Origin: a virus
Lineage: Duplodnaviria; Heunggongvirae; Uroviricota; Caudoviricetes
Virus record (IMG/VR): IMGVR_UViG_2693429706_000005
Length of the DNA stretch: 17,324 bases
Reading direction: 5' to 3' (one strand)
Shown here: positions 1-17,324 of the stretch, one piece after another
How positions within the stretch are numbered: position 1 is the stretch's first letter
How the letters are laid out: each line of letters opens with the position of its first letter
The notes under the pieces: generated by a model
What the model was told of the DNA's origin: nothing
What the model saw: only the letters and a program-made list of their open reading frames with translations
Database searches by the model: none
Made by a program: the position numbers and the translations under genes

Positions 1-1665
1 ATGTGTTCAATTTTTGGCGTATTCGATATCAAAACAGACGCAGTTGAGCTGCGTAAGAAAGCCCTCGAGCTGTCACGCCTGATGCGTCATCGTGGCCCGG
101 ACTGGTCCGGTATTTATGCCAGCGATAACGCCATTCTCGCCCACGAACGTCTGTCAATTGTTGACGTTAACGCGGGGGCGCAACCTCTCTACAACCAACA
201 AAAAACCCACGTACTGGCGGTAAACGGTGAAATCTACAACCACCAGGCATTGCGCGCCGAATATGGCGATCGTTACCAGTTCCAGACCGGGTCTGACTGT
301 GAAGTGATCCTCGCGCTGTATCAGGAAAAAGGGCCGGAATTTCTCGACGACTTGCAGGGCATGTTTGCCTTTGCACTGTACGACAGCGAAAAAGATGCCT
401 ACCTGATTGGTCGCGACCATCTGGGGATCATCCCACTGTATATGGGGTATGACGAACACGGTCAGCTGTATGTGGCCTCAGAAATGAAAGCGCTGGTGCC
501 AGTTTGCCGCACGATTAAAGAGTTCCCGGCGGGGAGCTATTTGTGGAGCCAGGACGGCGAAATCCGTTCTTACTATCATCGCGACTGGTTCGACTACGAT
601 GCGGTGAAAGATAACGTGACCGACAAAAACGAGCTGCGTCAGGCACTGGAAGATTCAGTTAAAAGCCATCTGATGTCTGATGTGCCTTACGGTGTGCTGC
701 TTTCTGGTGGTCTGGATTCCTCAATTATTTCCGCTATCACCAAGAAATACGCAGCCCGTCGCGTGGAAGATCAGGAACGCTCTGAAGCCTGGTGGCCGCA
801 GTTACACTCCTTTGCTGTAGGTCTGCCGGGTTCACCGGATCTGAAAGCAGCCCAGGAAGTGGCAAACCATCTGGGCACGGTGCATCACGAAATTCACTTC
901 ACTGTACAGGAAGGTCTGGATGCCATCCGCGACGTGATTTACCACATCGAAACTTATGATGTGACCACTATTCGCGCTTCAACACCGATGTATTTAATGT
1001 CGCGTAAGATCAAGGCGATGGGCATTAAAATGGTGCTGTCCGGTGAAGGTTCTGATGAAGTGTTCGGCGGTTATCTTTACTTCCACAAAGCACCGAATGC
1101 CAAAGAACTGCATGAAGAGACGGTGCGTAAACTGCTGGCCCTGCATATGTATGACTGCGCGCGTGCCAACAAAGCGATGTCAGCCTGGGGCGTGGAAGCA
1201 CGCGTTCCGTTCCTCGACAAAAAATTCCTTGATGTGGCGATGCGTATTAACCCACAGGATAAAATGTGCGGTAACGGCAAAATGGAAAAACACATCCTGC
1301 GTGAATGTTTTGAAGCGTATCTGCCTGCAAGCGTGGCCTGGCGGCAGAAAGAGCAGTTCTCCGATGGCGTCGGTTACAGTTGGATCGACACCCTGAAAGA
1401 AGTGGCTGCGCAGCAGGTTTCTGATCAGCAACTGGAAACTGCCCGCTTCCGCTTCCCGTACAACACGCCAACCTCTAAAGAAGCGTACTTGTATCGGGAG
1501 ATCTTTGAAGAACTATTCCCGCTTCCGAGCGCCGCTGAGTGCGTGCCGGGCGGTCCTTCCGTCGCTTGTTCTTCCGCTAAAGCGATCGAATGGGATGAAG
1601 CGTTCAAGAAAATGGACGATCCGTCTGGTCGCGCGGTTGGTGTTCACCAGTCGGCGTATAAGTAA
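1..1665 (+). CDS. asnB: Asparagine synthetase B (glutamine-hydrolysing), full length 554 aa
   Basis: ORF-track protein begins MCSIFGVFDIKTDAVELRKKALELSRLMRHRGPDWSG with the N-terminal Cys2 of class-II glutamine amidotransferases; recognised as E. coli AsnB; TAA stop at 1663-1665 followed by a hairpin terminator. Confidence 0.95.
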   Translation: MCSIFGVFDIKTDAVELRKKALELSRLMRHRGPDWSGIYASDNAILAHERLSIVDVNAGAQPLYNQQKTHVLAVNGEIYNHQALRAEYGDRYQFQTGSDCEVILALYQEKGPEFLDDLQGMFAFALYDSEKDAYLIGRDHLGIIPLYMGYDEHGQLYVASEMKALVPVCRTIKEFPAGSYLWSQDGEIRSYYHRDWFDYDAVKDNVTDKNELRQALEDSVKSHLMSDVPYGVLLSGGLDSSIISAITKKYAARRVEDQERSEAWWPQLHSFAVGLPGSPDLKAAQEVANHLGTVHHEIHFTVQEGLDAIRDVIYHIETYDVTTIRASTPMYLMSRKIKAMGIKMVLSGEGSDEVFGGYLYFHKAPNAKELHEETVRKLLALHMYDCARANKAMSAWGVEARVPFLDKKFLDVAMRINPQDKMCGNGKMEKHILRECFEAYLPASVAWRQKEQFSDGVGYSWIDTLKEVAAQQVSDQQLETARFRFPYNTPTSKEAYLYREIFEELFPLPSAAECVPGGPSVACSSAKAIEWDEAFKKMDDPSGRAVGVHQSAYK

Positions 1666-1673
1666 GAAATGCG

Positions 1674-1707
1674 AAACAGCCCCGGTGAAATCCGGGGCTG
1701 TTTCAGT
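1674..1707 (+). terminator. Rho-independent terminator of asnB
   Basis: Perfect 12-bp inverted repeat aaacagccccgg (1674-1685) / ccggggctgttt (1692-1703) with a 6-nt loop, directly after the asnB stop; the T-run is partly within the stem. Confidence 0.75.
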
Positions 1708-2044
1708 TATTGAGGTGCTTGTTGATTCTGATATGCAGTAAGGAAATGTTCCGGGTTTGCCACATCACTGTTTGACAACTCATCACTGTAGGCCAGTATT
1801 TCATAGATTAATTTCCCACCACTATTGTTAAATTCCGAATTTCATCCTGTATGACAAAAGAATGGCTGTAGGGTGGGAAAAAACACAAAGTAAACAATAA
1901 TTGACGAATATAGCGCCACGCTGTTCGCAACCTAACCAAACAGTCACTTTCGAGCAATTTTCCTTGAAAAAGAGGTTGACGCTGCAAGGCTCTATACGCA
2001 TAATGCGCCCCGCAACGCCGATAAGGTATCGCGAAAAAAAAGAT

Positions 2045-2121
2045 GGCTACGTAGCTCAGTTGGTTAGAGCACATCACTCATAATGATGGGGTCACAGGTT
2101 CGAATCCNNNNNNNNNNATCA
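2045..2121 (+). tRNA. Elongator tRNA-Met (anticodon CAU); 3' T-stem and acceptor strand masked by N
   Basis: ggctacgtagctcagttggttagagcacatcactcataatgatggggtcacaggttcgaatcc matches E. coli elongator tRNA-Met through the T-loop. The 10 N then occupy exactly the length expected for the remaining T-stem and acceptor strand, followed by atca where ACCA is expected. Confidence 0.8.
2108..2117. other. Run of 10 ambiguous bases (N) at the tRNA 3' end and prophage junction
   Basis: Directly visible in the sequence; may be masking or an assembly gap. Confidence 0.99.
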
Positions 2122-2185
2122 GACCAGAACGCCAATTACAAGCAAAAATCAACAAAACAGTATTAGTTGATTGTTATCTCTGACT

Positions 2186-2326
2186 TCATACTCCTGCTCC
2201 TGTCAGGGTTTTGGCGTAATTCTTCAGTATTCGGTAATCGGTCAAAACAGAACCGGGGAAACGATATAAGCGCAGACGCCCCCAGCGGTGGCGAAGACGT
2301 TCTGCCATATAAAACTCAAACATCAT
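2186..2326 (-). CDS. ylcG: YlcG-like small phage protein (46 aa)
   Basis: Minus-strand translation gives [46 protein letters not shown]; start ATG overlaps the rusA stop (ATGA); same position as ylcG after rusA in DLP12. Below the ORF-track size cutoff. Confidence 0.6.
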
Positions 2327-2685
2327 TCATTCCCCATTTCGGTGATGGTCAGTTCCAGCCTCCCACCTTTGGTAACAGGCATCTTCACAACGCGGTAATC
2401 AACGACCTGAGCATCATCCAGCCAGAAACCTGCTTTAGTGAGTGCGTCAAAAGCGGCTTTTTGCAGATTATCCAGGTCACGGCGACGGCGATCCGGCATG
2501 TGGCACTCAATGCGGATTTTCACAGGCATAGCCAGGCCGATATCCAGCATTGCGTTTTTAATGATTCGGGCGACGTTATCGCGGTATGCCTGCCCCTCTG
2601 CGCTGACGTGCGTGCGCCCGCGATTATGGCGGTAATAGCGATTATTGCTCGGAGGCCAGGGTAATGTGATGCTGTAGGTATTCAC
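2323..2685 (-). CDS. rusA: RusA Holliday-junction resolvase (120 aa)
   Basis: Protein [37 protein letters not shown]... recognised as E. coli/DLP12 RusA; sits in the nin region order. Confidence 0.9.
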
Positions 2686-2972
2686 GCCTTAATAACCCCC
2701 TCTTTCAGCCAGATAACCTGTGTTCTCGCCATACCTTCCAGCGCGCATTCTTTTGCATATGCAGCATCGACAAAATGTGTGCGGCGGTCGATTTCGTCGT
2801 GGCAGGCAGAACATGCAATGGTGGCAATCAGGTCTGGCGGTTTGGTACCGGTGCCGCACAATCCAGTCAGCCGGATATGTGCCAGTACAGACGTTTCAGG
2901 GTTGCCATTACATACGCCAGGGATTCTTACCTGGCATTCCCGACTACGCGCTGCTTTTCTCAAATCAGCCAT
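2682..2972 (-). CDS. ybcO: YbcO-like DUF1364 protein (putative nuclease, Cys-rich), 96 aa from internal ATG
   Basis: [42 protein letters not shown]... recalled as DLP12 YbcO; ATG at 2970-2972 is preceded by AGGAGG, while the longer track ORF (to 3011) has no such signal. Confidence 0.8.
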
Positions 2973-3135
2973 GATTCCTCCTTGCTGCCAGTCGCAACCA
3001 TTTTTTATCAACCAGGCTGGCGGTATATCCGAGCAGTGTTGGTATTTCGGAAGGCTTCAGCTCCGGTTTACGCTTACGACGATCTGGTACTCTGTAGATG
3101 TGTCCGTTCATGACACGAATAAGCGGTGTAGCCAT
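2965..3135 (-). CDS. ninE: NinE-like protein (56 aa)
   Basis: Minus-strand translation [56 protein letters not shown]; its ATG overlaps the ybcN stop; below the ORF-track size cutoff. Confidence 0.7.
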   Translation of the reverse strand: MATPLIRVMNGHIYRVPDRRKRKPELKPSEIPTLLGYTASLVDKKWLRLAARRNHG

Positions 3136-3590
3136 TACGCCTCCTGCTTGTCGCGGAGCAGCTGGAACTCGCAGCTCTGCGGAATAGTCAGGTGGCAGCC
3201 AATATTCACCGCCCAGGCTTCAACCTTACACAGGAAGACATACATCTCTCCGGTATCAAGATCGGAGGTATGGCGTAACGACTGGATAGTGGTGATATCA
3301 CCGGTTACGACATCAACCAGGTCTTTGGTTTCATAACCGAGATATGTGTGTTTGAGAGCATCTTTTACCCAAGCTGGAGTGGCGAACGTTTTACCCTTGC
3401 TGATGAGGTATTCACTGATTTCGCTGTACCACATGTGGCTGAGTGCATTCTGGGAAAGACTGCGTCTCTCGCGCCACGGTTTAAGCACCATGCGAAAGCA
3501 TTTGCCGTCCTCCAGATAAGGCTGGATCTGCCGACCGATAGCGGTGAAGTTACCGCGATGCAATTTGATACCATCTTGTGGGAGGTTCAC
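3135..3590 (-). CDS. ybcN: YbcN / NinB-family protein (151 aa)
   Basis: [55 protein letters not shown]... recalled as DLP12 YbcN; GTG start at 3588-3590 preceded by GGAGG. Confidence 0.85.
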
Positions 3591-3830
3591 GCTTCACCTC
3601 CGCAGAGGTCAAACGTTGGATGCAAGATATCGCAGGTGCATTTCTGCATCTGTGACTGGTTGAAAGGTGTTCTGATTGTCGTTTGCACTTTGAGTCCCCT
3701 CAAAGCGCAGAAGTCACCGGAGTTGTTCAGGCTCCGATGACATGATTATGGCGAGTTGATTATGATGAATCAATAGGTTCTTATGTCAAATGAACACTAG
3801 ATCCAAAGGAGGGTAACAATTATCATAGCC

Positions 3831-3848
3831 AATGAGATTAATCTCATT
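3831..3848. promoter_or_regulatory. Perfect 18-bp palindrome (candidate operator) just upstream of the 472-aa gene RBS
   Basis: aatgagattaatctcatt equals its own reverse complement; sits 7 nt upstream of the AAGGA ribosome-binding site (3855-3859) of the ORF starting at 3866. Confidence 0.4.
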
Positions 3849-3865
3849 TTTAATAAGGAAATTTC

Positions 3866-5284
3866 ATGAAATATTTCTCAACTGGTTTTTATGTTTCAAA
3901 CTCCACATCTCTAGCTGAGATCTTTAATGAATGTTTTTCTTGGGTAAACGACTCACCACATACAACTTTTATTCCAGCACAATTAGTATGTGATTATAAA
4001 AGCGAGGAGTACTTCATAGAGTCTAAAAATGAAAGAATTGATATAATAACTTATAAAAACAAAGATACTAGTTTAGGCTGTTTTAGGTATTCGAAAATAT
4101 CTGAGCCACACAAATGGGTAACAGATATTTCAATTAATAAAAATCTCAAAACTGATACCATGTGGATTCAGGTGGAATCTAGCGTTGTAAGCCAAGATGC
4201 AGCTTATCTAGCCCCGCAACCTAAGAAACCATTAGTTGTTATGAGATTGATTGATAAATTTTCTGGTGGTCTTGATGATATTTTCAAGGTGTCAGTCGAA
4301 CCTCATTCCTTAGATGATACTGATGAACATTTAAATATAGCAGCTAAAGTTATAAATGGTGAAACTGACAACAGACTACCAATAATATACGTTAGCTCCA
4401 AGTATTTTTTTAATGAACATGCTCACAATATCATCCCAGAACGCCTTGCAAGAAAGGTATGCGGATTAGCACATGTATTAATTGAGCCTAGCAATAGACT
4501 ATTTTCTATTAAGCTAAAAAATGAGACAAATGCTAAAAATGCCTATGCTGGTGCTGTTGGTATCTATTGGCCACGGGGTCAAAATATCAGTTTTTATCGC
4601 CGTGGTGAGAAAACCGCAAAAGAATTTGAAGATGAGTTATTTGATGATGTTGTAAGAGCTACGACTACAATGGCTCCTGTCTCAGATAGTGGATGGAGTG
4701 AGATACAAACCAGAAAAACGAAAGACTCTATTAACTCACTCAAAGAAAGAGGAGAATACACACGCGAACTGATGGCGCTTTACGAAGCCGATAATGTTGC
4801 GAAAGATGACCAAATAGAAGATCTTAAGCATAAGATCTCCTCTTTAGAGCACAGAGTACGCACTCTTCAATCACAAGCTTCAGCCCAAGGAAGCATTGTG
4901 CTTAATGCTGGTGAAGAGACTGATTTTTTTGATGGAGAAATCAAAAATATAATTATTGACGCACTAAAAACTGCCATAAAAAATAAAAATGAATTTGGTA
5001 GAAGCTACCATATCTTATCATCCCTAATTGCCAATAATGAATACAATAAAGAAACCGAGAGTCGCCGCCAATTACTTAAAAGGACTTTAACAGGTTACAG
5101 AAGCATGGATAGCGCAACACAAAGAAATTTAAAGGACTTAGGTTTCAGTGCGTCAAGCGATGGAAAACACTGGAAGTTAACATATAATGAAGACCCTCGA
5201 TATTCCTATATTTTACCTAAAACAGGAAGTGACCACAGAGGTTCTTTAAATGCTATCTCGGATATAGCAAACATTATTTTCTAA
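3866..5284 (+). CDS. Hypothetical 472-aa protein in an AT-rich island, family not recognised; candidate defence/moron gene
   Basis: Long uninterrupted ORF with AAGGA RBS 6 nt before the ATG; strongly AT-rich versus flanking phage genes; opposite strand to the surrounding early-right operon; central heptad-like stretch (…RELMALYEADNVAKDDQIEDLKHKISSLEHRVRTLQSQ…); no motif I can assign. Confidence 0.7.
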   Translation: MKYFSTGFYVSNSTSLAEIFNECFSWVNDSPHTTFIPAQLVCDYKSEEYFIESKNERIDIITYKNKDTSLGCFRYSKISEPHKWVTDISINKNLKTDTMWIQVESSVVSQDAAYLAPQPKKPLVVMRLIDKFSGGLDDIFKVSVEPHSLDDTDEHLNIAAKVINGETDNRLPIIYVSSKYFFNEHAHNIIPERLARKVCGLAHVLIEPSNRLFSIKLKNETNAKNAYAGAVGIYWPRGQNISFYRRGEKTAKEFEDELFDDVVRATTTMAPVSDSGWSEIQTRKTKDSINSLKERGEYTRELMALYEADNVAKDDQIEDLKHKISSLEHRVRTLQSQASAQGSIVLNAGEETDFFDGEIKNIIIDALKTAIKNKNEFGRSYHILSSLIANNEYNKETESRRQLLKRTLTGYRSMDSATQRNLKDLGFSASSDGKHWKLTYNEDPRYSYILPKTGSDHRGSLNAISDIANIIF

Positions 5285-5292
5285 TAAATTTC

Positions 5293-5318
5293 AATAGCAC
5301 TCACAAATGAGTGCTATT
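5293..5318. terminator. Bidirectional hairpin between the convergent 472-aa and 84-aa ORFs
   Basis: Perfect 11-bp inverted repeat aatagcactca (5293-5303) / tgagtgctatt (5308-5318) with loop caaa, 9 nt after the TAA of the 472-aa gene and 18 nt after the stop of the minus-strand ORF; flanks are AT-rich but lack a clean U-run. Confidence 0.55.
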
Positions 5319-5335
5319 GTTGCCACTGAATTACT

Positions 5336-5590
5336 CTATTTAAATTCAACTTTTATCCCTTTGTTTAGCAGGGCATCAGAAACTGCCTTTTTTGTAACAT
5401 TTATCCCTGCAAGCAATGCTTTATGCATTGGTCCCTTAAAAATTTCTACTTCTTCTTCAGTGAGTTTAGGCAATGTAATATAAATAACATCTTTCATCTG
5501 CTTGTTTTTATAGCATGAGCTTCTTGTGTGCTTACAATCGATATTTTCTTTATTTCCCAAAACATCATCCCCTTTATAATTCAGTTCCAC
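5336..5590 (-). CDS. Hypothetical small protein (up to 84 aa; true start uncertain), AT-rich
   Basis: ORF-track entry starts at a GTG with no RBS; internal ATGs at 5495-5497 and further downstream. C-terminal segment MHKALLAGINVTKKAVSDALLNKGI has a helix-turn-helix-like pattern. Lies downstream of ren in the same transcriptional direction. Confidence 0.35.
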   Translation of the reverse strand: MELNYKGDDVLGNKENIDCKHTRSSCYKNKQMKDVIYITLPKLTEEEVEIFKGPMHKALLAGINVTKKAVSDALLNKGIKVEFK

Positions 5591-5654
5591 ACATCAATTA
5601 TTTAGTTATCACGAATGTCGTAAAACTAAAATTAGTAACAATAATTGCTCATAC

Positions 5655-5942
5655 CTACTCTCTTCCATATAAAGCCAACACCCGCTTCATCGCGGCACTT
5701 TGACGACACTCCTTAAAAATCAGATTCGTGCTCACCTTTCCTTCCCGTTCTTCTCTGGTAGCGAACCGGTAATACACCGTTCGCCAGACCTTACCATCAA
5801 CGACCAGGATTCCTGACCGCGCCATTTTAGCCGCAGCCTGATTTATGCTGGTTACGGTTGCGCCTGTTACCGCGGCAACGTCCTGCGCACAGAAGTTCTT
5901 ATGAGTCCCCAGGTAATGAATAATTGCCTCTTTGCCCGTCAT
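5655..5942 (-). CDS. ren: Ren-like protein (95 aa)
   Basis: MTGKEAIIHYLGTHKNFCAQDVAAVTGATVTSINQAAAKMARSGILVVDGKVWRTVYYRFATREEREGK... recalled as close to lambda Ren; its start overlaps the P stop as in lambda. Confidence 0.8.
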   Translation of the reverse strand: MTGKEAIIHYLGTHKNFCAQDVAAVTGATVTSINQAAAKMARSGILVVDGKVWRTVYYRFATREEREGKVSTNLIFKECRQSAAMKRVLALYGRE

Positions 5943-6640
5943 ACACTTGCTCCTTTCAGCCCAAACTTCGCTTTGATTTCTGCGATCTTCGCCAGAGCCT
6001 GAACACGATTAAGCGGTCTCCCGCCCATGACAGGAAGTTGTTTTACTGGTTCAGGTATCGCCTCACCACGGTTAATTCGCGCTGTCATACAGGCCAGTTC
6101 ATCGGCAGCCTTGCGCCGTAATTCCGCATCAGTCAGCGCATTGGCCCGCATGTTCTGATACAGGTTGGTAACCAGCCAGTAGTGCGCGTTTGATTTCCAC
6201 GGATAAGACTCTGCATCTGGATACAGGCCACGTTTCCGGCAATACTCGTAAACCATATCAACCAGCTCGCTGGCGTTTGGCAGCCCGGCGGTAACGGATG
6301 CTTCTTCCCGGCACCAGGCAACAAACTGCCCGGGTGATGGCAGGAATGGTCGATTCTGCCGACGGGCTACGCGCATTCCTGCGTTAACCTGTTCCATCGT
6401 GGTGATCCCGTTTTCCCGGAAAGCCAGAACCCACTGGCGGCGGATTTCGTTCAGTTCGTTCTGGTCCCGGTTAGCCAGGCTCGCCGGGAAAGTTGCCAGT
6501 AACTGGCTGAACACACCATTGATGATCTGCGCTACCTGTTGTACCTGCGGCTTTTCGTCGTACTGTTCCGGCATGTTGTTGGCGATCCGGCGCATCTGCT
6601 CACGGTCAAAGTTAACCATCTGTGCGGCGATGTTTTTCAT
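5939..6640 (-). CDS. P: Replication protein P (233 aa, DnaB helicase loader)
   Basis: MKNIAAQMVNFDREQMRRIANNMPEQYDEKPQVQQVAQIING... recalled as near-identical to lambda P; start overlaps the O stop (ATGA). Confidence 0.93.
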   Translation of the reverse strand: MKNIAAQMVNFDREQMRRIANNMPEQYDEKPQVQQVAQIINGVFSQLLATFPASLANRDQNELNEIRRQWVLAFRENGITTMEQVNAGMRVARRQNRPFLPSPGQFVAWCREEASVTAGLPNASELVDMVYEYCRKRGLYPDAESYPWKSNAHYWLVTNLYQNMRANALTDAELRRKAADELACMTARINRGEAIPEPVKQLPVMGGRPLNRVQALAKIAEIKAKFGLKGASV

Positions 6641-7566
6641 AAATCCACCCCGTAAATCCAGTCAGTGTTTGTCAGGTCGAGTTTTGATTTTCCGGCTATC
6701 ACGCCAGCCTGTTGCTTGTTACGGTTGATTTCGAGTTGGGTCCACTTGTCGCGGAGTTTGGCCGGACTTAGCACGTTACCGGACCAGAAGTTGTCCTGGC
6801 ATGCCCAGCGGAACAGCACGCACATGTCGCGGTGGTTACGGCCGTCACGTTCACGCATCAGGCGGATATCGTTAGCCCACCCTGCAAAATTCGGTTTTCT
6901 GGCTGATGGCGCGATGGTCTTCACCATGTCAAACATCCACTCTGCGGCGGTCAGGTCTTCTGCTGTCCCCCACCTGCTGCCGCTCTGAATTGCAGCATCT
7001 GGTTTCTCCACAGGAAGATCGTTTTCTGGTTGGTCAGAGGATTCGCCAGAATTCTCGGACGAAAAAGGTTTTATATTGTCTTTTGTTAGTTTGTATTTTG
7101 TGTTTACCTGATTCGGGTAAGTGCCTTTACCTGATTTGGGTAAACTTTTCTTACCTGATTCAGGTAAATTTACCTCTTTCAGGTAAACTTTATTTTTCTT
7201 ACCTGATTCGGGTAATGTTGACCATTCACTGACCACATTATTAATGCCGATATTCCGCCCGCTCTGAATAAAAATCCCACGCTTTACCAGAACACTTTTT
7301 GCAGCAGAACACTTGTGCGGCAATATCCCGGTCAACTCGGAAAGTTGCTCGTTGCTCACCCAATCCAGTTTTTTATTAAAGCCATATGTTTTGCGCATGA
7401 CAGCCAGGAAGACCAGAAGCTGGTGCTGTGTTAATCCGGCCAGCATCACAGCTTCCAGCAACTCATTTGCAATGCGCGTATAACCATCATCGAGATCTGC
7501 CACGCGCGGCTCCTTTTGTGCCGCATCCGGCACTGGAAAATTGAATATCTCAGCAGTGTTTGCCAT
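6637..7566 (-). CDS. O: Replication initiator O (about 309 aa from the ATG at 7566)
   Basis: Translation from the ATG at 7564-7566 (preceded by GGGAGG) gives MANTAEIFNFPVPDAAQKEPRVADLDDGY..., resembling the lambda O N-terminus; C-terminal region lambda O-like; iterons lie inside the gene. The track ORF extends upstream to 7656 but that extension has no RBS. Confidence 0.85.
   Translation of the reverse strand: MANTAEIFNFPVPDAAQKEPRVADLDDGYTRIANELLEAVMLAGLTQHQLLVFLAVMRKTYGFNKKLDWVSNEQLSELTGILPHKCSAAKSVLVKRGIFIQSGRNIGINNVVSEWSTLPESGKKNKVYLKEVNLPESGKKSLPKSGKGTYPNQVNTKYKLTKDNIKPFSSENSGESSDQPENDLPVEKPDAAIQSGSRWGTAEDLTAAEWMFDMVKTIAPSARKPNFAGWANDIRLMRERDGRNHRDMCVLFRWACQDNFWSGNVLSPAKLRDKWTQLEINRNKQQAGVIAGKSKLDLTNTDWIYGVDL
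7105..7215. repeat. Origin iterons (five direct repeats of about 16 bp, consensus tacctgattcgggtaa) inside O
   Basis: Copies at 7105-7120, 7128-7143, 7152-7167, 7171-7186 and 7200-7215 with one to three substitutions each, flanked by AT-rich DNA; matches the ori-lambda arrangement of iterons within O. Confidence 0.85.
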
Positions 7567-7652
7567 AATTCCTCCCGCAATGAGTGTGTTACGATTTGCA
7601 CCTGAAAGTCGGTTCTGTTCCCGCAGACCGACTTTCGCCATTTCTGAACCTG

Positions 7653-8192
7653 TCATATTGCCCCCAGCATGGTGGTCACCATCGCCATTAATGGACCAGC
7701 CAGATCCGGGTCCACACGAAACATCGACACAATACCTTCACTCATTTCCTTCAGTTTCTGGTGGCGTGGTGCGTTGAGAATGACAGCCTGTTTTGCCTCA
7801 CTGAGTTCCTTTTCCATTTCAGCCAACCGAGTCATGAAGCTATCCTGCTCAACCAGGTAACCGCGATATTCCAGCGGTAGTACCGCCAGAATTGCCGGGG
7901 TCAGTTCACGCACGTTATTTCGGTATTTTTCAGAATCGAATTTGTTATCGAGGAAGCGGAACAGCTTCTGGCGTGCACGGCTGACATCATCAGGGAAATC
8001 GATGGTGCCGTCGCCCTGCTCCCGATACTCATTCACAATGAGTGCGGCAACGACATCCTGATTATCTACAGCCGACCAGGCGCGGACGGCATCACGGATT
8101 TTTTCGTGGCCTGGAGCTTGTTTTGTTTGAGAACGATTTATCACCGCAGTCGGAATAAATCCGCTAGTCTGTTGGTATGTAAGTGGTTGCAT
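7653..8192 (-). CDS. YdaT-like protein in the cII position (179 aa)
   Basis: Strong RBS AAGGAG 6 nt upstream of the ATG at 8190-8192; lies between the cro-like gene and O; segment ELTPAILAVLPLEYR resembles the conserved motif I recall in Rac YdaT. Family assignment is from memory. Confidence 0.5.
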   Translation of the reverse strand: MQPLTYQQTSGFIPTAVINRSQTKQAPGHEKIRDAVRAWSAVDNQDVVAALIVNEYREQGDGTIDFPDDVSRARQKLFRFLDNKFDSEKYRNNVRELTPAILAVLPLEYRGYLVEQDSFMTRLAEMEKELSEAKQAVILNAPRHQKLKEMSEGIVSMFRVDPDLAGPLMAMVTTMLGAI

Positions 8193-8261
8193 AATTGACT
8201 CCTTTAGTTTGAATTGACTGTTAAGTTGATTGCTTATTGTTAAAGAGCGTGAAATGGAAAT

Positions 8262-8492
8262 TTAAGCTGCGTTCTTTTCGGTGTGTGGAAACAACTTCGG
8301 AAGATCCGGGCGAATCTGGTATGCCTTCACAACTCCACCAGTAGCCGTAACAATGCTGCCGACATGTTCAGGGGATACCTTTGCTTTGTTGTGAAGCCAC
8401 TTATAGACGGCCTGCTGTGAAACTTCGCAGGCATCGCCTAGTTTCTTTTGTGAACCAACGATATTGATCGCTGTTTTGATTGCTGGGTTCAT
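8262..8492 (-). CDS. Cro-like / YdaS-like HTH regulator (76 aa)
   Basis: Small HTH protein (…GSQKKLGDACEVSQQAVYKWLHNK…) transcribed divergently from the repressor gene; GGAGG RBS before the ATG at 8490-8492. Confidence 0.75.
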   Translation of the reverse strand: MNPAIKTAINIVGSQKKLGDACEVSQQAVYKWLHNKAKVSPEHVGSIVTATGGVVKAYQIRPDLPKLFPHTEKNAA

Positions 8493-8596
8493 AACAACCT
8501 CCGTGGTTAATCCGAATAAAGATTAAAACTATGGTTGTTTTTAGTCAACAACCATTTTCGTTTGATGAAATAAAACCTTGGTTGTACATTTGATCT
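8493..8596. promoter_or_regulatory. OR-like divergent promoter/operator region (pR leftward, pRM rightward)
   Basis: Inverted repeat atggttgtt…aacaaccat (8531-8555); -35 TTGACT on the minus strand (complement of 8543-8548) for the cro side; -35 TTGATG (8562-8567), 17-bp spacer, -10 TACATT (8585-8590) ending 6 nt before the repressor ATG, suggesting a leaderless repressor mRNA as in lambda pRM. Confidence 0.6.
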
Positions 8597-9286
8597 ATGA
8601 AAACAACACTCTCAGAAAGACTTAAAGAAGCCAGATTAGCGCGAGGCCTTACACAAAAGGCGCTTGGGGATTTGGTCGGGGTTAGCCAGGCTGCTATTCA
8701 GAAAATCGAAACAGGGAAAGCTAACCAAACAACTAAAATCGTGGAGATCGCGAACGCTTTGGGTGTGCGCGCAGAATGGTTATCTTCTGGCGTTGGAAAT
8801 ATGTCAGACAGTACAGTGCAACCAATACAATCAACTGTCAGCCATTCCAAATACTTCAAAATTGACGTTCTTGATATAGAAGTCAGTGCCGGGCCAGGTG
8901 TAATCAACCGTGAGTTTGTAGAAGTTCTACGCTCGGTTGAGTACTCGTTTGACGATGCTCGTCACATGTTCGATGGCAGGAAGGCGGAAAATATCCGCAT
9001 CATTAACGTGCGAGGTGACAGCATGTCAGGGACGATCGAACCAGGTGACCTGCTGTTCGTTGATATCACTGTTAAATCTTTCGACGGTGATGGCATCTAT
9101 GCGTTTCTGTACGACGACACTGCCCATGTAAAACGTCTTCAAATGATGAAGGATAAGCTGCTGGTTATCTCTGATAACAAGAGCTACTCGCCGTGGGACC
9201 CGATCGAGAAAGACGAGATGAACCGGGTGTTCATATTCGGTAAGGTCATTGGAAGCATGCCGCAGACGTACAGGAAGCATGGTTAA
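8597..9286 (+). CDS. CI-type prophage repressor (N-terminal HTH, C-terminal LexA-like S24 autopeptidase), 229 aa
   Basis: N-terminus LTQKALGDLVGVSQAAIQKIETGK (HTH); C-terminal domain with GDSM serine motif and a downstream Lys (…HVKRLQ…), typical of RecA-stimulated self-cleaving repressors. Not lambda cI by sequence. Confidence 0.9.
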   Translation: MKTTLSERLKEARLARGLTQKALGDLVGVSQAAIQKIETGKANQTTKIVEIANALGVRAEWLSSGVGNMSDSTVQPIQSTVSHSKYFKIDVLDIEVSAGPGVINREFVEVLRSVEYSFDDARHMFDGRKAENIRIINVRGDSMSGTIEPGDLLFVDITVKSFDGDGIYAFLYDDTAHVKRLQMMKDKLLVISDNKSYSPWDPIEKDEMNRVFIFGKVIGSMPQTYRKHG

Positions 9287-9515
9287 TTTATCTACGACTT
9301 AAGGGAGCGAAGGTTAAGGTTTATACCACTCGGATTAGATATTGCACTAAATTCTCTATAAGAACGCCAAATCTGTTTGCATATTTCAGTAAATATTCTC
9401 GTTGTTAGCTGAGATTTGTTGCTACTGTCAGCAAAATGTCCCCCTATCTCGTAGCGGTTTTTATTTCGAATCATTATGTTAAGATGTTTCTGATTATAAT
9501 GAATGGAAACATAAA

Positions 9516-9896
9516 ATGAGAAAAATCCTAATCGCTGCCATGATGGCATCTGTATTGGCTGGGTGTGCTTCTTCAGGCAACCAGCAACTCAAAAATGAAA
9601 CTGAAATTAGTGTCCAGTCTAAACTTCAGGAAGGTAAAACAACCAAGAATGAGGTTAAATCTTACTTTGGTTCTCCTGATGCTGTTTCATATACTGACAG
9701 TGGAAACGAGATCTGGAAGTACGCCTTTGCAAAAGTAAAAGTTAATGGCACCACTTTTATTCCATTCTATGGATTATTCCATAATGGAACGAACGGTACG
9801 AAAAAAGAACTTACTATTCTTTTTAACGATGACACGATTAAGAAATACACAATGTCAGAAACCCAAATAAACTCGAAATCAGGTTGGGCTGACTGA
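9516..9896 (+). CDS. Predicted outer-membrane lipoprotein (126 aa), possibly SmpA/OmlA (BamE-like) fold, in the rex position
   Basis: Signal peptide MRKILIAAMMASVLAGC with lipobox LAGC and Ala at +2; pattern T..EV..YFGSPD…EIWKY.F resembles the BamE/SmpA-OmlA motif; AT-rich; consensus -10 TATAAT at 9495-9500; terminator follows. Confidence 0.7.
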   Translation: MRKILIAAMMASVLAGCASSGNQQLKNETEISVQSKLQEGKTTKNEVKSYFGSPDAVSYTDSGNEIWKYAFAKVKVNGTTFIPFYGLFHNGTNGTKKELTILFNDDTIKKYTMSETQINSKSGWAD

Positions 9897-9904
9897 TAAT
9901 CATA

Positions 9905-9931
9905 CCCGGCAACCGCGCCGGGTTTTCTTTT
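9905..9931 (+). terminator. Rho-independent terminator after the lipoprotein gene
   Basis: cccggc (9905-9910), loop aaccgc, gccggg (9917-9922), then ttttctttt; starts 9 nt after the stop codon. Confidence 0.75.
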
Positions 9932-10039
9932 CCTCCCCCTCATAACTCATACCGTCCAAAAAACCACCACACCTCACTTCAGTTATCGCTATGCGATGCA
10001 AGTCACAAAATAAATCCATCCTAAATACAACCAGTTATA

Positions 10040-10100
10040 TTTAAAACAACCGACAAAACAACTTTTGTTGTTGACGATAAAACAACTATAGTTTTAAATT
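10040..10100 (+). promoter_or_regulatory. OL-like operator and pL-like promoter
   Basis: -35 TTGACG (10071-10076), 17-bp spacer, -10 TTAAAT (10094-10099); overlapping 10-bp palindrome aactatagtt (10084-10093), which recurs with one mismatch in the OR region (aactatggtt, 8527-8536); aacaac half-site motifs repeated. Confidence 0.55.
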
Positions 10101-10104
10101 AAAT

Positions 10105-10156
10105 TCATCGCAACGACACAACGATACGGTAACCACCTGTTTCACCGTTGCGATGA
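10105..10156 (+). promoter_or_regulatory. Structured leader: 11-bp inverted repeat enclosing 30 nt, just downstream of the pL-like promoter
   Basis: tcatcgcaacg (10105-10115) is the perfect reverse complement of cgttgcgatga (10146-10156); the intervening segment contains the ggtaacc palindrome; begins at about the predicted transcript start. Confidence 0.4.
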
Positions 10157-10377
10157 CCGCTTAGATCCGCAGTTTGAATTTCAGCAGGCTTCGGGGAGTG
10201 CGAGGGGTGAAACGGACGCGTGAACGTCGGTGTGACCAGCTGAAATCAACACAACACTTTATACCTCAGTCGCTTCAACGAGGCGGCTTAGTTATGACAA
10301 CCGGCGGCCATCCACCGCCTGAATACGCGCAGAAGTCTCTATATGTTCAGCAGCCCAGCTTACGGGCAGGAGTTTTT

Positions 10378-10584
10378 ATGGTTCATCAACATTACGGAAC
10401 GCAGACCGTTAATCGCGGTGCGGTCATGCCAGGAATGCTGGTCAAACACAAAGATGGTACCTGGACTGCATCAGCTAATTTACGCGGACGGCTTTATCTG
10501 CATCGCGGCATCGAGCGCACTTATACCCGTGATTTGCTCGTAGAAGTTTTTCTCGACGGACGCGGTAACGGCCTGAATCACTAA
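10378..10584 (+). CDS. Kil-like small protein (68 aa; KilR-like, possible cell-division inhibitor)
   Basis: ATG at 10378 with AGGAG RBS 5 nt upstream; product [65 protein letters not shown] resembles my recollection of Rac KilR (…HEGRTYIASAN…LYIRN…VFLGRDG…); first gene after the pL-like promoter. Confidence 0.5.
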
Positions 10585-10659
10585 TCCCCTTTCCTGTTTT
10601 CCTAATCAGCCTGGCATTTCGCGGGCGATATTTTCACAGCCATTTTCAGGAGTTCAGCC

Positions 10660-10956
10660 ATGAACGCTTATTACATTCAGGATCGTCTTGAGGCTCAGAG
10701 CTGGGCGCGTCACTACCAGCAGATCGCCCGTGAAGAGAAAGAGGCAGAACTGGCAGACGACATGGAAAAAGGCCTGCCCCAGCACCTGTTTGAATCGCTA
10801 TGCATCGATCATTTGCAACGCCACGGGGTCAGCAAAAAAGCCATTACCCGTGCGTTTGATGACGATGTTGAGTTTCAGGAGCGCATGGCAGAACACATCC
10901 GGTACATGGTTGAAACCATTGCTCACCACCAGGTTGATATTGATTCAGAGGTATAA
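10660..10956 (+). CDS. gam: Gam (RecBCD inhibitor), 98-aa form
   Basis: [56 protein letters not shown]... recalled as lambda Gam; AGGAG RBS 7 nt upstream. Confidence 0.9.
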
Positions 10957-10961
10957 AACGG

Positions 10962-11747
10962 ATGAGTACAGCACTCGCAACGCTGGCTGGGAAGCTGGCT
11001 GAACGAGTCGGCATGGATTCTGTCGACCCACAGGAACTGATCACCACTCTTCGCCAGACGGCATTTAAAGGTGATGCCAGCGATGCGCAGTTCATCGCAT
11101 TGCTGATCGTCGCCAACCAGTACGGTCTTAATCCGTGGACGAAAGAAATTTACGCCTTCCCTGATAAGCAGAACGGCATCGTTCCGGTGGTGGGCGTTGA
11201 TGGCTGGTCCCGCATCATCAACGAAAACCAGCAGTTTGACGGCATGGACTTTGAACAGGACAACGAATCCTGCACATGCCGGATTTACCGCAAAGACCGC
11301 AATCATCCGATCTGCGTTACCGAGTGGATGGATGAATGCCGCCGCGAACCATTCAAAACCCGCGAAGGCAGAGAAATCACGGGGCCGTGGCAGTCGCATC
11401 CCAAACGGATGTTACGGCATAAAGCCATGATTCAGTGTGCCCGTCTGGCCTTCGGATTTGCTGGTATCTATGACAAGGATGAAGCCGAGCGCATTGTCGA
11501 AAATACTGCATACACTGCAGAACGTCAGCCGGAACGCGACATCACTCCGGTTAACGATGAAACCATGCAGGAGATTAACACTCTGCTGATCGCCCTGGAT
11601 AAAACATGGGATGACGACTTATTGCCGCTCTGTTCCCAGATATTTCGCCGCGACATTCGCGCATCGTCAGAACTGACACAGGCCGAAGCAGTGAAAGCTC
11701 TTGGATTCCTTAAACAGAAAGCCACTGAGCAGAAGGTGGCAGCATGA
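10962..11747 (+). CDS. bet: Bet (Red-beta single-strand annealing protein), 261 aa
   Basis: [66 protein letters not shown]... recalled as lambda Bet. Confidence 0.95.
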
Positions 11748-12424
11748 CACCGGACATTATCCTGCAGCGTACCGGGATCGACGTGAGAGTTGTCGAACAG
11801 GGGGATGATGCATGGCACAAATTACGGCTCGGCGTCATCACCGCTTCAGAAGTTCACAACGTGATAGCAAAGCCCCGCTCAGGAAAGAAGTGGCCTGACA
11901 TGAAAATGTCCTACTTCCACACCCTGCTGGCTGAGGTTTGCACCGGTGTGGCTCCGGAAGTTAATGCTAAGGCGCTGGCCTGGGGAAAACAGTACGAGAA
12001 CGACGCCAGAACCCTGTTTGAATTCACTTCCGGCGTGAATATTACTGAATCCCCGATCATCTATCGCGACGAAAATATGCGCACCGCCTGCTCTCCCGAT
12101 GGTTTATGCAGTGACGGCAACGGCCTTGAACTGAAATGCCCGTTTACCTCCCGGGATTTCATGAAATTCCGGCTCGGTGGTTTCGAGGCAATAAAATCGG
12201 CTTACATGGCCCAGGTGCAGTACAGCATGTGGGTGACGCGAAAAGATGCCTGGTACTTTGCCAACTATGACCCGCGCATGAAGCGTGAAGGCCTGCATTA
12301 CGTCGTGGTTGAGCGGAATGAAAAGTACATGGCGAGTTTTGACGAGATGGTGCCGGAGTTCATCGAAAAAATGGACGAGGCACTGGCTGAAATTGGTTTT
12401 GTATATGGGGAGCAATGGCAATGA
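11744..12424 (+). CDS. exo: Exo (lambda exonuclease, Red-alpha), 226 aa
   Basis: [64 protein letters not shown]... recalled as lambda Exo; start overlaps the bet stop. Confidence 0.95.
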
Positions 12425-12603
12425 AGCATCCTCACGATAATATCCGGGTAGGCGCGATCACTTTCGTCTACTCCGTTACAAAGCGAGGCTGGGTATTTCC
12501 CGGCCTTTCTGTTATCCGAAATCCGCTGAAAGCCCAGCGGCTGGCTGAGGAGATAAATAATAAACGGGGAGCTGTATGCACAAAGCATCTCCCGTTGAAT
12601 TAA
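12415..12603 (+). CDS. Small ea-region protein (62 aa), lambda orf60a-like
   Basis: Start overlaps the exo stop; same position as the small ORFs that follow exo in lambda; name assignment is from memory and uncertain. Confidence 0.55.
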
Positions 12604-12767
12604 GAACGAGTATCGAGATGGCACATAGCCTCGCTCAAATTGGAGTCAGGTTTGTGCCAATACCAGTAGAAACAGACGAAGAATTTCATACGTTAGCCGC
12701 ATCCCTTTCACAAAAGCTGGAAATGATGGTGGCGAAAGCAGAAGCAGATGAGAGAGACCAGGTATGA
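12576..12767 (+). CDS. Small ea-region protein (63 aa), lambda orf63-like
   Basis: ATG at 12576 with purine-rich upstream sequence; overlaps the neighbouring ORFs, consistent with a translationally coupled chain. Confidence 0.55.
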   Translation: MHKASPVELRTSIEMAHSLAQIGVRFVPIPVETDEEFHTLAASLSQKLEMMVAKAEADERDQV

Positions 12768-12843
12768 CAACCACTGAATGCATTTTTCTGGCAGCGGGCT
12801 TCATATTCTGTGTGCTTATGCTTGCCGACATGGGGCTTGTTCA

Positions 12844-13059
12844 ATGACACCTCAGCAAGAAAACGCCCTTCGCAGCATTGCCCGTCAGGCTAATTCTGAA
12901 ATCAAAAAAGCCAGACAGCAGTTTCCGGATAAAAACGTCGATGACATTTGCCGTAGCGTACTAAAGAAGCACCGCGAAACGGTAACGCTGATGGGATTCA
13001 CACCGACTCATTTAAGCCTGGCGATCGGCATGTTGAACGGCGTCTTTAAGGAACGGTGA
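12844..13059 (+). CDS. Small ea-region protein (71 aa from ATG at 12844)
   Basis: In-frame ATG at 12844 gives MTPQQENALRSIARQANSEIKKARQQFPDKNVDDICRSVLKKHRETVTLMGF...; the longer track ORF from 12778 has no better start signal. Confidence 0.45.
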   Translation: MTPQQENALRSIARQANSEIKKARQQFPDKNVDDICRSVLKKHRETVTLMGFTPTHLSLAIGMLNGVFKER

Positions 13060-13157
13060 ACATGAAAAGCAAAATCATCAGGGAGCTACAGGCTCCTTTT
13101 TTATTATTCGCATTCACCCTCAAGCGTATTAACCAACAATTCAGGGATTAATGAAAG

Positions 13158-13379
13158 ATGGCAGACATAATTGATTCAGCATCAGAAATTGAAGAATTAC
13201 AGCGCAACACAGCAATAAAAATGCGCCGCCTGAACCACCAGGCTATATCTGCCACTCATTGTTGTGAGTGTGGCGATCCGATAGATGAACGAAGACGACT
13301 GGCCGTTCAGGGTTGTCGGACTTGTGCCAGTTGCCAGCAAGATCTGGAGCTTATCAGTAAACAGAGAGGTTCGAAGTGA
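13158..13379 (+). CDS. TraR/DksA-family C4 zinc-finger protein (73 aa), lambda Orf73-like
   Basis: CCECGDPIDERRRLAVQGCRTCASCQ carries the C-x2-C…C-x2-C motif of TraR/DksA-type RNA-polymerase-binding proteins; position matches the lambda b-region TraR homologue. Confidence 0.7.
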   Translation: MADIIDSASEIEELQRNTAIKMRRLNHQAISATHCCECGDPIDERRRLAVQGCRTCASCQQDLELISKQRGSK

Positions 13380-13531
13380 GCGAAATTAACTAGAAGCCAA
13401 AGATAAAATCATCGCTGAGCAGGAGAAAATCGCTAACGGAGAAAAGACAGTAAGTCAGTATATGAAAACCGCATGATATCATCAGATAAAAATCGGTCGT
13501 AAAGCGAAATATTAATACCAGAACAAACGAG

Positions 13532-13555
13532 TCGAGGTAAATTATATTACCTCGA
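13532..13555 (-). terminator. Hairpin downstream of the minus-strand membrane-protein gene
   Basis: Perfect 9-bp inverted repeat tcgaggtaa (13532-13540) / ttacctcga (13547-13555) with loop attata, about 35 nt after the stop of the 13590..14192 ORF on the minus strand; a T-containing tract follows on that strand. Confidence 0.4.
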
Positions 13556-13589
13556 TAAATTAACTAAAACTTGCCCGCTATATACTATA

Positions 13590-14192
13590 TCATTCAGTAT
13601 CATCACGCGCGGTCTGTGCATATGTCACTACCGCACCTAATATATTAATTTTCTTTTCAACATAGATAATATTATCGTACTCATAATTGCCATACGGATA
13701 GCAAATGCGAATATTCTCATGTAGATCGGGGTCATCCACCTCAGCTCCAGAACAACTTTTTGAACTACCGGAAGTATACCGATACGGTGCAACGTAAGAC
13801 GATGTCTCTCCAGGCAAAAAATAAGTTAGTGTCGTAAGGGGTATAATCAGAAAAAATCCAGCAAATATGCACATCCCTGCATAAACCTTAAGGTATGCTG
13901 ACAGACTCTTCCAGCCGCTTTGTTTTACTATCCCCTTCTTAACCCAAAACAGAGATAACAGAAAAGCTATTCCCATGCTAAACAGAATGTAATAGTGGGA
14001 TATACTCTGATTAAGAAACGTGACCCTGTAGATATCTGCCCGCCACCAGAAGAAAAGGAAAATAAAGATCAGCCCTGAAACTGTCATGCAAATCAAATAA
14101 GGATACGAATCTTTTTTCATGTTTAGCGCCCATAAAATTTTTCCTGACCCGGACAAATTTACCATCCATTTTTTGCGCAGAAAATAGCTCAT
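13590..14192 (-). CDS. Hypothetical polytopic membrane protein (up to 200 aa; start uncertain), AT-rich island
   Basis: At least three strongly hydrophobic segments (LICMTVSGLIFIFLFFWW, YYILFSMGIAFLLSLFWV, VYAGMCIFAGFFLIIPLTTLTYFL) followed by a soluble C-terminal region of about 70 aa rich in Tyr, Ser and Cys; opposite strand to the surrounding early-left operon. Confidence 0.55.
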   Translation of the reverse strand: MSYFLRKKWMVNLSGSGKILWALNMKKDSYPYLICMTVSGLIFIFLFFWWRADIYRVTFLNQSISHYYILFSMGIAFLLSLFWVKKGIVKQSGWKSLSAYLKVYAGMCIFAGFFLIIPLTTLTYFLPGETSSYVAPYRYTSGSSKSCSGAEVDDPDLHENIRICYPYGNYEYDNIIYVEKKINILGAVVTYAQTARDDTE

Positions 14193-14590
14193 TACTTACT
14201 GCACAATAATACACAAAATTGCGTAAATTTTTTGCATGGATTTTAGCTCTTTCAGCCGACATTTAAGGGGTAAATAGCATTTCCTAAAAGCAACTGCACC
14301 AACCCAACAGAATGGGCTACCGCTTACGTTGAGAGCAAAAAAGTGTATAGCAGCAATGAACAGCATCCTCGCACTGACGAGGATTTCTTTTATCTGAACT
14401 CGCTACGGCGAGTTTTTTTATGGAGATGATAAATGCACTTCCGAGTCACAGGTGAATAGAATGGAGAACCATTCAACAGAGTTATCGAAGCCGAGAACAT
14501 CAGCGACTGCTATGACCACTGGATGCTGTGGGCGCAGATAGCACATGCAGACGTAACCAATATTCGAATTGAAGAACTGAAAGAACACCA

Positions 14591-14612
14591 AGCCGCCTGA
14601 TGGCGGTTTTTT
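14591..14612 (+). terminator. Hairpin plus T-run immediately upstream of xis
   Basis: agccgcc (14591-14597), loop tgat, ggcgg (14602-14606), then tttttt (14607-14612); 27 nt before the xis ATG. Confidence 0.55.
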
Positions 14613-14639
14613 CTTGCGTGTAATTGCGGAGACTTTGCG

Positions 14640-14858
14640 ATGTACTTGACACTTCAGGAGTGGAACGCTCGCCAGCGACGCCCAAGAAGCCTTGAAACAG
14701 TTCGTCGATGGGTGCGCGAATGCAGGATATTCCCTCCTCCGGTTAAGGATGGAAGAGAATATCTGTTCCACGAATCAGCGGTAAAGGTTGACTTAAATCG
14801 ACCAGTAACAGGTAGCCTTTTGAAGAGGATCAGAAATGGGAAGAAGGCGAAGTCATGA
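14640..14858 (+). CDS. xis: Excisionase Xis (72 aa)
   Basis: MYLTLQEWNARQRRPRSLETVRRWVRECRIFPPPVKDGREYLFHESAVKVDLNRPVTG... recalled as lambda Xis; overlaps the int start as in lambda. Confidence 0.95.
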   Translation: MYLTLQEWNARQRRPRSLETVRRWVRECRIFPPPVKDGREYLFHESAVKVDLNRPVTGSLLKRIRNGKKAKS

Positions 14859-15906
14859 GCGCCGGGATTTACCCCCTAACCTTTATATAAGAAACAATGG
14901 ATATTACTGCTACAGGGACCCAAGGACGGGTAAAGAGTTTGGATTAGGCCGAGACAGGCGAATCGCAATCACTGAAGCTATACAGGCCAACATTGAGTTA
15001 TTTTCAGGACACAAACACAAGCCTCTGACAGCGAGAATCAACAGTGATAATTCCGTTACGTTACATTCATGGCTTGATCGCTACGAAAAAATCCTGGCCA
15101 GCAGAGGAATCAAGCAGAAGACACTCATAAATTACATGAGCAAAATTAAAGCAATAAGGAGGGGTCTGCCTGATGCTCCACTTGAAGACATCACCACAAA
15201 AGAAATTGCGGCAATGCTCAATGGATACATAGACGAGGGCAAGGCGGCGTCAGCCAAGTTAATCAGATCAACACTGAGCGATGCATTCCGAGAGGCAATA
15301 GCTGAAGGCCATATAACAACAAACCCTGTCGCTGCCACTCGCGCAGCAAAATCAGAGGTAAGGAGATCAAGACTTACGGCTGACGAATACCTGAAAATTT
15401 ATCAAGCAGCAGAATCATCACCATGTTGGCTCAGACTTGCAATGGAACTGGCTGTTGTTACCGGGCAACGAGTTGGTGATTTATGCGAAATGAAGTGGTC
15501 TGATATCGTAGATGGATATCTTTATGTCGAGCAAAGCAAAACAGGCGTAAAAATTGCCATCCCAACAACATTGCATGTTGATGCTCTCGGGATATCAATG
15601 AAGGAAACACTTGATAAATGCAAAGAGATTCTTGGCGGAGAAACCATAATTGCATCTACTCGTCGCGAACCGCTTTCATCCGGCACAGTATCAAGGTATT
15701 TTATGCGCGCACGAAAAGCATCAGGTCTTTCCTTCGAAGGGGATCCGCCTACCTTTCACGAGTTGCGCAGTTTGTCTGCAAGACTCTATGAGAAGCAGAT
15801 AAGCGATAAGTTTGCTCAACATCTTCTCGGGCATAAGTCGGACACCATGGCATCACAGTATCGTGATGACAGAGGCAGGGAGTGGGACAAAATTGAAATC
15901 AAATAA
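14836..15906 (+). CDS. int: Tyrosine integrase Int (356 aa)
   Basis: MGRRRSHERRDLPPNLYIRNNGYYCYRDPRTGKEFGLGRDRRIAITEAIQ... recalled as lambda Int, full length; C-terminal catalytic region present (…HELRSLSARLYEKQ…LLGHKSDTMASQYRDD…). Confidence 0.95.
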   Translation: MGRRRSHERRDLPPNLYIRNNGYYCYRDPRTGKEFGLGRDRRIAITEAIQANIELFSGHKHKPLTARINSDNSVTLHSWLDRYEKILASRGIKQKTLINYMSKIKAIRRGLPDAPLEDITTKEIAAMLNGYIDEGKAASAKLIRSTLSDAFREAIAEGHITTNPVAATRAAKSEVRRSRLTADEYLKIYQAAESSPCWLRLAMELAVVTGQRVGDLCEMKWSDIVDGYLYVEQSKTGVKIAIPTTLHVDALGISMKETLDKCKEILGGETIIASTRREPLSSGTVSRYFMRARKASGLSFEGDPPTFHELRSLSARLYEKQISDKFAQHLLGHKSDTMASQYRDDRGREWDKIEIK

Positions 15907-15979
15907 TGATTTTATTTTGACTGATAGTGACCTGTTCGTTGCAACAAATTGATAAGCAATGCTTTTTTATAATGCCAAC

Positions 15980-15994
15980 TTAGTATAAAAAAGC
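15980..15994. other. Lambda attachment core (prophage-host junction, attL-type B-O-P')
   Basis: Reverse complement of 15980-15994 is gcttttttatactaa, the 15-bp lambda core; the int-proximal side (15903-15979) matches the phage P' arm as I recall it (…gttggcattataaaaaagcattgcttatcaatttgttgcaacgaacaggtcactatcagtcaaaataaaatcatt…) and the ybhC side is the bacterial arm. Confidence 0.85.
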
Positions 15995-16040
15995 AGGCTT
16001 CAACGGATTCATTTTTCTATTTCATAGCCCGGAGCAACCT

Positions 16041-17324
16041 GTGAACACATTTTCAGTTTCCCGTCTGGCGCTGGCATTGGCTTTTGGCGTGACGCTGACC
16101 GCCTGTAGCTCAACCCCGCCCGATCAACGTCCTTCTGATCAAACCGCGCCTGGTACCTCTTCTCGCCCGATTCTGTCGGCAAAAGAAGCGCAGAATTTCG
16201 ATGCTCAACACTATTTTGCATCCCTGACACCAGGTGCTGCAGCGTGGAATCCTTCCCCGATTACCCTGCCTGCGCAACCTGACTTTGTTGTCGGCCCGGC
16301 GGGCACTCAAGGTGTAACGCATACCACGATTCAGGCGGCGGTAGATGCGGCAATTATCAAGCGTACCAACAAGCGCCAGTATATTGCCGTGATGCCTGGT
16401 GAGTATCAGGGAACGGTATATGTCCCTGCCGCTCCGGGTGGAATTACTCTGTACGGTACAGGTGAAAAACCGATTGATGTGAAGATTGGGCTTTCCCTTG
16501 ATGGTGGCATGAGCCCTGCCGACTGGCGTCACGACGTCAACCCGCGCGGCAAATATATGCCAGGTAAACCAGCGTGGTATATGTACGATAGCTGCCAGAG
16601 CAAACGCAGCGACAGTATCGGTGTTCTCTGCTCTGCGGTCTTCTGGTCACAAAACAATGGCCTGCAACTGCAAAATCTGACCATCGAAAACACGCTGGGC
16701 GATAGCGTAGATGCAGGTAACCATCCGGCGGTGGCACTGCGTACTGATGGTGACCAGGTACAGATTAACAACGTTAACATTCTCGGTCGTCAGAACACCT
16801 TCTTTGTCACCAACAGCGGTGTGCAGAACCGTCTGGAAACGAATCGTCAGCCGCGTACGCTGGTGACCAACAGCTACATTGAAGGGGATGTGGATATCGT
16901 TTCTGGTCGCGGCGCAGTGGTGTTCGATAACACCGAATTCCGCGTGGTGAACTCACGTACTCAGCAAGAAGCGTATGTGTTTGCACCGGCTACGCTGTCC
17001 AACATTTACTACGGTTTCCTCGCCGTAAACAGCCGTTTCAATGCTTTCGGTGATGGTGTGGCGCAACTGGGCCGCTCGCTGGATGTTGATGCCAATACCA
17101 ACGGTCAGGTGGTGATCCGTGATAGCGCCATCAACGAAGGTTTTAACACGGCTAAACCGTGGGCCGATGCGGTGATCTCTAATCGTCCGTTTGCGGGTAA
17201 TACCGGCAGCGTAGATGATAACGACGAAATACAGCGCAATCTGAATGACACTAACTACAACCGCATGTGGGAATACAATAACCGCGGCGTGGGTAGTAAA
17301 GTGGTTGCAGAGGCGAAGAAGTAA
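16041..17324 (+). CDS. ybhC: YbhC, outer-membrane lipoprotein of the pectinesterase-like family (427 aa)
   Basis: GTG start; signal peptide with lipobox LTAC; recognised as E. coli YbhC, the gene flanking attB-lambda on the gal side; TAA stop at the window end. Confidence 0.88.
   Translation: MNTFSVSRLALALAFGVTLTACSSTPPDQRPSDQTAPGTSSRPILSAKEAQNFDAQHYFASLTPGAAAWNPSPITLPAQPDFVVGPAGTQGVTHTTIQAAVDAAIIKRTNKRQYIAVMPGEYQGTVYVPAAPGGITLYGTGEKPIDVKIGLSLDGGMSPADWRHDVNPRGKYMPGKPAWYMYDSCQSKRSDSIGVLCSAVFWSQNNGLQLQNLTIENTLGDSVDAGNHPAVALRTDGDQVQINNVNILGRQNTFFVTNSGVQNRLETNRQPRTLVTNSYIEGDVDIVSGRGAVVFDNTEFRVVNSRTQQEAYVFAPATLSNIYYGFLAVNSRFNAFGDGVAQLGRSLDVDANTNGQVVIRDSAINEGFNTAKPWADAVISNRPFAGNTGSVDDNDEIQRNLNDTNYNRMWEYNNRGVGSKVVAEAKK

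Follow-up and report, generated by a model that had tools for sequence, protein, structure and literature searches.

The window analysed here, a stretch of 17,324 nucleotides filed as a virus record, puts the chromosomal genes asnB and metT next to the nin region of a lambda-type prophage, with a short run of Ns between them. The question is whether this adjacency exists in the chromosome of the source strain. The original prediction had read it as an abrupt truncation, produced by a deletion or inversion with one endpoint inside the prophage or by a mis-join at the N run. We consider it highly probable that the join between metT and the prophage is a scaffolding or concatenation artefact in the draft record, and that there is neither a truncated prophage nor a rearrangement. 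The features of the window are collected in Table 1. The window starts at the asnB start codon and stops at the ybhC stop codon, and it seems to have been cut along gene boundaries rather than at arbitrary coordinates.

Table 1. Features of the window, numbered from its first base
Feature	Position	Strand	Remarks
asnB (asparagine synthase B), complete	1-1665	+	ORF; 100% identical to K-12 MG1655; left contig
metT, first 63 nt of the 77-nt elongator tRNA-Met gene	2045-2107	+	Identical to K-12 metT; left contig end
N run, very probably a scaffold gap between two contigs	2108-2117		Exactly 10 N; also in JRSK01000097.1
ylcG-quuD phage intergenic spacer	2118-2185	-	100% matches in complete genomes; right contig start
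ylcG	2186-2326	-	nin region; stop codon 68 bp from N run
rusA	2323-2685	-	nin region
ybcO	2682-2972	-	nin region
ninE	2965-3135	-	nin region
ybcN	3135-3590	-	nin region
Cargo ORF, 472 aa	3866-5284	+	Variable ren-ybcN slot; no Pfam family
Replication and immunity genes ren, P, O, YdaT-like, YdaS/Cro-like	within 5655-9286	-
O	6637-7656	-
CI-like S24 repressor	8597-9286	+
126-aa ORF	9516-9896	+
Early-left genes kil, gam, bet, exo, DUF1317, DUF1382, TraR-like	within 10378-15906	+
200-aa ORF	13590-14192	-	No Pfam family
xis	14640-14858	+	Excisionase PF07825; just upstream of int
int, lambda-type	14836-15906	+	PF00589 (1.7e-40), PF09003 (7.1e-33); arm-binding domain
lambda att core, GCTTTTTTATACTAA on the - strand	15980-15994	-	int-side junction, attL
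ybhC, host flank of attB-lambda	16041-17324	+	Identical to K-12

The two flanks and their geometry

Positions 1-2107, the left part of the window, match K-12 MG1655 and many other strains at 100% identity. A promoter-bearing spacer separates asnB from metT, and in a search with the left half asnB was followed by tRNA-Met in 5,425 of the 5,426 complete E. coli genomes. The genes that come after metT in K-12 are leuW, glnU, glnW, metU, glnV and glnX; metU lies about 400 bp downstream of metT and is identical to it over all 77 nt, the flanks of the two genes being different. The window's metT is unremarkable, being the gene with which the metT-leuW-gln tRNA operon normally begins. An Rfam search gave a tRNA match at 2052-2110 with 34.4 bits. 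ARAGORN reported zero tRNAs on the window, because the 3′ strand of the tRNA acceptor is represented by Ns. The distance of about 70 bp that had been predicted between ylcG, the end of the nin cluster, and the masked tRNA-Met gene behind asnB agrees with the arrangement measured: 68 bp from ylcG to the N run, then 10 N and the 63 nt of metT.

At the other end of the window the att core appears as its reverse complement, TTAGTATAAAAAAGC, between int and ybhC. Identity with K-12 starts right at the core and continues with 0 mismatches over 1,345 nt, through the end of ybhC. A lambda att core beside ybhC had been recognised in the original prediction, and the sequence bears this out: the 15-bp core lies exactly at the boundary, and genes for a lambda-family tyrosine integrase and Xis lie close to it, as is characteristic of lambda-type integration at attB-lambda. 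At least 80% of the prophage is present at ybhC in 278 complete genomes. The second core, attR next to ybhB, would lie outside the window, past the contig end. Prophages of this lambda type are common, the present one occupies its usual site, and the picture of E. coli biology stays as it was.

The relative positions of the two flanks were compared with those in the K-12 record CP032667, where ybhC (3,074,300-3,075,583) and asnB (3,182,404-3,184,068) are both on the + strand, ybhC comes first and the two are 107 kb apart, in agreement with the predicted large distance. In the window asnB and ybhC are again both on the + strand, but asnB comes first, so that the order is swapped relative to K-12. 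The order expected in a lysogen would be ybhB-attR-late genes-quuD-ylcG...int-attL-ybhC-107 kb-asnB-metT. If a deletion or inversion had one endpoint inside the prophage and left a cryptic prophage that lacks Q, lysis and structural genes, this would account for the finding that no Q, lysis or morphogenesis genes lie inside the window, and relatives that seem to be genuinely truncated are found elsewhere (L007 and L019, among others, in which quuD is followed by non-phage genes). The geometry is, however, wrong for either event. A single inversion is excluded because it would flip the relative orientation of asnB and ybhC, and a single deletion because it cannot put asnB-metT upstream of the prophage. 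The interval between asnB and ybhC in K-12 presumably also holds essential genes, such as glnS, which a deletion would lose. Together with the evidence from complete genomes and sister assemblies given below, this makes a deletion or inversion extremely unlikely. The geometry fits only the joint of a tandem duplication or circle, or a mis-join.

The N run and the bases beyond it

The window contains a single N run, at the boundary between metT and the prophage. The first bases to its right, atcagacc..., are the start of ATCAGACC. In intact relatives (L001) this stretch stands in the context ...cgCATcaacttactccacaaaa|ATCAGACC, in which CAT is the start codon, on the - strand, of quuD, the gene for the Q antiterminator. 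Judged by these relatives, the right contig begins about 17-18 nt upstream of the quuD start codon, and the right half matched complete genomes at 100% from its first base (query position 519, window position 2118). The original prediction had pointed out that the sequence after the Ns reads atca instead of ACCA. The difference is there, but as the same spacer sits beside quuD in complete genomes, atca belongs to the phage ylcG-quuD spacer and is not an altered tRNA CCA end. It had also proposed aligning 2118-2185 with related genomes, so as to tell phage sequence from tRNA spacer; the alignment identified it as phage, namely the ylcG-quuD spacer at 100%.

These results bear on a reading in which the phage integrated at the metT 3′ end, the Ns hiding an overlap of tRNA and att site and atca being a variant end supplied by the phage. 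The break does fall within the T-arm and acceptor region of metT, and tRNA 3′ ends are the target of many temperate phages. However, int and the complete lambda core are at the opposite end, by ybhC, and the bases after the Ns are phage interior, before which intact phages have quuD instead of a tRNA fragment. Among the 5,425 genomes with the asnB-tRNA-Met arrangement, moreover, none has this prophage sequence adjacent to it. Integration at metT is thus scarcely conceivable.

The two halves of the window were found within about 1 kb of each other in none of the 5,426 complete E. coli genomes, which also argues against a deletion or inversion. A gapped exact pattern, metT followed after 0-30 nt by the spacer, gave no match in species-representative genomes (185,579 species).

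Sister assemblies and the origin of the contig ends

The window is identical to part of the NCBI record JRSK01000097.1 (GCA_001413755.1, locus L008), with 0 mismatches over the 15,284 nt compared, N run included, and the gene order there, nagE-nagBACD-asnB followed across the gap by ylcG, is that of the window. The N run was therefore deposited in JRSK01000097.1. This bears on the idea that the Ns are a mask laid by the provider over 10 real bases between contiguous flanks, which takes its motive from a sequence collection's description that mentions a few stretches masked as N. The same 10 N stand in the NCBI record, the 10-N runs of the sister assemblies described below lie at other coordinates with non-syntenic flanks, and contiguous flanks occur in no complete genome; we hold a mask to be vanishingly improbable.

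JRSK01000097.1 and four related records come from assemblies of E. coli RU1 lines BHI4, LB5, LB9, LB10 and LB12 (table in PMC9638481). The RU1 LB and BHI lines belong to the evolution experiment of Saxer et al. 2014 (PMC4263409), in which they were read as whole populations with 100-bp paired-end Illumina sequencing; PMC4263409 gives no account of how the deposited scaffolds were made. BHI4 is the line of the window, and the sisters are JRRZ01000113.1 (L013, LB5), JRSD01000246.1 (L009, LB9), JRSE01000171.1 (L012, LB10) and JRSG01000010.1 (L023, LB12). The records were recovered among the matches listed for contigs encoding the 472-aa or the 126-aa ORF of the window. For L008 there is one more similar place beyond those listed, which may be the same join in a GenBank/RefSeq twin or in another line. 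K-12 itself was considered as the source and ruled out, since the nag-asnB side differs from it by 9 mismatches in 4,607 nt; the asnB-metT and att-ybhC stretches show no difference from K-12.

The prophage is the same in all five lines. LB5, LB9 and LB10 showed 0 mismatches to JRSK01000097.1 over 13,167 nt from the anchor, and LB12 showed 0 mismatches to the window over 15,207 nt. In the 20-21 kb retrieved from each record there was one N run, always of 10 N and always at the quuD-side end of the prophage (5/5 records). The partner across the Ns was different each time: asnB-metT in BHI4, gltP with a REP-like element in LB5, yhdP with a REP-like element in LB9, the upstream region of nanR in LB10, and fhuF-yjjZ in LB12. 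The REP-like elements at the LB5 and LB9 contig ends are putative assignments from sequence. None of the five records contains sequence that reads through the joint; there are only the 10 N. It is not credible that lines separated by a few hundred generations underwent five independent illegitimate rearrangements within 64 nt, all of them behind exactly 10 N.

In the four sisters the prophage contig is 58-64 nt longer on the left than in the window. The extra stretch consists of 17 nt of spacer and, from the ATG on, 41-47 nt of quuD, and is identical to intact prophages; the gene caller reports a 16-residue Phage_antitermQ fragment at the contig end. As four clonal sisters carry the 5′ end of quuD, the prophage does not lack Q, and the contig simply ends there. 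The predicted absence of Q, lysis and morphogenesis genes thus holds within the window but does not extend to a loss of Q from the prophage, and the term truncation has to be given up: the end of the prophage is a contig end, with no deletion endpoint. Of the two origins proposed for the adjacency, the mis-join is supported by five sisters with five partners, and the deletion or inversion, already at odds with the geometry, is further contradicted by the quuD 5′ end in the four sisters and by the lack of any sequenced joint.

One kind of real event agrees with the geometry. A tandem duplication or excised circle of about 125 kb, extending from the ylcG-quuD spacer through ybhC to metT and present in a sub-population of BHI4, would give asnB and ybhC co-oriented in swapped order, which is the signature of a duplication joint; duplications can arise in evolved populations such as those sampled. 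On this reading, genuine read pairs over an illegitimate joint of metT and phage would underlie the link made by the scaffolder. A unique new joint would, however, have been assembled through, without Ns. Four clonal sisters join the same contig end to four other loci, so that five independent events within 64 nt would be needed, and, judged from K-12, both ends would lie in repeats. We judge such a duplication or circle to be very unlikely. Prophage-mediated inversions and duplications, such as those at the lambdoid prophages of O157:H7, would likewise bring prophage interior next to distant DNA. In finished genomes, sequence runs across the joints of such events, which fall in homology that the phages share; in the window, by contrast, a tRNA gene stands beyond the Ns, and each sister assembly has another partner.

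The artefact would be explained as follows. Two separate contigs would have been joined with a fixed 10-N spacer by the submitter's pipeline. The first contig (nagE...asnB) would halt 63 nt into metT, an exact repeat of metU in K-12. The second, which carries the ordinary lambda-type prophage at attB-lambda beside ybhC, breaks off where ylcG gives way to quuD; the most likely cause is that the genome has more than one copy of the quuD region. Repeat collapse would thus lie behind both contig ends, and the scaffolding step that followed would have been arbitrary or mistaken. It is almost certain that the prophage in the real chromosome runs on into quuD, the lysis genes and beyond, and that metT runs on into leuW-glnU..., as in all other E. 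coli; the true distance between the two contig ends would be about 107 kb plus the prophage. We infer these true neighbours in BHI4 from the sisters and from other genomes.

The repeat content of K-12 is compatible with this explanation. The K-12 prophage DLP12 is identical to the prophage from quuD to window position 2297, positions 2298 and 2311 being the earliest that differ, and in the complete-genome set there are up to five copies of quuD per genome. If RU1 carries a DLP12-like element, reads of 100 bp cannot bridge the quuD-ylcG repeat, which would explain why the contigs break within 64 nt in all five assemblies. Both repeats, metT = metU and quuD-ylcG = DLP12, are judged from K-12. 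The join shows a fixed-length N run, flanks that are not neighbours elsewhere and sister assemblies that disagree on the partner, as do the 10-N scaffold gaps or contig concatenations of short-read drafts, from which nothing substantive differs here. It would also resemble scaffold gaps at collapsed repeats, the left end being in the metT/metU repeat (in K-12) and the right end in the quuD-ylcG segment shared with DLP12.

Two further explanations were tried and rejected. A fixed k-mer overhang as the cause of the contig ends is suggested by the 63 nt in metT and the 58-64 nt in the sisters, but the length is not constant. Microhomology at the joint (tRNA ...AATCC against phage ...ACTCC) would need 6 hidden bases, not 10, and is moot given the sisters.

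JRSK01000097.1 is 1.28 Mb long and JRSD01000246.1 4.39 Mb, in assemblies with at least 97 and at least 246 records, respectively. Such megabase sizes from 100-bp population reads suggest that contigs were chained with 10-N spacers throughout the RU1 assemblies, and other apparent rearrangements in them should be distrusted. More generally, fixed-length N runs in draft bacterial records can mimic prophage truncations, deletions and tRNA-site integrations, and in scans for degraded prophages or rearrangements sequences should be broken at N runs.

Content of the prophage and its relatives

The prophage resembles the lambda-type prophages at ybhC/ybhB (lambda, PhiR26_1, mEp332 and 4A7) in its 15-bp core, Int, xis, exo-bet-gam, CI/Cro-type immunity, O/P and nin region. 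PhiR26_1, mEp332 and similar phages have 49-62% of the prophage in common, at 96-98% identity. In contrast to these phages it is a mosaic with a DLP12-type nin/Q module (ybcN-ninE-ybcO-rusA-ylcG-quuD), YdaS/YdaT-type genes in place of cro/cII, and strain-specific cargo genes. Beyond the quuD-ylcG identity, the rest of the DLP12 nin region is closely related to that of the window. DLP12 itself lies at argU, encodes IntD and is genuinely defective, whereas the present prophage is at attB-lambda and its apparent truncation is a contig end.

True truncations near Q seem to occur among relatives in some finished genomes, with sequence that reads through. In both L007 (CP086678.1) and L019 (JBPQGC010000001.1) a 125-aa quuD is followed by a lipocalin gene, and L007 also has a 2-thiouracil desulfurase-like gene and IS elements beyond quuD.

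PADLOC gave a weak match (E = 1e-9) between residues 83-334 of the 472-aa ORF and HEC-07, a candidate defence protein; the C-terminus of the ORF matches a PHROG without known function. In related prophages the ren-ybcN slot is occupied by PD-lambda-1, DUF4041, the YbcK recombinase, a 631-aa NACHT protein, a SNIPE/T5orf172 protein, TagO/VasI or a HEPN pair. The slot looks like a hot spot for defence or cargo genes.

The 126-aa ORF occupies the place that rexAB has in lambda, between the CI-type repressor gene and kil. Besides a match to phrog_3135 (unknown function, E = 3e-48) it gave a sub-threshold BamE-like match, and it is very widespread, with 6,772 blocks in the index. The 200-aa ORF, between the TraR-like gene and xis, was found in only some relatives of the prophage; over the last 88 residues it matches phrog_1416 (E = 7e-51), a family of unknown function. 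The O protein is 339 aa long when read from the first ATG, against 309 aa as called by the gene caller in several records, and this looks like start-site ambiguity only.

Follow-up and report, generated by a model that had tools for sequence, protein, structure and literature searches.

When a single large gene is found inserted among the early genes of a lambdoid prophage, the questions that arise are what it encodes and whether its product serves the phage, the host or the gene itself. Such a gene lies in the window considered here (the whole stretch of 17,324 nucleotides that was analysed, IMG/VR record IMGVR_UViG_2693429706_000005), in a lambdoid prophage of Escherichia coli. The original prediction, made from the letters and their open reading frames, took the gene for horizontally acquired cargo encoding a candidate novel anti-phage or abortive-infection protein of no recognisable family. 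We conclude that it represents a variant of HEC-07, an already described candidate for defence, and that it probably acts as a single-polypeptide anti-phage system.

An AT-rich insert in a variable slot

The insert between ninB/ybcN and ren is about 1.9 kb long and has a GC content of 34.6% (computed over 3784–5663), against 51.4% and 54.2% in its flanks (2200–3700 and 5700–7000, respectively). Along the sequence, GC stays at 31–39% over about 3700–5700, compared with about 50–55% on either side, and GC at third codon positions behaves likewise, with 27% in the ORF of 472 amino acids (aa) and 29% in a small 84-aa ORF versus 51–60% in ren, P, O and ninB. When the window is aligned with related prophages, with DLP12 of E. 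coli K-12 and with lambda, homology stops at 3761–3779 and restarts at 5664, and the borders first proposed for the island (3740–5650) fall within about 20–40 bp of these breakpoints. No direct repeats or insertion scars were seen at its edges, and no Rfam family matches within it. The coordinates of all features are collected in Table 1.

The content of this slot varies between close relatives. Lambda has nothing there, as originally stated, its ren and NinB genes being 73 nt apart; DLP12 of K-12 carries emrE-ybcM; and prophages about 98% identical to that of the window and integrated at the same ybhC site hold instead either ybcK or a gene for a DUF4041 or a 'TagO' protein. A second prophage, integrated at another attachment site (argU/intD), contains the island with 100% identity. 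The full insert occurs in 24 of 5,426 complete E. coli genomes, in copies conserved at 96–100%, whereas the flanks occur in 3,611; a nucleotide-level search found it in none of the 50,697 deposited phage genomes. The alternative cargoes together with these counts support the original reading of the island as horizontally acquired cargo in a variable slot. The prophage of the window is itself a truncated remnant, devoid of Q, the lysis genes and the structural genes.

Table 1. Features of the island, of its flanks and of the 472-aa protein (positions in the window)
Feature	Position	Strand	Basis and remarks
ninB/ybcN, left backbone flank	3135..3590	-	Pfam NinB, E 2e-4; annotated YbcN
σ70 promoter-like site, ATGACA-18-TATGAT	3737..3766	+	10/12 consensus matches, scan only; ~100 nt upstream of the ORF
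AT-rich cargo island between ninB/ybcN and ren	3764..5663		composition and homology breakpoints
Perfect 18-bp palindrome AATGAGATTAATCTCATT (half-sites AATGAGA and TCTCATT around TTAA)	3831..3848	+	just 5′ of the ribosome-binding site; read from the sequence
Shine-Dalgarno-like AAGGA	3855..3859	+	6 nt 5′ of the ATG; read from the sequence
Gene of the 472-aa protein, ATG start	3866..5284	+	ORF list, RefSeq annotation
Residues 1–135, Bet v1/START (SRPBCC)-like fold, beta-alpha-alpha-beta5-alpha	3866..4270	+	predicted structure
Residues 140–250, thioredoxin-fold domain without CxxC	4283..4615	+	predicted structure
Residues 251–337, three long helices, the last (300–337) coiled-coil-like	4616..4876	+	AlphaFold2 secondary structure
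Residues 345–415, acidic motif followed by helical bundle	4898..5110	+	AlphaFold2 and conservation
Residues 416–472, HicA-like dsRBD-type alpha-beta-beta-beta-alpha domain	5111..5281	+	structure and sequence comparison
Perfect hairpin, 12-bp stem, between the two convergent genes	5292..5319		sequence; predicted terminator-like on the - strand
84-aa ORF, converging on the 472-aa gene and running with the early-right operon	5336..5590	-	RefSeq annotated; 32.9% GC
ren, right backbone flank	5655..5942	-	annotation; homology restarts at 5664
P	5939-6640	-	annotation
O	6637-7656	-	annotation

A large gene with its own signals

The longest open frame of the island spans 475 codons, whereas in 500 shuffles the longest frame averaged 81 codons and never exceeded 146; its product is identical to RefSeq WP_042028685.1, there labelled 'hypothetical protein'. 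Since O, P, ren and ninB/ybcN all lie on the minus strand, the gene opposes the early-right operon; this orientation, the ribosome-binding site of its own and the palindrome in front of it had been described in the original prediction and are confirmed here. The palindrome is a candidate operator or 5′-UTR hairpin: its half-sites are kept around a differing centre in Siccibacter and Pantoea loci, and at the Siccibacter locus nucleotide homology begins exactly at 3831. Promoter-like sites number 15 in the region, against 7.7 expected in the consensus scan, an excess that is usual for AT-rich DNA. Foreign DNA rich in AT is commonly silenced in E. coli, so that expression of the 472-aa gene in the lysogen is not assured.

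A front half shared with HEC-07

HEC-07 (Hma-embedded candidate 07) is one of seven candidates that lowered plaquing in E. coli, its tested representative being WP_033943166.1 from Pseudomonas aeruginosa NCTC13717 (Payne et al., bioRxiv 10.1101/2024.01.29.577857). In the same preprint, where it is known only from plaque assays and its mechanism is not established, its C-terminus is described as a RelE-like RNase (HP0892-type, H543) and its N-terminal domain as AdoMetDC-like. Among the PADLOC models for HEC-07 (PDLC04158-04161), PDLC04161 matches the 472-aa protein with an E-value of 1e-9 and 35.8 bits, residues 83–334 aligning on profile positions 107–366 of 553 (47% coverage) and the last 187 positions (367–553) remaining unaligned. 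The same model matches all 41 aligned homologues (best E 1.9e-14), and 15 of these also match PDLC04159. Comparison with WP_033943166.1, covering the first 399 of its 549 residues, gave an hhalign probability of 95.4% for the family (E 1.8e-8 over 228 columns, residues 82–322 on 102–352) and a BLASTP E-value of 2e-4.

By profile and pairwise comparison, the front half of the 472-aa protein is therefore homologous to that of HEC-07. The original claim that the protein could be matched to no family, and was novel, is not supported by these alignments: given this homology and the HicA-like C-terminus described below, the protein is recognisable, as a variant of a defence candidate that had been described before.

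Predicted architecture

The full-length AlphaFold2 model of the protein has a pLDDT of 84, and that of residues 345–472 a pLDDT of 91 with a pTM of 0.76. The first of the predicted domains, Bet v1/START-like, may be a sensor or ligand-binding module. The conservation listed for the thioredoxin-like domain that follows is high (D137 and P172 100%, G229 99%, E207 98%, G200 and H203 97%, A202 94%). The central coiled-coil-like stretch of the original prediction reappears in the model as the single helix 300–337 (nt 4763–4876). Beyond it, E351 is conserved at 92% and E358 and R379 at 100%; the first helix of this part spans residues 358–371, and the bundle packs onto the C-terminal domain. This part may be a cis-inhibitory or regulatory module. 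In 146 diverse representatives with a median identity of 28%, 35 positions are conserved at 90% or more, the HicA-like domain ranking first among the parts of the protein and the thioredoxin-like domain second.

Pfam, NCBIfam and PDB searches with the protein itself return little beside its coiled coil. Pfam yields coiled-coil-type noise alone (residues 281–342), and the full-length profile finds only coiled-coil proteins among solved structures in the PDB. Pfam scans restricted to the N-terminal half or to the last 63 residues are empty, and the C-terminal profile retrieves nothing meaningful, and no HicA, among solved structures. The one weak NCBIfam match, to flexirubin DarG, lies on the coiled-coil stretch 279–333, with E 0.056 and 13.6 bits against a cutoff of 170 bits.

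A HicA-like C-terminal domain

Six independent lines of evidence, each weak to moderate, agree in identifying residues 416–472 as HicA-like. The top structural neighbours of the domain in a Foldseek search are all HicA proteins, with low scores, and H435 (codon 5168–5170), which lies in a 'G-x-H-x-K-L' motif on the second strand, aligns on H23 of E. coli HicA (PDB 6HPB). None of the 146 representatives lacks this histidine, and the polar residues K437, D443, R445, D456, R458 and N462 near it are conserved at 90% or more. H23 is the catalytic residue of E. coli HicA. The PADLOC 'HicA-like' model matches 6 of 41 homologues (best E 2.6e-5), a PHROG 'toxin' family is among the sequence matches, and Pfam HicA (PF07927) matches 3 of 25 homologues weakly (best E 0.022); neither the 472-aa protein nor its C-terminus matches PF07927 even at E ≤ 10, short of the curated threshold. 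By analogy with HicA, residues 416–472 may thus be an RNase effector.

A RelE-family C-terminus was also considered and rejected. No RelE structural neighbour was found, the sole chain of the RelE/ParE superfamily being that of a ParD2:ParE2 complex at rank 15 (Foldseek probability 0.07), and the conserved H435 sits in a fold other than that of RelE.

Distribution and genomic contexts

Homologous clusters at about 470 aa number 75, and at E ≤ 1e-3 the family comprises 3,466 clusters (50% identity) of steady length, about 465–475 aa, and constant architecture, spread over Proteobacteria, Planctomycetota, Acidobacteriota, Verrucomicrobiota and others. Relatives are encoded on 32 IMG/VR viral contigs. 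One homologue is the neighbour of a P4-type integrase, in a small element with a DUF927 primase that occupies two chromosomal sites; others lie at the ends of P2/HP1-like prophages of Lelliottia and Pseudomonas, at the integrase end of another Pseudomonas prophage, within an ICE of Dickeya (beside IS110; this region of the ICE also includes an Mrr_cat gene) and in an island with SLFN_AlbA_2/HATPase_c_4 genes. Some distant homologues occupy ordinary-looking chromosomal neighbourhoods. As cargo, whether of an ICE or of lambdoid, P2-like or satellite-like elements, the homologues stand alone. When the neighbours at about 110 loci were clustered, no partner gene was common to the whole family; a HipA_C gene with a 235–249-aa partner accompanies it in Pseudomonas only, and HicB is absent from eight contexts that were examined through called genes with precomputed Pfam matches.

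The convergent 84-aa gene, which the original prediction omitted, has a narrower distribution. It has no match in Pfam, PADLOC, PHROG or NCBIfam, and a search of 5.8 billion proteins found near-identical relatives only, without distant homologues. The large gene is present in two other lambdoid loci (L005 and L097), and in both the ORF that takes this position shares the C-terminal 48 residues of the 84-aa product, with 44–47% identity; the small ORF is absent from the non-lambdoid contexts of the large gene. Its label in one RefSeq genome, 'phospholipase D-like domain-containing protein', we take to be spurious, there being no family match and no distant homologue.

Proposed function and alternatives

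We consider it fairly probable that the 472-aa protein is a single-polypeptide anti-phage system of the abortive-infection type, with an RNase effector swapped in behind the HEC-07-like front half. The working unit of the mobile cassette would be the gene with its own upstream palindrome and ribosome-binding site. In the product, the Bet v1/START-like domain and the redox-inactive thioredoxin-like domain may form an infection sensor or regulatory scaffold, and the coiled coil may serve oligomerisation or signal transmission. In the uninfected cell the HicA-like domain would be kept inactive, probably by the adjoining conserved helical module; infection would release it to cleave RNA by means of H435, whereupon translation and phage growth would stop. 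What we infer for the protein, then, is that it cleaves RNA, inhibits itself, senses infection, is expressed in the lysogen and defends against phage. Its accession drew no result in a literature search, and no experiment on it or on a close relative was found. The anti-phage or abortive-infection role suggested at the outset is the best-supported reading, in view of the relation to HEC-07, the HicA-like effector and the status of the gene as mobile cargo.

The same domain could instead belong to a fused toxin-antitoxin (addiction) module, in which a HicA-like toxin neutralised in cis stabilises the mobile element that carries it. The conserved histidine, the single-gene architecture without a HicB partner and the occurrence of homologues on or beside mobile elements would all suit such a module, and fused HicA proteins of unknown role are listed by Gerdes (bioRxiv 10.1101/2023.12.08.570793). 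However, one stable polypeptide offers no obvious route to post-segregational killing, the homologous HEC-07 scaffold protected against phage, and an N-terminus of two large, conserved domains would suit a sensor better than a simple cis-antitoxin; addiction is therefore an unlikely explanation, albeit the strongest of the alternatives. Addiction and defence roles are not mutually exclusive.

Slightly less likely again is a C-terminus that binds RNA or another nucleic acid as a dsRBD-type module without nuclease activity, the protein being a regulator, or a sensor that relies on an unlinked effector. HicA itself has a dsRBD fold, the structural matches score low, the 472-aa protein stays below every HicA model threshold and the conserved upstream palindrome might indicate autoregulation; yet H435 is invariant amid its conserved polar cluster, the family has no conserved partner gene, and 'HicA-like' and 'toxin' models are among the sequence matches.

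We regard as improbable a gene that benefits the carrier phage in its lytic or lysogenic cycle, by host takeover, anti-defence or non-abortive superinfection control. Its position in the nin region beside ren, itself exclusion-related, and the relatives on viral contigs would fit, but the gene is transcribed against the early-right operon, recurs on elements without any phage lytic programme (an ICE, satellite-like elements, chromosomal islands), is missing from the deposited phage genomes at the nucleotide level and lies here in a remnant without Q, lysis genes and structural genes. Least probable of all is a decaying or silent foreign insert without current function: although silencing of AT-rich DNA is common in E. 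coli and the prophage of the window is a remnant, the intact 472-codon frame far exceeds the shuffle maximum, the copies in 24 genomes are nearly unchanged, and both length and key positions are maintained across the divergent family.

Starting from the single-polypeptide anti-phage system preferred here, a bolder version, to which we give only a slim chance, would make the family a widespread, previously unrecognised set of one-protein immune sensors, in which the Bet v1/START pocket and the catalytically dead thioredoxin domain set free a divergent HicA RNase on detecting a ligand or protein derived from a phage; the cassette of lambdoid phages may in addition carry a gene for self-protection, namely the 84-aa ORF. 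Being oriented with the early-right operon, this ORF would be made only in the carrier phage's own lytic growth, when its product could neutralise the effector, or antisense read-through could silence it, so that the prophage would be spared self-abortion.

If the proposal is true, the HEC-07 scaffold would be a reusable sensor platform combinable with RelE-like or HicA-like RNase toxins, effector swapping being a hallmark of bacterial immune systems. A family that numbers at least about 3,500 clusters and is now labelled 'hypothetical protein' would also gain a function, a HicA context beyond those in the published survey of HicA domains would be added, and the ren-ninB junction of lambdoid phages would join the better-known sites of P2 and P4 as a hot spot for defence cargo. 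Since the gene is short, stand-alone and from E. coli, and has an obvious point mutant (H435A), the proposal is cheap to test.

Comparison with known systems

Other cargo of the ren-ninB slot (emrE/ybcK/ybcL/ybcM of K-12 DLP12, DUF4041, 'TagO') shares the insertion point and the moron-like behaviour of the island, and the DUF4041 gene likewise lies on the strand opposing the operon, although the encoded proteins are unrelated to the 472-aa protein.

With the HicA toxins of type II HicAB modules (PF07927), the C-terminal domain has in common the alpha-beta-beta-beta-alpha fold and the aligned histidine. There, however, the toxin is a free protein of about 60 aa, whereas the domain here is the C-terminal part of a protein of 472 aa, with no HicB gene nearby and with a sequence below the Pfam threshold.

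Closer in layout are the fused HicA proteins surveyed by Gerdes (bioRxiv 10.1101/2023.12.08.570793), among which class 13 comprises proteins of 340–440 aa with a helical N-terminus and a C-terminal HicA domain, and class 14 the SMC-HicA proteins; HicA fused to other modules is proposed there to act as a defence effector, and CapRelSJ46 serves as the worked example of an earlier toxin-sensor fusion. Like these, the 472-aa protein is monocistronic and carries its C-terminal HicA-like domain behind a large N-terminal region with a coiled coil, but no class with a Bet v1/START-like and thioredoxin-like N-terminus is described. As the HicA domain of the family is too divergent for Pfam, the survey probably did not sample it. 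The resemblance to CapRelSJ46 itself, a fused toxin-antitoxin by which the capsid protein of a phage is sensed, is one of analogy only: in both, a sensor part of one polypeptide would restrain a translation-targeting toxin until a phage product binds, yet the toxin of CapRelSJ46 is a tRNA pyrophosphokinase of the RelA/SpoT type, the domain order is reversed, and no relationship in sequence or fold was found.

The closest relative is HEC-07, from which the 472-aa protein differs in length (549 aa there), with 19–25% identity over about half of each protein, the effector excluded; in the effector, described as RelE-like there and HicA-like here; in the description of the N-terminal domain, AdoMetDC-like according to the authors of HEC-07 and Bet v1/START-like in our prediction; and in its setting, Hma-embedded there as opposed to prophage, satellite or ICE cargo here. 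Both are nevertheless single large proteins in which N-terminal non-enzymatic domains and a helical linker precede a small C-terminal domain of the RNase-toxin type with a conserved histidine, and the central region, which runs from the end of the N-terminal domain through the thioredoxin-like domain, devoid of CxxC in both, to the first helices and their 'ELxxLYExDN' motif, is homologous between the two.

Boundaries and content of the island

The GC content of the window falls to a trough of 31-39% from about 3700 to 5700, with 50-55% on either side, and direct computation gives 34.6% for the island (3784-5663) against 51.4% and 54.2% in its flanks. The original prediction placed this AT-rich insert correctly to within a few tens of bases, since homology with related prophages, K-12 DLP12 and lambda stops at 3761-3779 and restarts at 5664. 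Third-codon-position GC is 27% in the large ORF and 29% in the small ORF, and 51-60% in ren, P, O and ninB. The longest open frame of the island, at 475 codons, exceeds by far what chance would give in such AT-rich DNA (mean 81 and maximum 146 in 500 shuffles). The large ORF opposes the early-right operon because O, P, ren and ninB/ybcN all lie on the minus strand, as the ORF list and the annotation agree, and the predicted ribosome-binding site and 5' palindrome are both present. The small ORF had been overlooked.

Features of the island and of the 472-aa protein that it encodes
Feature	Position	Strand	Remarks
Palindrome, perfect, 18 bp	3831-3848		upstream of large ORF
AAGGA (ribosome-binding site)	6 nt before large-ORF ATG	+	read from sequence
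Large ORF	3866..5284	+	472 aa, ATG start
Hairpin, perfect 12-bp stem	5292-5319		separates the convergent large and small genes
Small ORF	5336-5590	-	84 aa
Bet v1/START/Ups1 helix-grip fold	residues 1-135		structure comparison
Thioredoxin fold	residues about 140-250		structure comparison
Three long helices, last coiled-coil-like	residues 251-337		predicted structure
Linker, low confidence	residues 338-343		predicted structure
Helical bundle	after linker		first helix 358-371; predicted structure
Small alpha-beta-beta-beta-alpha domain	C-terminal		predicted structure

The small ORF matches no family in Pfam, PADLOC, PHROGs or NCBIfam and yielded no distant relatives; the label 'phospholipase D-like', given to it in one RefSeq genome, is unsupported by any family match. 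In the two other lambdoid loci where the large gene directly follows P, one in Siccibacter colletis (L005) and one on a viral contig (L097), ORFs of the same position and orientation share 44-47% identity with it over their C-terminal 48 residues, whereas loci with the large gene in non-lambdoid elements lack it. The small ORF is therefore a companion specific to lambdoid phages and not a required partner of the large gene. E. coli and Siccibacter share the half-sites of the palindrome (AATGAGA/TCTCATT), and a Pantoea locus (L006) has them with a single change, whereas the 4-nt centre differs. Nucleotide similarity with the Siccibacter locus sets in precisely at the palindrome and reaches as far as the stop codon, which suggests that the palindrome is part of the large gene's own control region; judged from its sequence, it is a candidate operator or 5'-UTR element.

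A variable slot in a mobile setting

The window represents a lambdoid prophage beside ybhC, and the best-matching genomes carry same-site prophages that are about 98% identical and differ precisely in the slot between ren and ninB/ybcN. This slot holds the island in JS01, a DUF4041 protein of 500 aa, likewise encoded on the opposite strand, with two other genes in MFDS1016424 (L145 3834-5336), a 164-aa protein annotated 'T6SS-associated TagO' in MSI001 (L146 2509-3003), ybcK in several other genomes, and emrE, ylcJ, ybcK, ybcL, ybcM and ylcH in K-12 DLP12. In lambda it is empty, with 73 nt from ren to NinB, so the view of the island as cargo in a variable slot is borne out. A protein with a P22AR C-terminal domain accompanies the DUF4041 protein of MFDS1016424. 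The island is clearly not backbone in all related prophages: the full insert occurs in 24 of 5,426 complete E. coli genomes, whereas the flanking ren and ninB sequences occur in 3,611. This insert is in none of the deposited phage genomes. Strain EFF60 carries a 100% identical island in a prophage at a different attachment site (argU/intD); it is therefore passed among lambdoid phages, presumably when their conserved flanks recombine.

Other features of the prophage were also recorded. The window begins with a complete asnB (1-1665; Asn_synthase E 8e-94), followed by a truncated tRNA-Met that covers positions 8-63 of the Rfam tRNA model at 2052-2110 and in which ARAGORN found no tRNA. This segment (1-2117) is joined directly to the middle of the nin region, on the ylcG side, and the prophage thus lacks Q, lysis and structural genes. 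The junction, at about 2108-2117, was found in one place in none of the 5,426 complete E. coli genomes, where asnB/tRNA-Met lies far from the ybhC-site prophage, and reflects either a genuine rearrangement or a chimeric assembly. The gene at 7653-8192 (-), flanked by those for the cro-like regulator and the O-like replication protein, encodes a protein with a YdaT_toxin domain (E 4e-30), which assigns the immunity region to the YdaS/YdaT (Rac/CP-933-like) type rather than the lambda cII type. The place of lambda rexAB, immediately downstream of the cI-like repressor gene, is taken by a 126-aa gene (9516-9896, +; 38-40% GC) with a weak BamE-domain match (E 1.6e-4, below threshold) and a RefSeq annotation as BamE; it is probably a moron that encodes a lipoprotein and is expressed together with the repressor. 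A 200-aa opposite-strand ORF (13590-14192, -; 37-40% GC), located between a TraR/DksA-like gene and xis/int, has no Pfam match, is 'hypothetical' in related prophages in RefSeq, and may be another moron in the b-region.

An old and constrained protein family

A word-indexed search with the 472-aa protein returned 75 clusters, all of about 470 aa, all named 'hypothetical' and none with a Pfam domain, whose identity ranges from 62-81% in Enterobacterales through about 40% in Pseudomonas to about 25-34% in Caulobacter and beyond. An exhaustive profile search of 1.84 billion representatives gave 3,466 clusters at E <= 1e-3 and 1,039 at E <= 1e-30, the best 150 of the 3,466 being nearly all 460-480 aa long and matched end to end. 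According to genome scans, at least 131 species carry the gene, among them Planctomycetota, Acidobacteriota, Verrucomicrobiota and Gemmatimonadota, and relatives also lie on 32 viral contigs. Conservation reaches at least 90% at 35 positions among 146 representatives, whose median identity to the window protein is 28%, and D137, P172, E358, R379 and H435 are conserved in every representative. The family is thus real, old and constrained, and its architecture is fixed.

Across about 110 loci the large gene has no conserved neighbour and is therefore a self-contained unit. Its contexts can be described where called genes with Pfam hits existed. In enterobacteria, where two different chromosomal sites carry a small element that encodes a DUF927 primase-like protein and a P4-type integrase, it is the last gene of that element and adjoins the integrase gene. 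It lies past the tail-fibre genes at the end of P2/HP1-like prophages in Lelliottia and Pseudomonas, adjoins the integrase in another Pseudomonas prophage, and in Dickeya stands beside an IS110 transposase within a conjugative element whose same region holds an Mrr_cat gene. Another context is an island whose upstream part differs between contigs and which also carries SLFN_AlbA_2/HATPase_c_4, radical-SAM and transglutaminase genes; in Caulobacter and a verrucomicrobial MAG the chromosomal surroundings are plainer. On five kinds of mobile element the gene is cargo that stands alone, faces the opposite strand or sits at an end, as genes for defence and for competition between elements typically do; this evidence is circumstantial. 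In some Pseudomonas loci (L123-L127, genes about 6114-7839; L139/L140, 5094-6813 / 384-2103) the large gene is accompanied by two others, one encoding a HipA_C kinase-like protein of 326-327 aa and the other a protein of 234-249 aa that matches HIRAN weakly. This trio is found at a P2-like tail end and at an integrase end, and the pair may be a separate toxin/defence pair or a functional partner in the Pseudomonas clade.

Domain structure and relationships

The three-part layout proposed from the sequence, with an N-terminal region, a central coiled coil and a C-terminal region of about 130 aa, agrees with structure prediction, in which helix 416-425 doubles as the last helix of the bundle and the first of the alpha-beta-beta-beta-alpha domain (separate, confident model of residues 345-472: pLDDT 91, pTM 0.76). 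The whole protein has no match in Pfam or PHROGs and one weak, sub-threshold match in NCBIfam. It had been described as unrecognised; current defence-specific models do recognise it, the PADLOC model of the anti-phage protein HEC-07 matching residues 83-334 on profile positions 107-366 of 553 (E 1e-9). The same model is matched by all 41 aligned homologues (best E 1.9e-14) and a second HEC-07 model by 15, and PADLOC would probably flag the window protein as HEC-07-like. Payne et al. list HEC-07 among nine 'Hma-embedded candidates' and describe an AdoMetDC-like domain, followed by a thioredoxin-like domain that lacks CxxC and, at the C-terminus, by an RNase domain of the RelE family in which a histidine is conserved; the tested protein was WP_033943166.1 from P. 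aeruginosa (bioRxiv 10.1101/2024.01.29.577857). Profile comparison of the family alignment with the first 399 residues of that protein, taken from the paper's supplementary table, gave a probability of 95.4% (E 1.8e-8, 228 columns), residues 82-322 of the window protein aligning with 102-352, and BLASTP gave E 2e-4. Common motifs include W-I/V-T-D/E, G-x-AHV and ELxxLYExDN. This homology is real, yet distant (19-25% identity), and ends before the C-terminal third. A CxxC motif is absent from the 472-aa protein, as is also reported for the thioredoxin-like domain of HEC-07, and its own thioredoxin-like domain is therefore not a conventional oxidoreductase.

For the C-terminal domain, six independent lines, each modest alone, point to HicA. 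Among 350,542 PDB chains, the top four Foldseek matches are all HicA (probability 0.91, 0.82, 0.75 and 0.66; the next match 0.13). Comparison by hhalign with aligned HicA sequences of the E. coli type (probability 80%, E 1.3e-5) puts H435 exactly on H23, which we take to be the catalytic residue of E. coli HicA, in a common G-x-x-H-x-K-L strand. When members were searched singly against Pfam, HicA_toxin alone was matched by more than one (3 of 25, best E 0.022), and the PADLOC 'HicA-like' model is matched by 6 of 41 (best E 2.6e-5). In PHROGs, the C-terminus matches a 'toxin' family (E 0.016) as well as phrog_2053 (1.9e-9) and phrog_2089 (4.7e-4). True HicA proteins match phrog_353 'toxin' and, more weakly, phrog_2053 (0.01) and phrog_2089 (0.0013), families that bridge both groups. 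This domain is the best-conserved part of the protein (mean column identity 0.58 in the 146 representatives). The window protein itself reaches no curated HicA threshold, and the domain is therefore termed HicA-like rather than a member of PF07927.

Proposed function and comparison with known systems

We consider it fairly probable that the large gene encodes a one-protein abortive-infection or defence system, for which expression, RNase activity and protection are all inferred. The HEC-07-like N-terminal scaffold would sense infection and the coiled coil would couple or oligomerise, while the HicA-like domain would be kept masked in the resting state, probably through the conserved helical module in front of it; upon infection this domain would be released and cleave RNA through H435. 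Rival readings would make it a fused addiction module, a regulator that binds RNA without catalysis, a gene that benefits the phage, or a silent remnant.

New here, besides the effector swap, are the size and breadth of the clade, its occurrence as prophage, satellite and ICE cargo, and the role of the ren-ninB slot as a hot spot for cargo. As an experimental target the large gene is good and cheap rather than surprising to specialists, and a systematic search of the ren-ybcN slot for defence cargo would be worthwhile. CapRelSJ46 provides a precedent for a fused sensor-toxin. Fused HicA domains have been argued by Gerdes, on contextual grounds, to be defence effectors, although the architecture of the present family is not among the classes described there (bioRxiv 10.1101/2023.12.08.570793). 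Compared with HEC-07 and its RelE-like effector, the effector is swapped in the window protein, which carries a HicA-like domain in that place.

Follow-up and report, generated by a model that had tools for sequence, protein, structure and literature searches.

HEC-07 is a single-gene system reported to lower phage plaquing, and its domains are described as AdoMetDC-like, thioredoxin-like and, at the C-terminus, an RNase domain of the RelE family (Payne et al., bioRxiv 10.1101/2024.01.29.577857). The 472-aa candidate defence gene considered here (positions 3,866–5,284, plus strand) is a distant HEC-07-like gene. Similar to HEC-07, it is a single gene, resides in mobile elements and matches the PADLOC model (E=1e-9). 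However, the match is partial, covering residues 83–334 only, the length is 472 aa against the 553 positions of the model, and both a RelE-type domain and defence activity are only putative for this protein.

The cassette formed by the gene also resembles phage morons and defence cassettes of the P2, P4-satellite and lambdoid hotspots, being an autonomous low-GC unit of a predicted promoter, a gene and a stem-loop between conserved phage genes. It differs from them in having a conserved leader element, previously undescribed for such cassettes, which is the subject here.

Two described classes of elements are close to the one in this leader. The ompA and papA leaders of E. coli carry 5'-terminal stabilising stem-loops (Emory, Bouvet and Belasco 1992, as cited in the review PMC3997798); RNase E and RppH require single-stranded 5' termini, hence the stabilising effect of 5' structures (PMC3997798). 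The likeness is in the short hairpin at the predicted 5' end or a few nt from it, in the A/U-rich, single-stranded RBS region behind it, and in the absence of a trans factor, as any host with RNase E and RppH would suffice. The differences are that the start is only predicted here, that the stem is weaker (−5.6 kcal/mol), and that the arm sequence is conserved without covariation, whereas the ompA and papA stabilisers need no such conservation.

The other class is represented by operators overlapping the start site, such as lac O1 at about +1..+21, and by the autoregulatory palindromes of toxin–antitoxin promoters. Here the common features are the conserved half-sites, the variable centre, the overlap with the predicted start, and a gene with a toxin-like domain. 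On the other hand, there is no cognate DNA-binding protein in or beside the cassette, the site is single, and the substitutions in it are asymmetric and compatible with RNA pairing.

The prophage and the candidate defence gene

The window, that is, the whole analysed stretch of 17,324 nucleotides (17.3 kb), contains a phage-82/DLP12-like lambdoid prophage with the early-right operon on the minus strand. The gene order is repressor, cro-like, YdaT-like, O, P, ren, ybcN/ninB, ninE, ybcO, rusA, ylcG, Q. By annotation, the S24/HTH repressor gene occupies positions 8,597–9,286 on the plus strand, and the cro-like gene (8,262–8,492), the YdaT-like gene (7,653–8,192), ren (5,655–5,942) and the orf33 remnant/ybcN/ninB (3,135–3,590) are on the minus strand. 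A run of 10 N, masked sequence or an assembly gap, is situated at 2,108–2,117, between an asnB-like gene (1–1,665) and the Q/late side of the prophage.

Between ren and the orf33 remnant/ybcN there is a low-GC island (about 3,762–5,650, 29–42% GC vs about 52% in the flanks), and the homology to phage 82 ends at about 3,761. The island is carried by 24 of 5,426 complete E. coli genomes. It contains the 472-aa gene, which is antisense to pR transcription of the early-right operon, and a convergent 84-aa ORF (5,336–5,590, minus strand, GTG start).

Two further sites are seen at and beyond the left edge of the island. A minus-strand promoter-like site at 3,762–3,789 (TTGACA-16-CATCAT, 10/12 matches, perfect −35) faces the orf33 remnant and ybcN/ninB. 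The insertion of the island replaced the −35 box of a putative nin-region promoter annotated in phage 82 (X92588), and this site may supply a new one. An imperfect inverted repeat at 3,677–3,716 (2,213–2,241 in L001), with 18-nt arms that are 78% complementary, lies upstream of orf33/ybcN, near the phage 82 region annotated as 'possible regulator-binding site', and varies between the E. coli copies.

The start of the 472-aa gene at ATG 3,866 is the one annotated by RefSeq in the identical E. coli locus. No Pfam or NCBIfam family was found for the protein, and its C-terminal 69 aa have no Pfam match; neither the sequence search nor the full-length fold search yielded a significant PDB match, and no DNA-binding domain was detected by Pfam, NCBIfam, the PDB sequence search or the fold search. 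We found 75 homologues, the family members being about 470 aa long and coming from many phyla. In the AF2 model (pLDDT 80.6), the last elements are a coiled coil and, after it, an alpha-beta-beta-beta-alpha unit (residues about 416–472) with invariant G426, F427, H435, D443, R445, Y446, K452 and S455. This unit matches only phrog_2053, a family of unknown function; we take it to resemble a small RNase-toxin-type domain, HicA- or RelE-like.

In P2-like phages, close relatives of the gene follow ogr, and in P4-like satellites at tRNA-Phe they adjoin the integrase. Others are found in an ICE, in the P/ren–ninB position of other lambdoid prophages, and behind a D5-type primase in further satellites. 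Since the post-ogr and integrase-proximal sites resemble defence hotspots known from the literature, the defence assignment is strengthened, and the label of a candidate defence gene seems reasonable. No further homologues were found in the phage collection, and the plasmids contain only distant ones (≤49% identity). Carriers of the gene family among the collected loci include L056–L063, L238 and L239 (P4-like satellites, integrase-proximal) and L231 and L076/77 (P2-like, post-ogr).

The palindrome and the conserved leader stem-loop

The sequence AATGAGATTAATCTCATT at 3,831–3,848 (plus strand) is, as originally predicted, a perfect 18-bp self-complementary sequence. It has one copy in the window, even with three mismatches tolerated, and is the longest perfect palindrome there, the runner-up having half-length 7. 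It can be read as a 7-bp stem (AATGAGA at 3,831–3,837 and TCTCATT at 3,842–3,848) with a 4-nt loop (TTAA, 3,838–3,841). The claimed distance of 7 nt from its 3' edge to the ribosome-binding site is also correct (AGGA at 3,856–3,859, within the Shine–Dalgarno sequence AAGGA at 3,855–3,859), and the distance to the ATG is 17 nt. However, the palindrome had been said to overlap the 5' region of the gene, which is true of the leader only: it lies outside the coding sequence.

Palindromes of half-length at least 9 were observed in 6 of 100 dinucleotide-preserving shuffles of the whole window and in 19 of 1000 such shuffles of the low-GC island. The 275-bp intergenic region gave none in 1000 shuffles; the weaker combination of a 7-bp stem and a 4-nt loop is found in 6–10% of its shuffles. 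Since it is that common, the case for more than chance comes from conservation and not from the sequence alone. Another perfect palindrome, ATTTCATGAAAT at 3,861–3,872, has the start codon of the 472-aa gene at its centre. It is common to the window and L054 and absent from other relatives, and is probably a chance product of AT-rich DNA.

The upstream DNA was gathered from all reachable relatives of the 472-aa gene, and the leaders fall into two types, A and B. The type A leaders are homologous to the leader of the window, as demonstrated by the alignment, and contain the stem-loop in seven independent lineages. The hairpin-bearing relatives have 71–77% protein identity and belong to lambdoid, P2-like and primase-satellite elements.

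In the lambdoid copy from Siccibacter (L006), both arms are identical to those in the window, and the loop is AAAC. Two P2-like lineages have a changed 5' arm and the intact 3' arm TCTCATT: AATGGGA with the loop ATAA in L076/L237, and AATGAGG with the loop ATAG in L231. In the remaining three lineages the 5' arm is AATGAGA and the change is in the 3' arm: TCTTATT with the loop ATAG in the Pantoea satellite L064/L211, TCTTATA with the loop ATAT in the satellite L221, and TCTAATT with the loop AAAA in the lambdoid L235. The centre of the loop is non-palindromic in every relative, the symmetry of TTAA being specific to the window copy. Thus the search upstream of homologues, suggested with the original prediction, retrieved the 7-bp arms in seven lineages, whereas the 18-bp symmetry is kept in no relative: what the lineages share is a 7-bp stem closed by a loop of 4 nt, and the perfect symmetry is particular to the window. 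The distance between the stem and the ATG is 16–18 nt in all hairpin-bearing sequences (10/10).

A degenerate stem-loop, or none, is seen in L054 (Edwardsiella, the closest relative, 81% identity), L225/L079, L226 and L224/L078, the last of which have lost the 5' arm through a deletion of about 10 nt. A compensatory G-C to A-U change initially considered for L224/L078 was rejected, given the deleted arm and an alternative hairpin that overlaps the predicted −10 hexamer. No stem-loop is present in the type B leaders (P4-like satellites, L234), and no conserved palindrome or stem-loop was found upstream of homologues at ≤50% identity. The type B satellite leader contains AAGGTAACCT. A second viral scan and distant blastn of E. 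coli genomes provided no additional hairpin-bearing lineage, and literature searches on the palindrome sequence and the protein accessions yielded nothing.

The mean pairwise identity over the seven hairpin lineages is 0.92 in the 5' arm and 0.86 in the 3' arm, 0.61 in the loop, 0.29 in the 4 nt before the stem, 0.63 in the −10-like hexamer and 0.49 in the 14 nt after the stem. Hence the arms are the best-conserved non-coding positions of the cassette. Four-fold degenerate sites in the genes of the same seven lineages are 0.435 identical, that is, near saturation. As the arm identity is well above this value, the arms are under purifying selection.

This comparison makes it quite improbable that the palindrome is a functionless product of AT-rich DNA kept by recent common descent, with 0.86–0.92 in the arms against 0.29–0.61 in the adjacent bases and 0.435 at the synonymous sites. 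What agrees with it is the frequency of the 7-bp stem hairpin in the shuffles, as given above, the loss of the element in several lineages, and the E. coli copies, which are too uniform to provide a test. The latter have four substitutions within 4 nt of the palindrome (A3827T, G3828C, T3849A, T3851C) and none inside it, the variation being too small for significance.

The predicted promoter and the fold of the leader

Upstream of the palindrome, a −35-like hexamer TAGATC (3,798–3,803, plus strand) lies within a conserved motif (C)ACTAGAT(C/T), and a −10-like hexamer TATCAT (3,821–3,826, plus strand) ends 4 nt before the palindrome. Exactly 17 bp separate the motif from the −10 hexamer in the window, L006, L076, L231, L235, L054 and L224, and TATCAT, TATTAT or TACCAT occupies the equivalent position in six lineages. 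In the window, L006, L076, L231 and L235, the hexamer is followed by 4 nt and then by the stem, so that the A of the conserved AATG is 6 nt past the hexamer. The motif and the hexamer persist in the stem-less L054 and L224. L064, L211 and L221 have a degenerate −10 box at the usual position and other −10-like hexamers near it.

As the conserved spacing of the motif would set the transcription start at about A3832, the hairpin is predicted at the extreme 5' end of the mRNA, the palindrome corresponding to positions −1 to +17 of the transcript. The candidate promoter TAGATC-17-TATCAT has 8 of 12 consensus matches and is not listed by the consensus scan, which prefers ATGACA-18-TATGAT at 3,737–3,766 on the plus strand, a site without conservation beyond the lambdoid copies. 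That promoter lies farther upstream, and if it is used, the hairpin would be internal to the mRNA.

On the plus strand, 96.8% of the 63 stem cells are paired. Three independent one-sided transitions in the arms all lead to G·U pairs on this strand. In L076/L237 arm position 5 has gone from A to G, in L231 arm position 7 has undergone the same change, and in L064/L211/L221 position 4 of the 3' arm is U instead of C. Each transition would produce C×A on the minus strand, and the DNA loses its symmetry. The chance probability of the all-G·U outcome is about 0.125 (three events, about 1 in 8), and so the pattern is only suggestive of pairing in the plus-strand RNA. Pairing is lost through two changes, one giving G×A in L235 and the other affecting the terminal pair in L221. 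No compensatory double changes are seen in the stem across the seven lineages. Since covariation is absent despite the near-saturated synonymous sites, the arm sequence itself seems to be constrained, and this keeps a sequence-specific binder in play.

The predicted energy of the hairpin is −5.6 kcal/mol, and that of the whole leader in the relatives is −5.6 to −10.3 kcal/mol. The hairpin is closed in every predicted fold, and the Shine–Dalgarno sequence and the AUG are unpaired in both the MFE and the centroid folds. The leader as a whole folds no better than shuffled sequences (z = −0.13). No relevant family was found in Rfam 15, the best overlapping match being DUF2815 RNA (18.7 bits vs the threshold of 41.2, E=3.2).

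These folds bear on the original suggestion that the palindrome has the geometry of either a dimeric repressor operator or a hairpin occluding ribosome access. Its location fits both an operator and a hairpin. However, occlusion does not agree with the folds, as the stem ends at 3,848, and the Shine–Dalgarno sequence and the ATG remain single-stranded in all of them. A weak intrinsic terminator or attenuator formed by the hairpin and TTTTT is suggested by UUUUUAAU, which directly follows the stem in the window. However, only two of the seven pairs are G-C, the terminator scan made no call, and the U-run is replaced by UUAUCAAU in the E. coli variants L074, L227 and L228, where the palindrome is intact, and by UAUAAUAA in L221. 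Given the G+C-poor stem, the unconserved U-tract and the free Shine–Dalgarno sequence and AUG, termination, attenuation and RBS occlusion were rejected as very improbable.

The predicted start coincides with ATG 3,832–3,834, which could initiate a leaderless upstream ORF whose short peptide modulates the main start. Consistent with that, AATG is invariant in all hairpin lineages and retained in L054, its A is 6–7 nt past the −10 hexamer, and in L064 the stop codon of the upstream ORF overlaps the main ATG (ATGA). However, the length of this ORF varies (28 codons in the window, 6 in L006 and L231, 4 in L235, 12 in L064), its frame is not conserved and coincides with that of the main ORF in L221, no Shine–Dalgarno sequence precedes it, and the conservation follows the stem rather than the codons. 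A modulating role of such an ORF is therefore highly unlikely.

Stem-loop, operator or protein-binding site

Our preferred, still tentative, interpretation is that the palindrome is the DNA image of a 5'-terminal mRNA stem-loop, AAUGAGA-N4-UCUCAUU, of a portable cassette, acting on mRNA stability or on the translation (RBS) context. The expression unit would run from the weak −35 box TAGATC through the 17-bp spacer and the −10 box TATCAT to a start near A3832; then would come the hairpin, with which the mRNA of the 472-aa gene begins, an A/U-rich spacer, the Shine–Dalgarno sequence and the ATG. In a lysogen, with the antisense pR operon repressed, this unit would express the 472-aa gene constitutively. 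The base-paired 5' end may hinder RppH and the 5'-end-dependent attack by RNase E, and the hairpin, at 16–18 nt from the ATG, may leave the RBS region open and fix its context. The amount of a potentially toxic protein would be set in this way.

The hairpin is kept across three unrelated kinds of mobile elements (lambdoid, P2-like and satellite) and across genera. As no trans factor is needed, a 5' stem-loop fits this portability between elements and genera. A point against it is that the hairpin is dispensable, being lost in L054, L225, L226 and L224 with the promoter region kept.

Should the element prove to be no more than a 5' stabiliser, the mechanism would be ordinary and only its setting new. 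A compact unit of about 100 bp (the weak −35 box, the −10 box, the 18-nt hairpin and the RBS), in which the hairpin is best conserved, accompanies the gene in its movement among three kinds of mobile elements, and the finding bears on how single-gene, toxin-like defence systems of prophages and satellites stay at safe expression levels. The hairpin is a small and concrete target for mutagenesis and a marker for recognising the cassette.

The main rival, possible although on balance doubtful, is a DNA operator, with the 7-bp half-sites AATGAGA and TCTCATT and 4 uncontacted bp between them binding a dimeric repressing regulator at about +1..+18. The half-sites are the most conserved non-coding positions, above even the −10-like hexamer; the spacer varies and covariation is absent, as if the sequence rather than the pairing were conserved. 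Further, the site overlaps the predicted start and is 4 nt downstream of the conserved −10-like hexamer, and dyad symmetry is present, perfect over 18 bp in the window and in the form of 7+7 arms in the relatives, with an asymmetric change in five lineages. The loss of the element in lineages where the promoter persisted would be expected of a dispensable regulatory input. However, the three arm transitions are asymmetric and compatible with RNA, and the distant family members have no conserved palindrome upstream.

The binder of such an operator would have to be a host factor conserved across the Enterobacterales or the 472-aa protein itself, the latter having no detected DNA-binding domain in the searches listed above. 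No family of neighbouring genes is common to the three kinds of elements with hairpin-bearing copies. A scan of the IMG/VR viral contigs for a regulon of AATGAGA-N4-TCTCATT yielded at least 120 stretches with random centres and unrelated flanks, the prophage itself excepted, the pattern being too short to be informative in such a scan. The ARG box, the KdgR box, and the CRP/FNR and Fur sites are not proposed here, as their likeness is limited to the outer AATGA/TCATT or their spacing is another.

The original prediction named the 84-aa product, CI and a Cro-like protein as candidate regulators. The 84-aa ORF has no family match in the searches made, including Pfam, NCBIfam and PADLOC, and only its C-terminal part of about 50 residues (from about residue 32–41) is kept in the lambdoid copies L054, L225 and L006. 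Homologues of this part adjoin the defence-family gene in lambdoid contexts only, including the hairpin-less L054 and L225, and are missing from the hairpin-bearing P2-like and satellite copies. Hence the presence of the ORF does not correlate with the hairpin, and it was rejected as a regulator; it may be a gene remnant. In one RefSeq record it is named 'phospholipase D-like domain-containing protein'.

Binding of CI or Cro was rejected as well, given the different type of their operators and the single copy of the palindrome in the window. The cI–cro intergenic region (8,493–8,596) contains a dyad ATGGTTGTT-N7-AACAACCAT (about 8,532–8,556) and further TGGTT-containing half-sites, likely the immunity operators of the prophage. 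With no co-travelling gene, an uncorrelated 84-aa ORF, unrelated CI/Cro operators and only scattered viral matches of the motif, a regulator encoded by the phage is unlikely. Thus, of the proposed control of expression, what stands is a selected cis element in the leader, with arms better conserved than the loop, the flanks and the synonymous sites, and not the phage-encoded factor.

A sequence-specific RNA site is improbable, but it would explain the plus-strand G·U pattern together with the lack of covariation. In this case the 5' hairpin would be bound or cleaved by the small-RNase-like C-terminal domain of the defence protein or by a host RNA-binding protein, providing autoregulation through RNA in the manner of toxin–antitoxin systems. 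The element accompanies only the 472-aa gene family, the model of the protein ends in the alpha-beta-beta-beta-alpha unit with the invariant His435, and HEC-07 itself is described as having a C-terminal RelE-family RNase domain (bioRxiv 10.1101/2024.01.29.577857). However, the C-terminal domain here has neither a Pfam nor a PDB match, the PADLOC match does not extend beyond residue 334, several close relatives have no hairpin, and the binding is only putative.

A related proposal is that the element, as a hairpin in RNA or as a dyad in DNA, is the recognition site of the defence protein itself, which would make the single gene a self-contained autoregulatory loop. The protein is considered as the specific binder because the arms are conserved beyond the −10 hexamer or the Shine–Dalgarno sequence, and without covariation. 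We regard this as unlikely; if true, the loop would resemble toxin–antitoxin promoters, travel with the gene among the lambdoid, P2-like and satellite elements and couple its expression to the activation state of the protein. Meanwhile, we class it as an element conserved in the leader of a mobile HEC-07-like cassette, and as a candidate for either the stabilisers or the operators.

At the other end of the cassette, between the convergent 472-aa gene and 84-aa ORF, a stem-loop CAATAGCACTCA-caaa-TGAGTGCTATTG with 12-bp arms that are 100% complementary is situated at 5,292–5,319. There is no clear U-tract at it on either strand. It is likely to form the 3' end of the cassette transcript, and may act as a bidirectional terminator or as a stabiliser of the RNA 3' end.

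Follow-up and report, generated by a model that had tools for sequence, protein, structure and literature searches.

A covarying RNA cassette in the early left leader of N-less lambdoid prophages: a candidate antitermination element at the putL/nutL position

The DNA analysed here (the window, 17,324 nucleotides in all) is identified as a lambdoid prophage. It adjoins a ybhC-like gene, a neighbourhood which we take to be that of attB-lambda in E. coli K-12, and its plus strand corresponds to the leftward direction of lambda. The cI gene lies at 8597-9286, and a BamE-like lipoprotein gene (9516-9896) is followed by a terminator and then by oL and pL. On the pL side the order is oL/pL, leader, kil, gam, bet, exo, several small ORFs and xis/int (14640-15906), with xis beginning at 14640 and int at 14836. 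The genes cro (8262-8492), a YdaT-type 'cII', O, P and ren run on the minus strand. What occupies the cII position (7653-8192, minus strand) is a gene for a 179-aa YdaT-domain protein (PF06254), and at the corresponding position HK639 has a 181-aa gene annotated as cII. A defence gene of the PD-lambda-1 type (3866-5284, plus strand) is set convergently within the pR operon, in an AT-rich island between ren and a ninB-like gene, with a 12-bp hairpin (5292-5319) and a small unassigned ORF (5336-5590, minus strand) nearby; the nin genes can be reached by pR transcription only across about 1.8 kb of antisense, untranslated sequence. A scaffold gap of ten N (2109-2118) falls within a tRNA-Met gene, and the window is therefore silent on the completeness of the prophage. 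This tRNA-Met gene (2052-2118) lies next to asnB, the asnB/tRNA side and the prophage rusA side are perhaps not adjacent across the gap, and the Q, lysis and structural genes of the prophage lie outside the window.

The region is 99.5% identical to phage PhiR26_1, which has a Q gene, and the host given in the record is E. coli K-12 MG1655. The leader that follows pL is present in 16 isolated phages; in the 15 besides PhiR26_1, which include 4A7 (Bievrevirus), Perceval, Turner and 1W, it is about 96% identical. An earlier note, made from this DNA alone, had allowed that the prophage might simply be defective, a view with which the near-identity to PhiR26_1 and the presence of the leader in isolated phages do not agree. 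Of 5426 complete E. coli genomes, 2210 contain the first 163 nt of the leader, which are mostly present as a single copy and are without annotation in every complete E. coli genome that carries them.

The oL operators and pL together span 10043-10099 on the plus strand and include a direct repeat as well as inverted repeats, the latter shared with pR. Two 17-bp operator repeats (AAAACAAC..GTTTT; 10055-10071 and 10079-10095) overlap pL, a third, partial copy starts at 10043, and the repeats recur inverted at pR (8514-8563). The promoter itself has a -35 element TTGACG (10071-10076, plus strand), a spacer of 17 nt and a -10 element TTAAAT (10094-10099, plus strand), from which transcription would start at about 10106-10108. 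Counted from about 10107, the leader runs for about 271 nt to kil, a member of PHROG 294. Both the pL-like promoter and the leader of roughly 270 nt ahead of a Kil-like gene, as the earlier note had described them, are thus confirmed.

The transcript opens with a hairpin (10105-10156, plus strand) whose core is a 7-bp stem, 10108-10114 with 10147-10153. It was to this region, as a perfect 11-bp inverted repeat (10105-10115/10146-10156), that attention had first been drawn. The repeat exists in the window but is not a conserved feature: it is perfect in only nine of 66 distinct relatives, G10115 is A in 57 of the 66, and in the homologue from Scandinavium its 3' arm is replaced. Its outer pairs vary with immunity type, since the transcription start is the point at which immunity region and leader are joined in the mosaic. 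Judged from these alleles, the 11-bp repeat is a peculiarity of the window. A small alternative hairpin, AUCG (10107-10110) with CGAU (10122-10125), excludes the 5' stem and corresponds to the CAUCGAAACGAAACAUCGA start common to phi80, HK639 and HK225; CAUCGAAACGAAACAUCGA is the opening of many lambdoid pL transcripts, of which the window carries a variant. Folding of the whole leader, proposed as a check together with covariance analysis, gave a structure no better than those of shuffled sequences (277 nt, z = -0.87), but a part of about 90 nt inside it does show covariation.

This part, a conserved RNA cassette or core element (10155-10248, plus strand), was delineated from homologues with MAFFT, RNAalifold and a covariance model, and lies at about +48 to +141 from the presumed pL start. 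Its structured element of 84 nt is built from a pair of stem-loops, B and C/D, together with a helix that closes it. Helix A pairs 10158-10160 with 10200-10202; stem-loop B pairs 10167-10169 and 10171-10176 with 10185-10190 and 10192-10194 around the loop AAUUUCAG; helix C pairs 10203-10204 and 10206-10208 with 10235-10237 and 10240-10241; and stem-loop D pairs 10212-10213 and 10215-10217 with 10226-10228 and 10230-10231. The blocks GACCGCUUAGA, UUGAAUUUCAGCAGG, GGGGAGUGCGAGGGGUG and GUGUGACCAGCUGAAA are nearly invariant, and the cassette contains conserved single-stranded purine-rich blocks and loops. When ten representatives were aligned with MAFFT on sequence only, RNAalifold returned 22 pairs, four of them with compensatory changes on both sides and none broken, covariation that draws on about six substitution events in only three or four lineages. 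Among 44 distinct sequences 99.4% of cells are paired, against 25-38% when the partners are slid, although the former figure, taken from an alignment of 49 sequences fitted to the covariance model, leans towards structure. Between the window and L151 there are 16 differences in the 84-nt element, seven of which fall in paired columns, and between the window and L150, a prophage of Scandinavium hiltneri, there are 18, eight of them in paired columns; no pair is broken in either comparison. The G10214.G10229 mismatch of the window is a G-C pair in the L233 type and U.G in L284. The common polymorphisms within the E. coli lineage are structure-neutral, 10173 changing a U.G to a C-G pair and 10212 an A-U to a G.U pair, with the bulge at 10191 free to vary, and helices A and C are invariant across the alignment.

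The consensus fold is the single-sequence energy minimum in four lineages, and its stability is unremarkable (z from -0.1 to -2.0). Loop B (10178-10184) is complementary to the conserved 3' tail (10240-10246) in a way that fits all the variation, with no double compensation, and could form a pseudoknot. A first structural model combined a stem enclosing GACCGCUUAGA with a long-range helix between AUUUCAGC and GCUGAAAU; the stem proved to be out of register between lineages and was dropped, and all that is left of the helix is a possible pseudoknot, which lacks double compensation. Within the cassette, nucleotide diversity is 0.036-0.054, as compared with 0.048-0.082 at third codon positions in the nearby kil, gam and bet genes (the rows for kil being offset by one position), which places the cassette at between about half of the third-position level and equality with it. 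Low diversity alone does not prove constraint, the E. coli lineage of the leader being simply young, and conservation as evidence of constraint was rejected, given a leader diversity so near that of third codon positions.

A BLAST search with the 5' part of the leader (about 10141-10257) gave no match beyond the E. coli group. L150, which surfaced through a search for kil relatives in other genera, has a pL of its own with the cassette behind it (nhmmer E = 2e-23). With the window allele left out, pattern searches added 14 carriers in IMG/VR and one in metagenomes, where a scan for divergent copies returned that single locus; these carriers show two further downstream contexts, and the cassette is thus followed by three different gene contexts in total. 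The covariance model of the cassette finds exactly one match in each of 49 carrier loci, and in 80 further loci (803 kb) it matches only the carriers L233 and L284, with none in put, nut or kil loci. In Rfam the sole match at gathering thresholds was to tRNA, and at E values of up to 10 the interval 8100-10700 gave chance-level matches only, none of them on the plus strand in the cassette. No description of the cassette was found in full-text searches, whose coverage did not extend to King et al. 2011, a study that reportedly described put homologues, that of HK639 included, and is said to have concerned put homologues only. As a side observation, an IS3-family element (L130, 2651-3864) is inserted in the cassette directly after 10214 in one E. 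coli genome and parts the cassette from kil; a partial match, H113, considered as a sign of a longer gene, was dismissed as an IS3 insertion.

The position of the cassette is most telling when related leaders are compared. The set consisted of 115 IMG/VR leaders with a common 5' start, in which the antitermination cassettes follow a shared part of about 45 nt; a motif screen classed 37 as having a strict boxA, 31 as put and one as having the cassette, and most of the 46 unclassed leaders have a variant boxA followed by a boxB-like hairpin. L233 and HK639 are 97% identical upstream of the slot and 94% identical downstream of it, and within the slot L233 has 99 nt of cassette where HK639 has 79 nt with a complete match to the put model (L005, 1335-1404). 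Similarly, leaders of the L151 type share with L210 and L222 the 5' start, a module containing a three-codon mini-ORF and a long downstream leader, and the cassette of L151 sits where L210 and L222 have boxA and a boxB hairpin. As read from these alignments, the cassette takes the exact slot of putL in leaders of the HK639 type, or of boxA plus boxB in leaders of the nutL types, and cassette, put and nut appear to be mutually exclusive, each related phage carrying one of the three. In agreement with this, the put model found no put element in cassette carriers.

Several of these leaders share a wider organisation. In the IMG/VR loci L160-L278 (for example L210, L222, L189 and L251) the order is fixed, with the CAUCGAAACGAAACAUCGA hairpin, a second hairpin, the antitermination cassette and then GGCUUUGGGGUGUGGUG, the complement of which lies just 5' of the first gene. 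Variants of boxA among these leaders include TGCTCATTAACAA, TGCTTATTTAACAA and TGCTTCTTTAACAA. The mini-ORF (ATG AAG/GTG CAC TAA), which has a strong Shine-Dalgarno sequence and lies directly 3' of the cassette (L151, 10360-10420; also L210 and L222), is seen in some nut-type and some core-type leaders, and it is followed by 400-550 nt of noncoding leader, which is conserved and akin to the 'nutL regulatory' region of phi80.

Downstream of the cassette the window carries what we call the post-tL1 module (10258-10340, plus strand), with a hairpin at 10269-10289 and a conserved uORF start at ATG 10294 (MTTGGHPPP). The module (present also at L006, 1367-1459; L007, 2501-2595; L005, 2499-2597) matches phi80, HK225, HK639 and several Enterobacter and Salmonella phages, among which the stem sequence of its hairpin differs while the pairing is kept. 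In phi80, HK225 and HK639 it comes directly after a strong terminator (tL1 after the phi80 'N'; annotated terminators in HK639), and in these three phages the uORF, with its three consecutive proline codons, is a separate frame of about 20 codons. In L150 the cassette and the module are 1.1 kb apart, and between them lie a long leader, a gene and a terminator. In the window the two lie within 10 nt of each other, the tL1-type terminator is missing, and the uORF is in frame with kil, giving the 96-aa product that most gene callers report. The junction coincides with the end of the tL1 T run of relatives, and it appears that the window lineage has lost its first gene or genes together with tL1, such that the cassette now adjoins the post-tL1 module and kil.

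The kil gene (10378-10584, plus strand) encodes a KilR-like cell-division inhibitor of 68 aa. In-frame starts upstream, at 10294 (96 aa) and 10207 (125 aa), explain the longer calls: PhiR26_1 is annotated with a 125-aa 'Kil' from GTG, and other records give 96 or 68 aa. The family profile and the distant homologues support a 68-aa Kil protein starting at ATG 10378, and coding in the upstream extension of the ORF is not conserved. This corrects an annotation in which the cassette region is currently either blank or absorbed into an over-long 'Kil' ORF. The frame that opens at GTG 10207 begins with an arginine-rich stretch, KRTRERR, resembling RRRERR of lambda N, and has a Shine-Dalgarno-like GGGGAG 8 nt upstream. 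A TAG at 10267 interrupts it in 19 of 66 variants, a 5-nt insertion shifts it in four of 66, and distant homologues of types b and c read GTG-TAA at its start; with these stops and frameshifts, and a frame that is not conserved, it was rejected as a gene or as a hidden N.

In accord with what had been noted at the outset, no N gene was found in the window by Pfam, by PHROGs, in the annotation of near-identical viable phages or by an N-seeded jackhmmer search, and none is annotated in PhiR26_1 or in the 15 other isolated phages with the leader. Across the leaders compared, a homology search, whose sensitivity is limited by the high diversity of N proteins, detected N-like genes with 17 nut-type leaders (16 of the 56 classed by boxA, plus L251, the variant boxA of which the motif missed) and with none of 57 cassette leaders or 28 put leaders. 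The leader was also considered as a degenerate nutL-N region of lambda, and this was rejected since a motif of 22 nt is all that aligns, an alignment that 8 of 1000 shuffles reach, and this motif is a G-rich block which N leaders have in common.

A role in antitermination presupposes terminators. A canonical terminator with a GC stem and T5-6, of the form CCCGC-TCCG-GCGGG-T6 in the L233 type, lies between the cassette and the delayed-early genes in all ten carriers other than the window for which enough sequence is available, and no strong terminator separates cassette and kil in the window lineage; any such role would therefore concern distal terminators. Three sites on the plus strand come into question. 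An intrinsic-terminator-like site at 13080-13108 (hairpin 13080-13098) follows an orf61-like gene and is conserved in the isolated phage 4A7, a second, with a T run, lies at 14396-14415 upstream of xis/int, and a third, also with a T run, lies at 14590-14609 just upstream of xis (14640) and int (14836). Terminator-like hairpins had earlier been proposed in both early operons; the one before xis is confirmed as terminator-like, whereas that at 5292-5319 has a 12-bp stem with only a weak T tail and lies between convergent genes.

The pR transcript is organised differently. A consensus boxA, CGCUCUUUAACAA, lies at 8237-8249 on the minus strand, 13 nt after the cro stop, and the positions 8237-8248 match GCTCTTTAACAA at 12 of 12, the only such site in the window in a scan allowing up to two mismatches. 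This boxA (CGCTCTTTAACAA) is of the perfect rrn type and lies within unstructured AU-rich RNA, with no boxB hairpin; in relatives with the 4A7 immunity region it is absent. By analogy with the N-independent boxA/Nus-factor protection described for rrn operons and CRISPR arrays (PMC5725501, PMC7665894), it may shield the pR operon from Rho by way of Nus factors and without N. When leader and pR transcript were aligned locally, in the window and in 4A7, and compared with shuffles, the similarity was not significant. An element matching the leader downstream of the cro-side promoter, for which the earlier note had recommended a search, was found neither by local alignment nor with the cassette model, which is single copy per locus; the lone boxA is what lies there.

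Taken together, the leader can be read as a mosaic of four parts: pL and its operators, a short 5' hairpin region, the cassette (10155-10248), and a post-tL1 module fused to kil. The cassette would act in cis, as nascent RNA, on the polymerase that has just transcribed it, and would render that polymerase resistant to downstream terminators without an N protein, which is the job of the put RNA in HK022 and HK639 performed through an unrelated sequence and fold. Since the first genes and tL1 have apparently been deleted from the window, the terminators acted on here would be those farther along the operon, at 13080, 14396 and 14590, before xis/int is reached; Rho is possibly a further target. 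From the conservation of the cassette, its covarying fold, its one copy per phage, its exchange with putL and nutL, the lack of N and the presence of downstream terminators, we infer antitermination activity, binding to RNA polymerase and independence of phage proteins. That the cassette serves antitermination of some kind, a protein-dependent version included, is fairly probable; that it is an RNA-only, cis-acting antiterminator, put-like in function, is in our judgement evenly poised. Counted against this reading are the lack of a pR partner, the modest z of the fold, the near-neutral diversity and the lack of a terminator close to kil. The earlier suggestion of put-like RNA antitermination survives to the extent that the evidence most favours an RNA acting in cis from the putL/nutL position, but neither membership of the put family nor the hairpin that had been singled out does.

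Other readings of the cassette deserve weight. It might be an antitermination site of the nut kind that needs a trans factor, either an unrecognised phage protein or host Nus factors. The cassette fills the nutL slot on this reading too, its conserved single-stranded purine-rich blocks and loops could be sites for protein, and the boxA on the pR transcript of the window makes it probable that Nus factors are used by the phage. We nevertheless regard such a requirement as unlikely, as the homology searches showed no N-like gene in any carrier, the neighbouring genes differ among carriers, the cassette has no boxA, and its 99 nt move alone between identical flanks, a unit too small to bring a protein along. 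Some different task in the leader, for example stabilising the mRNA or exposing it to processing by RNase III, controlling translation, serving as a Rho-dependent attenuator or giving rise to a small RNA, would suit the window, where the cassette lies directly 5' of kil with no terminator between, and would sit well with a diversity not far below neutral; the block GGCUUCGGGGAGUGCGAGGGGUG also resembles the N-leader motif GGCUUUGGGGUGUG, in that alignment to lambda which 8 of 1000 shuffles equal. Yet the cassette replaces precisely the put unit and the boxA-boxB unit, and unrelated genes follow it in its three contexts. In types b and c, moreover, the N-leader-like motif or its HK639 counterpart persists downstream of the cassette, which is therefore distinct from that motif. 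On balance this, too, seems rather unlikely.

It is also conceivable that in the window itself the cassette is a relic, antitermination having become unneeded with the loss of the first gene and tL1 and the sequence having been kept as the lineage is young. The junction right at the end of the relatives' tL1 T run and the identity of about 95% throughout the lineage would be expected on this account. We consider it distinctly improbable, given that frequent polymorphisms in the window lineage keep the pairs (10173 and 10212, with 10191 in the bulge), that terminators remain before xis/int, and that 16 isolated phages, besides 2210 of the 5426 complete E. coli genomes, carry the cassette. Two further proposals look elsewhere than the cassette. 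One takes the 11-bp inverted repeat with which the leader opens for a member of the HK022 put family. Its hairpin is real, is statistically unlikely and lies at the 5' terminus of the RNA, but it is perfect in only the nine variants of 66 mentioned above and absent from distant homologues, scores no more than 10 bits with the put model and has no second site, which makes such an identity very improbable indeed. Hardly more credible is a hidden N-like protein encoded from GTG 10207: against its well-placed GGGGAG and its likeness to RRRERR stand the stop at 10267, the 5-nt insertion and the GTG-TAA of types b and c, and PGAP annotates nothing there, a protein search having given Kil relatives only.

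Were the cassette an RNA-only antiterminator, it would constitute a second, unrelated phage RNA and thereby an independent system for learning how a nascent RNA reprograms the elongation complex. It would also explain the expression of the early left and xis/int genes in a very common group of E. coli prophages and phages that lack N (Bievrevirus 4A7, PhiR26_1 and their relatives), and nut, put and cassette would be interchangeable modules. The broadest form of the proposal, a third lambdoid solution to early antitermination, structurally unrelated to N/nut and put, in which a two-hairpin nascent RNA of about 90 nt modifies polymerase alone, is swapped with nutL and putL at a fixed slot of the pL leader and is carried by prophages in some 40% of complete E. 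coli genomes, falls a little short of an even chance.

To our knowledge, cis-acting RNAs proposed to make polymerase resistant to terminators are very rare, the put family and EAR being the known examples. The EAR RNA, which belongs to the eps operons of Bacillus, is structured and acts in cis, and has been proposed to bring about processive antitermination without a dedicated phage protein, and it differs from the cassette in organism, sequence and context alike. Likeness to the boxA systems of rrn operons and CRISPR arrays is confined to the pR side, where in the window transcript a perfect boxA of the rrn type comes directly behind cro and neither boxB nor N accompanies it, whereas the pL cassette has no boxA and 4A7 has none at all. 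With lambda nutL the cassette shares its position in the pL leader, where it is exchanged with boxA-boxB between homologous flanks, and it has a block rich in G that is similar to the motif found after nut sites; unlike lambda, the phage has no N gene, and the window leader has no boxA in a scan allowing up to two mismatches and no boxB-like hairpin.

The closest parallel is with put. Both are cis elements just downstream of pL in N-less lambdoid phages. Only in outline is the architecture alike, at about 70-90 nt with two stem-loops, the helices of the cassette spanning 84 nt with its closing helix included. Readthrough of terminators by put needs no factor and is blocked by mutations in the zinc-binding domain of beta' (rpoC). 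Relative to putL of HK639 the cassette lies in the identical slot between identical flanks, with terminators downstream, and it resembles HK639 also in that the put-like RNA annotated there is in the left operon only, the cassette likewise having no right copy; HK022, by contrast, has a second put copy after pR, which the window phage does not. A put covariance model built from HK022 putL, HK022 putR and HK639 putL gives its own members 69-91 bits; for the window, L001, L002 and L009 its scores do not exceed 10 bits (E ~1), none of these weak matches lies in the leader, and the cassette was rejected as a member of the put family on this ground. Nor does it have the put motifs CGAACGGC and GGCGGG..CAGGA or any similarity in sequence or covariance model (features of put from PMC9378689). 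The comparison would thus define the cassette as a non-homologous, presumably cis-acting RNA in the antiterminator slot, new relative to put, nut and Rfam.

Follow-up and report, generated by a model that had tools for sequence, protein, structure and literature searches.

A cos-hotspot module of P88/P2-family prophages between orf73 and xis of a 434-type lambdoid phage encodes a candidate superinfection-exclusion membrane protein

The AT-rich island between orf73 and xis in the window, by which we mean the whole stretch of 17,324 nucleotides of caudoviral DNA analysed here, carries one gene for a membrane protein. Comparison with related phages shows, at the level of sequence, that this island is a single-gene moron that arose in P88/P2-family prophages, in their gpQ-gpA hotspot near cos, and that the module was transplanted, inverted, into the exo-xis region of 434-type lambdoid phages. 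Tentatively, we regard the product as a superinfection-exclusion protein, expressed from the prophage, that would act on the periplasmic side of the inner membrane and resemble SieA of phage P22 without being related to it.

Location and boundaries of the island

The island (13380..14364) extends from the stop codon of orf73 to the start of lambda-homologous DNA, and was delimited by its GC contrast and by the boundary of lambda homology. Its GC content is 0.383 (13380-14364), compared with 0.504 from bet to orf73 (10962-13379) and 0.459 across ORF55-xis-int, which confirms the AT-rich island that the first-pass annotation had placed between the TraR-like gene and xis. That annotation had also called the locus a b-region equivalent, which did not hold: the genes present, from orf73/TraR to xis, are those of the exo-xis region. 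Lambda, HK630 and Stx phages are homologous to the window again from about 14365 onwards, and after orf73 most other lambdoid phages have ea22-type genes in place of the membrane-protein gene. Two marks of a moron, deviant base composition and a site between genes that is differently filled in related phages, are present.

The left neighbour, orf73 (13158..13379, + strand, pL direction), is a TraR/DksA-type zinc-finger gene (PF01258, E = 5e-9; phrog_54); Orf73 of lambda has been treated in PMC9239242. The membrane-protein gene lies on the strand opposite to the pL operon. The right neighbour is xis (14640..14858, +), assigned from the annotation of 434 and mEp332 and 100% identical in most related loci, and it is followed by int (14836-15906). 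At the right edge of the island are two tandem terminator-like hairpins (14365-14384 and 14396-14415, +; -22.8 kcal/mol, z = -4.5), and this pair (14365..14415) sits in lambda-homologous DNA. An ORF55 homologue (14433..14600, +) follows, which is inactivated by a TGG to TAG change at 14457-14459; the premature stop was seen by alignment with mEp332 and 434, and the intact mEp332 copy matches phrog_676 (E = 5.5e-40). After ORF55 and just upstream of pI/xis lies an intrinsic terminator (14590..14609, +; T-run on the + strand, z = -3.3). A terminator is annotated just upstream of pI in 434 as well (the record cites PMID 6305007), and its hairpin sequence is not that of the window, as an additional ORF114 segment is present at this place in 434. 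Two hairpins had been proposed as flanks of the gene. The one at 13532-13555 is real and conserved, whereas the one at 14591-14612 is the lambda-type backbone terminator on the + strand after ORF55, about 225 nt outside the island, and was ruled out as a gene flank.

Reading frame, orthologues and family

A 200-aa ORF on the minus strand (13590..14192) had been reported here. The frame is that of a genuine gene, because dN/dS against P2-family copies is 0.09-0.15, indicating strong purifying selection, but the length was not upheld: the gene occupies 13590..14120 (-) and encodes 176 aa plus a stop, as supported by the starts of homologues, by dN/dS and by the AlphaFold model. The start codon is ambiguous from the window itself and the ribosome-binding site is weak, both as described before, and the choice was settled by comparison. 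Every diverged homologue starts at Met25 of the 200-aa ORF (ATG 14120), and in the E. coli P2-family copies L021 and L098 the extension is interrupted by an in-frame TAA; ATG 14120 was therefore taken as the start and the 200-aa and 188-aa starts were rejected. Homologues of 166-189 aa all begin with MKK(D/Y)SYP. The 24-codon N-terminal extension (14121..14192, -) is missing from every diverged homologue and contains a conserved -10 element; it is probably 5' UTR and promoter, not coding sequence.

Orthologues with 98-99.5% nucleotide identity and the same neighbours are CPT_434_36 of phage 434, XSB40999 of mEp332 and the 'putative membrane protein' of phage 2B8, with starts that differ by record (a TTG that gives 188 aa in 434 and a start that gives 200 aa in mEp332, versus 176 aa here). 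The same records annotate an extra 56-aa gene upstream, with no function given. We judged this 56-aa ORF (14196..14366, -; CPT_434_35 in 434, 'putative membrane protein') to be non-coding and rejected it as a gene or partner: it lies on non-coding P88 cos-flank homology with 1-nt frame-breaking indels, and it is missing upstream of the gene elsewhere. It had no family match in the libraries scanned. Its ATG falls on the junction of island and backbone.

The sole family match of the protein is phrog_1416 (unknown function; residues 113-200, E = 7e-51), whose profile spans only the third transmembrane helix (TM3) and the C-terminal domain. No Pfam, NCBIfam or PADLOC match was obtained for the protein or the 56-aa ORF, apart from a chance hit to DUF6057 at E = 0.24, and neither the 200-aa protein nor the 56-aa ORF matched a defence HMM of PADLOC-DB v2.0.0 at E <= 1. 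There was no relative of the protein in PDB or BFVD, where structural matches were all below significance; small membrane-anchored OB-like beta-barrels (DUF1093, e.g. PDB 3npp and 2k5q) are among the closest known systems that can be named. An Rfam scan of 13000-15000 returned chance matches only. Two large proteins with a partial match to the C-terminal domain, P0124 and P0131, were disregarded as weak (E about 1e-5 and 7.5e-4); the P0131 sequence is of low complexity.

BLASTP revealed 52% identity over 168 aa (E = 5e-57) to system 4 of Rousset et al. 2022, a protein with three TM helices and no Pfam domain. System 4 and the window protein have in common their length, the three TM helices and the CSGA...ICYP motifs, while the window copy is in the lambdoid exo-xis region and system 4 in the P2-like gpQ-gpA hotspot. 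Similarity over the full length places the protein in the system 4 / phrog_1416 family, and the profile search finds this family only. The homology and structure searches gave relatives in phrog_1416 and system 4, but no characterised family or fold relative. In Table S5B of that paper (PMC9122126), system 4 is a single-gene entry with 470 occurrences in the gpQ-gpA hotspot of E. coli P2-like prophages; it ranks fourth in frequency among the hotspot entries and is listed there without function or topology. The family motifs are absent from its tested-system Tables S2A and S2B. In the literature on mEp332, the 434 genome, lambdoid hotspots, GevT/HipD and the exo-xis region we found no functional statement on the gene, and a Nature 2026 paper on HepS proved irrelevant to it. 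Of 5426 complete E. coli genomes, 905 (about 17%) carry the region over 80% or more of its length.

Genomic contexts and origin of the module

Lambdoid phages and many P2-family phages carry the module, and it is also found at chromosomal sites. Near-identical copies on viral contigs are all arranged as orf73-gene-xis (64 of 64). On 14 of 80 viral contigs a diverged copy lies between portal/cos and gpA, where it has the place and direction of old in P2, and the prophage loci of five of the eight diverged Enterobacteriaceae homologues examined occupy the same P2 old/tin slot. This arrangement is seen in prophages of Salmonella, Klebsiella and E. coli. Chromosomal homologues, stable and single-copy, are found beside housekeeping-type genes in Enterobacter, Klebsiella, Cedecea, Proteus and Pseudomonas.

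Neighbours vary with the context. Besides the lambdoid arrangement, P2-family variants have 81/119-aa ORFs, YafO, ParM or AAA_16, and the chromosomal copies are accompanied by LysR, GGDEF, PTS and ECF sigma genes; no neighbour gene was conserved across the contexts compared. The earlier idea that the gene might be the partner of another module was therefore not supported, the adjacent 56-aa ORF being judged not to be a gene. The apparent lack of a conserved neighbour suggests that the single gene acts without a partner.

The segment 13500..14346 (-), which comprises a cos-flank, the hotspot promoter region, the gene and a 3' hairpin, is derived from the P88/P2 family. From 14257 to 13500 it is 76% identical over 761 nt (blastn) to the P88-like E. 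coli copies L098 and L021, and this stretch takes in the upstream region and the 3' hairpin. From 14346 to 14253 it matches the P88 cos flank on the portal side; the alignment scores 43, and the best of 300 shuffles scored 28. About 85 nt of the cos core are missing at 14253-14257. In a three-way alignment that included P88 itself, which is without the gene, P88 backbone from both sides of cos was present inside the island. The window copy lies between orf73 and xis, yet it came from a P2-type hotspot, because the island carries this P88-type cos-flank DNA.

Regulatory elements

The module travels with about 135 nt of upstream DNA, which contains a conserved TGnTAAATT extended -10, and with the 3' hairpin. 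In the window the extended -10-like element TGGTAAATT (14156..14164, -) is a putative promoter, from which transcription would be expected to start near 14149. TGnTAAATT is at -44 in all lambdoid copies and in the 69-80% identical P2-family copies, and TGATAATTT or TGGTAATTT is at -47/-48 in copies of 56-59% identity, including that on the chromosome of Citrobacter. The -10 element is not called by a two-hexamer consensus scan because its -35 is weak. Its position resembles that of the mapped old-tin promoter of P2.

The 3' hairpin (13532..13555, -) has a 9-bp stem, 100% complementary, and a 6-nt loop, and lies 35 nt past the stop codon (-12.9 kcal/mol, z = -1.9). Its position is kept in L098 and L021, with one compensatory change of A-T to G-C. 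The U-tract is weak, and the hairpin may serve as a terminator or as a 3'-end stabiliser, with the transcript expected to end near 13530. The earlier proposal of an accessory gene, which would be independently transcribed, is strongly supported by these comparisons, in which the upstream -10, the gene and the 3' hairpin appear as one module.

Upstream of the promoter are degenerate direct repeats TTTACGCAA / TTTTGTGTA / ATTGTGCA with a 10-nt period (14200..14228, -). P2-family copies have three ATTGTGCA repeats at -106/-96/-86, P2 itself has analogous (A/T)ATGCA repeats ahead of the old promoter, and P88 has the same ATTGTGCA repeats. As P88 has them without the gene, the repeats belong to the P88 backbone. 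The repeats in the window contain TTGT-N6-TTGT (14203-14216, -), which is labelled a CII site in the 434 record. The CII-activated promoters of lambda (pRE, pI and paQ) have TTGC-N6-TTGC tetrad repeats that straddle a weak -35. The gene might then be expressed transiently under CII control in the establishment of lysogeny, or have another role in the phage cycle, as a helper of lysis or injection. The CII consensus marked in 434 and the distance of the repeats, about -50 to -80 from the expected transcription start, fit such a role, but we consider it very improbable. The repeats are P88 backbone with a P2 counterpart ahead of the old promoter, and for that origin in P88, where no CII would be expected, a CII site as designed regulation was considered unlikely. 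By our estimate, chance alone should produce about six TTGY-N6-TTGY matches in 48 kb of genome. The gene is outside the lysis and morphogenesis clusters, is also found outside phages, and is dispensable, since it is missing from most lambdoid and most P2-like phages.

Predicted structure and topology

Three or more TM helices and a C-terminal soluble domain had been predicted for the protein. Both predictions were borne out: hydropathy and the AlphaFold model agree on exactly three helices, and the model (pLDDT 86.5) has a C-terminal five-strand beta domain (pLDDT about 90), predicted to be periplasmic and not cytoplasmic. This domain is a conserved five-strand beta-barrel of 75 aa with two invariant cysteines, C147 and C164 in the numbering of the 200-aa ORF, which are predicted to staple the barrel. 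All the 24 members compared have 3-7 Lys/Arg in loop 2 and exactly two Cys in the C-terminal domain. In the AlphaFold model, a strand of loop 1 after TM1 (residues 34-36 of the 176-aa protein) and the C-terminal domain share one side of the membrane. By hydropathy, the positive-inside rule and the AlphaFold model together, the protein is predicted to be N-in, C-out, with its N-terminus and lysine-rich loop 2 in the cytoplasm and with the short, conserved loop 1 and the C-terminal beta-barrel in the periplasm. The predicted cytoplasmic exposure is only about 25 residues and so leaves no room for a cytoplasmic sensor or enzyme.

Candidate function

The family is a very common cargo of the P2-like anti-phage hotspot, so it is plausible that the gene protects the lysogen from other phages. 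This gpQ-gpA hotspot is experimentally enriched in anti-phage systems (PMC9122126); because non-defence cargo such as partition systems and toxins is reported from the same hotspot, the location is suggestive, not diagnostic. A superinfection-exclusion or abortive-infection effector, as first suggested, is therefore plausible from the hotspot slot (14 of 80 contigs and five of eight prophage loci), although PADLOC gave no match.

Between these two mechanisms, exclusion is favoured by the predicted topology, since the protein would have almost no cytoplasmic exposure and its conserved domain would be periplasmic. An abortive-infection effector would be inert until infection and would then permeabilise or depolarise the inner membrane, by RexB-like or other TM-effector logic. 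TM effectors are used by many hotspot systems (PMC9122126), and the gene is found in a defence hotspot. We nevertheless hold such an effector to be improbable. The gene is single and has no sensor partner in any context compared; a conserved adjacent sensor or enzyme (Rex-like, or as in CBASS/TIR with a TM protein) was looked for, and the neighbours differ in every context. Only about 25 residues would face the cytoplasm, and the conserved part is the domain predicted to be periplasmic, not the helices, in which conserved polar residues are few and a surface that could line a pore is not evident. A dangerous toxin is also hard to reconcile with stable chromosomal copies in core-type genomic contexts, and the lack of a PADLOC match points the same way.

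For exclusion, P22 SieA offers a close comparison. SieA is expressed from the prophage as a single gene with its own promoter, acts alone and blocks DNA delivery (Leavitt et al. 2024, PMC10883804). It has about 164 aa and three predicted TM helices in the inner membrane, compared with 176 aa and three TM helices here, and both genes are single, antisense to their neighbours and uncertain in their start codon; the window gene would likewise have its own promoter, as judged from its sequence. The likeness does not extend to homology. For SieA types A-C, hhalign gave a probability of 0.1% (E = 0.51) and there was no SieA-type PHROG match at E <= 0.1, and on these results a P22 SieA homologue was rejected. 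The soluble part of SieA is helical and lies between TM1 and TM2, whereas that of the window protein is predicted to be a disulfide beta-barrel at the C-terminus. Only P22-like phages have SieA, and escape mutations against SieA-type exclusion map to ejection proteins. P2 old/tin share with the gene of P2-family prophages the cos-proximal position and orientation, similar repeats of 10-nt period and a promoter, but Old is an ATPase-nuclease of the cytoplasm, Tin is soluble, and there is no homology, so the likeness is positional and regulatory only.

In the exclusion mechanism that we propose, the gene would have its own extended -10 promoter, active in the lysogen, just as old/tin are expressed from this position in P2. 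The beta-barrel at the periplasmic face might bind a genome-delivery component of the incoming phage, or a host inner-membrane factor used by it, and this binding would block DNA entry in the manner of P22 SieA or of HK97 gp15, both of which are unrelated to the window protein.

A role in lysogenic conversion or host physiology, rather than against phages, is a possibility that we rate as somewhat doubtful. The product would then be a periplasm-facing membrane protein that modulates an envelope process to the benefit of the host, by raising stress tolerance, by acting as an orphan immunity protein against a toxin or bacteriocin that works in the periplasm, or by regulating a membrane sensor. 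However, toxin, bacteriocin or sensor genes are not consistently adjacent in the contexts compared, the phage-borne clade sits exactly in the slot of the exclusion genes old/tin, two temperate phage families captured the gene independently, and no structural match reaches significance. As a counter-hint to exclusion, the chromosomal homologues beside housekeeping-type genes hint at a general envelope role.

A broader form of the exclusion proposal, which we put forward with considerable reserve, is that the protein would be the founding member of a new and structurally distinct single-gene exclusion family, with three TM helices and a disulfide-stapled periplasmic beta-barrel, acting from the periplasmic side of the inner membrane on a conserved step of genome entry. 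Such a family would be exchanged between P2-like and lambdoid prophages and be present in about one-sixth of complete E. coli genomes, and Enterobacter, Klebsiella, Proteus and Pseudomonas would have domesticated it on their chromosomes.

Conclusions

The gene is abundant and has had no family name, fold relative or assigned function, though it is present in phage 434, which is among the best-studied of phages. The analysis provides a corrected frame of 176 aa, a predicted topology and a minimal module with a putative promoter and 3' hairpin, and phage 434 and lambda imm434, the latter without the gene, make natural isogenic controls. The island is a concrete case of accessory-gene traffic from the cos hotspot of the P2 family to the lambdoid exo-xis region. 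If exclusion is its function, the protein would bring a new architecture to the small set of injection blockers known from Gram-negative bacteria, and if the new family is real, a function would be gained for a P2-hotspot cargo that ranks among the most abundant without an explanation, and for a gene of phage 434.

Locus and AT-rich island

The window carries the early-left arm of a lambdoid prophage, running from gam-bet-exo through orf60a/63 and orf73 (TraR) to xis-int-att, and the region of interest is 98-99.5% identical to phages mEp332, 434 and 2B8. GC content drops from 0.504 upstream to 0.383 in 13380-14364 and is 0.459 downstream, which bears out the AT-rich island described in the first-pass annotation; its placement in a b-region equivalent was not upheld, since the locus is the exo-xis region; to its left lies orf73, the lambda TraR homologue, which in most relatives is followed by ea22-type genes. 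Two terminator-like hairpins (14365-14384 and 14396-14415, plus strand) mark the right edge of the island, beyond which lies an ORF55 homologue (14433-14600, plus strand; phrog_676) that is conserved beside xis in lambda, 434 and mEp332. Of 5426 complete E. coli genomes, 905 carry at least 80% of the 1.26-kb region, and only five sequenced phage records contain it (mEp332, 434, 434B and two records of 2B8).

Several other features of this arm were recorded. The ORF55 homologue of the window has a TGG to TAG nonsense change at codon 9 (stop at 14457-14459), and the terminator-like hairpin directly before it has lost 2 nt from its T-run, at about 14414-14420; the E. coli genome that matches this region best is 99.6% identical, not 100%. 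An extra 440-bp segment with ORF114 lies between ORF55 and xis of phage 434 (4252-4596 and 4597-4700 in the compared locus) and is missing from the window and mEp332, so the exo-xis region is itself variable near xis. The prophage is a remnant in which late genes are absent. Host asnB occupies 1-1665 and DNA up to a tRNA-Met region meets lambdoid DNA at about 2108-2118, while at the opposite end a normal lambda att core (15972-15986) adjoins a pectinesterase-family (PF01095) gene, which we take to be ybhC on the K-12 map. The 1300-2500 stretch across the asnB/prophage junction was covered to 80% or more in no complete E. coli genome, and these ends suggest that a large piece was deleted or rearranged, or that two prophages recombined. 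Another AT-rich island (3600-5600, GC 0.36) holds an ORF at 3866-5284 (plus strand, 472 aa), whose product had no Pfam match and matched the candidate defence protein HEC-07 in PADLOC (E = 1e-9); this immunity-proximal gene probably serves defence. In PhiR26_1, the nearest phage record, 'PD-lambda-1' is one of the features annotated across its match to the whole of 2118-13337.

Reading frame and selection

The 200-aa minus-strand ORF proposed at 13590..14192 is present as described, and its counterparts in 434 (CPT_434_36) and mEp332 (XSB40999) both bear the label "putative membrane protein". Searching 5.8 billion proteins yielded 74 relatives and a profile search of 1.84 billion representatives only 62, all "hypothetical" and from Enterobacterales and Pseudomonas. 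Diverged full-length members are all 166-189 aa long and start at Met25 of this ORF with MKK(D/Y)SYP, and the upstream extension is closed by an in-frame TAA in the E. coli P2-family copies; the supported gene model is therefore 13590-14120 (minus strand, 176 aa), with a ribosome-binding site as weak as first noted. Its dN/dS of 0.09-0.15, calculated against copies 59-80% identical, indicates strong purifying selection, and by this comparison the membrane gene is both real and selected.

Module structure and origin of the island

From 14257 to 13500 the window aligns over 761 nt, at 76% DNA identity, with the E. coli P88-like copies, and this homology spans the gene together with roughly 135 nt on its upstream side and roughly 90 nt on its downstream side. 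Two flanking hairpins had been proposed. The 9-bp one downstream of the gene (13532-13555, minus strand) stood up, being kept in place in the P88-like copies with a compensatory change of A-T to G-C; it is without a good U-tract and may act as a terminator. The other (14591-14612) proved to be the intrinsic terminator after ORF55 (14590-14609, plus strand), in lambda-homologous DNA. Upstream of the gene, a TGnTAAATT extended -10-like element (14164-14156, minus strand) is invariant in lambdoid and P2-family copies and recurs as TGATAATTT or TGGTAATTT in copies 56-59% identical, including chromosomal Citrobacter. It would be the module promoter, with a transcription start near 14149; a two-hexamer promoter scan missed it, its -35 being weak.

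Further upstream, the P2-family copies have three ATTGTGCA repeats with a 10-nt period, and the window has two and a half. Phage P88, which is without the membrane gene, has the same repeats and diverges right after them, and analogous (A/T)ATGCA repeats precede the old promoter of P2; the repeats thus belong to the P2-family backbone. In addition, 14346-14253 aligns to the portal-side flank of P88 cos (score 43 vs a maximum of 28 in 300 shuffles). The approximately 85 nt lying between the two flanks in P88, which by eye resemble the P2 cohesive-end sequence, are missing from the window. Given the 761-nt homology, the repeats and the cos flank, the island is, on sequence grounds, a P88/P2-family cos-hotspot fragment inserted in the lambdoid exo-xis region, inverted relative to pL, and the transfer ran from P2-family to lambdoid phages. 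The same comparison shows the membrane gene to be a single-gene mobile module from the P2-family hotspot. A 56-aa ORF at 14196-14366, which the 434 record gives as a second membrane protein, was rejected as a gene, lying on non-coding P88-type DNA with frame-breaking indels. The 434 annotation of a "CII binding site" is explained most simply as a remnant of the P88 repeats. CII-controlled expression, or a role in the phage's own cycle, is rated very improbable.

In the P2 family generally, three or four such direct repeats (ATTGTGCA in P88-like phages, (A/T)ATGCA in P2) sit between cos and the first hotspot gene, whatever the cargo, and in P2 just upstream of the mapped old-tin promoter. They were located at 5895-5921 in an E. 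coli P88-like copy (L098), at about 3615-3645 in P88 (L115), at 2950-2990 (minus strand) in P2 (L113) and in the upstream regions of L004, L103 and L106-108, and could form a regulator- or terminase-binding array. Foreign DNA is inserted in or replaces the promoter region of several module copies: divergence begins 10-12 nt upstream of the ATG in two IMG/VR contigs (L048 and L058) and after the repeats in a third (L087), and IS903B lies inside the region in E. coli S115 (hit H1). Such changes suggest that the membrane gene is silenced or re-wired from time to time.

Distribution and genomic context

A context survey covered 80 viral contigs. All 64 copies at least 97% identical have orf73 on one side and, on contigs that include it, xis on the other, a subset of these contigs being without lambda-type xis/int; 14 of the 80, at 52-80% identity, are placed in P2-family phages between the portal gene/cos and gpA, and two sit in other contexts. 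Diverged homologues were also seen at this P2-family position in Salmonella, Klebsiella michiganensis, E. coli and a metagenome. No neighbour of the membrane gene was conserved across the contexts looked up, so the gene would work alone, and the earlier suggestion that it is a partner of another module finds no support for the same reason. In the K. michiganensis P2-like prophage (L018-L020; 1281-4623, minus strand) the hotspot with the membrane gene also holds a 790-aa AAA_16 (STAND-like) protein and an opposite-strand 279-aa protein, likely a separate defence system sharing the hotspot.

In P2 itself, the cos-proximal slot and the orientation used by the membrane gene in P2-family phages are those of old and tin, lysogenic-conversion exclusion genes with mapped prophage transcription starts. 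The gpQ-gpA interval was shown to be a hotspot rich in anti-phage systems, and Table S5B of that work enters as "system 4" one 181-aa protein that has "3 TM" and no Pfam domain and occurs 470 times (Rousset et al. 2022; PMC9122126). The window protein matches it at 52% identity (E = 5e-57). The family motifs occur nowhere in Tables S2A and S2B of tested systems, and the family was apparently catalogued rather than assayed (PMC9122126). A non-defence envelope or immunity function, which we consider rather unlikely, would suit the mixed hotspot content, the cargo extending to partition systems and toxins (PMC9122126). It would also suit the stable chromosomal homologues: lone copies occur in Enterobacter, Klebsiella, Cedecea, Proteus and Pseudomonas, the Enterobacter one following a LysR gene and being syntenic across species.

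Predicted structure and topology

The transmembrane helices and C-terminal soluble domain expected from the first reading were recovered. Hydropathy gives three transmembrane segments, and an AlphaFold model from a 19-sequence alignment (pLDDT 86.5) has three long helices, a short loop 1 strand and a C-terminal five-strand beta domain, which reached pLDDT 90 when modelled by itself. Among 24 members spanning the family, loop 2 has 3-7 Lys/Arg, loop 1 and the N-terminus are short, and the C-domain has exactly two cysteines, both invariant. The C-domain of the window protein is net acidic (6 basic and 12 acidic residues), a property not uniform across the family. By the positive-inside rule, the N-terminus and loop 2 are predicted to be cytoplasmic, and the conserved loop 1 (IYRVTFL) and C-domain periplasmic. 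The best-conserved sequence, Y.Y.SG...CSGA.V(D/E)(D/E)P(D/E)L..I(R/K)ICYP.G.Y....Y(V/I)EKRSN.LG.VV, would thus face the periplasm, where a disulfide is plausible. The cysteines (residues 23 and 40 in the domain-only model) flank the beta2-beta3 hairpin (strands 25-30 and 35-40). The predicted product is a three-helix protein with very little cytoplasmic exposure, whose conserved domain with the two invariant cysteines would be periplasmic. An abortive-infection membrane effector is improbable, as the protein is without any partner or predicted cytoplasmic sensing surface.

Searches of Pfam, NCBIfam, PADLOC, PDB sequences and BFVD returned no relative; the sole family match was phrog_1416 (function unknown), covering only TM3 and the C-domain.

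Proposed function

Superinfection exclusion through interference with genome delivery is tentatively proposed as the likeliest of the readings considered. By analogy with old/tin, the lysogen would express the gene from its own promoter, and the protein may act at the periplasmic face of the inner membrane. SieA of P22, with 164 aa, three transmembrane helices and its own promoter, is sufficient alone and blocks the ejection-protein conduit (PMC10883804). Its logic serves as a model for the proposed exclusion by the window protein; the two proteins share no homology.

GenBank already carries an annotation of the membrane gene, and the supplementary table of one paper includes its family as an abundant unknown. 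The present analysis links 434 gp36 to P2 hotspot system 4, corrects the gene model, adds a predicted topology and fold, and demonstrates by comparison that P2-family DNA was transplanted to form the lambdoid island. The window protein is in no known protein family, and its kind, that of the prophage single-gene membrane moron and putative exclusion protein, is a familiar one. Such a gene will not surprise a specialist, yet it is common, unexplained and testable at once in classical phages.
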